NCBI GenBank assembly: GCA_963827275.1
Contig: CAWHAA010000005.1
Coordinates: forward strand, 736,001-800,000
DNA length: 64,000 nt
Reading direction: 5' to 3'
DNA from: an uncultured Spirochaetota bacterium
Lineage (GTDB): Bacteria; Spirochaetota; UBA4802; UBA5550
Shown: piece by piece, positions 1 through 64,000 of the stretch
Layout of the letters: every line of letters starts with the position of its first letter
How positions within the stretch are numbered: position 1 is the first letter of the stretch
Notes under the pieces: generated by a model
Told to the model about the DNA's origin: nothing
Databases searched by the model: none
The model's input: only the letters and a program-made list of their open reading frames with translations
Made by a program: the position numbers and the translations under genes

Positions 1-237
1 GTGCTTCTCTCCGTCAAGAAGGAGAGCCTGAAGCCTGAAACACGGGTCCTGGTAGCAAGCTCAAGCCGCAACAAGAAGGCCGAACTGACCTGGAAGGACG
101 TGTCCGACGAATCGAACATGGTCATCCTGGCGCCCACCAAGCAGGGCAGCCTGAAGCTCGCGTCGGCAATGAAGGGCCTCGATACCCGCGAGCAATGGGT
201 CCAGGACGTTGACCGGATCGAGATCGTCCGTCAATGA
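1..237 (+). CDS. 5'-truncated hypothetical protein; C-terminus resembles the end of Oxidored_molyb (sulfite oxidase)-like domains
   Basis: Open frame from the window edge, ending ...EQWVQDVDRIEIVRQ (cf. KWVKWLTRIEV-type ends). Stop overlaps the next start (ATGA). Confidence 0.55.
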   Translation: MLLSVKKESLKPETRVLVASSSRNKKAELTWKDVSDESNMVILAPTKQGSLKLASAMKGLDTREQWVQDVDRIEIVRQ

Positions 238-780
238 CCGAGCGCTACTTCTCCACGTTCCAGCTCTTCCTGCTCGCCCTCTTCGCGGCGCTCATCGTCG
301 TGGCGAAGATCGCTCTGCACCTTCCCCTCCAGCTCTCCGGTCACTCCGGGATCTTCTGGATGGCGGTGATCATCGTCGCCGCGCGGGTGGTGCCGAAGCG
401 GGGCGCGGCAAGCCTGGTGGGGCTTACGTCGGGCATCATGGCCGCGTTCCTGGGCCTCGGCGACCTGGGCGGCCTGAACACCCTCTTGTCCTACACGATG
501 GCGGGCGTCGGCGCGGACCTCGGACTGCTCCTCCTCCGCGACCCTGAAAACTACGCGTGCGCGGCGCTTGCCGGCACGTTCGGCCACCTGTGCAAGTTCA
601 TGGTGAAGTGGGCCTTCGGCATGATGTCGGGCGCACCGGTGGGGTTCGTCGCCCTCGGCCTCGCCAAGGCACTTGTCGGCTATCATCATCTTCGGCGCGC
701 TGGGCGGCTTTTTAGGGGCCCTGACCCTCAGGGCGCTCAGGCGGGCGGGGTTTTTCACCTATTTGATGGAGAAAAAGTAA
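234..780 (+). CDS. ECF transporter S (substrate-binding) component; apparent frameshift near 685
   Basis: ~180 aa, highly hydrophobic, LPLQLSGHSGIFWMA...KRGAASLVG pattern. Correcting one indel gives ...GYIIFGALGGFLGALTLRALRRAGFFTYLMEKK* ending at 780. Confidence 0.7.
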
Positions 781-876
781 ATATCCGCATCAATCTCATC
801 ATATAGCAAATTGTCTTCATTGCTCAATTCGTTGAAATACAAAGGCAAAGTCTTCTCAAAAAATCAACCATAAAAA

Positions 877-1032
877 TGTCCGCCTGCAGGGCGGACAAAC
901 ATATCGGGCGTCTGTCTGAAATCGAATCCCGCGAAGCGGGTTCGATGAGTTACGCCCGTAGCCAGTCGCGGCACTTGAGCGACCGGGATGGGGGAGCGCG
1001 AGGGGGAAGGACGGAGTGTCCTTCACCCTCGC
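877..1032. other. Cluster of four stem-loops between convergent genes (candidate structured RNA/REP-like element plus terminator)
   Basis: Inverted repeats 877-884/890-897; 905-911/952-958 enclosing 921-932/936-946; 962-969/979-986; and the 998-1032 hairpin. Confidence 0.5.
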
Positions 1033-1033
1033 C

Positions 1034-3541
1034 CTAAAGCTTCGCCTCGAATCCGCCGTAGCACATAAACCCAGGCCCGGGATTGAACGGGTCCGGGTTG
1101 TAATCATCGAGGATATTTTTAAAGAGCAGATACAGGGTAAAGTGCTCCCACATCTCCTGCGCCACCCGCACGTTCAGGTTGAACCGGTCATGCAGCCGCA
1201 CCGCGGTAAAAAACTTCCTCGAATAATAGGCCGCGAACGGCGACGTCGGCTCGGGCGGCCGCACCTGCTGGGCGTACATGACCTGGTCGATAAGCGCGGT
1301 GCCCCAGAGCCCGAACGAGGTGCCGGTCGTGAATGAAAACCGGACGTCGGCGATGACCTGGTGGGCGGGCGTGTTTTCAAGGAATATCCCCTTGTTCACC
1401 GCCTCCTCCCACGAGGTGTCGCGGTTCCTTGCGTGGAGATAGACATAGGAGAGCGATGCATTGATGTCCATGACGCCGGCGATATCCTTCTTTTCGTACG
1501 ATACCGCCGTCTCCAGCCCGTGCGAGTCGACCCGCGAGATGTTCACCGGCGGCTCCTCGCCCCCGGCTATTTTTTCGATGCGGTTCTTCACGATGCTGAA
1601 AAAATAATCAGCGCCTAATTCGATTGACCCGTCCAGCAGGCTGAATTTCGGCCCGGCGTTGAAGTTATAGGACCGCTCCGGCCTGAGGCCCCGGTCATAG
1701 AGAAGGTACGAGACCTTCTCGTACTCGCCCAGGGTCGGGAACCTCGTCTTCATGGAGAACGCGCCCCGGAGCTTCATTAGGTCCTTTACCGCGTCGAATA
1801 CGATGCCCGCCACCGGGTTGAACGAGTCGCGCGTCCCCCAGATGAGCGAATCGTCCTTGACCATATACGCGCCGGTGTAAATATACGAATAATCAGCCGG
1901 CCGCGCTTTATGCGTGACAAAGTCCTGCGCGTCATAGGAGACGCCGGCGGTGATCTTCAGCCGGTCTTTGATGGATATCTCATCCTCTATGGCAACGGTG
2001 AGAAAATACGCCTTCAGGTAATTGACCTTGTACTTCGACATGCCGTAGAGCCTGTATGTCTCAAAGCTCCAGAGCGGCGACTTCGCCTGCTGGCGCGCGT
2101 CCATCTCGTCGCCGCGCCAGAGCAGGGCCATGGAAAGCCTGTTCCAGGACGCTATCCTGACCGACGGGTACACCTGCACGCCGTAGGACACATAGGTCTT
2201 GTAGTCATACACGGGCTCATAGTAGGACGCGTCTTTTGAAAGGACCGCGGGCGGGTCCTTGGCATAGATGTGTGCGTTGTCGAGGTAACCCTCCTGCTTC
2301 GCGTAGGTCTGTGAGTAGAAGCCCTGCAGCTTCACGCTGAATATCCTGTGAGTGAATTTCAGGTAGGGCGACACGCTGAACGCGTACTTCTCGGGCCAGG
2401 CAAAGGACCGGTTTGCCAGCGCGGCCTTTTTCAGGTCTTTGGGGATCATAAAATTGAAGACCGGCTCTCCCCATGCCAGGTTATTGATCTTGTAGTCTCC
2501 GTAGCACCGGTTCTGGTAGGTGCTGGTATGCCCCGATCCGTAATTGAACCGCGCTGCAACGCCGACATCAAGGGCGTCGTTCAATTCATATCCCACCCGC
2601 GCGGAGGCGTTGTATTTCCTGTAATCGGCATGGTTCCAGCGTCCGGCATCGAGGAGGTACTGCCATGGCCCCGGTATGTTCATGGCCGCGGGGCCGGCGC
2701 CATATACATAATAGCGCACCAGCCTGTTCAGCCAGTCGAGCCGCTTCGCGCGGGTCAGGCTCCGTGATGGGCGGTATCCGTCCGAGTTCTGCGCCGAGCC
2801 GGTGACCCAGCCGTAGAAATTCTTGTAGGGTCCTCCCGCTGCCGCGTCGAAGGTATAGCTATTGTACATACCGTATTCGCCCCCGCCCTGCACGAACAGC
2901 CGGTCCGGTTTTTTCGAAACGATGTTGACCGCGCCCGCGGCGCCGCTCGTCCCGTAGAGCGCGGACGACACGCCCCGGTTCACGTAGATGCGCGAGATGT
3001 TCTTCACCGTGAGGTCGGAGATGTCGATGTCGGTCGCATACACGTCGGCCACCGGCACGCCGTCCACCAGGATCGCTATCTTGTCCTGGTCGAAGCCGCG
3101 CATCTTCACGCGCTGGTGCCCCTTCTGGTGCGCCTCCACCTGCACGCCCGGCACCGTGGCGAGCGCCTCGTCGAGCGTCCGGTCCCCGTGCGCCTTCAGG
3201 TCCTTCTGTTTTAATTCGGTGGTAGTGGCGGCCTCGTCGATGTGGGCGATGGCCTCGCCCCGCACCACGATCTCGCCGATGGTGAAGACGCCGTGCTTTC
3301 CGCCCCTTCTCTTCCCGCGCTCGCCGTCTTCGCCATCTTTTTTTACGTCAGCGGGCGCATCTGCTTTCATATCTGCGGCGCTCTCAACAGCCGGCTTTTC
3401 TGCCGCCTCATCGGCCGGTCCAGGCTTTTGCGCGAAAAGCGGCGGTGATGACGCGAGTGCGATTATCGCCGCCAGAGCGGCAAGCACGACGCGCGCTTTC
3501 GCGCGCGACGTGCTTCTGAATGCTACCAGAGTCCAGCCCAT
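1034..3541 (-). CDS. TonB-dependent outer-membrane receptor (copy 1)
   Basis: 835 aa. Signal peptide, TonB-box-like GEIVVRG, plug motifs (LATVPGV, MRGF, ILVDGVP, RGVSSALYG..GAVNIVSKKP), LRPERSYN and KNILD barrel motifs. Confidence 0.92.
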   Translation of the reverse strand: MGWTLVAFRSTSRAKARVVLAALAAIIALASSPPLFAQKPGPADEAAEKPAVESAADMKADAPADVKKDGEDGERGKRRGGKHGVFTIGEIVVRGEAIAHIDEAATTTELKQKDLKAHGDRTLDEALATVPGVQVEAHQKGHQRVKMRGFDQDKIAILVDGVPVADVYATDIDISDLTVKNISRIYVNRGVSSALYGTSGAAGAVNIVSKKPDRLFVQGGGEYGMYNSYTFDAAAGGPYKNFYGWVTGSAQNSDGYRPSRSLTRAKRLDWLNRLVRYYVYGAGPAAMNIPGPWQYLLDAGRWNHADYRKYNASARVGYELNDALDVGVAARFNYGSGHTSTYQNRCYGDYKINNLAWGEPVFNFMIPKDLKKAALANRSFAWPEKYAFSVSPYLKFTHRIFSVKLQGFYSQTYAKQEGYLDNAHIYAKDPPAVLSKDASYYEPVYDYKTYVSYGVQVYPSVRIASWNRLSMALLWRGDEMDARQQAKSPLWSFETYRLYGMSKYKVNYLKAYFLTVAIEDEISIKDRLKITAGVSYDAQDFVTHKARPADYSYIYTGAYMVKDDSLIWGTRDSFNPVAGIVFDAVKDLMKLRGAFSMKTRFPTLGEYEKVSYLLYDRGLRPERSYNFNAGPKFSLLDGSIELGADYFFSIVKNRIEKIAGGEEPPVNISRVDSHGLETAVSYEKKDIAGVMDINASLSYVYLHARNRDTSWEEAVNKGIFLENTPAHQVIADVRFSFTTGTSFGLWGTALIDQVMYAQQVRPPEPTSPFAAYYSRKFFTAVRLHDRFNLNVRVAQEMWEHFTLYLLFKNILDDYNPDPFNPGPGFMCYGGFEAKL

Positions 3542-3567
3542 ACTGCAGACTTTTTCCGCTGCTTCGC

Positions 3568-4938
3568 TTAAGGAGCCACAAACAGACTGCCCGATTGCAG
3601 TTGCCAGTAACCATCGAAAGTGACTGATAACGGATTCGCACCGGAGTTTATTGTCAATGTCGAGGCCGTGCTGGTATATCCCACGCCATTATAAAGAATA
3701 TACCGGTCATACCTGCCGTCAATATTGGTGCCAGTTCTATAATCATAGAATACAAGCACATAGTAAGAACCGGGAATTATATCCGCTACATCAATGGTGG
3801 CTGTACCGCCCGTTGTGGTGACAGGGCTCCCCGAAACGCCGGTGTAAATCGGCATGTACTGGTTGCGGGTTCCCGTCCCCAGCACACTGTATAAATACAC
3901 ACATATGTTCATGGTCCCCCGGTTCGCATCGTCAGGAGGAATAGGGCCATTATAGGTTGCACTCACGGAAAGAGTTCCACTTTCTGCCGTCGTAAGATAG
4001 GCTGCATCAGTCTGTAATACGCTTGTATCACCGAAGGTAATATCCGGCAATGTCATGTCTGCATTTACTACTATGAATTGTTGCGCGTTCGCCCCATAGG
4101 GCGTGCCGGCAAAAAAAGTATACGGATCGTTCTCACTGTCGGGAGCAGTACCCTTGACTGAATCATAGAAAACCAGAGCGTAATAACTCCCCGCCAGTAC
4201 ACCGTTCACGGGAATCGTATATTCAGTGCCGGGCGTTATTTCTGCCGTTGTGGAGGCAGAATTAATGGGTAATGCCGGATTGGTCGTCGAAGTGCCCGGT
4301 GTCGAAGTATTGTAGAGATACACATAAATCCTCTTGCTGGCCTCGGATTCCGGCAAAGCTGCGGTGCCGGTATACGTGGCGTTAACTGTTACTGTATACG
4401 TAGTTGTTGACATAAAATAACTTTGAGTAAGAAGCACATTAGCATCAGTAAATGTTATTCCGCTCAATGTCACATCGCCGCTGATATTCACCTTTGAAGC
4501 AGAGGTTGTGTATGGGGTATTAGTGTACAGGACATAGGGATCGGTTTGATTGGCTTTATTTTCATTGTCGCCCCCATTAAGATCAAAGAAAACAAGAACA
4601 GAATAGTCGCCATCGCAGATACCGTTAATTGTAATACTGCTCAATCCCCCACTAACGATCGGGTCGGTCGTCGATCCTCTATATACCGGCGCCGGGTCCC
4701 TGGTAGTGAGGCCAAGACTCCTGTATAAATACACATACATCTTGCCAGTTCCCACCGGTGTACCGGTTAGCGTTGTTGAGCCGGTATAGGTCGCCGTCAC
4801 GGTCAGGGATGACTCGCCCTGACATTGTTGGAGAAAAAGCAGCGGATTGATCTCGTTGCTCTGTTCCTTGCAGGATGCGGCAAATAATATTATTCCAATG
4901 CACGCCAGTTGTATGATCTTTTTCATTCCAGCCTCCAT
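3568..4938 (-). CDS. Surface lipoprotein with three tandem ~140-aa repeats (DUF2141-like)
   Basis: Lipobox FAASC. Three repeats of V.ATY.G...YVYLY...G.Y.(V/A)LVF(Y/F)D...D.Y..(Y/F)...Y...ITF. Lower GC than neighbours; co-oriented 27 bp upstream of receptor 1. Confidence 0.8.
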   Translation of the reverse strand: MEAGMKKIIQLACIGIILFAASCKEQSNEINPLLFLQQCQGESSLTVTATYTGSTTLTGTPVGTGKMYVYLYRSLGLTTRDPAPVYRGSTTDPIVSGGLSSITINGICDGDYSVLVFFDLNGGDNENKANQTDPYVLYTNTPYTTSASKVNISGDVTLSGITFTDANVLLTQSYFMSTTTYTVTVNATYTGTAALPESEASKRIYVYLYNTSTPGTSTTNPALPINSASTTAEITPGTEYTIPVNGVLAGSYYALVFYDSVKGTAPDSENDPYTFFAGTPYGANAQQFIVVNADMTLPDITFGDTSVLQTDAAYLTTAESGTLSVSATYNGPIPPDDANRGTMNICVYLYSVLGTGTRNQYMPIYTGVSGSPVTTTGGTATIDVADIIPGSYYVLVFYDYRTGTNIDGRYDRYILYNGVGYTSTASTLTINSGANPLSVTFDGYWQLQSGSLFVAP

Positions 4939-5195
4939 TTTATATCATTACAGAGTAAAACTGTAATAATTTCACTTTATGTCAATGATAAATTGTAGCT
5001 ATTAGTTAACAAATAGCTGTATTTATATCTATATTTTTTTATTTTCACTATTAATTACATTTAGTTACTAATTGTTACAAATTATTACAATTTTCTTGAC
5101 AAATTAATTCCATAAATAATGTTTTACATATGTTTAATATAACATAATTGGCCGGCTTTTATCAGCCATTATGCCTATGATCTTGTGGAGGATTT
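4939..5195. promoter_or_regulatory. AT-rich divergent promoter region with phased direct repeats
   Basis: TTGACA on + at 5096-5101 and on - at 4980-4985. Four 10-bp-period repeats at 5051-5090. Inverted repeat ATTACAG-N7-CTGTAAT at 4947-4967. Confidence 0.6.
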
Positions 5196-7670
5196 ATGAG
5201 AAAATTCATTATCGGTATCATTGCATTGTCTGCAGCGGCCGTGATCGGCGCCATGCCGGTCTCGGCGCAGGAGAAAAAGGGGGCTGAAGTGAAAGACCAG
5301 CCCGCAGCGGAGCAGGAGCAACAGCAGCCCGCTGAAGAAAAAAAGGACGTTACGGCACAGAAGTCTGACGTCTATACCATCGGCGAGATCGTCATCCGCG
5401 AAAAGGCGATCGCCAACGTGGAGGACGCCGCCACGACGACCGAGCTTACGCCGGAAAGCCTGAAGGCGCGCTCCGCGCATACGCTGGACCAGGCGCTCGA
5501 GACAGTGCCGGGCATGATCGTGAAGCAGGGACAGAAGGGCCAGATGAACTTTGACATGCGCGGGTTCAGGCACAACACGCTCGCCATCCTCGTGGACGGC
5601 CTCCCGTTCGAGGAGGTGTATGACGGCGGCGGGGGCGACATCTCCCGGATCCTGGTCATGAACGCGTCGAAAGTCGTCGTGAACCGGGGCACCTCGTCCG
5701 CGCTGTACGGCTCGCGCGGCGCCTTCGGCTCCATCAACGTGGTCACGAAAAAGCCGGAGCGCCTGAACTTCAAGGGCGGCGTCGAGGTCGACCAGTACGG
5801 CGGGTTCACCGTGAACGCATCGGGCGGCGCGGCATACAAGAATTTTTATTTCTGGCTCTCCGCCGCGGTCATGAAAAACAACAGCTACGAGATATCGAAC
5901 CAGCTCGGAAGATCGAAAGCGCTCCGGTGGATGAACCGGCTTCATCCCCTGGTACGTGTACGGACATGACCAGCGGATCATACACGCCGGCAATCGACCA
6001 TATTCACGGCGATGGGAATGGAATATATCCTCGACGACGACAGGTGGAACCACACCAATTCCATGAAATACTACGCGTCGGGCAAGGCCGGGTACACGGT
6101 CAACGACAATATCGAGTTCGGCCTGTCCGCCTCATACTACCAGGGCGAGATGAACTTCAACGGGTTTGAGATCAGCAGCTACTCGTCATACGTCCTGGAC
6201 GGGACCTGGGACGATCCCCGGAACAGCGAACATGTTCCAGAACCGCGCCTGGACACTGGCCCAAGGATTACCGGGTCAACGTGGCCCCCTACCTCACCCT
6301 CGAATTCGGCGACTTCTACATGAAGGCCATGTATTACTTCACCAGACAGGCGAACGTCCTCGAGGGATGGACGAACCAGGCGCAGTCAGCCATGTTCGAC
6401 AGGGGCAAGATGTCCGAGCACGACGAGACAAGCAACGGCTTTTACATTTATCCCTCGTATAAATTCGCGCCGTGGAACAAGCTGAACGCGCTCGATCCAC
6501 TACCGCATCGACCAGTTTTTAGAAATATAAAAAACGCCTTGCGCCCGTACGCGTCCGGCACCGCCAACTGGTATACGCCCTGGTTCAAGACGGCCGAGAT
6601 GTCGGCAAAGTACGTCGATGTCGCGCTGGAGGATGAATTCAAATTCAACACGCCGGCGGGCGACCTGCGTTTTCCCTCGGCATCTCGTATGACGCGCAGA
6701 AGCTGTCGACAAACCGGGGCGGCCGCTACAACATCAACGGCGACGAGGACATCACCGGGCTCCTTCGCTCGACCGCATGAAACCGGAGAACACCTCCCTG
6801 ATATGGGGCACCGGCGACGGGTTCAACCCGGTCTTCGCGCTGGTGTACGAGCCGGTCAAGGACATGCTGAAGATCAGGGGCACCTTGTCGCAGAAGATCA
6901 AAGTTCCCGACCCTGCACGAGTACGCGGATTCCTCCGACTATATCGACGAATACTTCATGAGCGATCCCGGCGCTGCTGCCGCTGGTGATCAAGCTGAAC
7001 CAGATCAAGCCGGAAACATCGTACAACGCCAACGCGGGATTCGAGCTCGACCTCCTCGACAAGAGCCCTGAACCTGAGAGGGCGATTATTTCTACGCCTT
7101 CTATAAAAACAAGATCGAGAGCGTCTCCGACCCGAATGCCGCGGTGGGCAACCAGACACGCTATACGAACATCAAGGGGCGGGAGGTACACGGCGTGGAG
7201 AGCCACGTCGGCGCCACGATAGGCAAAAACCTGCTGAAAATCCTCGACATGAAGCCCTCCGCGACCTACGTATTCACCGCACGCGCGCGACTGGTACGAC
7301 GCGCCGGTGGTGAAGGGGGCGAAGGTCGCAGGAGACCCCGGCCCACCAGCTGATACTCCAGCTGAAGCTGGATTTCATATCGGGAACGGGCCTCAACCTC
7401 TGGACAACGCCACCTTCAACCAGATGATGTACGTGCAGCAGATACCGACGACGCATACTCGGCGTCCGGTCTCTCGTACTTCCACGCAGGTGTACACGAC
7501 CAAGAAACTCCACGATCCCTTCATGTTCAACATCACGGATATCGCAGCGGATCGTGGACCACTTTGAGCTCTGGGTGATGTGCAAGAACATGCTCGACGA
7601 CTACAATGCCGACCCCTTCAACCCGGGTCCCGGCAGGACCTGGTATTTCGGCGGGGACGCGGAGTTTTAA
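5196..7670 (+). CDS. TonB-dependent outer-membrane receptor (copy 2), split by multiple apparent indels
   Basis: Signal peptide, TIGEIVIR, plug motifs. Successive fragments align with receptor 1 (RWNH, WGT.D.FNP, KPETSYNANAG, KLHDPF). Ends DYNADPFNPGPGRTWYFGGDAEF* with a terminal Phe. Confidence 0.85.
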
Positions 7671-7685
7671 TCCTTGACAAAGCAG

Positions 7686-7720
7686 ACCGCGTGGGGCGAC
7701 ATGCCTCCACGCGGTTTTTT
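7686..7720 (+). terminator. Intrinsic terminator
   Basis: ACCGCGTGGGGC-loop-GCCTCCACGCGGT followed by a T-tract, just after the receptor 2 stop. Confidence 0.65.
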
Positions 7721-7762
7721 CATCACGCACCACTATCTGACAATTCATTGACAGGTACAATC

Positions 7763-8831
7763 ATGAAACAAGTCACTATGCATACTAACCTACCGCCCTT
7801 GCTGCTCTCATGCGTTGTCCCCTTCACCGGCTGCGGGCAGAAGATCACCGAGATCATGACGGTCACCGGGGCGACGCCGCTCGCGCTGCAGGAATCCGTG
7901 CCTTCCGGCAGGTCGCTCACTATCACCGGACTGGTCAAAAAGGAATATGATCTTTCTTCGTACACGCTGAACAAGTTCGCGACGACCCGCATCCGCACCA
8001 GGGAAGTTTCCGCCGGCAGGGGAATTCGAGGGGGCATATGTGTATACCGGCATCCCGCTCTACAACATACTCGAAGGGAGTGTCGCCGCAGAAGCCGAAA
8101 AGCGCCGTCTTCGACAGGCCGCTTGACATCCTTGTCACGTTCCATGCCGCTTCCGGGAAAACGTCACGGTTCAGCTACTGGCGAGCTGATCATGACCGAC
8201 GACCGCCATCCCTTCACGCTCGCGTTCCACCGCCGGCAGGTGCTCCCGCATAAAAACCCGGAACAATACACGAAAAACAGATATAAAGACAATATCCAGG
8301 GGCTCAGGCTCATCTGCCCGCGCGACCCGGACACCTCGCGCTACCTTGATGACGTGACGAAGATAACCTTTTCAGTGTTTAAGACGCCGGACGACATCCT
8401 CCCCGTTACGAAGAAAGGAAAGAAATGCTCGTCAGACGGAATAACGGTCATCCGCGGCGGCACCGCAGGGCCGGCTTCGTTCGTGAACGTCGCCAGGTCA
8501 AAGGCAGCCGGCTGGGTGCGCATCGGCCACGGCCAGGGGTTCAAGGGGATATCGGGGGCGGAGGGATACGAGCCTCCGTTCATTCCTTAAAAAAAACTTC
8601 AGGGATTGCGGTCCTGACAGCTTCTTTATCTTCGTCGCCTGCGACGGGTACCGCGCCCTCTTCTCCGGCCGCGAGATATTCCTCTCCGGCGACGGGGCGT
8701 CATACATGATCGTTGACTCGCTTGACGGGAAGAAGGCGACCGGCAACTACATGCTCGCGCCGGTGGACGACTATTTCGTGGACCGCGACGTGTGGGGGCT
8801 CACCCACGTCGTCATGCTCGACGTAAAGTGA
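7763..8831 (+). CDS. Putative lipoprotein with Oxidored_molyb-like fold(s); apparent frameshifts
   Basis: FTGC lipobox-like. Stitched frames give LTITGLVKKEYDLS...AYVYTGIPLYNILEG, LRLICPRD..RYLDDVTKI, FVACDGYRALFSGREIF; stop at 8829-8831. Confidence 0.6.
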
Positions 8832-8838
8832 GGGGGCC

Positions 8839-9585
8839 ATGTTCACGACCAACAACCACCTGTATCTCTATGTCGCGGTCGGCATGTTTGCCGTCTCCCT
8901 CGCCCTCTGCCTGGCCAGGGCGCGGTCGGCCGGGTTGACCGCGTTCCTTCCCGGCCTGGCCCTCTATTCCCTCTACCTCGCCGGCAGGGCATGGATCGCC
9001 GGGACCTTCATTCCGAACCCGGTGATTGAGGGGCCCTACCTGCTCCCCTGGTGCCTCGGCGTCATCGCGCTGCTCATGATCGCGCGGCGCGACGGCCGCT
9101 GGTGGTACGTCCTTGTCCCGCTCCTGGTCTTCTCAGGGTTCGCGCTCTATTACGCGAGGGGGATCATCCCCCCGACGCCGAACAAGCTGACGCCGTGGAT
9201 CATCGCATTTTTCGTCCCGGAGGTGTTCGCGCACGCCTGCTTCTACTGCGGCGCGGTGTTCGCCGCGTTCCTCCTCGCCGGACGCGAGCGGGCTGAAACC
9301 TTCCACCGGTTCATGGTGTGGGGCTTCGTGCTCTACTCCGTGGCCCAGGTGACCGGCGCGGTATGGTGCTACCTTGGCTGGGGCAACACCTTCCAGTGGG
9401 GGCCCCGTCACATGAGCTCCGCCGCGGTCTGGCTCATCTGTGCCGCCTATATCCACCTGAAATACATCCCCGGCTGGAACGGCAGGCGCCGGGCCTGGTT
9501 CGCGATCGCCGCCGCGGTCGTGGTGCTCGCGGTGACGAGCAATTCTTACCTGCGCGAAATGAACTTTCCCCGGATCGGAGGCTGA
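8839..9585 (+). CDS. CcsA/ResC-like (cytochrome c assembly family) membrane protein, divergent
   Basis: About 8 hydrophobic segments. TGAVWCYLGWGNTFQWGPRH...WLICAAYIHL corresponds to the WWD domain and the following His. Confidence 0.8.
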   Translation: MFTTNNHLYLYVAVGMFAVSLALCLARARSAGLTAFLPGLALYSLYLAGRAWIAGTFIPNPVIEGPYLLPWCLGVIALLMIARRDGRWWYVLVPLLVFSGFALYYARGIIPPTPNKLTPWIIAFFVPEVFAHACFYCGAVFAAFLLAGRERAETFHRFMVWGFVLYSVAQVTGAVWCYLGWGNTFQWGPRHMSSAAVWLICAAYIHLKYIPGWNGRRRAWFAIAAAVVVLAVTSNSYLREMNFPRIGG

Positions 9586-9586
9586 C

Positions 9587-10444
9587 ATGATACGAAAACT
9601 CTGGAATGTAATCGGCGATATCAGGCTCTCCTTCTGGCTGCTCCTTGCCGCAGCGGCCCTGTTTTTCACCGGGTCCTTATATACATCACTCGATTTTTCC
9701 TATTTCAAAGCGATGAACGAGCTCAGGATACAGGACTGGCTGTCCCGGGAATTGCCGGCCCGTCCCGGCGCCAACTGGTGGCTGGTCCCGCTTTTTGCCG
9801 TTCTGTTCCTCCTCGGGGTGAATACCGTCATCTGTACGCTGAATCGCGTCATCGCGCTCTTTTCAGCACGCACGAAAACCGACTACCGGTTCGTACTAGC
9901 GCTCCTCCCCTCGGTGGTCCACCTCCTCTTCATCACGGTCATGCTCGGTCACGCGGTGACCATAACGATGGGGTCCTGGAACAGGCTCCCCCTGGCCGAA
10001 GGGGCCGTGCTGCAGATCGACCCGTCAGTCCCTCCCCTGACCGTGGGCACAATCAAGGACGAATTCTTCCAGGAAGGATCATTCCTCGCGAACAGGATCA
10101 GGCAGACCACGGTCCCGCTTGCCGGCGCCGGCGACGAGATACGGCTCTCCTACCTCGATTCCATCAAATATCATGGATACCGACTCCACCTCGACATGGT
10201 GAAGAAAAAAACCCCCGGCAATCATGAAAACCGGCACGCGCAGATGGCCGACAGCAAGGAGACCTGCAACAGGTCGGAAACATTCCGGTCGGGTAAGCGA
10301 ACGCGGGAGCCGGCGCAGGAGCTTTACCTCCTTGCCATTGCAGACCCGGGCCTCCCGGTAATCCTTGCCTCATTTTCGCTCATTCTTGTCATAATGACCT
10401 GGTATTTCATAGAATCAATGCGGCGTCGCGACCGGGAAGCATGA
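9587..10444 (+). CDS. ResB/CcsB-like membrane protein, short
   Basis: N-terminal TMs, WWLVPLF..NTVICTLNR, VVHLLFITVMLG (conserved His), and ADPGLPV before the last TM. Confidence 0.75.
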   Translation: MIRKLWNVIGDIRLSFWLLLAAAALFFTGSLYTSLDFSYFKAMNELRIQDWLSRELPARPGANWWLVPLFAVLFLLGVNTVICTLNRVIALFSARTKTDYRFVLALLPSVVHLLFITVMLGHAVTITMGSWNRLPLAEGAVLQIDPSVPPLTVGTIKDEFFQEGSFLANRIRQTTVPLAGAGDEIRLSYLDSIKYHGYRLHLDMVKKKTPGNHENRHAQMADSKETCNRSETFRSGKRTREPAQELYLLAIADPGLPVILASFSLILVIMTWYFIESMRRRDREA

Positions 10445-10540
10445 GCAGGGATACGGTTTTATCATGGCGCATTTTATGAGTTGAAAAAAATACTCGTTGT
10501 TTGTATATTTGTTACATCTCTAAATTAAGGAGGTGCGGCA

Positions 10541-10750
10541 ATGAAAATCAGCGCCCGTAACGTGATCAAGGGAACGATAACAAAGATCGTCCAGGGCTCG
10601 GTGAACAACGAGGTATACATCGGGCTCCCGGGCGGGAACGAGATCGTTTCCATAATAACAAAGACTTCGGCGAAAACGCTCGGCCTCAAGAAAGGCAAGC
10701 AGGTGTACGCGGTCGTCAAGGCCTCGAACGTGATGATCGCGGTTGACTGA
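10541..10750 (+). CDS. mop: Molybdate/tungstate-binding Mop protein (single TOBE domain)
   Basis: MKISARNVIKGTI...SIITKTSAKTLGL..G..VYAVVKASNVMI, the classic molbindin signature. RBS AAGGAGG. Confidence 0.93.
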   Translation: MKISARNVIKGTITKIVQGSVNNEVYIGLPGGNEIVSIITKTSAKTLGLKKGKQVYAVVKASNVMIAVD

Positions 10751-10752
10751 CC

Positions 10753-11658
10753 ATGCCTGAAGAATTCATGAGCACCAAAGAAGTGGCGGAGTACCTGGGG
10801 ATAAACGAGAAGCAGGTCTATGCCCTCATCAAGGCCGGGAAAATGCCCTGCACCAGGGTCACCGGGAAATGGGTGTTCCCGAAAAACATCATCGACGAAT
10901 GGATCAACAAGAACGCCAGGGGCAGCCTCAAGCCGGTCGCGACAAGCGATCGTGACCCGGGCCGCATCCTGGCGGCGGGGAGCAACGACCCGGTCCTTGA
11001 CCTCCTGATAAGCCAGAATTATGACAATGTCAATATCTTCTCCTGCAATACGGGGAGCACCGAGGGCCTCCGCCTCCTGTCCGAATCCAGGGCCGATATC
11101 GCCTGGTGCCATCTTTTTGACCCCGAAACAGGGACATACAACATACCCTACATCGAGTCGCACTTCGCGGACCGGAAGGTCGCGATGGTCCACCTGTTTT
11201 ACCGGGAGATCGGGCTCCTTGTCGCGCCCGACCATGTAAAAAGAATAAAGAAGCTCCAGGATATTTCGTCCGGTATACGGTTCATCAACCGCCAGAAGGG
11301 ATCGGGCATCCGGCTGTTCCTGGATTACCACCTGAAAAAAGCCGGCATCGATCCCGCGTCGATCACCGGGTATGATAGCGAGGTGTACACCCACTTCGAG
11401 ATAGGGCTGTCAATCCTTGCCGGCAAGGCGGACGCGGGGATTTCCTCCGTGGCGATCTCAAAGCTCATGGGGATCCCCTTTGTGCCCCTGGCCAGGGAGA
11501 GCTTCGACATGGTGCTCGGCAAGGACACCTTCTTCGAGAAGGGGATCCAGGCCTTCATCGAGACACTCCAGTCGAAAAAATTCAGGAAGACCGTGGAGCC
11601 GCTCGGCGATTACAGCTTTTCAGATTCGGGGAAAATACTCTATTCAACGGCGGGGTGA
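10753..11658 (+). CDS. Excisionase-type HTH (HTH_17) plus PBP-like molybdate/tungstate-sensing transcriptional regulator (TaoR-like)
   Basis: MSTKEVAEYLGINEKQVYALI..G.MP..RVTGKWVF, then AGSNDP, GSTEGL, FINRQKGSGIR, YTH..I...G.ADAG. Confidence 0.88.
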   Translation: MPEEFMSTKEVAEYLGINEKQVYALIKAGKMPCTRVTGKWVFPKNIIDEWINKNARGSLKPVATSDRDPGRILAAGSNDPVLDLLISQNYDNVNIFSCNTGSTEGLRLLSESRADIAWCHLFDPETGTYNIPYIESHFADRKVAMVHLFYREIGLLVAPDHVKRIKKLQDISSGIRFINRQKGSGIRLFLDYHLKKAGIDPASITGYDSEVYTHFEIGLSILAGKADAGISSVAISKLMGIPFVPLARESFDMVLGKDTFFEKGIQAFIETLQSKKFRKTVEPLGDYSFSDSGKILYSTAG

Positions 11659-12752
11659 CCGGCCCCCTGCCTGGCGGAAAAGCCTGAAATGTAGCTTACA
11701 ATCTCACCGATATTCATGACCATGTCCGCCGCGCCGATTTTTATCGCTTCCCGCGGCATGCCGAAGACGACCGATGACGCCTCGTCCTGGGCCACCGTTT
11801 TCGATCCGGCCTCCTTCATCTCGAAAAGGCCGGCCGCGCCGTCCGAGCCCATCCCCGTCAACAGGACGCCGACCGCATTGCGCCCCGCGACCTGCGCCAC
11901 GGAACGGAAGAGCACGTCCACGGACGGCCGGTGGCGATTGACCGGCAGGCCGTCATTGATCTCCACGTAGTAGCCCCTCGCATCAGACCTGAGGAGCATG
12001 TGCCTGTTCCCGGGGGCGATGAGCGCCATGCCGGCGTAGAGCCGGTCGCCGTTCTCCGCCTCCTTCACCGCCGGCCGGGCGAACCCGTTGATCCGGTCCG
12101 CGAAGGCCCTGGTGAATTTTTCCGGCATGTGCTGCACGATAACGATGCCGGGGACATCCTCGGGCAGCCCCTTGAAAATTTCCGCGATCGCCTCGGTCCC
12201 CCCCGTGGACGCCCCCATGGCGATGACCGTGCCGCCCTGCCGCGCCGGGGGCGCCGGCTTCCTTTTGGGGAGTATGACTTCGGCGGAATATTTCTTCAGC
12301 GTATCGGCGGGGGCCCCGGTGATACGGCCGGCGGCGGGCAGGCCCCGCGGCCTCGCCTGGCTTGCCGCTATCACCTTTTCGACCAGCTCGGCGGAAAAAT
12401 CGACCTTCGCGTCATCGCTGCTGATGGCCGGCTTCAGGATAAAATCAACGGCGCCCAGCTCCAGGGCCTTCATGGTGATGCGCGCGCCCGTCTCGGTGAA
12501 GGAACTCACCATGATGACGGGCAGCGGGCGGGCGATCATGAGTTTCGAGAGGAACGTCAGGCCGTCCATGCGCGGCATCTCGAAATCCAGCGTTATGACG
12601 TCAGGGCTGTACTTCTTGATCTTTGTCACGGCGATAATGGGATCGAGCGCGGTCGCGATGACCTCGATCCGCCCCGAGCGAGAGAGCGCTTCCGTAAGGA
12701 ATTTCCGGGCGACCGCCGAATCGTCAATGACCAGGACCTTTATTTTTTTCAT
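11640..12752 (-). CDS. cheB: Chemotaxis methylesterase CheB
   Basis: REC domain plus GASTGG, VQHMP, HRPSVDVLF, LTGMGSDG. Confidence 0.96.
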   Translation of the reverse strand: MKKIKVLVIDDSAVARKFLTEALSRSGRIEVIATALDPIIAVTKIKKYSPDVITLDFEMPRMDGLTFLSKLMIARPLPVIMVSSFTETGARITMKALELGAVDFILKPAISSDDAKVDFSAELVEKVIAASQARPRGLPAAGRITGAPADTLKKYSAEVILPKRKPAPPARQGGTVIAMGASTGGTEAIAEIFKGLPEDVPGIVIVQHMPEKFTRAFADRINGFARPAVKEAENGDRLYAGMALIAPGNRHMLLRSDARGYYVEINDGLPVNRHRPSVDVLFRSVAQVAGRNAVGVLLTGMGSDGAAGLFEMKEAGSKTVAQDEASSVVFGMPREAIKIGAADMVMNIGEIVSYISGFSARQGAGHPAVE

Positions 12753-12783
12753 GCCCCGATCCTGGCCCCCGGCGCTTTCACGG

Positions 12784-13302
12784 TCACCGGCCTCTTTCCC
12801 GGCTCTCGCCGCGGCGGATATACTTCATGAACACCTTCCCGGTTTTTACGTCCATCAGGATCTTGCGGGCGGTGTCTCCTCCCACCTTCATTTCAACAAT
12901 CGGGATGTCTTCCATCTCGATCAGGGCCCGCGCGAGGCGCACGTTGTCCATCGGGATAGTGCTGGAATCGAGGGCGGTGTATATGACGTGACCGCCCCCG
13001 AAGATCTTGGCCACCAGGTCCCTGCGGACAGCGCCCCGCCGCTCCATCATCCCCAGCAGATCGGTTATCGCGCTGACGCCATACCGGGCCGACCCCGCGC
13101 TGAAAAGATCGTTCTTCACCATCCTTCCCGGGAGCATGAAATGGTTCATTCCCGAAATGCGGCGTACCGGGTCGTGCAGGCACACCGCCACGCATGACCC
13201 GAGCAGGGTGCCTATCATCTCGTCCTGGTCGGAAACGTGGTACTCGCCCGGCTGGATGATCGTGATATGCTTGTCAAATTGCCTTCTGTGCGGTATGTGC
13301 AT
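12784..13302 (-). CDS. cheD: Chemoreceptor glutamine deamidase CheD
   Basis: IQPGEY, TLLGSCVAVCLHD, GMNHFMLP, RYG, AKIFGG. Confidence 0.93.
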   Translation of the reverse strand: MHIPHRRQFDKHITIIQPGEYHVSDQDEMIGTLLGSCVAVCLHDPVRRISGMNHFMLPGRMVKNDLFSAGSARYGVSAITDLLGMMERRGAVRRDLVAKIFGGGHVIYTALDSSTIPMDNVRLARALIEMEDIPIVEMKVGGDTARKILMDVKTGKVFMKYIRRGESRERGR

Positions 13303-13303
13303 G

Positions 13304-14152
13304 CTATACGACCTTCCTGTAAATCGTGTTGCCGATAAAGCTGAACCTGTTGGTCAGTCCGGTAAGCGTCTCGGAATGGCCCATGATCAGGTACCCGTCA
13401 TCGTTCAGGAACCTTTCAAACTTTTCGAACAGCTTCTTCCTCGACGCCGTATCAAAATAGATTATGACATTTCTGCAGAATATAATATCAAACGTTCTTT
13501 TCATCGGGTAGCAATCATCGAGAAGGTTCAGCCTGCCGAACGTTATCAGGCCGCGCACCGCTTCCGTCACCTTGAACAATCCCGCATTATCGCCGCGTCC
13601 CCTCTTGAAATACCTCCTCACGATATCGATATCCACGTTCTCCAGTTCCGCCGCGCCGAAGACGCCCGCTTCCGCCTTGCGCAGCACCTGGGTGTCGATA
13701 TCGGTCGCGAGGATCCTGACATCGGGAAACATCCTGTCCCGGAAATATTCGCGGATGCTGATCGCGATGGTATAGGGCTCCGCGCCGTTCGAGCAGCCGG
13801 CGCTCCAGATCCTGAGGGCCTTCCTGCCGGCGCGCTCGAATTCGGGCAGCGCGGTCTCCTTCATGAAGTCAAAATGCCTCGGCTCCCTGAAAAAATCGGT
13901 CTTGTTGGTGGTGATGCAGTTGATGAGATTCACTATCTCCGCATCGTAGTTGTCGGCCAGATAGCCGCAGTATGATTCATAATCGGGGATCTTGAGCTCC
14001 CGGAGCCGCTTCATGACCCGGGACTGCACAAGGGCCTTTTTCATATCGGTAAGATTGATCCCGCTCTCTTTATAGACGACCTCGCGGATGAGATTGAACT
14101 CACCGTCATTGAGCGCCCTGATTCCGGATATGGCGATCACCGCACACCTCAA
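13304..14152 (-). CDS. cheR: Chemotaxis methyltransferase CheR
   Basis: TTNKTDFFREPRHF, IWSAGCSNGAEPY, IFCRNVIIYFD, GHSE. Confidence 0.96.
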   Translation of the reverse strand: MRCAVIAISGIRALNDGEFNLIREVVYKESGINLTDMKKALVQSRVMKRLRELKIPDYESYCGYLADNYDAEIVNLINCITTNKTDFFREPRHFDFMKETALPEFERAGRKALRIWSAGCSNGAEPYTIAISIREYFRDRMFPDVRILATDIDTQVLRKAEAGVFGAAELENVDIDIVRRYFKRGRGDNAGLFKVTEAVRGLITFGRLNLLDDCYPMKRTFDIIFCRNVIIYFDTASRKKLFEKFERFLNDDGYLIMGHSETLTGLTNRFSFIGNTIYRKVV

Positions 14153-14736
14153 TCAAACAGTATTACCCTGCCGTACTTCTCTTTGCTCGTGAACATGTAG
14201 GCGATATACTCGTTCTCAAGCTTCATGAACTCAGAATGATCATGGTTGTTATTCAGGAACTTTCTGTACGAGACCCCGGTCTGGGGGCAAAAGAAAATTT
14301 TTCTCCGCTGGTTGCCGCCCAGGTCCTCCCGGTGAACCTCGATTTTTTCGTAGCCGAAATATTCATGCAGGAACCGTATATTGCCGCCCGAGGTCGCGCC
14401 CATTGACCCGTTGTTGCCGAACACTCCCGCCCCATACAGGATCGCGCGCAGCGACTTCCTCGTGCTGCCCTGCTTCACCATCTCCCCCATGAGCTGCTCC
14501 ATGCAGGCGATGCCCTGCTTGGCCACCTCGTCGGCGACGATCCCCTCCGTGCCCATCGCCCCGGGAAGGATGAAGTGCCCCATCCCGCCGATGTTCCTGA
14601 TCCTGTCATGCAGGCACACCACCACGCAGGAGCCGGTAACGGTCGCAAGGAGGCTCGGGCCCGACGTTGCGAAATAATCTCCCGGGTAAAGGAGGTACAG
14701 GGTTTTCCCGAACCTGTTTGATTCGCTCCGTATCAT
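14149..14736 (-). CDS. cheD: Second, divergent CheD-family protein
   Basis: LYPGDY, TVTGSCVVVCLHD, GMGHFILP, EDLGG..RRKI. Confidence 0.85.
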   Translation of the reverse strand: MIRSESNRFGKTLYLLYPGDYFATSGPSLLATVTGSCVVVCLHDRIRNIGGMGHFILPGAMGTEGIVADEVAKQGIACMEQLMGEMVKQGSTRKSLRAILYGAGVFGNNGSMGATSGGNIRFLHEYFGYEKIEVHREDLGGNQRRKIFFCPQTGVSYRKFLNNNHDHSEFMKLENEYIAYMFTSKEKYGRVILFD

Positions 14737-14739
14737 GCG

Positions 14740-15252
14740 CTATTCCGTTTCGTCCTGTTCCATCGTCTTCATCTCATCGGCGGAAAATATCTCATCGATG
14801 TCGAGGAGAATGACGAGCTTTTCGTTGATCTGCCCGATCCCGGCGATAAATTGCGTGTCTATCTTCGCGGTAAAATGGGGCGTGTCGTGGATGCCGGCCT
14901 CCGGTATCCCCACAACGTCGGACACGGAATCAACGATCATTCCCACCAGCATCTTTTTTATCTCAACGATTATGATGACCGTAAACATGTCATACTGCCG
15001 CTCCTCCATGTGAAAGCGCTTCCGCATATCGACAACGGGCACGACCGATCCGCGCAGGTTGATGACGCCCTTCATGAAATCGGGGCTGTTTGGCACAAAT
15101 ACGATCCCGGTCATGCCGATAATTTCCTGGACCTTCAGCACTTCGACCCCGTAATTCTCTTCGGCAATTACAAAGGTCACGAACTGCCTGTCGGCCTGGA
15201 GGAGGCCTTCTTTCTTTCTCTCGGTTGTATCATTCAGCGCCATGGTATTCAT
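14740..15252 (-). CDS. cheW: Chemotaxis coupling protein CheW
   Basis: YGVEVLKVQEII, KGVINLRGSVVPVVD, GMIVDSVSDV. Confidence 0.95.
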   Translation of the reverse strand: MNTMALNDTTERKKEGLLQADRQFVTFVIAEENYGVEVLKVQEIIGMTGIVFVPNSPDFMKGVINLRGSVVPVVDMRKRFHMEERQYDMFTVIIIVEIKKMLVGMIVDSVSDVVGIPEAGIHDTPHFTAKIDTQFIAGIGQINEKLVILLDIDEIFSADEMKTMEQDETE

Positions 15253-15330
15253 TATCTTCTTCCTCCTTGGTTCATTAATCAGTTAACATATGACATCAGC
15301 TCTAACCGGCCTTTACCGCGGGCGGTCACC

Positions 15331-15702
15331 CTAGCGGATCAACCGCTGGACGACCTTTACCATGTCCTGGTTGCTGAACGGTTTGACGATCCACCCCGAA
15401 GCGCCCGCATCCTTCCCGGCCCGTATCTTCTGTTCCTCGCTCTCCGTCGTCAGCACAAGGACCGGCGTGAACTTGTCGGTCTTGCGAAATTCGCCGATGA
15501 AGGTTATCCCGTCCATCACCGGCATGTTCACATCGACAATGCAGAGCGCCACGTCGTCCCCCTTGCCCTTGATGCCCTTTATCTTTTCAAGGGCATCCGA
15601 TCCGTTCTCCGCATTGTCCATGGGATAGCCCAGGCCCATCAGGGCGTATTCAACGCTCGTCCGTATGGTTGGGGAATCGTCTATTATCATTATATGCTTC
15701 AT
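15331..15702 (-). CDS. cheY: CheY-like single-domain response regulator
   Basis: IIDDS, DVNMPVMDG, LTTES, GASGWIVKPF. Confidence 0.9.
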   Translation of the reverse strand: MKHIMIIDDSPTIRTSVEYALMGLGYPMDNAENGSDALEKIKGIKGKGDDVALCIVDVNMPVMDGITFIGEFRKTDKFTPVLVLTTESEEQKIRAGKDAGASGWIVKPFSNQDMVKVVQRLIR

Positions 15703-15789
15703 ACACCCTACCTCATCTGAATACTATGCTGCCACTGACAGCGTTTAACAAAACCCGCACCCGCTTCGCGGGGGTACGCGCCGCCGCAT

Positions 15790-16050
15790 CTACCCGCCCT
15801 GTTGAATTCCCGCGTACGCCAGGAGCCGCGCCGTCGCCTCGTTCATGTTTCTGATCATGCAGTTCCCGCCTTTACGGGCGCACTCGCGCCGCAACGCGAG
15901 CAGCACCTGCACGACCGAACAATCGACCCGGTTTGCTTTTGAAAAATCAACGATGCAATCGGCTCCCGCCTCGACCGTCAACAGGGCGGTTTCATGCAGC
16001 CTCCTTGACATCTTGACCCCGACATCACCGACAAGCTTGATTGTTTTCAT
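15790..16050 (-). CDS. STAS-domain protein
   Basis: 86 aa, VDFSKANRVDCSVVQVLL pattern; typical position in che operons. Confidence 0.8.
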   Translation of the reverse strand: MKTIKLVGDVGVKMSRRLHETALLTVEAGADCIVDFSKANRVDCSVVQVLLALRRECARKGGNCMIRNMNEATARLLAYAGIQQGG

Positions 16051-16074
16051 GCTCCGCCCTCGCCTTCGCCTCTA

Positions 16075-17814
16075 TTAAAATATTATAACACTGTCTTTCG
16101 ACTTTTCCGAGCCCAGGTCCCTGCACAGCTCCGTCAGCAATGATTCCGCCCCGGGGCTGGCCGGCGATTCCCGGAGCCGCTGCAGCTCGGCCGTCGCATC
16201 AAACGCGGAATCGCCGTATTCGATTTCGTTATATGCATGGACAGCCGCGATGATGTCGCGGAGCGACTCCCCCGCCTCATGCAGCCCGATGGTATTGCAG
16301 TTCTCATTGTTGAACAAAAGCACCTTCTGGCAGCTGCGCCCTATCTCGTTTGAAATGTCCCAGTAATATTTCTGCGACTCGTACAGCTTGACCGAAACCT
16401 TTTTCATTGAGCTGATGCAGCCGGCCAGCACCTCCTCCTGAAGCTTGAAGTTCCCCGCGTACTGCGCGACCGCCCCCTCCATGTTTTTCCTGATGCCCTG
16501 GTACATGGAGATCGATTCCTCAAGCACGCGCTTCATTGTGTCGGGGAGGGTCATGACGGAAGTCAGGGCCCCGCCCAGCTTCCGCGACAGCACCGTATGG
16601 CGCGCCAGCTCGATCCTGGTTATCATGTTCAGCGCCTCGAAGCGGCGGATGATGTCCGAAATGGCGTTAAAGAGCATTTCAAATTCATTCAGGACGTCTA
16701 TGATAGACCCGGAGAGGCCCAGGAGCTTTCTCTTGCTTGTGATGATCTCTTCCATGTATCCTATATACTCGTCCTTCATCTCCTCAATCCGCTGATACAC
16801 CGCGTCCATCCTGTCCTGTTGATCTTCATCAGCCATTTCACCGCCCGGATTAATGCGTGCCTGGATCTCGTTGAGGAGGCCGGACAGGCGGTCGCAGCAT
16901 CCGCGGATCTCCTGATCCTGCGCCGCAACATCGCCAAGGAGGTCCGCGAGCTGTTCCGTGATGACATACATGATCGCGGGACCATAGTCATCCGATGCAT
17001 TCCGGCGCCCGTCATCCGCTTCAGCATCGCGCTCCTCAAGGTAAAACAGTATCCTTTCCATCTTCTGGCGGATAACGTCCTCCATCTGGATGTTGTTGAC
17101 GAAGCTCTTCATCGACGTTTCAAGCTCACTTGAGCTTGCGAGTATCCCGTTCACCTGTTCCGAAACCCTATGCAGCTCGCCTATCATATCATTGAATTTT
17201 ACCGAAATATTCAGCTTCATTTTTGTCAGATAGTTTTCGCCTATCACATCGATCCTGTCGCGGACGGCGTTGAACTCCTCCCGTGAAGCGTCCAGCTTCC
17301 CGAGATATTCGCTGAACCTGGCGCCGATCCCGTTCACCACCCGGGCCATCGCGCCCATCTCGCTGGAAATGCGCGCGAGGGCCTTCCCCTCGTCTCCGTA
17401 CTTCGTCGATATGATCAGCATGTTCTCGGAATAGATATCGATCTCGTCGATGAGGCCGAGGATCATGTCCACGCTCTTCTTGAGGCCGAGCACCTCCTCG
17501 ATCGCGGACGAGACGTCGCTGTTGACAACATCGTCGCCCGCCATTATCGACACGGCCCGGTTGATGGCGGAGTCAAGGTCCTTCCTGCTCGGCTCCACGA
17601 CATCGCCGATGAAACTCTCGCCGGAGGCGTTGTTGTCCGCGGGATAGAAATACCTCGCGTAGGGCGTTATCATCATCCTGAAATCGCCCATGTGACGCGT
17701 CGTTGTTACGATAAAGCTTCCCATGTCCTCGTAAATTTTCGACACCTTCCCCTTCAGATCGCCGAGGGTCTGTCTGACATCGGAAAGCCTTATTTCTGCC
17801 GTCACTCCCGCCAT
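16075..17814 (-). CDS. Soluble coiled-coil protein with two degenerate chemoreceptor-like segments
   Basis: 579 aa, no TM. ENMLIISTKYGDEGKALARISSEM and ALNMITRIELAR resemble the MCP hairpin tip; also IQMEDVIRQKMERI. Confidence 0.65.
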   Translation of the reverse strand: MAGVTAEIRLSDVRQTLGDLKGKVSKIYEDMGSFIVTTTRHMGDFRMMITPYARYFYPADNNASGESFIGDVVEPSRKDLDSAINRAVSIMAGDDVVNSDVSSAIEEVLGLKKSVDMILGLIDEIDIYSENMLIISTKYGDEGKALARISSEMGAMARVVNGIGARFSEYLGKLDASREEFNAVRDRIDVIGENYLTKMKLNISVKFNDMIGELHRVSEQVNGILASSSELETSMKSFVNNIQMEDVIRQKMERILFYLEERDAEADDGRRNASDDYGPAIMYVITEQLADLLGDVAAQDQEIRGCCDRLSGLLNEIQARINPGGEMADEDQQDRMDAVYQRIEEMKDEYIGYMEEIITSKRKLLGLSGSIIDVLNEFEMLFNAISDIIRRFEALNMITRIELARHTVLSRKLGGALTSVMTLPDTMKRVLEESISMYQGIRKNMEGAVAQYAGNFKLQEEVLAGCISSMKKVSVKLYESQKYYWDISNEIGRSCQKVLLFNNENCNTIGLHEAGESLRDIIAAVHAYNEIEYGDSAFDATAELQRLRESPASPGAESLLTELCRDLGSEKSKDSVIIF

Positions 17815-17840
17815 GGATGCTTACCCTTTCTTCACCATCA

Positions 17841-19934
17841 TCACTTTGTCAGCTCGCCGAAGAGCCCGTGGACATCAAGGATCAGCGCCACCTTCCCGTC
17901 CCCGAGAATCGCCGCGCCTGATACCGCGCGGGTCTTGGTGACCTGCCCGCTCAGGCTTTTGATCACGATCTGCTGCTGGCCCACGAGTTCATCGACCATG
18001 ATCCCCATCGTCTCCTTTCCCGACTCGACGATGACCACGATCGTCTCCCACGGATTTTCGCAATCGGCCGTTATCCCGAAATAATTATAGAGCCGCACCA
18101 GCGGCACGTAGCTCTCCCTCACGCGGATAAGCTCTCCGCTGGCTTCCACAATCTCAATGTCTTCCTTTTTCGGCTGTATGCATTCCACTATCGAAAGGAG
18201 CGGTATGATATAGATGTTCCCTCCGGAACGGACCAGCATTCCCTCGATGATCGCAAGGGTCAGCGGCAGCTTGATACGGAACGTGGTGCCGATGTTTTCA
18301 GCCGTATCGATCTCAACGGTGCCCCGGAGCGACTCGATATTCGTCTTCACCACGTCCATCCCGACACCGCGCCCCGAGAGATCGCCCGCTTCCTCCGTAG
18401 TGGTGAAGCCGGGCATGAAAATAAACGAGGCCAGCCGTTCATCCGGGACTTCGTCGCCGGCCTTCACCAGGCCCAGGGACACCGCCTTCGCCCGGATCTT
18501 CTGCAGGTCGAGGCCCGTCCCGTCATCCGTCACCTCTATGAAGATGCTCCCTTCCTGGTGGTACGCGTTCAGGCGTACGCGGCCTTCCCGCGCCTTTCCC
18601 TTCCGCTCGCGCTCCTCGGGGCCTTCGATACCGTGGTCGACGGCGTTGCGGATCATGTGCTTCAGCGGATCACCGATCTTCTCGATGACCGTCTTGTCGA
18701 GCTCGGTCTCCTCTCCGAAGATTTCGAGCTTGATCTCCTTGCCGATATCGTGCGCGGTGTCGCGCACGAACCGCCGGAACTGCTCGAAGGTCGACCCTAT
18801 CGGGATCATCCTGATCGACATTATCTGTTCCTGGAATTCCCTCGTCGTCCGGTCGAGCCCGTACAGCGCGTTCTTCAGCATGAACCCCTGTTCCTCGGGC
18901 AGCTCGTCCGCGACCCGCGCGATGGCCGACTGCCCGATCACGATCTCACCGAGCAGGTTCATGAGGCTGTCAAGCTTCTTCGTGTCCACCCGCACCGTCC
19001 CGGTCTCGATCCTGGTCCGTATCCGCTCCTGCTCCCCGAGGGCGAACTGGATGTCCTTGTGCGTGGCATACCCCTTCCCGACGATGATATCGCCGATTTT
19101 CCTGTTATTAAGCTCCTGGTCGCCCAGAACGTCGTCGAGCTCCTTCCTCGTGAGTATCCCCCTGCGCACCAGCAACTCGCCGATCCTCTTCTCCTCGAGG
19201 TACTTTTCGCCGCACGGGTCTTCAACAAACCGCGCGGTCACGTCCTCCAGGATGATTTCATTGTCATCCCTGACGAACAGGAACACCTCTTCCGCCTGTT
19301 CCAGCCGGCAGGGGGCCTTTATCGTTATGTCCCAGCCGAGGTAGCACTTTTCGGGATCGAGCGCGGCGAGCGCCGGCAGGGCCGTATCATCGACAGCCAT
19401 CTCCACCACGTTTCCCAGCGAAACGAAATCCTCGATGATGGAGAGGGGATCGATGCCGCTTTCAAAGATGGTATCGCGGAACTTCGCCCGCGCCCTGAAA
19501 TACCGGTACCCGAAATCCTCCGCCTGCTCGGGGCGGGCGTCCTCCCGGATCTCCCCGGCCTTTTCAGCCGAGTAGGCCCCCATACGCTCGATCAAATTGC
19601 GCTTTATCCCGTCCGCCTCCTCGTCCCCGCCGCCGAACAACGCGAGCTTCACCCAGTCAAAGCACTCGAGGAGAATGTCTATCAGCCGGTCGTCGATTTC
19701 CAGCACCCCCGACCGCAGCCGGTCAAGGATGGTTTCGAGGCCGTGCATCAGCTCGCTCACCTGTTCATACCCGGCCATCGACGAGCTCCCCTTCAGCGTA
19801 TGGGCATATCTGAAGATGCGGTTCAGGATTTCCGGGTCGCTGCCGGCCTCGAAAACCACGAGGTCGGACTCGACATGCGACAGGATCTCGCGCGCTTCGT
19901 TCAGAAATACTTCTTTTATTACGATATCGCTCAT
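17841..19934 (-). CDS. cheA: Chemotaxis histidine kinase CheA
   Basis: FRYAHTLKGSS (HPt), HMIRNAVDHGIE, DDGTG, SGRGVGMDVV, C-terminal CheW domain. Confidence 0.97.
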   Translation of the reverse strand: MSDIVIKEVFLNEAREILSHVESDLVVFEAGSDPEILNRIFRYAHTLKGSSSMAGYEQVSELMHGLETILDRLRSGVLEIDDRLIDILLECFDWVKLALFGGGDEEADGIKRNLIERMGAYSAEKAGEIREDARPEQAEDFGYRYFRARAKFRDTIFESGIDPLSIIEDFVSLGNVVEMAVDDTALPALAALDPEKCYLGWDITIKAPCRLEQAEEVFLFVRDDNEIILEDVTARFVEDPCGEKYLEEKRIGELLVRRGILTRKELDDVLGDQELNNRKIGDIIVGKGYATHKDIQFALGEQERIRTRIETGTVRVDTKKLDSLMNLLGEIVIGQSAIARVADELPEEQGFMLKNALYGLDRTTREFQEQIMSIRMIPIGSTFEQFRRFVRDTAHDIGKEIKLEIFGEETELDKTVIEKIGDPLKHMIRNAVDHGIEGPEERERKGKAREGRVRLNAYHQEGSIFIEVTDDGTGLDLQKIRAKAVSLGLVKAGDEVPDERLASFIFMPGFTTTEEAGDLSGRGVGMDVVKTNIESLRGTVEIDTAENIGTTFRIKLPLTLAIIEGMLVRSGGNIYIIPLLSIVECIQPKKEDIEIVEASGELIRVRESYVPLVRLYNYFGITADCENPWETIVVIVESGKETMGIMVDELVGQQQIVIKSLSGQVTKTRAVSGAAILGDGKVALILDVHGLFGELTK

Positions 19935-19981
19935 GACTGTCTCCCTCGCAGTGTCATTGTCAGCATGACGGGCCGCATTGC

Positions 19982-22021
19982 CTAAAACTCCTCAAATCCT
20001 TCCTGGGTCAGGATGTCCTTGATGGTGCTGTTCTTCGCCTGTATCGCCGGATCGGACGGCGCGTGCTTTCTGCCGTTGCCGTTGCCATCGTCCTTCTTCG
20101 CCGCCTTCTTCCCGTTCACGTCCATGTGCAGGTGCAGCTCTTTGCGCTTCTTGCCGTACACTTCGTTCTGCACCTCGTCGCGTATCCTGAATTTTTCCAT
20201 CATGACGATGAGCTCCTGGGACTGGTTGGACATCTCCTCGCTGGCGGACGCGGTCTCCTCGACCAGCGCCGCATTCTGCTGCGTCATGGTATCGAGCTCC
20301 GCCACCGCTATGTTGATCTGGTCAACGCCCCGCTTCTGCTCGTCGCTGGCGGCTGAGATCTCGGTAATCAGCTGGTCAACCGACCTGACCGACGATATGA
20401 TCTTGTTCAGGGCCTCGCCGCTCTTGTTGGCGAACTCGGTGCTTATCGAGACCTTCTCAAGCGAATCCTGGATGAGCTGGCTGATCTCCTTCGCCGAGCT
20501 CCCGGCGCGCTGCGCGAGGTTGCGGACCTCGCCGGCGACCACCGCGAAACCGCGGCCCTGCTCCCCGGCGCGGGCCGCTTCCACGGCCGCGTTGAGGGCC
20601 AGCAGGTTGGTCTGGAAGGCGATCTCGTTGATGACCGATATGATGTCGCCGATCTTCCTGCTGAAGACGTTCACCTCGTTTATGGCGGTGACCGCATTGC
20701 CGACGATCTTGCCGCCCTCTTCCGCCATCCGGTACGAATCGGTCGCCATCTTCTTGGCGTCGAGGGAATTGTCGGCGTTCTGCTTGATGCTCGCGGTCGC
20801 TTCCTCGATGGTGGACGCGACCTCCTCGAGGGACGAGGCCTGTTCCGACGTCCGCTGCGACAGGTTCTCGTTGCCGCTCGCTATCTCCTGGACCGCCTGC
20901 GACAGGTTCTGCACCGCCACGATGATCTCGGACACAAGGTGCTCGAACTGGTTCAGGGAATTGTTCATGGCCTGGGCTATGTCGCCGATCTCATCACCGG
21001 TGATCTTCCCGTCATACCGCTTCGCCAGGTTGCCCTGCGCCATCTCCTCCATCACGCTCTTGCATTCGTCGAGGGGCTTGAGCCTTCTGGCGATGACAAA
21101 ATAGATGGCCCCGCCGACGATGCCGATGCCCGCCAGGCCGCAGATGATCATGATGGTGGCCATCGCGCGGGCGTCTTCATTGATGTCCGAGACATAGATC
21201 GTGGCGGCGGAGATGAAATTGTATTCCTTGTTCTTCACGAAGGTCTGGATCTTGCCTTTTCCTTCCCACTCGTACCTGACCACCGTGCCGCTTTCCGAAT
21301 TGAGCATCTCTTTTCCCCATTCGTATTTCGCAACATTAAGCTTGAAAATATTCTCTTCGTCCGGATGGGCAAAGGTCATGCCGTTTTTATCGCACATGTA
21401 CGGATAGCCGGTCTTCCCGATCTTGATTCCCTTCACGATATTATTCGAAAACATGCCGATATTCAGCGGGTAGCCGAAAATCCCCACGACCCTGGCGCCG
21501 TCCATGATCGGCACGGTGATGAGGATGACGGGGAGCCCGGTTGCGGGGGATTTATACGGGTCACCGACATGGGGCTTCCCGGCGAGCGTGTTGTTAAGAT
21601 TGTCTTCAAATCCCTTGCCCGCCCAGCGGAGCCCTATCGTCTTCCCGCCGACGCCGTCAACCATGATGGCGGTATTTTTATCCGCCGTGGATATGAAGAT
21701 GTTTTCGAGAAGCCCCGAAGACCTGAAATAATTCGCGAGGAACTCCCTCGCGATGCCGTAGTTTCCCGTTCTCGCAGCGGTAACGACAACAGTATCGCCG
21801 GCAAGGAATTTCGCGACATTGACCTGCTGCTGATAGAAATTCACCAACTGCGACTCGATATCCTTGTTGAAGTTCGTCAGCTGGTTCAGGTATGAATTTT
21901 CAACAGCGTTGTATGACGCGGTATAGGATATTATCACCAGGACAAATGATAGAACTATCACGATTGAGACAACAAACGCGGACAGGACTATCTTCAGACT
22001 CTTAAACTTATTACTTTTCAT
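19982..22021 (-). CDS. Methyl-accepting chemotaxis protein (dCache-HAMP-MCP) with C-terminal pentapeptide GFEEF
   Basis: Two TMs, [11 protein letters not shown]ache motif, [30 protein letters not shown]. Confidence 0.96.
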
Positions 22022-22061
22022 GCAAAACCTCCGAAAGTTAATAAAATTCTAGCACATAACA

Positions 22062-22421
22062 CTACGAGGCCATCGAACGGACGGCCTGTATCGCTTTGTC
22101 CAGCTCTATCGACTTGTCAAAAAACAGCTCGGCCCCCAGATCGGTGCTTATTATCCTGTAGTACCAGAACGGATAGTTGGTGAGCACCATCACTGTTATA
22201 TTCGATCCCGCGTTTTTTATCTTCTTCAGCACCTCGAACCCGTTTCCGTTTTGGAGGGCAATATCAAGGATAACCAGGTCCGGCTTCTTCTCATCTATTA
22301 AACTCAGGGCCTTTGCCGGCTCATCGGCAATGCCGCACAATTCAACGCCATGAATCTGCCCGAGCTCATGGGTCAGAATTCCCTGGACGATAAGAGAGTC
22401 TTCCACGATAATCACCTTCAT
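22062..22421 (-). CDS. Single-domain response regulator
   Basis: MKVIIVEDS, PDLVILDIAL..GNG, VLTN, FFDK. Confidence 0.85.
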   Translation of the reverse strand: MKVIIVEDSLIVQGILTHELGQIHGVELCGIADEPAKALSLIDEKKPDLVILDIALQNGNGFEVLKKIKNAGSNITVMVLTNYPFWYYRIISTDLGAELFFDKSIELDKAIQAVRSMAS

Positions 22422-22648
22422 ATTGTAAACGTAAACCATTCTCTGCAAAGGCATACATCGAATGATTAATGTTCCTCCTGTGCCCGAGTGCGGCTGAATA
22501 TCCACCGGATGATACGAACGGGAGTACGTTACCCTGGTCGATGTACCTGTAATATAACGGGTGGGGACTGAATACACAATCCGTACAGCGCCTGATTTCC
22601 ATGTAGGACATTGAGAATACCTTACCGGGGTACGCCCTCGGCCGGGCG

Positions 22649-22695
22649 TAGGAAATCACCTATAAAAAAAGGGGGATCGTAGGGGAATTCCCCTA
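22649..22695. promoter_or_regulatory. Candidate palindromic transcription-factor sites
   Basis: Perfect 16-bp palindrome TAGGGGAATTCCCCTA (22680-22695) and related TAGGAAATCACCTA (22649-22662). Confidence 0.45.
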
Positions 22696-22763
22696 AAATA
22701 CCCATGCGTCGCAATAGTTGATTTTTTTGAGAATTAAACGTGAAACAGGAGGTATGCCGTCAG

Positions 22764-23444
22764 CTATTTGTTCCCTTGCAGCCATTCTTTCGCGTGGCGG
22801 GACAGATCGGAGGAGTTCTGCACGCCCATCTTGCTTTTTATATGGTCCCGGTGCGCTTCAACGGTCTTGATGCTGATGTTGAGCCTGGCCGCGATCTGCC
22901 GGGCTGTCAGCTCCTGGCCCATGAGACTGAATATCTCCAGCTCGCGGTCGGTGAGGCCGGCAACCGGGTTCCGGAGGGCCTCATTCCCGGCCGCGGTCAG
23001 CCGGTCGAGGAGTTTCGTCGTCATCGCGTCGCTGAAATAGATGTTGCCGGTCAGGACCTTCCGCAGCGCCTTCAGCAGCACTTCGGGGGGCTGGTCCTTC
23101 ATGACATACCCCTTGGCGCCCGCCCTGAGCACGCGCTCGGCGAAAACGGATTCATCGTGCATGGAGTAAACAAGCGCGGGGAGATCGGGATACCGCGCCT
23201 TTATGGCCTTGATAAGGTCAATGCCGCTCGAGGACTTCAGGGACAGATCGACCATGACCGCGTCAGGGCCCAGGTCGGCAACCTGCTGCATCGCCGAATT
23301 GATGTCATTTGCCTCGCCGCACACTTCGAGGTCCTTCTCGTTGTTGATCATCTGGGTAAGCCCCCTGCAGATGAGGGGATGGTCGTCAACGATCAGGATG
23401 CGCTTGATGTCTTTATTGATTAATGCTCCCGCCATGGCTCTCAA
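22764..23444 (-). CDS. NarL/LuxR-family response regulator
   Basis: IVDDHP, VDLSL, SMH, GAKGYVMK; LTDRELEI...ISIKTVEAHRDHIKSKM. Confidence 0.93.
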   Translation of the reverse strand: MRAMAGALINKDIKRILIVDDHPLICRGLTQMINNEKDLEVCGEANDINSAMQQVADLGPDAVMVDLSLKSSSGIDLIKAIKARYPDLPALVYSMHDESVFAERVLRAGAKGYVMKDQPPEVLLKALRKVLTGNIYFSDAMTTKLLDRLTAAGNEALRNPVAGLTDRELEIFSLMGQELTARQIAARLNISIKTVEAHRDHIKSKMGVQNSSDLSRHAKEWLQGNK

Positions 23445-26400
23445 TCTTTTTTCAACAGCTTATAGACAGGGAACGTGCACACTATGCGTACCCCCCCGCC
23501 CACGTTGCCCTGGATGGCGAAGGTGCCGTTGATGGTGGCCATCCGGTACGCCATGATCCTCAGCCCGAGGCCCTTATGGCTGTCGAACGTATCAGGCCGG
23601 CCGGCGCCGTCATCTTCTATGACAAGCATGACGTCATTTTTCTTGTGTGTCAAATGTAATTTTATTCGCCCGGCATGGCCGTGCTTTACGGCGTTGTTCA
23701 CCGCCTCCCGGGCGATATAATAGAGCTGGGTCGATATCATGATGTCCGCTATCACGATGTCGGGGTCCTGGCGATAGGTGCACTGGATGCCGAAGATGGA
23801 GCTGATGTTCGCCGCGAACTGCTCCAGCGTATAGGATATCTCGTTTTCGACAAGATTGGGCGGGTAGAGTTCGCGCGACAGCATGCGCACCCTGGTGATG
23901 ATGCGGTATACCTCGCCGGTGATCTCGTCCGACAGCGCCGTTTCGGGCAGTCCCGACTCCCTGAGCTTCTTTGCGAGGGTGGTGCACATGAACGCGATGC
24001 CGGTGAGGTCCTGTCCGAGCCCGTCGTGGAGGTCCCGGCCGAGCCGCTGCTGCTCGACGTCTATGATGCTTATTATCTCGTTCTGGAGCCGCTTCCGCTC
24101 CGTGATGTCCCGTATGCTCGTATGAACGATCTCCCTGCCGGTCATCGGTATCGCGGTCATGACCACTTCCGAATTGAACAGGCTCCCGTCGGGCCTGCGG
24201 AGCTGCCACTCATACGTGACGCTCCGCTGCCGGAGGGCGAGCTCCGTGTAGCCCTTCCTCCTGTCAACCGAGGACGCCCCGTCCGGCTGGAATTCGGGGG
24301 TGAAGTCATAAAAATTCATGTTGACGACCTGGCCCTTCTCAATGCACCCGAGAATGCTCACCCCCTCGATGTTGCAGTCAACTATCCGGTCGCCGTCAAA
24401 GAGGAACTGCGCGGTCCCCGAATCCTCGAACAGGCGCCGGAACTTCTCCTCGCTCTCCTTGAGCGCGTCTTCGGCCTTTTTCCTGTCGCTGATGTCGATG
24501 ACGATCCCCCGCGCGCCGGTTATGGTCCCGTCATGGATGATCGCGCGGCCATGGATGATCACCTGGAGCATGGTCCCGTCTTTCCTGAGCAGCGTATATT
24601 CAGTACCCGTGATCCACTTGCCGGTGAGCACGCTCCTGAAATTTTCCATGCAGCGGTCCCGGTCCGCCGGCGCGACAACTTCGACAAAATTAATCGGTTT
24701 GATTATATCTTCCGGCGAATAGCCATACACGGAATAGGCAACCCTGTTGACATAGGTTACATTCCCGTCGAGGTCCAGCTCAAACAGGAGCTCAGGGAGA
24801 AAATCCGCAAGCTCGCGGTATTTTATCTCGCTCCGGAGAAGCTCTTCCTCCGCCTTTTTCAGCCACGTGATGTCATTGCCGACGGTCAATATCTCCTGTA
24901 TGGCCCCCGTCGCGTCCCGGACAAGCTTGTTGGTCCATGCAACCCACACGCGCTCGCCGTTACGCTTCATGTTTTCGTTTTCGTAGCTCTTGTACTTTTC
25001 AGGGTCCGCTATGACCTTCCTGACCATGCCCGTCAGGTCTTTTCCCATCGAATCAACCGGCGGGATTATGGTCCCGACCAGGTTCTTGCCCACTATTTCA
25101 CCGCTGCTGAACCCGAAAAAATCCTGGGCAAATTCATTGAAAAACAAGACCGTGCCCTCCGGGTCCACCCTGAGGATGATGCTGTTCGCGTTTTCAACCA
25201 GCTCGCGGTACCTGCGCTCGCTCTCATGAAGCGCGTCCTCTATCCGCCTCCGTGCGGTTATGTCCTTGAAAAAGTTAAGCGTCGCGAAGGAGCCCTCCCA
25301 GGTGAAGCCGACCGCATTGATCTCGACCCACCGGAACCCGCCGTCCTTATGCAATACGCGGAATTCATATACCGCGGGGGAGTCAATCGACGCCTGGCGC
25401 CGCTGGTAGCGCTCCGCCACCATGGCCCTGTCATCGGGGTGGATAAAATCGATCATGGGGCGCGAACAGAGCTCTTCAGCCGAAAACCCGGTGACCGCGG
25501 TTGTTTTGGGGTTAACATACTTGAGCACGCCCTCCTGCGCGACCGCGATGATCTCTCCGGCGTTCTCCACCAGCAGCCGGTACCGCTCCTCGCTCTCCCG
25601 GAGCACCTGGTTCAAGCGCCTCCGCTCGGAGATGTCACGCCCCACCCCGACAAACCCGACATGCACCCCCCTGTCGTCCCGCAGGGGGTTGATCACTATC
25701 TCGATCCAAACCGTGGAGCCGTCTTTATGCGGCTGCTCGATCTCCACTTTTATGGTAGTGTCCCTCCCGCTCTCGATGCTGGCGAGTCCCTGCCGGAACG
25801 CCTGGCGCAGGGACACCAATGATTCAGGGGTGACCATGTCCGCGGGCATCAGGTGGATAAGCTCATGCGGTTCATAGCCCCTGAGCTTGCGTATGGAGGG
25901 GCTTATATATGAAAAATGCAGGTCCCTGCCCAGCACGAATATCACGTCATCCATGTTCTCCGCGAGGAGGCGGTAATGCGACTCGCTTTTCCTGAGGGCA
26001 TCTTCCGCCGTTTTGCGCTCGGTGATATCTTTTAAAAAATTCAGAGCGTGGCGTCGGACCCGTTCCATTCGATCCTGACAGCGGAGAGCTCGACCCACCG
26101 GAACCCGCCGTCTTTATGCATCATTCTTAATTCGTAAAAAGGCGGGATCTCCTCCCCCGCCATCCGTTTTCGGTACCTTTCGGCCACGAGGCCCCTGTCT
26201 TCGGGGTGGATAAACTCCATAAAAGGCCGCGCGAGGAGCTCCTGCTCTGAAAAACCGGTGACCGCGCACGTCATCGGATTCACGTAGGTAAACAACTCTC
26301 CCTGTGCGACGATGATCATTTCCCCGGCATTTTCCACCAGCTGGCGGAATTGCAATTCGCTTTTCCTGAGCGCTTCTTCGGCCCTCACGCGTTCCGTGAT

Positions 26401-27387
26401 ATTGGTGTCCGCCCCCCGGTAGCCCAGGAGCCTTCCCGATTCATTCAGGATCGGAATAGCGGTTGTTTCCAGCACGATAGTGCTGCCGTTTTTATGCACG
26501 TTGTGGTTGATATATTTTTTAAACGGCTTCTTTAAGGCAAATGCATGCAAGACCTCCTTCCTGACTTCCTCCCTGGAGTGCGGGACAAAAAAATCATAAA
26601 AATATTTCTTCCCGACAATCTCCTCTGGTTTGTAGCCGATAATATCTTTTACAACGGAATTGGAGTATGTATACAGCCCGCTGGCGTCCATTTCCCAAAT
26701 CCACTCCTCCGTGCTTTCGGCTATCTCCCTGAACCGCTCTTCGCTTTTATGCAGCGCCTCCTGCACCCGCATCCGCTCCGTGACGTCTTCAAGCGTCTCA
26801 AGCGCGCCGATGACCGCACCGTTGCCGTCTTTGAGCAGCACCGCGGTAAAGAAGAGCCATATTCCATTCCTGTCTTTTCCGGAGAAGTAGTCCATCCCCT
26901 CATACGCATCAGCCACGTATTTTGATTTTTTGCATTTATCGCCGTACCATTGCCGCAGGCGTTTAAAATCGCCATCGATCAGCAGGTCCGCCAGTATCGG
27001 CCTTTTTTTATGATAAAAGGCCTGCCACTGGGTTTTCGTGCCGATGACCTCCTCCGCCTTGACCCCGCTGATCGATTCCAGCGCCCTGTTCCAGGAAAGG
27101 ACCCGGTGGTCACGGCCGATTATGAGCTGCGGGATCGGTGACCCCTCGACGATCGTCTTGAACCCGGAAGCCACATCGCTCCAGGCATCATCCGCGTGCC
27201 GGTCCCGTGCCTTTTTCAGCTCCCGGTCCTTTCTCTTCAACTCGGCCTTCAGGTCTTTAATCTCACGCTCAAGCAGAGGTATCTCCTTCAGGCCGGCGGG
27301 CTTTTTCGGTTTTTTCGATGCCGCGGCATTCGTCGCGGACGGTCCGCGGCCCTGTGCCGGTTTTTTTTTCATGGTCTCTTTTTTCAT
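23441..27387 (-). CDS. Cytoplasmic multi-PAS (8) sensor histidine kinase, HisKA_3 type; apparent frameshift near 26045
   Basis: Repeated PAS/PAC units ending DITERK-like; EQQRLGRDLHDGLGQ H-box; EAVNNAVKH, DDG, GLGLRIM. Removing 2 nt joins ...SDATL to NFLKDITERK. Confidence 0.88.
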
Positions 27388-27709
27388 TTCATTACCCCGG
27401 ATGGGCAGCGTTAGGCTTTTTCATGATGACTATTCGATCAGCCATGTGCATCATCTCCAGACCGGCGGGACTCTTGACTTCATCCCATTCCGTACTGGTC
27501 AAGGTAGCACAGGCCGGCACGATTATCAACAAAAACCCGGACCGCCCTGTTTAAATACGACATAATAAAAATATTTGTTGACAATATCATTGATGATGAA
27601 GTTAAAGAATAGTATATTTTCCAGGGAACCTCAGGAAACTGCCTGCGGCCGCTCTGCAGTACGCGCCGCCGTCCGTCACATCTATATTTATCATACACGG
27701 GTTACAGAC

Positions 27710-30034
27710 ATGGAGTGGACCGATATCATCATTTCGTCGAAAAAAGAGCCGGAGCTGTCGCAGAACGCGAACATCGTGCTTGAAAAGCGCTACCTGGCAA
27801 AGGACGACCGGGGCGCGGTCATAGAAACGCCCACGGCGCTGTTTCAGCGCGTCGCGAAATTCGTCGCTTCCGCCGACCTGCAATACGGGAAGAGCGCTGC
27901 GGAAGCGGGCCGGACCGCGACCGCGTTTTACGAGATGATGGCCGACCTCCAGTTCCTCCCCAATACGCCCACGCTCATGAACGCCGGCAGGCCCCTGGGC
28001 CAGCTCTCGGCATGCTTCGTGCTTCCCGTCGAGGACTCCATGGACAAGATCTTCGACGCGGTAAAGAACATGGCGCTCATCCACAAGAGCGGCGGCGGCA
28101 CCGGCTTTTCCTTCTCCCGGCTCCGGCCCAAGGACGATATCGTCAAGTCCACCGCGGGCGTTTCGAGCGGGCCCGTCTCCTTCATGAACATCTTCAACGC
28201 CGCCACGGAGACCGTCAAGCAGGGCGGGACGCGGCGCGGCGCCAACATGGCGATACTCTCGGTGGACCATCCCGACATCATCGGGTTCATCAGGGCGAAG
28301 GAAGACAAGAACGCGCTCACCAACTTCAACATCTCGGTGGCGCTCACCGACGAATTCATGGAAGCCCTCGAATCGGACGCCGAGTACCCGCTGATCAACC
28401 CGAACTCGAAAAAGGTCGTGAAAAAGACTGAAGGCCGCGGAGGTCTTCGACCTCATCGTGCGCAAGGCGTGGGAGAGCGGCGAGCCGGGCATCGTCTTCA
28501 TTGACCGGATCAACGCGGCGAACCCCCTGAAAAAGATCGGCATGATAGAGAGCACCAACCCCTGCGGCGAGCAGCCCCTGCTCCCGTTCGAATCGTGCAA
28601 TCTCGGCTCGATCAACCTGAATAAAATAATCAGGAAGGAACGGAAAGGATACGCGGTCGATTACGAAAAGCTCGGGGCCATCACGAGGCTCGCGGTCCGC
28701 TTCCTTGACAACATCATCGACCTGAACCGCTATCCCCTGGACGAGATAAAGGAAAACACCATGGCCAACCGGAAGATCGGCCTCGGCATCATGGGCTTCG
28801 CGGACGTACTCATACGCCTCGGCATCCCCTACAATTCCGACGGAGGCGGTGGCGACCGCGGAAAAAATCATGTCCGCCATACAGGAGGAATCAAAGCGCG
28901 CCTCGGAGGAGATCGCGAAGGAACGCGGGCCCTTCCCCAATTTCGCCCGCTCGGCCTATGCCGACCGGGGCGCGGCGCCGCTGCGCAACGCCACGACCAC
29001 GACCATCGCGCCCACCGGCACGATCAGCATCATCGCCGGGACATCGAGCGGCATCGAGCCGATCTACGCCCTGGCCTACGTGCGCAACGTGATGGACAAC
29101 AACATCCTGGTCGAGGTGAACCCGCTGTTCGAGGAGATCGCCCGCGAGGGGGGCTTCTACGACGATGAGATCATGGCGCGCATCGCCGAGCACGGTTCCG
29201 CGGCCGGCATCGACGGCATCCCGGAGGAGGCGCGGCGGGTCTTCGTGAGCGCCCATGACATATCGCCGGATGGCCCATATCAGCATCCAGGCCGCGTTCC
29301 AGAAATACGTGGACAACGCCGTTTCCAAGACCGTCAACTTCAAGAGCACCGCCACCATGGAGGAGATCGAGCAGGTGTACCTCTCGGCGTACCGGCTCGG
29401 GTGCAAGGGCGTGACCGTGTACCGCGACCAGTCGCGCGAAAACCAGGTGCTCGATACCGGGAAAAAGGCGGAAGCGAAGCAGGCGGAGGCGGGCGCCGCC
29501 GCGCCTTCAGGCGAGCGGCCGCACATCTCGCCACGCCCGCGGGGCGAGATCACCTGGGGCGCCACGCGCAAGATGGCCACCGGGTGCGGCTCCCTCTATG
29601 TCACCATCAACGAGGACGAGCAGGGGCTCTTCGAGGTCTTCGCGGCCATGGGCAAGGGCGGCGGCTGCGCCGCCAGCCAGACCGAGGCGGTAAGCCGCCT
29701 CATCTCCCTGGCGCTGCGGAGCGGCCTTGACCGCGACCAGATCGTCAAGCAGATCAAGGGCGTCCGCTGTCCCAACCAGGCCTGGGAAAAGGGCGGCCGG
29801 ATCTATTCCTGCGCCGACGCCATCGCCAAGGCGCTCGAGCGGCATTCAGGCGCCGCCGCCGGCCAGGAGCGGATCAACGAGAGCATACAGGAGGCGGCGA
29901 AGAACATCGCCGAGACCAACGGCAAGGGGCGCGATACGGTCATGGTGGGCGTGTGCCCCGATTGCGGCGGGCCGCTCGAATTCGAATCCGGGTGCTCCGT
30001 CTGCCGATCGTGCGGCTTCTCCCGCTGCGGGTAA
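27710..30034 (+). CDS. nrdJ: Class II (adenosylcobalamin-dependent) ribonucleotide reductase with C-terminal TSCPD and Zn-ribbon domains; apparent frameshifts near 28420, 28840 and 29270
   Basis: [84 protein letters not shown]. Confidence 0.93.
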
Positions 30035-30057
30035 GGCACGGACAGAATGATCATGAC

Positions 30058-30094
30058 AAAAAAAACCCGCCCTGCGTCCGCAGGCGGGTTTTTT
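30058..30094. terminator. Bidirectional intrinsic terminator
   Basis: A-tract-CCCGCCCTGCG-TC-CGCAGGCGGG-T-tract between convergent genes. Confidence 0.8.
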
Positions 30095-30116
30095 CATCCG
30101 GCGCGCGCCTTCCGCA

Positions 30117-30434
30117 TCATGCCGCGTTCAGGTTCAGAAACCCCGTTATATCGAGGAAGGTCATGATCCGCAGAACGTTTTCGCACACGCCGTCAATATA
30201 GAGCTCTTTGCCCGTCTTTTGCATCCCGGTCTTCAGCGAGATAAACATCCCCACCGCGGATGAATCAATGTGGCTGACGTTGGAAAGGTCGATTATGACG
30301 CGCCGCGCGCCGCTTGCGTGTATTGTTTTTTCCAGGAAGCCCAGTATGAAGGATGTTGAATTGAAGACAAGTTCGTTCTTAAGCATAACCATGCGCAGGT
30401 CGTCCCCGTCATGTTCCAGCTTCACATAATCCAT
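30117..30434 (-). CDS. STAS anti-sigma-factor antagonist
   Basis: VIIDLSNVSHIDSSAVG motif. Confidence 0.88.
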   Translation of the reverse strand: MDYVKLEHDGDDLRMVMLKNELVFNSTSFILGFLEKTIHASGARRVIIDLSNVSHIDSSAVGMFISLKTGMQKTGKELYIDGVCENVLRIMTFLDITGFLNLNAA

Positions 30435-30596
30435 CCTGTTCACGACCAATGATCCCCCGGGGAGTATGCCTTTTATGAGACATAAAAATATTGCCAATAA
30501 TAATCGGCATATACAAAAATATGTCAATGATTATTTTTGTACAACTGTTAAATTATGAGCGGGGGCACGCGGCTGGCATGTGACAATGAAACCAGT

Positions 30597-31406
30597 TCAC
30601 ATCTGGATTATCTTCAGATCGCGCGGAAACTGCGAGTCACGGTATGTCTTTACCTTCACCGGGTCATTCAGCACGACACCGCTGAAATGTATATCGAGCC
30701 TGAGGCGGGAATTATGCCCCACGATGGCGATGCTTGAGAAGAGCCTGCTGGCGCCACGGGTGACCGGGCGGGACAGGTACACCTCGAACTTTTCCCCGGT
30801 CTTCTTCGCGACGAGCTTGATCCTGTCAGGGTCGTTCTCTTTAAAGGATATTGTCTGATAAAAGCGCGGATTCTCGAGTATCAGCATCGACCCCTTCCGG
30901 TCATTTGCAGTGAGGCCCTGCCGCACCGAGTAACCCGGGATCACCGGCACGGTCCCGGCAATCAGGCCGGAGAGAAGGTTAAAATCAACGGCAATGCCGC
31001 CGTAATTCGCCAGGTCGATTTTTTTCACGCTGTCCACATACATCTTCCTGTCCGCGGGATAATAGATGCGTATGGTGTCGCCTTCACGGAAAAGGGTCGT
31101 CAGGGGGCTCCTGAAAATAAAGTCGATGAATGCCACGTACAGCAGCTCCTGCCGCTTATCGAACTGGAGACGGCCGAGCAGCCGGTACCGCTGTTCCGCC
31201 CTGCTGCCGTTGATGGAGAAATCGGCGGTACAGAAATCCGGGGAATTCCGGTTGATCTCGCTGATGGCGCCGAGCATGTCGCGTATGCCGTCCTTACCGC
31301 ACGCGTGGTAGCGGTCGGCGAGCGCCTCATCGTCGCGGAGGGGCGCGGTGCCGCAGCCGACGGCCGACGCGGCAAGGACTATCAACAAAGGGACCAACAC
31401 TCGCAT
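30597..31406 (-). CDS. Lipoprotein, LolB/DUF4292-like
   Basis: Lipobox SAVGC; beta-rich; directly downstream of a TPR gene, a common pairing. Confidence 0.6.
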   Translation of the reverse strand: MRVLVPLLIVLAASAVGCGTAPLRDDEALADRYHACGKDGIRDMLGAISEINRNSPDFCTADFSINGSRAEQRYRLLGRLQFDKRQELLYVAFIDFIFRSPLTTLFREGDTIRIYYPADRKMYVDSVKKIDLANYGGIAVDFNLLSGLIAGTVPVIPGYSVRQGLTANDRKGSMLILENPRFYQTISFKENDPDRIKLVAKKTGEKFEVYLSRPVTRGASRLFSSIAIVGHNSRLRLDIHFSGVVLNDPVKVKTYRDSQFPRDLKIIQM

Positions 31407-31412
31407 GGGCGC

Positions 31413-33356
31413 CTACTGCCTCTCCTGGTATTGTTTTATCTTGCCGTCGAGCGTGCCGCTCTTCTTCATGTCATTGGACTTGCGCCAGTACCTGAGCGCG
31501 TCCTCAATTTTTCCCAATCTCTGGTAGGTGTCGCCGATATGGTCATAGACCGCAGGGTCGGGCGTGTTGGCCTTCAGCAGAAGGTCCTCGGCCTCGAGGA
31601 GCGTTTCAAGCGCCAGCTTGTAATCGCCCTTGCGGAAATAGGCCCATCCCAGGGAATCCGTGTACGCCCCGTTCGCCGGCTCAAGCTCGAGCGCCTTGCG
31701 TATCAATCCCAGCGAGACGTCTATCTTCATGTTGTTGTCGGCGTAAAGGTACCCGAGGTAGTTATAGGCGCGCGCGCTCCCGGGGTTGTGCTTGATCGCC
31801 TTCTCGAGCGAATCTATCGCCAGGTCAAGCTTGGACAGCTTTTCCATGACGATGGCCATGTAAAAATAATAGGTCTCGCTCGTGTCCTCGAGGGTGATCG
31901 CGCGGCGGATATGCCGTTCCGCCGTGGGGTAGTCCTCCCGCCAGATAGAGAGGAGCCCCTTGAAGAAGTGGGGCCGCGAATTGGCGGGCTCTCTGGCGGA
32001 GGCCCGGTTGAAATAGCGCATCGCGCTTTCATAGTCACTGGCAGCGCCGTACAGGTAGCCGATATGGAGCATCAGGTCGATATCGGGCTGGAGGGCGTTC
32101 GCCCCGAGGTAGTTGTACAGGGCAAGGGCGTACAGGCGCTTCTCCTCGTAGGCCTTCCCCAGGTAGTAGAAGACACCCGGCACCGACGGGTTGAGCCTGC
32201 CCGCTTCGTTGAAACAGCGTATCGATTCATCGTACAACGCGCTGTTAAACATCAGCACGCCGGTCGCGACATATTCGCTGAAGGCCGCGCCCGTGTCGCC
32301 CTTTCTCGCGTTGATCCGCGCCATCGCCAGGTGGATCGAGATGGTCCTGGGGGCCGCCTTCATGATGCCCGCGAGGAACTTCTCCGCCATGTCGTCCTTC
32401 TTTAAAAGCTCGCAGTAGAGGCCCCGGGCCAGGATGCCGCTCAAGGACGCGTTGTTCTTCGCCCGTCCCAGGTGGGCGACCGCCCGATGGTCGCCGCGGA
32501 GGTAATAGACCCTTCCGAGGACCGAGTTGATGACCGGGTCGCCGGGCCGCTTCTCGAGAAATTCCAGCGCGCAGCGCTCGGCGTTGGAGAGGTCGTACAT
32601 TTCCAGATACGTCAGGGCGAGATAATAGATTGCGTCCGGGTTCTCCCTGTTGATCTCGAGCGCCTCGCGGTACATCGCCACGGCCTGCGACAGCTCCCCC
32701 TTCCGGTAGGCGATGTTCGCCAGGCTCACCAGCGAGCGTTCCCGGTAATAGTCTTCGACCGGCACCCGGTTGGACATGTCGATGACGCTTTTAAACGCCG
32801 CGGACGCCCGGTCCGCGTCGCGCATGTTGTTGTAATAATGCTCGGCGAGGATATAGCGCACCTGCACCGATTCCGGCTTCACCTTCAGGTACTCTTCCAG
32901 GATACCGGCCGCGGCATCGTATTTTTTTTGCTTCAGGTAGATGTTGAAAATCCTGTTGTAGACCCGCATGTTTCCCTTGTCGATGGCGATGCTCTTCCGG
33001 GCGTACTCCAGGGACGGCGCGTAATCATTCATGAAAAAATAGCAGTCCGAGATCTGAAAGTACACCCTGTCCAGCGAGACGCCGGAGGCGGTCGCGTCCT
33101 GGAAAGAGCGGAGCGCCTTCTTTAAAAGTGCCTCGCGCGATGGGCCTTTCCGCTCCTGCATGGCCAGGTTCCTGTAATAAAGGCCCCAGCTGTAACGCGA
33201 CCAGTCAGCGGCGTCACCGTCCCGGGGCGCCCCGTCCATCGTCTTCGCGCGCTTCAGCTCCGCTGCCGACGCGGGGCCGTTCCAGGGCGCCGGCGCCAGG
33301 GCCGAAAGGAAGATGACGGATGCGGCAATGATTGCTTTGACGGGTGCGGTCAACAT
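31413..33356 (-). CDS. Exported tetratricopeptide-repeat protein
   Basis: Signal peptide, many TPRs, C-terminal AYNYLGYLYAD...YTDSLGWAYF...YDHIGD. Confidence 0.9.
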   Translation of the reverse strand: MLTAPVKAIIAASVIFLSALAPAPWNGPASAAELKRAKTMDGAPRDGDAADWSRYSWGLYYRNLAMQERKGPSREALLKKALRSFQDATASGVSLDRVYFQISDCYFFMNDYAPSLEYARKSIAIDKGNMRVYNRIFNIYLKQKKYDAAAGILEEYLKVKPESVQVRYILAEHYYNNMRDADRASAAFKSVIDMSNRVPVEDYYRERSLVSLANIAYRKGELSQAVAMYREALEINRENPDAIYYLALTYLEMYDLSNAERCALEFLEKRPGDPVINSVLGRVYYLRGDHRAVAHLGRAKNNASLSGILARGLYCELLKKDDMAEKFLAGIMKAAPRTISIHLAMARINARKGDTGAAFSEYVATGVLMFNSALYDESIRCFNEAGRLNPSVPGVFYYLGKAYEEKRLYALALYNYLGANALQPDIDLMLHIGYLYGAASDYESAMRYFNRASAREPANSRPHFFKGLLSIWREDYPTAERHIRRAITLEDTSETYYFYMAIVMEKLSKLDLAIDSLEKAIKHNPGSARAYNYLGYLYADNNMKIDVSLGLIRKALELEPANGAYTDSLGWAYFRKGDYKLALETLLEAEDLLLKANTPDPAVYDHIGDTYQRLGKIEDALRYWRKSNDMKKSGTLDGKIKQYQERQ

Positions 33357-33362
33357 ACAGCA

Positions 33363-33391
33363 AAGATAGTATCCGAGTATATTATTGTCAA
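33363..33391 (-). promoter_or_regulatory. Sigma70-type promoter for the TPR gene
   Basis: TTGACA-N17-TATCTT on the minus strand. Confidence 0.55.
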
Positions 33392-33566
33392 ATCTTATTG
33401 GCCGCGCCGCCCGTGGACAGGCCGGCGACGGGGCCGGATATTTATTAAATTGACAAATATGGCTGTAACAATATATATTTAAACGCTGTCCAAATAGTAC
33501 GGGACGGCTCGCGGCCACACCGGCGTCAGGCGCCGCGCCCATACTGATTGCGAATGGAGGATTACA

Positions 33567-34265
33567 ATGTTTTACGGTATAGATCCGCTCTACTGGATGA
33601 TGATGGCACCGGTATTGATCCTTTCAATTTACGCGTCCATCAAGGTCAAGAGCACATTCAAGAAATATTCGAAAGTGATGTCCGCGTCAGGACTGACGGG
33701 AGCGGAGGTCGCCGTCCAGATACTCCGGCACAACGGCCTTACGAATGTCACCGTGACCGAAACGGGGGGCTTCCTCTCTGACCATTACGACCCGATGAAA
33801 AAAGTCGTGCGGCTCTCGCCCGAGGTATACCGGAGCAATTCCATCTCCGCCATCGGCGTTGCGGCGCACGAGACGGGCCACGCAGTGCAGCACGCGAAGG
33901 CGTACGGTCCCCTGGTATTGAGAAACACCATGGTCCCGGTGGCGAACATCGGGTCCAGCCTGTCATGGATCATCATCATCGCCGGCTTCATCTTCGGGGC
34001 GATGGGCCTGGTCAAGGTCGGCATCGTGCTCTTCAGCGTTGTCGTGTTCTTCCAGCTGGTGACCCTCCCGGTCGAGTTCAACGCGTCCACCCGCGCCAGG
34101 GCAATGCTCTCCTCCTACGGCATTATCTCCGAAACGGAGCTGAAGGGCGTGGGCAAGGTCCTCTCCGCCGCGGCAATGACCTACGTGGCCGCCGCAGCTT
34201 CCTCGATCATGACACTTCTCTATTTCCTGATACGGGCGGGGCTCCTGGGCGGCAGGGACGAATAA
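33567..34265 (+). CDS. Membrane zinc metallopeptidase (YugP/Zn_peptidase_2)
   Basis: LSDHYDP, VAAHETGHAVQH, TLPVEFNAS.RA, AAAMTYVAA. Confidence 0.93.
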   Translation: MFYGIDPLYWMMMAPVLILSIYASIKVKSTFKKYSKVMSASGLTGAEVAVQILRHNGLTNVTVTETGGFLSDHYDPMKKVVRLSPEVYRSNSISAIGVAAHETGHAVQHAKAYGPLVLRNTMVPVANIGSSLSWIIIIAGFIFGAMGLVKVGIVLFSVVVFFQLVTLPVEFNASTRARAMLSSYGIISETELKGVGKVLSAAAMTYVAAAASSIMTLLYFLIRAGLLGGRDE

Positions 34266-34280
34266 ATACAAATTTTTTTA

Positions 34281-34309
34281 TTGAAATCCGGTCGCGGCCA
34301 TGATCTAAT
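34281..34309 (+). promoter_or_regulatory. Sigma70-type promoter upstream of the YihY-family gene
   Basis: TTGAAA-N17-TCTAAT with extended -10 TG. Confidence 0.4.
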
Positions 34310-34414
34310 CCCGGTGGGGGCGGAGAGACACCCCTCCCCGCGGAATTGGAAGATCGGGCCGCGCATTATTTCCGGGCAGCATCGTAGTGTAAAACGCGCG
34401 AGGCAAGACGGCGC

Positions 34415-35362
34415 ATGAGAATAAAAGACCTGCTCTATAAAATTAAAATCCTGGTGCTCAGGCCCCTGCGGGCGGTGAAGGACTTTGTCGTCACCGACCT
34501 GCGCTGCGTCATGAAAAATTTCGGCGAGCATGACGGGGAGCTCTCCACCTGCTCTCTTGCGTTCTTTCTGCTGATCTCCTTCATCCCGCTCTCACTGGTC
34601 CTGATCGCGACGATGAGCTTCTTCTTCAAGTCGGACGACATGGCGGCATTTTACATCTCCCAGCTCAAAAGCCAGCTCCCCTCCATCGACATCGGGAAAT
34701 TCATCGCCGTGATTGAAAAAATAATATACAACAAGCGCTACCTGGCCTTCATCTGGGTCCCCTTCCTGTTCTGGTGGGGGAGCTTCGTCTTCGATATAAT
34801 CGAGCGGGGCCTGGAAAAGGCCTTCCGGATCAACGAGTGCCGGGTGTACTGGAGGGCCAAGATCCGCCACTTCATCATCATCCTTGGCATGGCGTTCTTC
34901 ATCCTCGTCGTGACCGTCTTTTCGAACTTCATCGCGCTCCTCAAGAACGCCGGCCTGGCCCTTTTCCTCGAAGCGAACCTGAACGAGGTAGGGGTCCTGA
35001 ACGACCTTCTCTCGATCATCGAGAGCATCCCCCTTCTCCTCTCCGCGGTCACCACGATGTTCATGAATACGCTGCTGATCTTCACGATCTACCGGTTCGT
35101 ACCGCCGAAAAAGCTCGGCAACCTGTCGCTCTTCAAGGGGGCCCTCTTTGCCTCGTTCAGCTACGAGGTGGTCAAGTCCCTCTTCTCATACTATATAAAG
35201 GAAATCAACGACTACACCTCGATCTTCGGATCACTCAACACCATCGTCATCCTCATGATATGGATATGGTACACCTGTTTCCTCTTCATTATCGGGGCAG
35301 AGATGGCCTGGGTCTTCCATGAAAAGACCGCGTGCGTTGACGAGCGGATCATCGACACGTAG
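34415..35362 (+). CDS. YihY/BrkB family inner membrane protein
   Basis: SLAFFLLISFIP, IYRFVP, YTSIFGSL..IVILMIWIWY...IGAE. Confidence 0.9.
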   Translation: MRIKDLLYKIKILVLRPLRAVKDFVVTDLRCVMKNFGEHDGELSTCSLAFFLLISFIPLSLVLIATMSFFFKSDDMAAFYISQLKSQLPSIDIGKFIAVIEKIIYNKRYLAFIWVPFLFWWGSFVFDIIERGLEKAFRINECRVYWRAKIRHFIIILGMAFFILVVTVFSNFIALLKNAGLALFLEANLNEVGVLNDLLSIIESIPLLLSAVTTMFMNTLLIFTIYRFVPPKKLGNLSLFKGALFASFSYEVVKSLFSYYIKEINDYTSIFGSLNTIVILMIWIWYTCFLFIIGAEMAWVFHEKTACVDERIIDT

Positions 35363-35409
35363 CCCGACCGGCCTCGTCCGGGCGGGACACTTAACAACGG
35401 GGGAAGCAT

Positions 35410-36738
35410 ATGGCAACCGGGACCAGGGCATCGGGGAAAGAGATATTCGGGTGGGCGATGTTCGACTTCGCGAATTCGGCCTACACCACCGTCATCATAA
35501 CAGTCGTCTTCTGCGTCATATTCCCGAAAATAATCGTGGGTGACGCGCCCGAATTCCGCCTGGGCAACCTTCTCTGGAGCGTCGCGCTCTCGGCAAGCTA
35601 CCTGGTGGTGCTCCTGACCGCGCCGCTGTTCGGCGCGATCGCGGACTTCGCCGCGGCAAAGAAAAAATTCCTGTTCGCGAGCTACCTGCTGACCGTGCTG
35701 GCCGTGTCGGCGCTCTATTTCGTGTCGCCGGGCGACATACTTCCCGCCATGCTCCTGGTCATCCTGTCAAACATCGGGTTCTGCTACAGCGAGTCCTTCG
35801 TATCCAGCTTCCTCCCCGACCTGGGGCCGCCGGAAGACCTGGGCAGGATCTCCGGGTACGCGTGGGGCCTCGGGTATTTCGGCGGCCTTTCCTCCACCGC
35901 CATCGTGCTCTTCGGGCTCGGCGCGCTCACCGCTGAAAATTTTCCGAACCTCCGGTTCGTGGGCCCCGTCACCGGCATCTTCTTCCTGGTGGCCGCCATA
36001 CCCACCTTCCTCTGGGTGAAGGAGCGCGGCGCCAGGAGGCCGCTCCCCCCGGGGAGCTCCTATCTCTCCGCCGGCTTCAGGCGCCTCAGGAAGACCATCG
36101 CCGACATCGGGGACTACCGCGACCTCGTGATACTGCTCGCGTCGTTCTTCTTCTCCTATGCCGGGCTTTCAATCGTCATAAGCTTCGCCTTCATCTTCGG
36201 GGACCAGGTGATCAGGTGGTCGGGGCTGACGCAGATGCTGATGTTCATCATAACGCAGTTCACCGCGGCGGGAGGGGCCTTCCTCTTCGGCCACCTCCAG
36301 GACCGCATGGGCGCCAAGCGCACCCTCATGATGACGCTGGTGATATGGGTGGTCGCGGTCTCCCTGATCTACGGCGTTGAATACGTCACCCTCTTGCTGA
36401 ACGGTGTCTTCGGCGCCTCCTGGCAGACCCAGCATGTCTTCCTCGTCATCGGCTCGCTCGCGGGGCTCGGCCTCGGCGCCACCCAGTCCGCATGCCGCGC
36501 GATGGTGGGGCTCTTCTCGCCGGACACCAAGTCGGGTGAATTCTTCGGGTTATGGAACCTCACCGGAAAGCTCGCCGCCATATTCGGGCTCATGGGGCTC
36601 GGCATTCTGCAGAACAGCTTCGGCATGAAAAACGCCATCCTGATCTGCTCGGTCTTCTTCATCCTCGCCATCGTCGTCCTGGCGTTTGTCGATGAGGAGC
36701 GGGGCAAGGCGTCAGCGCTCGAGCATTCGGGGGAATGA
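35410..36738 (+). CDS. MFS transporter (UMF1/ATG22-like)
   Basis: WAMFDFANSAY, GRISGYAWGLGYFGG, SGEFFGLW; about 12 TMs. Confidence 0.9.
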   Translation: MATGTRASGKEIFGWAMFDFANSAYTTVIITVVFCVIFPKIIVGDAPEFRLGNLLWSVALSASYLVVLLTAPLFGAIADFAAAKKKFLFASYLLTVLAVSALYFVSPGDILPAMLLVILSNIGFCYSESFVSSFLPDLGPPEDLGRISGYAWGLGYFGGLSSTAIVLFGLGALTAENFPNLRFVGPVTGIFFLVAAIPTFLWVKERGARRPLPPGSSYLSAGFRRLRKTIADIGDYRDLVILLASFFFSYAGLSIVISFAFIFGDQVIRWSGLTQMLMFIITQFTAAGGAFLFGHLQDRMGAKRTLMMTLVIWVVAVSLIYGVEYVTLLLNGVFGASWQTQHVFLVIGSLAGLGLGATQSACRAMVGLFSPDTKSGEFFGLWNLTGKLAAIFGLMGLGILQNSFGMKNAILICSVFFILAIVVLAFVDEERGKASALEHSGE

Positions 36739-36775
36739 CCGGCCGCGCGGCGCGGGGGGACGGTGCGCGCCGCCC

Positions 36776-37807
36776 CTACCTGCCGTGCTTCGCCTTTATC
36801 TCCCTTGACTTTTTGAACCACGTCTCCGCGAGGTCATTGCTGTTACGCATCTTCATGATCAGCCCGATGCTGTTGTAGGGAACATAGTTGCCCGGATCGA
36901 GCCTGATGCTGTCAGTATATTCCCGCAGCGCCCTGTCGTATTCCTTCATGTCAAAGAAAATATCGCCCAGCGTATTGTGCGTCGTCGCGCGCGACGGATC
37001 GAGCTCGTTGGCCCTGGCCAGATCGGCCAGCGCTTCGTCGAGGCGCCGCGCGGCGTAGTGCGCCGTGCCGCGGTTATGGTAGGCGGAAGAAAACCGCGGA
37101 TAGAGCCGTATCGCAGTGCTGAAACAGGGCACCGACTCCCCGTACCGCCGCTCCGTCATGAGGTGCGCGCCGATGTTGTTGTACTCTACGCCTATAAATT
37201 CCTTGCGCGTCAGGCCCTTCATGTACACGCCGGCCCTGATCGATTCCGCCGGGATCCCGAGTGCGGAGATATAGTAGGCATCCGGATCGTGCCGGGAACG
37301 GGTCGGCTCCCAGTTGAGATAGGTGCCGTCGTCAAAGCAGAACCGGAGGAAGCTGTGGTTGGGCGCATACACCGGGATGAGGGGGATCTTCAGCACCTCC
37401 GCGACCGCGATGTAGAGGGCGCAGTAGTTGTCGCAATCGATCTTCTTCCGCTCAAGCCCCCTGCAGAGCAGGAGGTTGTTCGCGGTCGTATAGCCCTCCT
37501 CCTTCAGCAGCGCATCGATGACGCGGAGGGTCCGCAGGGCCTCCTCCGTGGTATAGGACCGGGCGGGGCCGAGGCGCGCCATCGCCTTCCCGATCAAACG
37601 GTTGACCGCGGCGCGGTGCTTTTCCCCGGCGCCGAAGTCCTTTTCCAGGTCAAGAAAATCGTGCGCGATGGTCTTCGGCTCCCCGGTATATACGGCGGGT
37701 CCGGGATTCTTCCCGGTCGCGGTCACGCATTGGGCAGAGGCAAACAGAAATAGTGCGGCGGCCAGCAGCAGGCGCGCCGGCATTGATTTTGAGCAAAATT
37801 TTTTCAT
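36776..37807 (-). CDS. Exported transglutaminase-like domain plus TPR protein
   Basis: Signal peptide; IDCDNYC, APNHSFLR, YLNWEPT; C-terminal TPRs. Confidence 0.75.
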   Translation of the reverse strand: MKKFCSKSMPARLLLAAALFLFASAQCVTATGKNPGPAVYTGEPKTIAHDFLDLEKDFGAGEKHRAAVNRLIGKAMARLGPARSYTTEEALRTLRVIDALLKEEGYTTANNLLLCRGLERKKIDCDNYCALYIAVAEVLKIPLIPVYAPNHSFLRFCFDDGTYLNWEPTRSRHDPDAYYISALGIPAESIRAGVYMKGLTRKEFIGVEYNNIGAHLMTERRYGESVPCFSTAIRLYPRFSSAYHNRGTAHYAARRLDEALADLARANELDPSRATTHNTLGDIFFDMKEYDRALREYTDSIRLDPGNYVPYNSIGLIMKMRNSNDLAETWFKKSREIKAKHGR

Positions 37808-38024
37808 GATGTGATACCCTCCCGGGGGAATGTTAATTTGCGCCTTACAATAGCTGAAATTACCTTAAAAACTCATCATTTTATGCAAAAAACCGGTATT
37901 GCGCCCTGGAAATGATTATCCACTAACATGCCATGGTTTTTTTCTCAAGCATAAAAGCCCCCGCATCGATGGCCCGCCCCTGCCAAAATATGCCGCTTAA
38001 TCATGATCGAAAAAAAAATTGACC

Positions 38025-38052
38025 TTGACTTATTGATTTTAGCTGATATTGT
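38025..38052 (+). promoter_or_regulatory. Sigma70-type promoter for the RRM gene
   Basis: TTGACT-N16-TATTGT with extended -10 TG. Confidence 0.4.
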
Positions 38053-38102
38053 GGCATCCTGTATCACAAAATGCATCTGTTTAAGCAAGGAGAAGAAGCA
38101 AA

Positions 38103-38375
38103 ATGAAAATCTATGTGGGGAATCTGCCGTACGCGGTAAATGACGCTGATCTCGAAAAGATGTTTTCTCCGTTTGGTTCAGTAACTGAGAGCAAAATCAT
38201 TACCGACAGGGACACCGGCAGATCGAAAGGCTTCGGGTTTATCGAAATGCCCAACCAGACAGAGGGCGATGAGGCGATCAAGCAGCTTGACGGCAAAGAG
38301 ATGGAAGGAAGAAACATCAAAGTCAACGTTGCCAAGCCGAAAGTTGATACCCCCCGCCGAGGTCCGCGGTATTAA
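38103..38375 (+). CDS. RNA-binding protein (single RRM)
   Basis: RNP2 IYVGNL and RNP1 KGFGFIEM. Confidence 0.95.
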   Translation: MKIYVGNLPYAVNDADLEKMFSPFGSVTESKIITDRDTGRSKGFGFIEMPNQTEGDEAIKQLDGKEMEGRNIKVNVAKPKVDTPRRGPRY

Positions 38376-38444
38376 TATCGCTTAGCCGCTGCACATTTTC
38401 CGGTTATACAATTTTTTAATCTCCGGGACGAGAAAGAAAGAAGC

Positions 38445-38482
38445 ATCTATCAGGTCGTGCCTGTATGCGCGGCCTGATAGAT
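38445..38482. terminator. Long stem-loop/terminator between convergent genes
   Basis: ATCTATCAGGTCGTGC-loop-GCGCGGCCTGATAGAT. Confidence 0.6.
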
Positions 38483-38555
38483 TTGTGCGCGCGGGAATAC
38501 ATCCTGTTAAACCTATCACCGCTTCATGCCGGCGACGGGCGCCGCGGGGCGTTTG

Positions 38556-38933
38556 TCACAGGCGCTGCGCGAGCGCCTCGTCTATGATGGCGTCCATGTC
38601 TTCATCGTACCGGTCATCCACGATGGACGCATCGGTCCCGACGACCTGCGCGCCGGCGGCGAATACCGAGTTCCAGGTCCCGGCGACCTGCGCGTTGACA
38701 AAGTAGTTCAGCTCCTCGCCGGCCTTCGACCCGCCCCATAACCCCGGCAGAACGGCAATCGCCAGCATGGCCGCGAGGGCCAGAGACGATATCGTGCCCG
38801 CCGCGGCGAAGCCCAGCCTCCTGGTACGGCGCCGGCGGTTGACGGCCCCTGCGATGCCGATGTTCCATTCTTCGCTCTTCAGCCGTGCCGCTATCCTGTC
38901 GTCAAATAATTTCTCATGCAATGTTTCCATCAT
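38556..38933 (-). CDS. Putative single-TM anti-sigma factor
   Basis: Overlaps the ECF sigma stop; Arg-rich stretch followed by one TM. Confidence 0.6.
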   Translation of the reverse strand: MMETLHEKLFDDRIAARLKSEEWNIGIAGAVNRRRRTRRLGFAAAGTISSLALAAMLAIAVLPGLWGGSKAGEELNYFVNAQVAGTWNSVFAAGAQVVGTDASIVDDRYDEDMDAIIDEALAQRL

Positions 38934-39427
38934 ATTTCCTCCCCGGATAGTTTCTGGAGCATCTCTTTACCCCGGGAAAAACGCGATTTCACGGTGCCCC
39001 TTGTTATGCCGAGCGCGCCGGCAATCTCATCTTCATGCATCCCCCGGGCCTTGAGCGCCATGACTTCCCGGTACTTGTCCGGGAGCCTTCCGATCAGTCC
39101 CTCCAGCCGGGCGGCATCATCGGGAGTAAACGGGCCCGGATCGTATTCCCTCTGCCGTTCAGCGGCCTTCTCGGCCTTCACCTCTTCGCGCTCCAGCTTC
39201 TTGTTCATCCGGAACGACTCGTTCCTGGCTATGGCATACAGCCATGATTCAACCGACGACTCGTTCCTGAACAGGCCCCCTGCCAGGTGGCGGTACCCTC
39301 GCAGGTAGGCCTCCTGCACCACGTCGTCGATGGCATAAGAAAATCGTGCCGCCAGGTGCTTCCGCACGGCTGACAGCACGATCTTCTTGGTCCTTCCCAC
39401 TATGGCCGCAAATTCTGTATCAGTCAT
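38930..39427 (-). CDS. ECF RNA polymerase sigma factor
   Basis: DDVVQEAYL, WLYAIARN, EIAGALGITRGTVKSRFSRG. Confidence 0.93.
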   Translation of the reverse strand: MTDTEFAAIVGRTKKIVLSAVRKHLAARFSYAIDDVVQEAYLRGYRHLAGGLFRNESSVESWLYAIARNESFRMNKKLEREEVKAEKAAERQREYDPGPFTPDDAARLEGLIGRLPDKYREVMALKARGMHEDEIAGALGITRGTVKSRFSRGKEMLQKLSGEEI

Positions 39428-39470
39428 CCTGGCGCGGTCCTTTCAAATTTCCCCGGTCCCTGACGGGGCC

Positions 39471-40034
39471 TTACTTCCCGTCATGCGCCGGGCCATGCTG
39501 CCGGGCTTTCCTGTCAGCACCCTTCCCGTCCATCTTTTTGTCCTTCATGTCACGCATCCCGCCCTTCATCATGTGCTTGCGGTGCGCTTTCATTTTGGCC
39601 TTCTGTTCCGGCGTGAGCGTCTTCTCGATGTCAAGCCGATGCTGTATCCTGAGCACCTGCAGCTCGGCCTTGATGTCCGACATCTCCTTGACCAGCGCCC
39701 GGACCTTTGCCATGTCGACATTGTCCTCCAGGAGTTCACGCTGGAGACGTATCTTCATCGGGGCGAGCTTTTCACGGTACGCGAGCATCTTCTTCTGGTG
39801 CTCCTTGTTGATGTCCGTGATCTTCACCACCTGCGCATCGGTGAGCCCGAGCTCTTTCTGCAGTCTCGCCGGGTCGCCAAACAAATGGCCGCCGTGCCCC
39901 GCTTGCACCATCGGGCAATCCCTGGCGCCGCCGCGCATCTCCCCGCCCTTCCCGCCTTTCTGGGCATACAGCGCGGGCTGGACAAGCAGCATCACCGCGG
40001 CCGCCGCCACAAACAGCTTTGAAATATTCTTCAT
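39471..40034 (-). CDS. Spy/CpxP-family periplasmic chaperone
   Basis: Signal peptide, LGLTDAQ and LTPEQK motifs, Met/His/Gly-rich ends. Confidence 0.88.
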   Translation of the reverse strand: MKNISKLFVAAAAVMLLVQPALYAQKGGKGGEMRGGARDCPMVQAGHGGHLFGDPARLQKELGLTDAQVVKITDINKEHQKKMLAYREKLAPMKIRLQRELLEDNVDMAKVRALVKEMSDIKAELQVLRIQHRLDIEKTLTPEQKAKMKAHRKHMMKGGMRDMKDKKMDGKGADRKARQHGPAHDGK

Positions 40035-40144
40035 GATTCGTTCCTCCTGCCTTATTTTTCAAACCGGTCTTTCACGATTGTATCCGTAAGACCCGCGAGG
40101 AGAAAAAAGGTTCCATTTTTTACAAAAAATGTATCGGCGGGCCG

Positions 40145-40942
40145 CTACTGCTGCTTTTTGAACGCCGAAAGCCTGAAATCCCCGATGATTTCGGCGCCCC
40201 TATCGCGTATTTTCAGGATGGCGCCATACCCGGTACAGCCGGCGAAAAGGGCGGTGACCCGCTTTTTGCGTCGATCATCCAGGAACAGCTTGTTAAACAG
40301 GAGCGGGGTTTCCCAGGCGGGGTTCCGTGCCTCGATCAGGCCATCGCAGAAATCAACGACCTCGTGGAGAAGAAACGCCGACTCCTTGAGGTACTCGCTT
40401 TTATCGCGTTCGATATCGATTTCACGGACACCGGGACGCCGGAGCACCAGGATATGGTCCTCGATGCGCTTCGCCGGGAGGGTGCCCCGCGGCGCTGCCA
40501 GGGCGCCGAGCGCACCCTCAAGCGTAATGACGCGGTCTTTCAGGAGCTTGTCCTCCGCGAGCAGGAAGAGCACGGAAAGGTAATCGAGGGTGAATTCGGC
40601 AAGGGCGCCGTAGAAATGCGATATCTCCAGGCCTGCCTTCGGATGGAAGTTCAACGCCGGGTACTTCCTGATCCGCGCCGTCAGCTCCTCCATGATCCGG
40701 TCCACCTGGGCTGAAAAGGGCCGCTCCCCCTTTTTCTTCTCGTATTTTTGCTTGATTTTTTCGAAGTTGGTGATCTCGGCGAGGATGAAGGCCTCCATGT
40801 TCATCCCGTTCCTGACGGCCATGAGGTAGCGCTCGTTAAAGGCGTCGATGCTGAACCAGGTCGGGTTTTTTTTGGCATACTCCCCGTACCGCTGCTTCAA
40901 TTTTTCGATAAGGCCGCGAATTTCGCCTTCAGACATCGCCAT
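40145..40942 (-). CDS. Hypothetical protein
   Basis: 265-aa ORF with typical codon usage, co-oriented in the operon. Confidence 0.7.
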   Translation of the reverse strand: MAMSEGEIRGLIEKLKQRYGEYAKKNPTWFSIDAFNERYLMAVRNGMNMEAFILAEITNFEKIKQKYEKKKGERPFSAQVDRIMEELTARIRKYPALNFHPKAGLEISHFYGALAEFTLDYLSVLFLLAEDKLLKDRVITLEGALGALAAPRGTLPAKRIEDHILVLRRPGVREIDIERDKSEYLKESAFLLHEVVDFCDGLIEARNPAWETPLLFNKLFLDDRRKKRVTALFAGCTGYGAILKIRDRGAEIIGDFRLSAFKKQQ

Positions 40943-40958
40943 GTCCGGACGTCCTTTG

Positions 40959-42239
40959 TCAGATATACCGCTTTATGTACTCCCGGATCGCATTCCGGAG
41001 CATCTCGCGGAAAACAGGCTCGTTCTCCCTGTTGTAAAAATCAAAAAGACCCAGGAGGGAGCTTTTGTCATTGATGCGCTTGATGGAATAGAGCGCCGCC
41101 GATTTCACGTAGGTCTGGTCTTCCTTTTCCAGCACTCCGAACAGGACGGCGAGCGCCTGCCGGTTCCTGAAATTACCCAGTGAATTGCACACCTCGGCCC
41201 TCACGCGGAAATCATCGTCCCTGAGCCCGCTGCTCAGGGCGGCAAACGACTGCTGGCTCCCCGCAAGGCCGAGCACATAGGCGGCCTTGACGCGGAGCCC
41301 CTGGTTCCGGTCATTGCGCAGGACCATGTCAAGCCCCCGCACGTCCCCGACCCTGCCGAGGCCCGAGAGGATCTCGAGCAGCAGCTCCTTGATCTCATTG
41401 TCGTCTTCGCCGGCAAGGCGGAGCGAGACCGGGTTCACCGATGTCATGGAGTTGATGCGGCTGATCGATTTCGCGCTTTCACTCCGGACGTCCCGGTTTT
41501 TGTCGCTCAGCGTCGCATGGAGGACCCCCAGGCCGTTGCCGTCCCGCAGGGCGCCGATGGCCTCGATCGCGGCGATCCGCACCTCGTCATTCCTGTCGCT
41601 CATCGCGGACGTCCGTATGTGGACCAGGGACTCGGCGATCCTGTTCTCCTTGAGGCAGTTGATCACGTATATGCGAATCGACTTGTTGTCGTCCCGCAGC
41701 AGGCCGGTGAGGGACTGGTAGAAGCGCCGGTCGTAGAGGTAATTCATGGCTTCGATGAAATAGATGCGGTGCACGGGATTCGGGCTGTTTACCATGCCCA
41801 GGATCACCGGGTACAGGCGGTCATCTCCGGTCTTCTTGAGGGCGCGCGCGGCGCTCTTCCGTATGGCGTAGTGCGGGCTCACGAGGCGGCGGGCGAGCGG
41901 CTGGACGAAGCGCCGGTCCATGAATTCCGACATGCCGTCGATGACCCGGACCGCGGTGCTCACCCGCACGGCGCGGTCGAGCAGCTCAAGCCAGCGCGTC
42001 CCCACCTCCTCGGCGGGAAAGGCGCGCAGTTTCTTCACCAGGTCCTGCCGCTTCGACTCGTCGGGCTCTTCCATGACGGCGTCGATGAGGCCGTGCAACT
42101 CCCTCGATGAAACCCGCTCGGCCGCGTAAAGCTGCGCCGTCGCGCCGCCGCAGGCGCCGGTAAGCAGGGAGGGGCCGCAGAGGACCGATACCAGGACCAC
42201 GGCAGCGGCGGTGATAATTTTTTTCATGCGTGTATTCAT
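40959..42239 (-). CDS. Exported HEAT-repeat protein
   Basis: Repeated D....VR..A...LG units; N-terminal hydrophobic signal. Confidence 0.85.
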   Translation of the reverse strand: MNTRMKKIITAAAVVLVSVLCGPSLLTGACGGATAQLYAAERVSSRELHGLIDAVMEEPDESKRQDLVKKLRAFPAEEVGTRWLELLDRAVRVSTAVRVIDGMSEFMDRRFVQPLARRLVSPHYAIRKSAARALKKTGDDRLYPVILGMVNSPNPVHRIYFIEAMNYLYDRRFYQSLTGLLRDDNKSIRIYVINCLKENRIAESLVHIRTSAMSDRNDEVRIAAIEAIGALRDGNGLGVLHATLSDKNRDVRSESAKSISRINSMTSVNPVSLRLAGEDDNEIKELLLEILSGLGRVGDVRGLDMVLRNDRNQGLRVKAAYVLGLAGSQQSFAALSSGLRDDDFRVRAEVCNSLGNFRNRQALAVLFGVLEKEDQTYVKSAALYSIKRINDKSSLLGLFDFYNRENEPVFREMLRNAIREYIKRYI

Positions 42240-42411
42240 GTCGTGCCGAACGATACGCTCCGTTTCGCGTGCGCCGGATTTTGTCGCAGCGGGCACGGGC
42301 GGCCCGGCGGAAATAAGTTTTTTCTTAATAAAACAAGAACCCGGTTACACCGGGCCCCTTCTCAACCTCGCCGATATGGTGCGCGCCGGAGCGCGCATCG
42401 CCGGTGCGCTG

Positions 42412-43020
42412 CTATTTCAAGACCCCGTGAAGATAGTACGTCGCCATGGAGTTGATAAGATTCTGGTTCAGGACGTTCTGTTTCGCGCGGTCAGTCTGGT
42501 AAACCACCAGCATGACGCCGCCTATGATCATCGTCGCAGTGATCTTCGGATCAAGCGTCGACTTGTAGATGTTCCGCTTCATCAGCTCTTCCACCTCATG
42601 CGCCACATGCTTCTCGATCGTCGCAATGGCAACGCCCACCTTTTCATTGACGTCTTCATCCACGCCGACGATCTCCTTGAAAATAAGCTTGATGACGATC
42701 GGCTCGCCCAGGATGACCGTGATGCACGATACCAGCCGCTTGTTCACGAACGCGAGGACCGCGTCAGTTGACGGGTTATGGGTGAAAAATTCATTGAAAT
42801 CGTCCTGGTCGAAAATATCCTCAATACTTTCTATCACCACATCCAGGATGGCGTACAGGATCTCCTTCTTGTTCCTGAAATACTGATACACCGTGCCGCG
42901 CGCGATATCGAGCTTCTCGCACACCTGCCCGATGTGGGTGCTCTGGAAGCCGTTATCGATGAACATGTTCTTCGCGGTATCGACAATCTGCTGTTTTCTT
43001 CTTTCTCCTTTTGGTGGCAT
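42412..43020 (-). CDS. TetR/AcrR-family transcriptional regulator
   Basis: GFQSTHIGQVCEKLDIARGTVYQYFRNKKEI. Confidence 0.93.
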   Translation of the reverse strand: MPPKGERRKQQIVDTAKNMFIDNGFQSTHIGQVCEKLDIARGTVYQYFRNKKEILYAILDVVIESIEDIFDQDDFNEFFTHNPSTDAVLAFVNKRLVSCITVILGEPIVIKLIFKEIVGVDEDVNEKVGVAIATIEKHVAHEVEELMKRNIYKSTLDPKITATMIIGGVMLVVYQTDRAKQNVLNQNLINSMATYYLHGVLK

Positions 43021-43036
43021 GCCTACTCCCTCGCGG

Positions 43037-43168
43037 TTACCTGAGCGTTCTCTTGTTTTTATCTATAGAAGAACATTTTAATTTTTCAATCTCTTCCTTT
43101 ATGGGGATCAAGCTGTCCATTAATTCCCGCATGATCCTGTCTGCTTTTTCCTGCAATTCCCTGCTCAT
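43037..43168 (-). CDS. Possible small protein (~43 aa) upstream of tetR
   Basis: MSRELQEKADRIMRELMDSLIPIKEEIEK..., preceded by AGGA; below the ORF-track length cutoff. Confidence 0.3.
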   Translation of the reverse strand: MSRELQEKADRIMRELMDSLIPIKEEIEKLKCSSIDKNKRTLR

Positions 43169-43635
43169 GTCCTGACTGTCGTGTATGCAATAATGATTGG
43201 CCCTGTCTTGTTTATGCTCCCGCTCCTGCGGACGATAAACAGAGAGCGCCTCTTTATCTTCTTATCGAATTAATCAGGGAGACCCTTGATATAATTCAGG
43301 GGCTGATGAAACTAAAAAACGGACCTCATAATTAATCACGAATAACTAATTAGATATAAAATTTAATATATTACATAATTCAGGATAATGTGTATGAAAC
43401 AACAATATATTATTTTGGGTCAACAATTTTTCATAAATATCCAGTTTTTTTATAAAATCATTGGAAAAACAGGAAGAAAGCGGGTTACTATAGCGTATTA
43501 TTATAAAAAATCTAGCGGGTGGGAATTATCCAGGCGTTTTTTCGAGGACTTAAAAACAGCAGCCCCTTGTAACAGGCTTGAGCTTATTACCAGGGGCCAT
43601 GTTTTCCACAATCCCCTATCTTCATTGTACACCCC

Positions 43636-43920
43636 TTACAGGATTAAGGTTATGCAGCGGTATTTACCGATGACCCCAGTGTATTGCTTTCCGACTGGAT
43701 CCTGTATTTTTGAACCAATCATCATGTACAGAAAATTCTGAACATCCTGAAGGCTCATGATGACCTGCTCGCGAACTTCCTCGCCGGCACTGTTGCCGGT
43801 AGCAAACGGAAGGCTCACTTCAGGTTTTCTCCCGGCTGCAATCCCGCCGGCCTGTAAGTCGGTAAAATCACTGGATCGTGGTATTGAATATGGTGCAGTG
43901 TTGATTACGTTGACATCCAT
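43636..43920 (-). CDS. Hypothetical small protein
   Basis: Strong RBS AAGGAGG before MDVNVINT...; LQDVQNFLYMMIGS helix; 3' end uncertain. Confidence 0.55.
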   Translation of the reverse strand: MDVNVINTAPYSIPRSSDFTDLQAGGIAAGRKPEVSLPFATGNSAGEEVREQVIMSLQDVQNFLYMMIGSKIQDPVGKQYTGVIGKYRCITLIL

Positions 43921-44245
43921 TTCATTAACCTCCTTCCATGGATTCGTATCTATATTCATTTTCGACAAAATCATGATTCTTTAATAAAAAAAAATATTTT
44001 TTTTCAAACTAAAACAAAGAAGCGGCCGGAAATCACCTGTTTTGACATTAAATGTGGTCATATTTTTAATAATATATATTTTAATATTATTATATTCCTC
44101 CCGCTATAGTTATCGTGATTTTAGTACTTGACAACGGAAAATTCAAAGTAACAATCCCATTTCTTAAAGCGGTCTGGATCCACGGTGCTTGAATCTCAGA
44201 ATGCGCTTATCATGCGGGATGGAGAGCGAATTTCCGGGTGAATAT

Positions 44246-45004
44246 ATGAGGAACAATACATTATTCTATAATCTCTACCAGGTCTACAAGTACCTGGTCT
44301 TTTTCCCGCTCCTCGGCATCTCCACCACCGTGCTGTTCATCATCATTTTCATCTTCCTTTTCGTCGCCAGCGAGCGCTTCGTCCAGTTTGCCGGTATCCA
44401 GTGGGCACGGTTCAACAGCTTCATCACCCCGATGTTCGTGAAGGTCACCGGGGAGGAGAATATCGTCAAAAACCGGTCGTACGTGGTCGTCGCCAATCAC
44501 CAGAGCCAGTATGATATATTTCTTGTATACGGCTGGCTCCCCATCGACTTCCGCTGGGTGATGAAGATGGAGCTGCGCAGGGTCCCGATCCTCGGCTATT
44601 ACTGTTACAAGGCGGGGCACATCTTTGTGGACCGCTCCGACAGCAAGTCGGCCATAGAATCCATCAACCGGGCGAAGGGCAGGATCAGGGGCGGCACCTC
44701 CGTGGTCTTCTTCCCCGAAGGGACCCGCAGCGAAACCGGCGAGCTCCTGACATTCAAGAAGGGGGCCTTCAAGTTCGCCGTCGAGATGGGGCTCCCCATC
44801 CTGCCGATTACCATCGCGGGCACGAGGGACATCCTGCCCGCGAATACCACCGGCCTCTTCCCCGGCAGCGCCAGGATGATCATCCACCCGCCGATCGAGT
44901 GCGCCGGCCTGACCGATGCCGGCATCAGCGACCTGGTGGAAAAGTCACGGGCCGTGATACTGAAAGGCCTCGAAGACCACGCGGCACGGCGCGCCGATGC
45001 GTGA
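44246..45004 (+). CDS. plsC: 1-acyl-sn-glycerol-3-phosphate acyltransferase
   Basis: ANHQSQYD, IFVDRS, FFPEGTRS, FKKGAF. Confidence 0.92.
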   Translation: MRNNTLFYNLYQVYKYLVFFPLLGISTTVLFIIIFIFLFVASERFVQFAGIQWARFNSFITPMFVKVTGEENIVKNRSYVVVANHQSQYDIFLVYGWLPIDFRWVMKMELRRVPILGYYCYKAGHIFVDRSDSKSAIESINRAKGRIRGGTSVVFFPEGTRSETGELLTFKKGAFKFAVEMGLPILPITIAGTRDILPANTTGLFPGSARMIIHPPIECAGLTDAGISDLVEKSRAVILKGLEDHAARRADA

Positions 45005-46387
45005 CCGGCTGTCCCGCATAATCGAGCGGACGCGCTCCCTGCTCTCATCGCACGGAAGCGGGTACGCCGAGGTCCGCCTTGCCGCGAGCAGCGGGACGAC
45101 CATCTCCCTTTCAGGCGAACAGGTCGAGACCTTTTCCGCCGGCGACACCATCAGCGGGTCGGTCCGGGTGCTCAACAACGGCGCGTGGGGCTTCATCTCC
45201 TTCAACGACCCGGAGGAGATCGAGCGGCATTTCAGGCGGGCGATGGAGATATCCTCGTCGCTGAACCCGCGGGAAAAGACGAAGATCCGCCGCCAGGACG
45301 CGGTGCGGCGCCGGTTCGTCACGGACGCACGCCGGCCCTTCGAGGCCGTTCCCCTGGAGGAAAAATTCGAGCTCATCAGCGGCTACAACAAGATACTGCG
45401 GTCATCATCAAAGATACAGACGACCCGCGCGACATACCGCGATGTCCGCTCCGACTACGCCTACCTGAATTCGGAGGGCTCGGAGCTCACCTACGACAGG
45501 GCCTACTGCGGCGTCTCCTTCTCGTCGATCGCCAAGGACGGCGCGGTCATCCAGCCCTTCAGCGATTCCGTTTCCGGCTACGGCGGCTTCGAGATCGCGC
45601 AGGGCCGCGACGAGATGGCCCGCGGCGTGGCAAAGACCGCGGTCGATCTCCTCGCCGCGGAACCGCTCCCCGGGGGCACGTACCGGGTCGTCGCTGACCA
45701 GAAGCTCGCCGGCGTCTTCATACACGAGGCGTTCGGCCACCTCTCCGAGGCGGATTTCATCTACGAAAACGAACGGCTCAGGGAGATGATGGTCCTCGGG
45801 GCGCGCTTCGGCCCCGAGACGCTCACCGTCATGGACAGCGGCGACATGCAGCGGCCTTGCCGGCTACATCCCGTTCGACGACGAGGGGATCCTCCCGGGA
45901 GAGACCTTCCTCATAAAAAACGGGCTCCTGTCGCGGGCGGCTCCACTCGCGCGAGACCGCGGAAAAGATGGGCGAGCAGACCACCGGAAACGGCAGGGCC
46001 ATCAGCGCGATGCAGCAGCCCATCGTGCGCATGACCAACACCTACATAGAGAACGGCGCACACGGCCGCGACGACCTGATAGAGGCCGCCGGCGACGGCG
46101 TCCTGGCTGCGGGCTTCATCGGCGGCCAGACAAACCTGGAGATGTTCACCTTCACGTCGGGCTACGGCCACGAGATCAGGAACGGCAAGCTCGGCCCCAT
46201 GTACCGGAATATCGAGCTGTCCGGCAACGTGTTCACCACGCTGCGGAACATCGAGATGATCGGCAACGACAGGATCATGTACGGGGGCCTGGGCGGCTGC
46301 GGCAAGGGGGGCCAGAGCCCCCTGCCGGTCTCTTTCGGCGGCCCGCACCTCCTGATAAAAGACGTGCTGATCGGAGGGTCACAGTGA
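44997..46387 (+). CDS. tldD: TldD metalloprotease; apparent frameshifts at about 45850-45940
   Basis: VFIHEAFGHLSEAD, PFDDEG, TGNGRA..PIVRMTNTYI, GGCGKGGQSPLPVSFGGPH. Confidence 0.9.
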
Positions 46388-47677
46388 TCGAACGGATCGC
46401 GGAACGCCTGTCGGGCAGGGCGCGCTGGTTCGATGTGATCGAGACCAGGGGGTCGAGCACCCCCATCTCGTTCGCGAACAACCGTCTCCACTCCGTCACC
46501 GAACGCCATAACAGCGGGTTCGGCGTGCGGGTGAACGTGAACGGCAGGACCGGCTTCTCCTACACCAACGACGCCGACCGCCTGGAGCAGACCGCGGACC
46601 GCGCCCTCGCGCTCGCGGCGTGGGGCGACGAGGAGGACTTCGAGCTCCCCGGGAGCGCGCCGAAGCCCTTCGAGCCCCACGACCCCGCCATAGACTCGTT
46701 CGATGCCGCCGGGGAAATTGCCCGCATCGAGGACGCCATCGCGGCGCTCCGCGCACGGTTCCCCGCCGCAGTGATCGACGCCGGCGTCAGCGCGTCGTCC
46801 GGGCAGTCGCGGATCGTCAACTCGCGGGGCCTGGACGCGTCGTACCGCAGCAGCATCTACTCGTCCTACCTGTCGGCGACGCTGATCCTCGACGACGGGA
46901 CGCGGGTCGAGACCGGCGAGAGCGCGTCGTCGCTCGCGCCCGAACCCCACGACGAGTTCAGGGAAAAGATCATCCGCAAGGTCGAGGCGGCGCTGCGGCC
47001 CGCCTCCCTCGGCAGCGGCAGGGTGCCGGTGGTCATGACGCCGCACGCGTTCGCGCGCCTCGCCGGCATCCTGACCGCGGGGCTGAGCGCGAAATCGGTG
47101 TGGAAGGGCATCTCCCCCTTCGCGGGCAGGCTGGGCGACGCAATGTTCGACGGGCGCCTGACCGTTACGGACGATCCCCTCATGCACGGCTCGCCCTACA
47201 GCTATCCCTTTGATGACGAGGGGACCCCGGCCGGGGAAAAATTCCTGGTGGAACGGGGGCAGGATCGGGACCTTCATCAACGACCTGAAATACGCGGGAA
47301 AGCTGGGCGCGGCCCCCACCGGCAACGGCGCGCGCGGCTATTCGTCGCTCCCCTACCCTTCATTCAGCAATATCGTGATTGGGCCGGGGACCGAATCGCG
47401 CGACGCGATCATCGGGGGCATGGCGCGCGGCATCCTGGTCGAGCAGTTCCTCGGCCTGGGCCAATCGAACACCCTTACCGGCGACTTCTCCGCGAACCTG
47501 GACCTGGCCTACCTGGTCGAGAACGGCACGATCACCGGCAGGGTGAAGGACTGCATGATCGCCGACAACCTGTTCAGGCTCCTGGCCGGCGAGATCGTCC
47601 TGAGCGCCGAGCGCGAGCGCGCCGGGTCGGTGCTGGCCCCCTTCATCCTCTTCCCGTCGGTTAATTACACCGGGTGA
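46384..47677 (+). CDS. pmbA: TldE/PmbA partner protein; apparent frameshift near 47250
   Basis: YPFDDEGTP, PTGNGARG, NTLTGDFS; no HExxH; follows tldD. Confidence 0.88.
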
Positions 47678-47857
47678 CGGGGACATGCAATCCCCGATCA
47701 TTAAAAGTAAAAATGGAATCGGGATTATACGAGGCGGACGAGCGGGACAATCCCCGATAAATAGTATAAAAATTAAATTTGTATCGACAAACCGGCGCGG
47801 CCAGCGCTACCATTGCCCCATTCCGGGTTATTCCGACTAACGGCATGTAACGGACAA

Positions 47858-50259
47858 ATGCGCATAACAGCCGCCAAAAATATTATCATGACGCTGCTCG
47901 CCGCGGCATTCCTGCTCGCGCCGCCCCTGGCGGCGGCGCCGGCCGAGCCCGCGAAAAAATTCGATCCCTTCAAGAAATTCAACAGGCGCCCCAGGATAGC
48001 GCTCGTCCTTTCCGGCGGCGGCGCCAAGGGGCTCGCCCACGTCGGGGTCCTCAAGATCATCGAGCAGACGGGCCTGCGGGTCGATTACATCACCGGGACG
48101 AGCATGGGCAGCATCGTCGGCGGGCTCTACGCGTCCGGGTACAACGCGACTATGCTCGAGGACCTGGTCATCACCATGGACTGGGACGACTACCTTGCTG
48201 ACGCGGTATCGCGCAGGAGCAGCGCCATCGAGGAAAAGGGGGAGTTTGACAAGTATCTCGCCTCGTTCCAGATACGCAAGGACGGCATCCAGCTCCCCAC
48301 CGGGTTCAAGCGCGGGCAGAAGCTCACCGCGCTCCTGTCGCGCCTCACGCTCCATGTGCAGAACATACACGATTTCGACAAGCTGCCGATCCCCTATCCG
48401 CTGCGTCACGACCGATATCGTGACCGGCGAGGCCCATGTCATCAGGAGGGGATACCTGCCGGACGCCATGCGCGCCAGCATGGCCATCCCCTCCATCTTC
48501 ACCCCCATTGAAATCGACGGCCGCCTCCTGGTCGACGGCGGCATCGTGCGGAACCTGCCCGTCTCGGACGCGAGGGAGATGGGGGCCGATATCGTCATTG
48601 CCGTTGACGTGGGCGCCCCCCTCTACAAGAAGGAAGAGCTCAAATCCGTGGTCAATATCATGGACCAGTCGGTGAGCTTCCTGGGGGCAAAGTCAACGAA
48701 GGAGCAGCAGCTCCTGGCGGACGTCCTGATCATCCCCGATATCGCCGGGTTCGGCGGCAGCGACTTCAACCGCGGCAGGGAGCTGATCGCCAACGGGGAA
48801 AAAGCGGCGCGCCTCGCGCTCCCGGAGCTGGAGAAGCTGGCCGAGCTGCAGAGCAGGTTTCCCTCCGACAGGAAGGGCCTGGTCCTGACGTACGACCTGG
48901 CGCAGGCAGGCAGCGTGAAGGCGAAAAAGGCCCAGCGGCTTGAGATCAACGCCATCGACATCCGCGGGCTCAGGCGGGTCTCGCGGAACCTGGTGCTGGG
49001 AAAGCTTGGATTCACCCCTCCCGCGCGGGTGGCCCCTGACGACCTCATGGAGGCGATTGACCGTGTGTATGCCAGCGGGTTCTTCCAGCGCGTCACCTAT
49101 GAAATCAATACGGCTGAAGACGGCGGCATAATCCTGATCATCCGGGTCGAGGAGCTGTCAGGAACGTTTCTCAAAGTGGGCCTGAGCTACGATTCGGACA
49201 TGAGCGCGGCGGTGCTCCTGAACATGACCCTGCGCAACCTTGCCGGGAAAGGATCGAAGGTCTCCCTGGACGCGCGCCTGAGCCAGTACCCGGGCGCCGT
49301 TCTCGCCTACTATATCCAGACCGGGCTGCGCAAACCGGGCCTGGGATTCGGCGTGAAGGCGCACTATGACAATTTTACCATATACTCCTACAAGACCGGC
49401 GACCTCCAGTCGAGCTACAAGTACCACAATTACGGTCCGGACCTGTACGTGCAGGCGACGATCCTCCAGGACATCGCCCTGGGCATCGGGATACAGAAGG
49501 ACTTTACCAATATCGTCGCGCAGATTGCCCCCAACGACCCGAAGAAGCAGGACGTGGAAGGGCTGAACTATTACGCATACCTCATGTTCGACAACCTGGA
49601 CCGGACCTTCTATCCCCATTCCGGCCTGCAGCTATACGGCGAGGTAAAGTACATCACCGACGACCTGCCGATGATGAAAAACACGGCAATGTACAAAAAC
49701 TTCCTCAAGACCACGGCGCGGATAAAAGGATATATCCCCATGCATAAAAGGTTCTCGATGTTCCTGGGGGTCTCGGGTGGGTTCATCGTGGCGAAGGAGC
49801 CGTACTATTTCCACTTTGACGTGCCGGGCGGATGGAACGTGTACCAGAGAAAGATCCCGTTCATCTATGAAAACTATATCGGCGGCCTGAACACCTATAC
49901 CACGGGGTGCTTCCCTTTCACGGGGCTCAACTTCATGCAGATGTACGGCAAACACATGCTGATGGGAGATATCGGCTTCCAGATAGAGTTCTGGAAAGAC
50001 CTGTTCATAGTCCTGCAGGGGCTCGGTCGGCAGGATCAAGGATAATTTCAGGGACCTGTTCAGGGAAAAGAACCTGATCTGGGAGTCGTATTACGGCTAC
50101 ATCCTGCCGATCACCCAGCACGCCAGAAACGACATCAAGTACGGCTACGGCCTTACCCTCGCCTACAACTCGCTGATCGGCCCCATCGAGATAACCCTGA
50201 TGCGGGGGAGCGAGTCGAACAAGTTCCTGGTCCTCGCGAACCTCGGGTTCCGGATATAG
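47858..50259 (+). CDS. Patatin-like phospholipase with POTRA and C-terminal beta-barrel (PlpD-like); apparent frameshifts near 48390 and 50025
   Basis: [28 protein letters not shown]-like [11 protein letters not shown], ends [10 protein letters not shown]...ANLGFRI*. Confidence 0.87.
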
Positions 50260-50281
50260 CCCGGTTCCCCGGCTTCCCGCG

Positions 50282-51001
50282 TCACAAAACGCTCATCACC
50301 GAAATTGCAGCGCCGCCCGCGAGCAGCGCGGACACGACCGCGGCCCAGGGACGCGGCCATCCTTCACCCCGCCGGACCGCCTCTATGACGATGCACTGGG
50401 ACAGGACGAAGGGGAGCGACAGGACCAGGAGGTAGAGCACCGCCACTCCGAGATCCTCACGCAGCCCGACGAAATAGAGCGGGACGAGCGCCGCTGAGAC
50501 AACAATGGCGGCGATGTGAAATCTCATGAGGCTCTTCGAGTACGCACCGCCTTCCCGGTGCCGCACCAGGGAAACAAAGCCCGCTGCCGCGGCCGCCACG
50601 CCGTCGATGAACACCAGGCAGGCGCACAGGAGCCCCAGGAACTGGCCGGCGAGCATGTAGACCCCGTCGAAGAGAAACTGGATGCCGGGGAGAAGGCCGA
50701 TAACCAGCCCGCTGATGCCCGCCGCGATCGCGCGCCAGCACGAGGCGAAGGCCCCGAGCGCGCGCCCCGTCTCCTTTTTATAAAAGGAGAGCGCCAGGAG
50801 CAGCGCAAAGACCAGGAGCGCAATGACGTACATGAACGCCGCGTCCCCGTGCACCAGCTCGTACCCGCGGTAGGTGGCAATCTTCTTCGTGGAGCAATGC
50901 ATGACGTCCACGTAGGGGAGCGTAAACGAAAAGATAAATGCGCAGTATAATGCCCGGAGCGCATGGGGCCGGACACGCAGGGCCAGTTCCTTGATCGTCA
51001 T
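50282..51001 (-). CDS. Hypothetical multi-pass membrane protein
   Basis: About 7 hydrophobic segments; RBS GGAGG. Confidence 0.7.
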   Translation of the reverse strand: MTIKELALRVRPHALRALYCAFIFSFTLPYVDVMHCSTKKIATYRGYELVHGDAAFMYVIALLVFALLLALSFYKKETGRALGAFASCWRAIAAGISGLVIGLLPGIQFLFDGVYMLAGQFLGLLCACLVFIDGVAAAAAGFVSLVRHREGGAYSKSLMRFHIAAIVVSAALVPLYFVGLREDLGVAVLYLLVLSLPFVLSQCIVIEAVRRGEGWPRPWAAVVSALLAGGAAISVMSVL

Positions 51002-51017
51002 TTTGACCTCCTTTCCG

Positions 51018-52033
51018 CTACAGCGAATACAGAATGTCGGCCGCCAGGCCGAACACCGGGTTTGCCGCCAGCTCCTTCGAGGCGCCGCCGCTCTTCAGCC
51101 TGTAATCGGTCACCCCGATCAGCGTAAACACGCGCCGCAGCCGTTCCCGGGGAAACGATTCCGTGTAGCGGCGGAATTTCTCCCTGTTCTTGCTGTAGAC
51201 CCCGGCCCGGGACATCGCGTCCTCGGCCGGCAGACCGCCTTCAACCAGCGTGTAATAGGTTTCTATCATCTCCGCCTGCCGCAAAATCTGGTACACGACC
51301 CGCAGGTCGGGCGTCCCCTCCTCGTTGACCTTCCTGAACAGGGAAAGCGCCCGCGGCTCCCGCCTGAACAGGGCGTCGACAAAATCGTACACCGTCGCCT
51401 CCTTGAGGTCGTCGACAAAGTTCTTTATCATATCGGCGGTCACCGTGCCCGCCTCCCCCGAGAAGCGTGATCATGTCTATGGCGTCATCAATTTTCTTGA
51501 TGTCATTGCCCGTGCGCGCGACCAGGAGGTCCAGCGCCCGGTCATCGATGGCGAGCCCCCTCTTGCGCATTGCCGCCGCTATGTAGTTATAGATGTCGTT
51601 GTCGTAATAGCGCCAGAACTGGACGATCTTGAACTGGTCCAGGGACTTTGCCATGACGGGGGGCGGCTTTATCTCGCGGGTGGTCATGATGAGGAGGGTC
51701 GAGTCGGGCAGCTCCCTCAACAGGTCCTGGAACAGCTCGCCCTGCTTTGCCGTAAGGGCGTCGATGTTGTACATGACGCATACCCGCCGGGCGGAGAACA
51801 TGGGCGGCGAGAGGGCGAAATCAACGGCGTTCATGAACTCGTCGTTCTCGATATGGAACCGCCCCGTGCCCCCCGCCCGCTCGTTCGGATCGTTGAAGGC
51901 CATCACGCATGATCCGGTTGATGCACTTGTCCTTCTCGCCCACCTCTTCGCCCAGGAAGAGGTAGCGCTGCTCCAGGCGGTCCCCGTCCAGCTCCCGCTT
52001 GAACTGCTTTGCGTTCGGATATTTTTCAGGCAT
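51018..52033 (-). CDS. holA: DNA polymerase III delta subunit; apparent frameshifts near 51460 and 51900
   Basis: YLFLGEEVGEK, PMFSARRV, ALDLLVARTGND, VYDFVDAL, DYRLKSG; adjacent to lptE. Confidence 0.85.
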
Positions 52034-52071
52034 GTCCCCTGTCCCCGCCGTTCATGCGGCGCAGCGTCGCG

Positions 52072-52659
52072 CTACGGCTTTCTCTTTTCGATATCGGTCA
52101 TGAGGTCGGTGTACCATCCGGTCACCGTCTTCGCGGTGATCCGCTTCGCCAGGTCATCCAGCACGTATTCAAGGACGCGGGCCTCGCTCTCGATCGGCGC
52201 CACGAGCTCGGAGTACTCCCTGAACGACTGGATGCCGGTTTCGTAAAATATCATCTTCCTGCGCCTGAGATCAGTGCAGCGCGCGTCGGCCGTGATCCGC
52301 ATCCGCCTGGTGACGACCCTCCCGATCTCGTCAAACTTCATCGCCTGGATCTGGTACCCGGTGATCCGGACCTCGAGCCGCAGGTCGCCCATGCCTTCGT
52401 CGGTCTCGACCCCGAGCCTGCCGTCCATGCTGACATGTTCCCTGATCCTGTCATACAGTTTCGGGGGAAGGATGTCGTTGCCGGACGCGTTGACGGGAGG
52501 GGCGACATAGAGCCGGTTGGCGTTCCGCGGCACCACCGGTTCCCCCTCGAACTTTTCGGCGATTTTCCCCACCGTGGTCCCCTCCTCCCGGATATCGGAA
52601 AGGCAGGCGGACACGGTGATCGAAATCAGCCCCATGAATATGGCCAGCGTCACCCGCAT
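52072..52659 (-). CDS. lptE: LptE-like LPS-assembly lipoprotein
   Basis: Lipobox VSAC; LYVAPPVNAS, C-terminal helix LAKRITAKTVTGW; conserved lptE-holA synteny. Confidence 0.7.
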   Translation of the reverse strand: MRVTLAIFMGLISITVSACLSDIREEGTTVGKIAEKFEGEPVVPRNANRLYVAPPVNASGNDILPPKLYDRIREHVSMDGRLGVETDEGMGDLRLEVRITGYQIQAMKFDEIGRVVTRRMRITADARCTDLRRRKMIFYETGIQSFREYSELVAPIESEARVLEYVLDDLAKRITAKTVTGWYTDLMTDIEKRKP

Positions 52660-52788
52660 ATTTTTTTCACGAATAAAAAAAATCCGCTCAAGTTTTCCCT
52701 CCGGGCCGCCGATCATAGTATTAATCATTTACACTCTTTGGTCTTCCCAATGATAGAAAAGGGCGGTCATAAGAAGACCTTTCGCAAC

Positions 52789-52814
52789 AAATGGGATAGT
52801 TCGCTATCCCATTT
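52789..52814. terminator. Stem-loop terminator
   Basis: AAATGGGATAG-TTCG-CTATCCCATTT, just downstream of the minus-strand fusion gene. Confidence 0.65.
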
Positions 52815-52829
52815 TTTATTGCCGCGCCG

Positions 52830-55800
52830 TCATTCCAGCACCCGTATCGTCTCCGTGATGCCGTAAATCTTCTCCACGTACTCCCGCGCCGGCCTGTCCC
52901 AGTAATAGACGGAATTCTCCGCGTTTTTCCTCGCCTTCATGATCAATCCCTCGTCATTGCTCGGAAAAGAACTGCCTGGCCCGGTCCATGGCGTCGTAAA
53001 AGGCCCATGAATTGAAGTCGGAAAAGAGGAAGCCGTTCCCCTTGATCTCGTCGCCGCGCACCCGGACGGGAAACACGGTGTCGCGGAGCCCGCCGGTCGC
53101 GCGGGCGACCACCAGGTTGCCCGCCGCGAACGCCTCGAGCTGCGAGATGCCGCCCGGCTCGTGCATCGACGGCATGAGGAACAGGTCGGTTGACAGGAGG
53201 GGGACGGTGATGTCCTGGAACCCGATCGACACGTTCACCATGTCCGGGTAGTACTGGCCCAGGAGCCACAGGCCGTGGGCGATCTCCTCGCCGCGCCGGT
53301 CGCCGGAGGAGACCGCGCCGCCGATGATGCCCTGGAACTTCAGGTTCTTTATGATCCCCTCCGAGGACTCGAGGAGGAGCTGGTACCCCTTCTGCTCCGA
53401 TACGCGGTGAATGAACGAAAAGATCACGATGTCCGGATCGACACGGAGGCCGCGGCTGCTCTGCAGCAAGAGCTTGTTCTGCACGCGGAGGAGGATATCG
53501 CGCCGCTCCCGGTCTTCCACTGCGTCCACGGCTTTCGGGCCGTCCAGGATCTCGGGATACCGCTGCTCCAGCTTTCCCGCGCAGCGCGTCGTCCGCCCTG
53601 ACACGCTCGACCAGGTCCGGGATGGGCCTTCACGGTGAAGCGGGAGGCCTTGAATTTCTTCGTCAGATTGCTCCTGAAGTCGCTGCCGATCGCGTTGCTG
53701 ATGCCGATGACGTTCTTCAGAATGCGCTCGAGCCCGTCGCAGGCGTATTCGATCTGCTTCGCGTATGAGGGACTCACGGTGATCGCGCGGTCCGCGAAGC
53801 GAATCCCCGCCGCCATGCAGTTCAGCCTTTCGGGATGGTCGGGGTCGCAGAAATCGCCCGCCGTCCACGAGGGAAGGTTGAACAGGTTAAACAGGTCAAA
53901 CCCGTTGTCGATACGGTGGTAGGCGTCAAAGTACTGCCACCCGCCGTTGTGTATGATATGGAGAAACGTGTTCCTGGCGAAGTGGGGGCTCTCCCGGTAC
54001 ACGTGGTCGCATTTCACGATGCCGTTGAAAATCCCCGCGTACGCGTCGTTCGTAAAGGTGTAGGTGGGGTCAAGGTTGAACACCGCGATGACCTCGACGC
54101 AGGCCCGTGAAAACGCGACCCGCCGCCTGATCTTTTCCGCCGCGGTGACGCCCCAGTAGAGGCCGTCGAAAAACTCGTGGTGATCGAGCAGGTAGTAGCT
54201 GACCCCGTCCACCATCGGCGTGGTGGACGCCCACCTCGCAGTCGTCGCCCATGATCTTGAAGCGCACGGTCACCCCGGTGTAGGCGAGGCCGTACTTCTT
54301 CACGGCCTCCTGCATCTTCTTCACCGACTTGTCGTCGCCGTGCTTGTAGTAGCCCGAGATGACATGGACCTTCTCGCCCAGCTTGACGAGCTCGCGCGGC
54401 AGCTCGTACACCACGTTGGCCAGCCCGCCGCTCTTGGAAAAGGGCTCCGCCTCCGCCGACATGAAGACCAGGGAGCCCCGCCGGTTATGCTCGATGAGCG
54501 CGCCGCCCAGGGAGGCGAGGACGGGGTCGTCCCCGCGGGACATCCGCGCGGTGTAGTCGAGCACCGTTTTCCCGTCGATGATCCCGTTCCTGACCAGGTA
54601 AAAGGCCGCGCGCTTCAGCCCCAGCTCGAGCTTCTGGCGGTGCTCCTTCCAGAATATCGGCACAAGGTGCCCGCCGATAAAGCCGGTGATCGCCTCGTAG
54701 GTCCCGCAGTTCTTCGCAAGCTCCGCGTAGGAAAAATTGCTCCCGATGCTCTCCACGTTCGACATCTCGCAGAGCCGGAAGAAGGAATCGCGTATGAACT
54801 CGTCGTAATGTCGGCTCGAGGTCAACCGGCTCGAGCTTCAGGAGCTTTACCCGCTCGGTGAAGGAAACGACCGTGTTGACGCGCGAGACCGTCAGCTCGC
54901 GCCCCGTGTAGTAGTTGTAGTGCCCGGTCAGGTTCGAAAAGAGCGGGTCGCTCAGCCGGTAGTGCGCGCCGGGCGGGATCGGCAGGACCGGGCTGTCGAA
55001 CTGGATCGACACGCTCTGGTTCGAGTCGGCGAAATTGAAGACGCCGATCCAGACGGTCTCGCCGACGAACTTCGCGGCCGCGGCCACCATGGTGTTGTTG
55101 GCCCAGACGAGGTACCCCTTTCCCTTCTCGTCGCGGTGGAACCGGTACCAGTCGGCGTAGAAGGGCTGGAGGCTCCGGTGCGCCGCGTACTCGAACTGGT
55201 TCCAGTTGACGAAGATGTTGTCGAGGTAGACCTTCCAGCCCTCGCCCTCGGCGCTCCCCTCGTAGTCCATGATCGCGTTGCTCATGAAGCAGGTGAGCCC
55301 CACGGCGGCGCGCAGGCCCCGGAGGCCGAAGGTGTTCAGGGCGCGGCGCTCGTCGTGGTTGCCCAGTATCCCCAGCATCTCGGTCCCCTCGGGGAGGACC
55401 GACGGGAAATAGCTGTCGTAGATATGGTAGATCTCGCGGACGTCGGTCTTTCCGTGGATTATGTTTTCGCAGATCTTGAAGAGCGAGGAGTTATAGGGGA
55501 TGAGCCCGGTCCGGGTCAGGAAGCGCTCGTGGCCCCAGTAGCACTCGGCGATGTTCAGGAAAAAATTCTTGTTCTTCTCCCGCAGCTTCTTCTCGACGTT
55601 CAGCATGAGGTAGAAGTGCAGCGGGACGGCGATCAGGTCGCGGCAGGCCGAGTCGTAATAGCCGGTGGTGACGTAATGGTCGTCCTCACGGTCGTTCACG
55701 ATGATGGTCCCCTCGACCATGTCCGCGCTGTCGCGCTTGCGTTCGAACACGAAGGGGAAGTTGTTCTTCTTCATCATGATGGGGACGGCGTGCGCCGAGT

Positions 55801-57695
55801 CGAAGCGTATGCCGTCAATATCGAACCGCTCGATCAGCCGCGGCGATCGAACTGGAGAGCCACTCCCACACCTCGAACTTCCGGTAGTTCAGGAGCTTGC
55901 CGTCGTTCCACGAGCCGTACCGCCCGTCGGTGGAGGCCCGCACCACCAGGTTGCCGGAATCGTCGTAGGTGAGGACCGAAAGGCTTTCCGGCAGGTGGTC
56001 GCTTGACCGGTTGATGTGGGGGATGATGTCCACGATAATCCTGATGTCCCGCGCGTGGGCGGCGCCGATGAGCTCCTTCAGGCCTTCGTCACCGCCCAGG
56101 GAGGGCTCGATCTCCACCAGGCTCATGGGGGAGAAGGGTGACGGCGACGAGGCGTTCGGCGCCCAGTCGTTCCGGTTCCTGCCCCGCCGCTGGACGCCCA
56201 GCAGATATATGGTCGTGACCGCGTAATTCTTCTTGATCTCGTCAAGGTGGGCCGTGATGTCGGAAAAACAACCGAGCCGTATCACCTCGCCATGCTCGTT
56301 GTAGACCAGGCCCGGGTGGCCGTTTCCCTTGGCCCACCAGGTGCGGGTATGGCCGTGGATGTCCGGGAAGATCTCGAGTACGATTTCACCCCTGATGTCC
56401 GGGACCGCGTTGACCCTGCCGGAGAGCCCCGGCAGTCCGACCCAGTCGGCGCGCTTCCGCTTCTTCGTGATCACCACGAAATCATAGTGACCGTACTCCT
56501 CGAAACGGTATTCGGCCGCGTAGCGCTCTTCGCCCTCGCGCACCAGCGCGACCTCGGTTGCGTCGATGTCTTTTTCAAGGAAGATCCCGCCCTTCGCGGT
56601 ATTGCGGTAGATGCGGAGATGGTAATCGCCCGGCGCTCCCGGAATTTCAAAGGTGAAACGGTACGGCTCGCCGATCCTTGCGTTCACGAAGCGGGTGGCA
56701 AGGGGCGCGTCGAACTCTTTTGGCGCGAAGGTCCTCTCAAGGAGGATGTTGGCCATGTTGCGAATCTCGTGGATATCATGCCCGGACGCAGCGACCAGGA
56801 GCCGCACGATCTCACGGAGCGAGGCCTCGTCGTCCCCCGCCTTGTAGCGCCGCGCCAGCCGCTCCAGCGACTTCACCGCCTCGAGGTTCCGGTGGTAGTG
56901 GAAATTCAGCTCGTCGCCGGGGAGTCGCGCGTCCAGCTCGCGCAGGTACTTGTGGCGGCTCGCCTCGCTGAATTTCCGTACCCGCTTTCCCGCCTCTTCG
57001 GCGGGGACTTCCTCGATCTCGAACTGCTGGGCATTCCGTATCACCTCGTCGACCAGGAAGTTCAGCGCGAACGATATCTCGGGCGGGTACACGACCGTGT
57101 GGGTATACCCGGTCTGGACAGCCCGCTCCTCGATCATCAGGAGCTTGATGAAAGCGGCAAAGAGCCCGGACCCCGCTCGCTTCTGCTCGGCCATCAGCGC
57201 GTCAAAGGTCTTCAGGCCGAGGTATATGGAAGGTGTCTCTTTCCAGGGAGGCCCCTGCCCCACGTGGGAAATCACCGTGGTTTCGTTCGATATGTGGAAG
57301 AGCGTTGGAACGCCGGGGAGCTCTTTCACGATGACGAAGCGCCGGCCGATGATGCTGTCAAAATCGCCCGCGGCAACTGCCCGGTGGGCGAAGACGATCG
57401 ACGCGATGAGGCGGGACGAAAGCCGTATATCGCTCATGAGGCGGCCCCGCACGGTCTGGTCGCCCTTTGACAGCGCCTCGAACGCGCTGTTCCGCATGTC
57501 GATGAAGCGCTCGCGGAAGAACTCCGGCAGGTCGCCGGCGCGGATGCTCCGGACGATGTCGCCGTCGAGGTAAAACTCGAAGCAGCGGTTGTCCGCGAAG
57601 GCCCGCGCGATCCCCTCCTTTACGATTTTATCCGAAAGGAGGTGCTCATCGGTTATGCGAAAACGGCACAGGCTGCTTGATATGACCGGTTCCAA
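52830..57695 (-). CDS. ~1600-aa fusion of a GH13 alpha-amylase-family domain and GT5 glycogen/starch synthase; several apparent frameshifts
   Basis: GH13 regions DIIPHINRSS, DGIRFDSAHA, IAECYW, GNHDERR. GT5 motifs FSKSGGLANV, HIIHNGGWQ, ITVSPSYA, RVSEQKG, MPSMHEPGGISQLEA, ARATGGLRDTV. Confidence 0.82.
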
Positions 57696-57891
57696 TTATT
57701 CGATACCTCTCCCGTTTTCACTATATCCCGCCTCTATTGAGCGTCAATCGAAAAAACAAATATTCAAAATGCACAGGGAGGGGATTGCAGGACGGCCCCG
57801 CCATCACCCCCCGTGCCGCCGGCCACATTCCCCTATTTTATGTTTGACTTATTCCCTTGGTAATGATTAACAAGGGCTCTGGAGGCATGCC

Positions 57892-58686
57892 ATGAAAAAT
57901 CATATTATACTACTGGCCGTGCTCGCGGCACTGCTGGCGCACCCGGCATGTAAAAAAAAGCCCGGGCAGGAACTTGGCGTAACAGTTCAGTTTTCGGCCG
58001 GTGATGTCCGGATTGTAACCGCCGCCGGGGAAAAGGCCGCGGTACCGGGGGACATCATAACATTTGACGACAGCATCGTTACCGGCGCATCATCGGTCGT
58101 TGATCTTAATTTCGGCACCCGGGGTGTAATCAGGATCGTTGAGAACTCCAGGGTCACGATGGCCGCGCTCAGGGGACCTTCAGGAAACGAGCAGGCGCAA
58201 TTTGAAATGAAAACCGGAAAAGTAGTGGTGATTATGTCAAAGCTGTCAAAGGAGTCCGGCTTCAGCATCATAACGCCGACAACGCTCGCCGCGATCAGAG
58301 GGACCTCTTTCATGGTCGTATCTGATCCTACAAGTTCAAAAATTTATGTTCTAAAGGGAAGGATCCTTGTCCAGCTCGCGAAAGAGGGGAAACTGGCCGA
58401 GAATATCGAAAAAATCCTGGACGCGAACAAGAAAGTCGTTGTGAGCGAAGATCTCGTTAACCAGATCATCGCAGGAAAAAAAGAGATTGAAGTGGCGGCA
58501 TTGACCCCGAAAGAGATATCGGATATCAAAGAAGAAATTAAAGACATAAAAACAAGCGACACGCTTGACCCGGAAGCCCGGAAGGAATTGAACGAGATAA
58601 TCAGTGCCGAGGCAACACCTGAGGCGATCAAGAATAAAAAGCAGGAGACGAAGAATAAAGACATTCAGGCTATTCCTTCTTTGTAA
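57892..58686 (+). CDS. FecR-domain lipoprotein (LipL45-like)
   Basis: HPAC lipobox-like; ITPTTLAAIRGTSFMV FecR motif. Confidence 0.85.
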   Translation: MKNHIILLAVLAALLAHPACKKKPGQELGVTVQFSAGDVRIVTAAGEKAAVPGDIITFDDSIVTGASSVVDLNFGTRGVIRIVENSRVTMAALRGPSGNEQAQFEMKTGKVVVIMSKLSKESGFSIITPTTLAAIRGTSFMVVSDPTSSKIYVLKGRILVQLAKEGKLAENIEKILDANKKVVVSEDLVNQIIAGKKEIEVAALTPKEISDIKEEIKDIKTSDTLDPEARKELNEIISAEATPEAIKNKKQETKNKDIQAIPSL

Positions 58687-58728
58687 TGGTCTCTTTACCG
58701 GAATGTATCTCACTAATGGGGGGATTCT

Positions 58729-59625
58729 ATGAAACTATCATCGACGGCATCAGCGGCGTGTATCGCCGGATTTTTGCTGTTAGCGCTCTCCCTGCCGCTC
58801 CATGCGGCGGCGCAGCAAAAGCAGCCTGCAAAGCAACAAAAGCTGTACCAGGTCAAGAAAGCCAGGCCCGCCGCGGACGGCGATCGCCAGTGGCATATAA
58901 GCGCCGGCTTCAGGGTCGGGTGCTTCTGGTGGCAGCCGGTATGGCAGAAGTACGTGGCCAATGAGTTCGGGAACGGGGTGGACAACTTCAAGTACCGGAT
59001 GGGCCCAAACGCCATTTTCGGCCCCATGCTGAGTTTTACTTTCAACAAGCAGTGGAGCCTCTCCTGGAGTTTTCAATATGGCCGGTATGACGCGAAGGCA
59101 CGCGCCCTGATCTATTTCTCAGGGCTCCTCGTCCCGGGGAACATACATTTCAAGGTCGATAAGATGGACAGCGACCTGCTGGCCCTGGTGACCCTGACAA
59201 AATATGCAAAGCTTTTTTTCGGTCCCCGGTACCAGGGATACCAGTATAACGAAAAGTTCCTTCTCATCAAGTCAACACCGGTAAAATACCACTCCCTCTC
59301 TCTGGGGGTAGGCGCCGCTTTCACGGTGCCGCTCGGCGCAAGCTTCTACTTCCTGCCGAACATCTCCCTGGTTGGCCTTGTCGGCTGGGAGGAGTTCAAC
59401 CCGTTGAAAATATCGTATACGCTTGATAGCGACGCCAGGATATCCGGCGCCCTGGGCTTCAACGCCAATGTGGACTTCGGCTATTTCGTCGTACCTGCCA
59501 GCGTCACGATCACGCTCGGGTTCCGCGTACAGTACCTTCATTATCTGCAGAAGGCGCGGGAATCCTACGGGAACGACGCCGATATCTTTTTCGGACCGAG
59601 CCTTGCCGTTGTTTATACGTATTGA
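58729..59625 (+). CDS. Outer-membrane beta-barrel protein, unknown function
   Basis: Signal peptide, alternating aromatic/hydrophobic strands, ends VVYTY. Confidence 0.75.
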   Translation: MKLSSTASAACIAGFLLLALSLPLHAAAQQKQPAKQQKLYQVKKARPAADGDRQWHISAGFRVGCFWWQPVWQKYVANEFGNGVDNFKYRMGPNAIFGPMLSFTFNKQWSLSWSFQYGRYDAKARALIYFSGLLVPGNIHFKVDKMDSDLLALVTLTKYAKLFFGPRYQGYQYNEKFLLIKSTPVKYHSLSLGVGAAFTVPLGASFYFLPNISLVGLVGWEEFNPLKISYTLDSDARISGALGFNANVDFGYFVVPASVTITLGFRVQYLHYLQKARESYGNDADIFFGPSLAVVYTY

Positions 59626-59666
59626 TCCCGGGTGGCAGTGTTCAGGGGGGGCAGAGCAATTCAGGG

Positions 59667-60097
59667 CCGATAGTTATCGGTGATTCCCGGGGTCAGAGCA
59701 ACCACCCCACCGATAGTTATCGGTGATTTCCCGGGGTCAGAGCAACCACCCCACCGATAGTTATCGGTGATTTCCCGGGGCCAGAGCAACCACCCCACCG
59801 ATAGTTATCGGTGATTTCCCGGGGCCAGAGCAACCACCCCACCGATAGTTATCGGTGATTTCCAGGGGCCAGAGCAACCACCCCACCGATAGTTATCGGT
59901 GATTTCCCGGGGCCAGAGCAACCACCCCACCGATAGTTATCGGTGATTTCCAGGGGCCAGAGCAACCACCCCACCGATAGTTATCGGTGATTTCCAGGGG
60001 CCAGAGCAACCACCCCACCGATAGTTATCGGTGATTTCCAGGGGTCAGAGCAACCACCCCACCGATAGTTATCGGTGATTTCCAGGGGCCAGAGCAA
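59667..60097. repeat. Tandem array of 10 copies of a 44-bp unit containing an 18-bp palindrome
   Basis: Unit CCGATAGTTATCGGTGATTTCC(C/A)GGGG(C/T)CAGAGCAACCACCCCA starting at 59667, 59710, 59754, 59798, 59842, 59886, 59930, 59974, 60018 and 60062 (last copy truncated). Confidence 0.97.
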
Positions 60098-60149
60098 AAA
60101 TAGACTGAAAGTACTCACACAATTTCCACTTTTAGCTTTTTACAGGGTG

Positions 60150-60443
60150 ACAAGGGACACTGAATCGTTTTTCGGATCAAACAGACTATCAATGGCCGAG
60201 CGGCTGGTATGCATTTTTTAGCCATCAATGTTTTTGTCATGTGGCCGCTTCTCATGGCATGCTCAAGCTGATGGACAATGACCTGTTTATGGCTACCGCT
60301 TCAGTAGATTCGAGTATGCCTTCGTCCTTGAGAAAACCATTGAAATAAAAAAATTTAAGCCCTCTGTCCATCGCTTTTTGTGTTAGAAAGGGCTTTATCT
60401 GAAAAGTAGCCGGTGCTGATAAAACGCGTTGTGTCCCCCGGGC
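60150..60443 (+). mobile_element. Possible degenerate IS 3' remnant (IS1182/IS5-like)
   Basis: Broken coding traces ESFFG..IKQ and AASHGMLKL resemble transposase C-termini (EPVFG.IK, AHNL.KL). Ends in a 70-bp segment repeated at 62520. Confidence 0.3.
60373..60443 (+). repeat. ~70-bp dispersed direct repeat, copy A
   Basis: Matches 62520-62589 with about 6 differences. Confidence 0.9.
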
Positions 60444-60486
60444 CTTTTTTCGGAGAGGACGTAATTTCTTAGATAATAATGACAAC

Positions 60487-60508
60487 AAAAAGGCTGTGAG
60501 CCTTTTTT
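60487..60508. terminator. Short bidirectional terminator
   Basis: AAAAAGGCT-GTG-AGCCTTTTTT. Confidence 0.5.
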
Positions 60509-60742
60509 ATTTTTTATTTCAATACATATACATTAAATGAATTCATAAAATCAATGTAATCCAACAATGGTCCTGAAATAATATTTTTTCCGGCAATAAT
60601 GAATGTGTGACTTTAATATAAACGTATATATATGATCAGTCGAGAAAATCTTCAATTTTGATCAGGTGGCAGTTCGGGAAATACGCGCGGGAGGTCACAG
60701 GACTCCACCGATGCGGCGTCCCGTGACAGGCCCGCACGGAGT

Positions 60743-61627
60743 TTAGAAGAGGTACGCTGCCGATACGGTTACACCGCCAAGCTGGTCGAAGAGCGTGGTG
60801 TAGTTCCCGAAATATTCGCGCGGGTCTTGCGTGATTAAGGCAAAGGTCATTAACTGGTAACGACCGCCCACTGACAGGATTATGTTCGCCGGCTCGATGA
60901 GATACGACAGCACCACCTCTTCTATACTCTTGAACCCGAGGTGTACGTTCGTTTTTCTCGCCTCAAACTGGACGTTCCTTTGCAGGGTGCCTGCCATTAC
61001 ATAGAGAGAAAGCTTTAAATCCAGCGTGAGGTTCTTCGCCAGCTCAAACCCGAGGTTGAAACCAAACCCGGGCCCGCAGTCATACTGAAACGAGCGGAGC
61101 GAACCCTTCATCGGGACCTCGATCGGCAGTACCGGCACAAAGCTTATGATCGCGTTGTATCCGCCGAAAAATTTGTTCACATCCACGTTCGCCGCGATAA
61201 ATATGTCCACATATTTGTTCATCTTTTTGTATGCCCGCAGGTCGGCGTCATACTTTTCGATACGGGAGGCCGTGGTCCGCGCGAGATGGAGGCCGGTCAG
61301 GCCGAGCGTCAGGTTGTCCGACGAGAGTGAGAACTGGTTGTGCAGCGCCATCAGGAGCGTGAAGGAAAGTTTCCATGATTCCGTGGCCTGCCAGGTAAGC
61401 ACCGGTCCATACAGGGCGCTGGAATCCTTCATTGAAAAGGTGGACCTGATCGGCATTTTCCGGTCTTGCTGCTTAAAGTAATTTTTGGCAAAAGGGTTCC
61501 ACCAGCCATACATGGCAATGGCGCCGACGCTGACGTCGCCCACCGCGGCGTTTGCAGTCGCGCTCCAGGTGGAAATAGCACATGTGAAAACAAGGACAAC
61601 GAGAAATAAATGAGATATTTTTTTCAT
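60743..61627 (-). CDS. Outer-membrane beta-barrel protein, paralog of 58729-59625
   Basis: Signal peptide; shared WW.P, (F/Y)GP.L....W.LS, K.D.DL motifs; ends AAYLF. Confidence 0.78.
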   Translation of the reverse strand: MKKISHLFLVVLVFTCAISTWSATANAAVGDVSVGAIAMYGWWNPFAKNYFKQQDRKMPIRSTFSMKDSSALYGPVLTWQATESWKLSFTLLMALHNQFSLSSDNLTLGLTGLHLARTTASRIEKYDADLRAYKKMNKYVDIFIAANVDVNKFFGGYNAIISFVPVLPIEVPMKGSLRSFQYDCGPGFGFNLGFELAKNLTLDLKLSLYVMAGTLQRNVQFEARKTNVHLGFKSIEEVVLSYLIEPANIILSVGGRYQLMTFALITQDPREYFGNYTTLFDQLGGVTVSAAYLF

Positions 61628-61749
61628 GCCTGTACTCCTGCGGTGTAGTTATACCATCATATCGCCTTATGAAAACGAAAAGTCAATCGTTTCTCTTTTT
61701 TATAAAACTTATTATTCGGGAATCGTTATAGAAACACAATGACGGTTTC

Positions 61750-62505
61750 ATGAAAAACATGCTACTCCGCATTATCTATCTATTGATCATGGCATTGTGT
61801 CCGTTAACCGCGGCGCGGGCCGCGGCGGCGGAACCGCTGGATGCCACACTTGTCTCCAAAAACATCAGCGGCACGGTCGAATATATCGAGGACCGGGGGC
61901 GCTGCCGGCGTGACGAATTACTGATATCAGGAATCTGCTTTCATAAAACCCTTGCCTGTCAGGCACCTTCTTCTTTTAATGTCCAAGAATTTCATACACC
62001 TGCAGCATGTTCAATAATAAATAATATTTCACGAAAAGCAGCTCCCGGAACACGAGGACCTTCCCGGATTGTTATTTATAAATATTTAATTATATCAGAA
62101 CGCAGTGTGAGTAATTGCCAATAATACATCACAGGAGGGTATAATTATATCCTTGGCTCCTCGCCGACGGTCCGGATCGGCGGCAACATCCAGAACTACA
62201 AATACCGGATATCGCACAAGGTCGGCATTGGCACCGAGTATCTGGCGCACAAAATGGTGCTCCTGAGCGCCGGCCTTTCCTACGAGACACAGGAAGTATA
62301 CCCCTATGCGCAGAATATCTTTGACCCCAGCCTCTGCAATCTTGGCGTGGGACTCGGCGGGAAAATCATCATCAATGAGATGATCAGCCTGGAGCTCGCT
62401 GTCGCGCGGTATTTCTTCATCCCGGCCCGCGCTCAGTTTGAGCTTGTCAAGATGACCAAGAGCATCACGAATTTCGGCATCGGCATCACGGTGAAGACCC
62501 TGTAA
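61750..62505 (+). pseudogene. Disrupted outer-membrane protein gene (C-terminus OMPP1/FadL-like)
   Basis: Signal peptide at 61750; AT-rich, non-protein-like middle; in-frame TAA at 62122-62124; then barrel-like GIGTEY...LSAGLSYE...GVGLGG...FGIGITVKTL. Confidence 0.45.
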
Positions 62506-62519
62506 GGTCCTTTCCCGGC

Positions 62520-62589
62520 GCTCTTTGTGTCAGAAAGGGCTTTATCTAAAAGGAGCTGGTGCTGATAAAACGCATTGTGTCCCCCGGGC
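62520..62589 (+). repeat. ~70-bp dispersed direct repeat, copy B
   Basis: Matches 60373-60443. Confidence 0.9.
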
Positions 62590-62728
62590 AGGCACCCGGG
62601 AGGGGATAGAATCCTGTATAATGACCTTCCCGGCGCCCCTGCCTTGCGGCAGGGCCCCCGGGAAGGTCGAAGTCACGGATACGCCGTTGATCTCCGGGCT
62701 GAACTCCTCACCCGGCTTCGAGAGGCAA

Positions 62729-63664
62729 TCAATACCCCATCGTTTTCAGCTCGCTGACAACATCAACATAGAAGCCGGGAGCGTCAAAACCGGGAGTGAT
62801 GCCGAACAGCTGGTTGACCTCTTCGAGATGGTCAACCCCGTTGGACCACCACGCGCCGGTGAGTTCGCCGCGCCATTTCCCGAGCCTGGCGCTTGCAATG
62901 GAAACCAGGCCGTCGTTATCGCCCGCGCCCATGAGGTTCATAATCACCCAGAGAGGCGACATCAGGTCAAGGCCTGCATATTTGATCTTGCCACCCCATG
63001 ACTGGTAATACACGCCTGCCACGTTCGGCGTCAACGGATTGAACACATTCTTCACATAGCTTGTCGTGAGATTATAGAGGGTTTGCATGCTGTTCTGGTC
63101 ATCTTCATTATAATAGAATACTTCGGCGAATAGATTGACCGCTGACGAAATGACATCCGCAAGGGCGGGGCCGAGTACCGGGATGCCGTTATGGAGGCTC
63201 CAGAGGAGGTCGGCAATTTCCGATCCCTGGTTGACGCCGCTGATGCTCGTCAGGGATGCGATATAGTTCCTTGCCGCTCCCTTGCCCGGGATGCTGCAAT
63301 TGGCGGTAAGATACCGGCAGTCAAGGGGCCCCTGGGAATGGGCAATCAGGTTGACCTTCCCCCATCCAGGATTCAGCGCAAAGAGCTGGCCCAGTTCCAC
63401 CGCAATCTGCTGGGCGCGGTCGGCGATGCTGCCGAAGGTGTCCTGGTTGGTGATATACACCTCTGCTCCTTCATCTTCAAGCGCGTCCGGTATGCGCCAC
63501 CAGTAATTAACTCCCAGAATGTTTTCATCCTTAAAACCCGCGCCGTGAACAAGAATTATAGGATATTTTGTGGCGCATTTTGCCGAGCTCCCGCCCGCAT
63601 AGAGCGGCATCAAACTCAGCAAGAAAGCGGATAAAACCGTAGAAATAATGATTACTCTTCTCAT
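62729..63664 (-). CDS. Secreted triacylglycerol lipase (family I-like alpha/beta hydrolase)
   Basis: Signal peptide; TKYPIILVHG, AHSQG nucleophile, NDGLV, DHL. Confidence 0.92.
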   Translation of the reverse strand: MRRVIIISTVLSAFLLSLMPLYAGGSSAKCATKYPIILVHGAGFKDENILGVNYWWRIPDALEDEGAEVYITNQDTFGSIADRAQQIAVELGQLFALNPGWGKVNLIAHSQGPLDCRYLTANCSIPGKGAARNYIASLTSISGVNQGSEIADLLWSLHNGIPVLGPALADVISSAVNLFAEVFYYNEDDQNSMQTLYNLTTSYVKNVFNPLTPNVAGVYYQSWGGKIKYAGLDLMSPLWVIMNLMGAGDNDGLVSIASARLGKWRGELTGAWWSNGVDHLEEVNQLFGITPGFDAPGFYVDVVSELKTMGY

Positions 63665-63913
63665 TGAATCCTCCCTATTTAAAAATTAAATAAGTAAAGA
63701 TATAGTGAACATTATTGCCGGATTGTTTATTTGACTAAAAACCATCCAGCCGGTCTGTGATGAATATACCAACTGTCAATATGATTGTCTTGCCAAAGTA
63801 AGACCGCTGCTTGAAATGACACTGAAATTAATTAGTCCGAAGAAATGATTGTAAGCCGCGTGCGCAGGGTAATATTAATCCGGGCATGGCGCTGTCCCGT
63901 CATCGGGGCCTCG

Positions 63914-64000
63914 CTACTGCTTTCGGCTATGCTGACGGTATTTTTCCGGGGTCATGCCCATGATTTTCGGAAAGACCCGGTTAAAGGTCCGGAGACTGTC
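63914..64000 (-). CDS. C-terminal end of an AraC-family regulator (partial)
   Basis: DSLRTFNRVFPKIMGMTPEKYR matches the second AraC HTH. Confidence 0.75.
   Translation of the reverse strand, partial: DSLRTFNRVFPKIMGMTPEKYRQHSRKQ

Follow-up and report, generated by a model that had tools for sequence, protein, structure and literature searches.

A probable tungsten/molybdenum-linked island combining TonB receptors, PruR-like proteins, a CcsBA-derived pair and an ECF cassette in an uncultured spirochaete

The window analysed is a 64,000-nucleotide stretch of one contig of a spirochaete that is anaerobic and has several enzymes of the tungsten type. At its left end lies a gene island that begins ~6 kb ahead of the window with tupABC and the remainder of an ECF cassette; in this flank (contig 729.8–736.0 kb) tupC, tupB and tupA lie on the minus strand, followed on the plus strand by a TiaS-N-like gene, ECF AA' and ECF T. 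The island consists of two joined modules. The first comprises a TonB receptor, a lipoprotein of SUOX/PruR fold and degenerate CcsA- and ResB-like proteins, and the second is the ECF cassette. At the distal end are the genes of Mop, a single molybdate/tungstate-binding TOBE domain (10541–10750, plus strand; TIGR00638, 82.5 bits against a cut-off of 55), and of a regulator with HTH_17 and PBP_like domains (10753–11658, plus strand; PF12728 and PF12727). This architecture, in which an excisionase-like HTH is joined to a PBP domain that binds tungstate or molybdate, is that of TaoR-type regulators. The genes tupA, mop and that of the HTH_17-PBP regulator each occur once in the 4.13-Mb genome. Every gene named in a first-pass annotation of this DNA is present, in the order given there.

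Five genes that are intact in relatives are frameshifted here, namely the TiaS-N-like gene, ECF T, ECF S, the second receptor and the lipoprotein gene at 7763–8831. The extra bases of the window at 8079 and 8180 are missing from the contigs of all four other sequencing runs compared, those at 5918 and 5940 are missing in two of the four, and that at 683 in one. The frameshifts are therefore likely to be assembly or sequencing errors, judging from these contigs. True decay of the allele is the less probable alternative, the comparison contigs being from related strains only, ~90–93% alike over much of 5.2–8.4 kb.

Two TonB-dependent receptors are encoded. Receptor 1 (1034–3541, minus strand) is an intact protein of 835 residues, and a lipoprotein with a repeated domain is encoded upstream of it (3568–4938, minus strand). 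The latter has a lipobox-like N-terminus and a weak DUF2141 match; it gives offset alignments with a homolog, and a short homolog of 189 residues occurs in locus L008. Receptor 2 (5196–7670, plus strand) is ~830 residues long in relatives and carries several frameshifts here. Both contain a Plug domain (E values of 4.5e-22 and 4.6e-19), receptor 1 shares 36% identity with receptor-2 orthologs, and in a quick tree the two fall into one clade of their own. They score below every BtuB, heme and siderophore receptor cut-off of NCBIfam (at best 95.9 bits against 323.75), and the TonB-B12 family score is 49.8 against a cut-off of 599.7. The solved BtuB and siderophore receptors in the PDB match only in the plug region. 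No cobalamin riboswitch was detected with Rfam in 49 related loci or in 40 kb of the contig itself, and the best match to a Fur box consensus in 36 upstream regions did not exceed the maximum obtained with shuffled sequences. Placement in a BtuB or heme-receptor clade under Fur or B12 control, which the first-pass annotation had set against its own proposal, was thus not what the receptors showed. These results bear on the idea that the island imports a tetrapyrrole (heme, siroheme or corrinoid) and is merely co-regulated with tungsten and molybdenum genes. The CcsBA fold of the membrane pair, heme receptors as the top sub-threshold NCBIfam matches and a recurrent tetrapyrrole-methylase domain would suit such import. 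Nonetheless, we consider it quite improbable, given the receptor and control-element results above, and it leaves the SUOX folds and the tungsten-cofactor riboswitches described below unexplained.

Two proteins of the island had been described as Oxidored_molyb-like. PF00174 has no match in either of them, nor anywhere in the genome, and the likeness, which is real, rests on profile comparison and predicted folds. The first, oxS, was taken for a fragment; it is the 3' part (1–237, plus strand) of an intact gene that starts 272 nt ahead of the window (contig 735728) and encodes a membrane-anchored protein of 169 residues with a single predicted SUOX/PruR-fold domain. The second, ox2 (7763–8831, plus strand), is a lipoprotein of 353 residues in relatives, with two tandem SUOX/PruR-like domains assigned by alignment, profiles and model. 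The oxS model (pLDDT 84.4) aligns with SoxC with a VIA Z score of 12.6 and rmsd of 3.7 over 121 aligned residues, and with PruR (7kp2) with a Z score of 11.4 and rmsd of 2.8 over 116. The ox2 model (pLDDT 87) yields Z scores of 14.7 with SoxC, 14.3 with SorA and 13.4 with the PruR-neopterin complex (7rkb). By profile comparison ox2 is homologous over its full length to the PF00174-bearing oxTP proteins (probability 99.9), and for its domain 2 the fold is assigned from homology to a PF00174 domain at the profile level. Both proteins are thus predicted to have the SUOX Moco-binding fold. Sequence searches of the PDB with ox2, oxS and pooled domain profiles returned nothing significant.

Three Cys and a single His are invariant in the ox2 alignment, and C291, an invariant residue, is close to the putative site of the pterin; oxS has no invariant Cys. 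The ox2 strand expected to hold the Mo-ligand Cys, placed by a weak SorA alignment and by what we take to be the residue number of that Cys, reads T78-R79-E80, with no Cys and with Glu80 invariant. In domain 2, Tyr294 (21/21) and Trp342 (19/21) are equivalent to the PruR stacking pair by motif position only, and oxS retains only a Trp. The models suggest a fold like that of the pterin binder PruR. PruR (PDB 7rkb and 7kp2; PMC11194511) is likewise an exported protein of degenerate SUOX fold, apparently without the Mo-ligand Cys, and has a Tyr/Trp pair that stacks the pterin; a Tyr/Trp pair stands at the motif-equivalent places of ox2 domain 2. At the presumed Cys position ox2 has Glu in place of the Pro-Trp motif. 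The present proteins differ further in their tandem domains or membrane anchor and in sitting with transporters: in the annotated loci the gene downstream of the PruR-like gene is that of the CcsA-like protein or of ECF S, and no DcpA-type signalling gene adjoins, such as the sensor gene that directly follows the gene of PruR. MsrPQ (YedYZ) also pairs a periplasmic SUOX-fold protein with an adjacent heme-type membrane protein. MsrP has a Mo-ligand Cys and a Tat signal, and MsrQ is of the ferric-reductase type, unlike the CcsBA-derived partner of ox2. Ox2 could by analogy be a genuine Mo/W enzyme that receives electrons from the membrane pair and has no part in uptake, as its fold, its invariant Cys and His and its membrane neighbour would allow. 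We regard this as very improbable, since the strand expected to carry the metal ligand lacks Cys, the ox2 alignment shows no twin-arginine signal, and 30 of the 37 loci with the CcsA-like gene also have a receptor, usually directly upstream.

This CcsA-like membrane protein (8839–9585, plus strand; PF01578, 40 bits) and a short ResB-like, or CcsB-like, membrane protein (9587–10444, plus strand; PF05140, E value of 1.5e-4 on an intact homolog) follow ox2. In the former, H206 is invariant (34/34) and aligned with the canonical membrane His, and H132 and H191 are extra conserved His residues. When seven members were aligned with eight canonical sequences, the P-His1 position was Phe in all seven and the C-terminal His motif was absent. 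The WWD motif is lost, its second Trp being Phe, its Asp being Gly, Ser or Val, and its Glu being His191; TIGR03144 gives 54 bits, below its cut-off of 187.6. In the ResB-like protein H112 (22/22), H122 and C83 are invariant, and H112 would by its position be the equivalent of TM-His2. The pair resembles System II CcsBA/ResBC in gene adjacency and in keeping both membrane His, and differs in the absence of P-His1, P-His2 and WWD from the aligned members, in the extra conserved His and in a short periplasmic domain. P-His1 and P-His2 are both needed for the synthase function of CcsBA (PMC11322641). The loss of synthase residues supports the earlier suggestion of a repurposed CcsBA module; PF01578 genes of CcmF or CcmC size occur elsewhere in the genome. 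A predicted complex of ox2, the membrane pair and two hemes scored 0.00 twice and was counted neither way.

The ECF S component (234–780, plus strand; PF09819, 34 bits against a cut-off of 25.2) has 181 residues in relatives. The copy in the window, with a frameshift near 683, matches an intact homolog at 95% in two frames, and a spirochaete and a Chloroflexota copy are 75% alike. S, T and two ATPase domains lie together in one cassette, with TIGR04520/04521 and CbiQ matches below the equivalog cut-offs; among 80 ECF loci S is present in 79, T in 75 and the ATPase in 74. The cassette is a separate module, found in only 10 of the 103 genomes of the order, and recurs mainly in Chloroflexota near tup/wtp/moa genes, abutting moaA in 9 of the 80 loci. 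In the salvage of B12 and thiamine, a TonB receptor works together with an importer of the ECF or ABC type, and a cofactor riboswitch controls them. The island resembles such systems in its TonB receptor, periplasmic carrier, ECF S/T/AA' and, in relatives, a cofactor-sensing riboswitch. It differs in that the riboswitch is RF01055 rather than a cobalamin or TPP riboswitch, the carriers are of SUOX fold, a CcsBA-derived module is added and the hosts are prototrophs.

Module 1 is found again in Spirochaetota, Desulfobacterota and Nitrospirota, frequently next to tup, mop or TaoR-like genes. Since synteny holds in three phyla, the comparison of loci excludes a chance grouping. Within the DNA fetched, W/Mo marker genes accompany 21 of 37 loci with the CcsA-like gene, 53 of 80 ECF loci (a count that keeps TupA apart from small SUOX proteins) and 21 of 68 oxTP loci, which provides the synteny with W/Mo genes that had been anticipated. 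A supposed moaA in locus L013 belongs to a different radical-SAM protein and is excluded from the first of these counts. For the other 16 of the 37 loci the fetched DNA contains no marker; some of these are full-length, among them that of Desulfosarcina variabilis. Chloroflexota also have fusions of TupA with a SUOX-like domain (one case confirmed by HMM, 13 read by eye). AOR-family genes are present in all 41 genomes with ox2, and ox2 is absent from all 10 AOR-less genomes, although these genomes are not independent and 7 of the 10 belong to one family. The expected co-occurrence with missing moa genes was not seen: moaC is kept in 40 of the 41 ox2 carriers, and the present genome has moaC, moaE and moeA. 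Salvage by auxotrophs was accordingly rejected as the general reason in this clade. Recurrent neighbours also include FmdE, DUF364 and FecCD-type ABC genes and a secreted-looking tetrapyrrole-methylase domain, which is most similar to enzymes of the CbiF type; the scavenging reading set out below does not account for these neighbours. Locus L040, which has a distant CcsA-like gene (23% identity) and a receptor and was omitted from the counts as an outgroup, adjoins DUF4198 genes.

A candidate operator/promoter (5055–5100, plus strand) precedes receptor 2. Four 5-nt direct repeats with a 10-bp period start at 5055, 5065, 5075 and 5085, directly before a -35 hexamer at 5096–5100. Four repeats were found in 0 of 20,000 resampled intergenic sequences, and across homologous promoters the repeats peak at -41/-31/-21/-11. 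The strict pattern occurs in 8 of 103 genomes (0 for the reversed control), in five of them upstream of the receptor 2-ox2 operon. The repeats are a candidate site of the HTH_17-PBP regulator. In a genome-wide scan none of the three AOR genes, nor moaC, moaE or moeA, had a strong site, so that extension of the regulon to the enzymes is unsupported; a weak, reverse-oriented site (score 18.4) lies near an FDH gene.

RF01055 is absent from this genome and its genus (0/16); in the present island the operator precedes the promoter instead, and the Rfam scan of 40 kb of the contig gave no RNA family. In relatives each module lies behind this Moco riboswitch, of the tungsten-cofactor (Tuco) type in the seven alignments displayed, all of which miss stem P3. 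The form without P3 is linked to the tungsten cofactor (PMC2408646). RF01055 lies above the gathering score 2.5–2.8 kb upstream of ox2 on the same strand in 6 of 41 ox2-bearing genomes, with two more below the score. Two Desulfuromonadales loci and three additional spirochaete loci have it ahead of the receptor gene, and eight Chloroflexota loci have it ahead of the ECF cassette; the 9 ECF and 12 receptor loci scanned were pre-selected by a core-motif regular expression and are not a random sample. Seven of these 12 were without RF01055, and Rfam gave no RNA family in six of nine loci of the first set or in further sets of 10 and 9 loci. Other RF01055 targets in the order read, from N-termini inspected by eye, as FDH, AOR and FmdE-type genes. 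Plain oxyanion transporters and enzymes come under riboswitch and TaoR-type control as well, and such control thus fixes the regulon and not the cargo.

The island is very probably linked to tungsten/molybdenum. For its function we lean, without strong conviction, towards scavenging of W/Mo bound to a pterin, with the metal as the main gain. The first-pass annotation had proposed scavenging of an organic Mo/W complex across both membranes; W/Mo synteny, riboswitches and PruR-like folds agree with this, while substrate and direction are inferred. Given the moa genes kept here and in the carriers, the pterin need not be salvaged, and since carriers can make it themselves, it is probably the metal that is in short supply. 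Under shortage of tungsten or cofactor the operons would be switched on; here the HTH_17-PBP regulator would act at the four-repeat operator, and in relatives the riboswitch would take its place. The cargo taken through the outer membrane by the receptors would be pterin-bound W/Mo, be it metal-molybdopterin that other cells have released or a product of its breakdown, and PruR-like, non-catalytic SUOX-fold proteins would hold the pterin in the periplasm. The CcsA/ResB-like pair would make no cytochrome c; it probably retains a membrane b-heme and passes on electrons by which the dithiolene-pterin is kept reduced or the metal is set free. Alternatively, the pair may act as a channel. Freed tungstate would enter by TupABC and be buffered by Mop, and the ECF cassette, where present, may import the pterin moiety or the whole cofactor.

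It is doubtful, yet deserves weight, that the cargo is instead a non-pterin complex (a metallophore chelate, thiotungstate or polytungstate) imported by the receptor, bound by the SUOX-fold proteins, reduced or stripped by the membrane pair and passed as oxyanion to TupABC. The pterin synthesis of the carriers, the TupA-SUOX fusions and the FmdE, DUF364, methyltransferase and FecCD neighbours are consistent with it, and the DUF4198 genes at L040 suggest that such modules may serve other metals. However, it leaves unaccounted for the recurrence of a pterin-binding fold at every step and the vitamin-type ECF S co-located with moa genes. An opposite direction, in which the membrane pair moves pterin-dithiolene outward as a tungsten chelator and the loaded complex returns through the receptors, is unlikely. 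Canonical CcsBA traffics heme outward (PMC11322641) and bacteria excrete pterins by unknown routes (PMC13259868), and the moa genes kept by carriers would fit. However, both membrane heme ligands are kept, which suggests heme and not pterin at that site, and monoderm ECF loci are without the pair (0/73). Free MPT is moreover labile.

In an extended form of the scavenging reading, a dedicated receptor family, PruR-like carriers and the rebuilt cytochrome c synthase capture metal-loaded molybdopterin or tungstopterin, with tungsten stripped for TupABC and the pterin taken up via ECF; its boldest form adds a secreted pterin-dithiolene 'tungstophore'. We offer it only tentatively. The rebuilt synthase may here act as a two-heme electron wire or a pterin channel, given the extra invariant His in both subunits.

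Tungsten limits AOR and formate-dehydrogenase metabolism in syntrophic and sulfate-reducing communities, and to our knowledge the uptake routes described for it all handle the bare oxyanion. TupABC/WtpABC, Mop and TaoR-type regulons, whose members tupABC, mop and an HTH_17-PBP regulator gene flank the island, are of this kind, and in the literature searched none of them is described as having a receptor, an ECF component or a CcsBA part. That search covered titles and the starts of abstracts, with most subscription papers outside its scope, and contained no description of this type of island. If scavenging is correct, the W/Mo cofactor would be traded or recycled between cells, like B12, and a CcsBA-derived pair would have a non-cytochrome role. 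The 181-residue S component and the small soluble PruR-like proteins are testable parts, and the receptor module has a cultured host, Desulfosarcina variabilis str. Montpellier (locus L018).

The island, which the first-pass annotation had proposed as Mo/W-linked, is real, conserved and, we hold with high confidence, linked to the W/Mo cofactor; its function we infer. Gene calls and domain searches recovered every gene of the set originally named. The locus begins outside the window, where tupC, tupB and tupA (minus strand) are followed on the plus strand by a TiaS-N-like gene, the ECF double ATPase, ECF T, oxS (a 169-aa anchored protein encoded between ECF T and ECF S) and ECF S. The window belongs to contig C5 of the host genome (G000). 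The genome (4.13 Mb, 92% complete) has Spirochaetota MAGs as its nearest named relatives, and five locus genes that are frameshifted in its assembly are whole in relatives. The extra bases at window 8079 and 8180 are absent from the contigs of all four other runs, which represent related strains and not the source sample, so that assembly errors are likely; from the sequences compared, the frameshifts probably arose in sequencing or assembly. A repeated intergenic element at window 860-1030, between ECF S and receptor 1, recurs as 14 other BLAST pieces across the genome (77-86% identity among those listed). Another repeat, palindromic and located between tupA and tupB, recurs as 36 more. An ordinary-looking chemotaxis cluster (cheB, cheD, cheR, cheW, cheY, cheA and MCP, read by eye) occupies window 11640-22021, downstream of the regulator on the opposite strand.

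Module 1 comprises a TonB-dependent receptor, ox2 (a lipoprotein with two tandem SUOX/PruR-like domains) or oxTP, and the degenerate CcsA-like and ResB-like membrane pair CcsA* and ResB* (together CcsBA*). The related oxTP combines two PF00174-like domains with a tetrapyrrole-methylase domain. CcsA* scans yielded 38 loci, and in the 37 kept for neighbourhood counts ResB* was present in 36, the receptor and ox2 in 30 each; 21 carried tup, mop or a regulator. Spirochaetota and Desulfobacterota are among the hosts, for example Desulfosarcina variabilis. The oxTP scan added 68 loci, with Nitrospirota among the hosts, that carry a receptor (38), an amino-acid-permease-type transporter (23), a W/Mo marker (21) or ccsA* (18). 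Genes for exbB/exbD/tonB frequently lie downstream of module 1. Within the phylum ox2 occurs in 42 of 401 genomes, every carrier belonging to the host's order. Module 2, the ECF cassette, was found at 80 loci, 73 outside spirochaetes, these nearly all in Chloroflexota; 53 carry tup, wtp, moa/moe, mop, a regulator or a kinase-fold gene that we take to be molybdenum-storage-like, and 45 carry a small SUOX-like domain. Since the ECF S component is present in 10/103 genomes of the host's order and ox2 in 42/401, the window combines two modules that mostly occur separately. TupA bears a fused C-terminal SUOX-like domain at locus L100 (2985-4085) and in 12 other Chloroflexota loci, which suggests hand-over between the two; SUOX-like lipoproteins, some single-copy and others multi-copy, are likewise present in loci with these fusions.

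The Moco RNA motif RF01055 lies upstream of module 1 in relatives, above cut-off at 3/9 loci in one Rfam scan and 0/10 in another. By coordinates it precedes six of 41 ox2 genes (three being the same loci as in the first scan), with two more below cut-off, and the receptor has it upstream in five other loci, two of them from Desulfuromonadales and three from spirochaetes. Module 2 is likewise preceded by it in eight Chloroflexota loci; at a ninth it stands before a small SUOX gene that is divergently oriented. These nine were pre-selected, and nine other loci had none. Stem P3 is absent in all seven riboswitch alignments displayed, a form that Regulski et al. connect with the tungsten cofactor while pointing out that direct binding was not shown (PMC2408646). 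An Rfam search found no RF01055 in our genome or its genus. Tetrapyrrole import is very unlikely, as neither a cobalamin riboswitch (related loci and own contig region, scanned with Rfam) nor a Fur box (upstream regions scored) was found at the loci scanned. Four direct repeats with a 10-bp period immediately precede the -35 box of receptor 2, the receptor gene upstream of ox2, in a position conserved across homologs. Not one of 20,000 resampled sequences had four such repeats, and genome-wide just two sites have three. The strict pattern was found in 8/103 genomes versus 0 for the reversed control, five of the eight matches lying upstream of the receptor 2/ox2 operon. The HTH_17-PBP protein would be the one to bind this operator; in the literature TaoR figures as a regulator that responds to tungstate (PMC12327845). 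A second array of these repeats (G000:C5:724860-724930, L001 ~8860-8930, minus strand), ~5 kb past tupC, has the second best score in the genome (28.3). The operon behind it, encoding an Fe-alcohol dehydrogenase and an NAD-aldehyde dehydrogenase, may be a tungsten-independent AOR back-up under the same regulator.

The ox2 model (pLDDT 87) matches sulfite-oxidase-family domains and PruR, with a Z score of 14.7 to SoxC and, for PruR-neopterin, a Z score of 13.4 and RMSD of 2.3 over 121 aligned residues; the first unrelated row has a Z score of 6.0. The oxS model matches the same proteins with Z scores of 11-12.6. PruR is described as a periplasmic protein that binds pterin without being an enzyme: the Mo-ligand Cys is missing, and a Tyr and a Trp sandwich the pterin (PMC11194511). 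In ox2 there is no Cys in the strand expected to carry the Mo ligand, and its domain 2 keeps Y294 and W342, which recall the PruR pair by motif position only. That the island encodes an MsrPQ-like enzyme is highly improbable. Alignment of CcsA* with eight canonical CcsA proteins revealed loss of P-His1, P-His2 and the WWD motif and retention of the membrane His; ResB* retains its His. Synthase function is reported to need all four His, and P-His mutants still hold heme at the membrane site (PMC11322641). Judged by these motifs, CcsA*/ResB* is not a cytochrome c synthase but probably has the capacity to bind heme, and the additional conserved H122, H132 and H191 could form a second site. CcmF/CcmC-sized PF01578 genes are located elsewhere in the genome. 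Several loci (L031, L033, L034) have a permease of their own besides CcsBA*, which favours a redox over a transport role for CcsBA*. In a quick tree the two receptors group within a single, well-supported spirochaete clade (SH-aLRT 100), and family HMM and PDB searches place neither in a named receptor family.

The genome encodes three AOR-family genes, eight PF00384 matches, moaC, moeA and moaE. AOR genes are present in all 41 other ox2 genomes and number 5-16 matches in each of the five distant hosts tested; ox2 occurs in none of 10 AOR-less genomes, seven of which belong to one family. The expected co-occurrence of the island with missing moa genes was not seen: moaC is kept in 40/41 ox2 genomes, evidence against the idea that pterin auxotrophy is the driving force. 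Most likely, the receptors would import pterin-bound W/Mo, which the PruR-like proteins would hold; CcsBA* would supply electrons or, alternatively, a channel. Tungstate would then go on to TupABC and Mop, and ECF, where present, would import the organic part. A pterin in the cargo is somewhat favoured, a non-pterin chelate is a plausible but unlikely substitute, and export and recapture of a pterin is distinctly unlikely. The architecture is of the same known kind as B12-style salvage; what is new by comparison is the presumed cargo, together with the carriers and the rebuilt CcsBA. The literature, searched at the level of titles and abstract beginnings, yielded no account of such a system, and section 9 of a 2026 review gives the route of pterins across the bacterial membrane as unknown (PMC13259868).

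Metallophosphoesterases or phosphodiesterases that look secreted turn up repeatedly in both modules (L007 12622-13707, L018 7353-8852, L095 2170-3303) and could trim phosphate or nucleotide off a pterin cofactor ahead of import. At L013 12419-20746 the module adjoins a ModE-type HTH, a MobA-like NTP transferase, and radical-SAM and C_GCAxxG_C_C proteins, a cluster of the kind linked to the molybdenum cofactor in Desulfovibrio. Cytochrome c lipoprotein genes, at L017 4663-6021 and in L243, either diverge from the receptor or follow the operator pattern described above. In a Desulfobacteraceae locus (L040 7067-13376) two TonB receptors flank a distant CcsA-like/ResB-like pair, whose neighbours are DUF4198 genes and one gene that by eye looks FeoB-like; degenerate CcsBA modules may also serve other metals. 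A second W/Mo locus in our genome (G000:C5:360321-365158, L165 10321-15158), between ACS/CODH-like and FDH-like clusters, encodes a wtpABC-like transporter and a ModE-like HTH, along with a tetrapyrrole methylase that has a gene to itself and a signal-like N-terminus.
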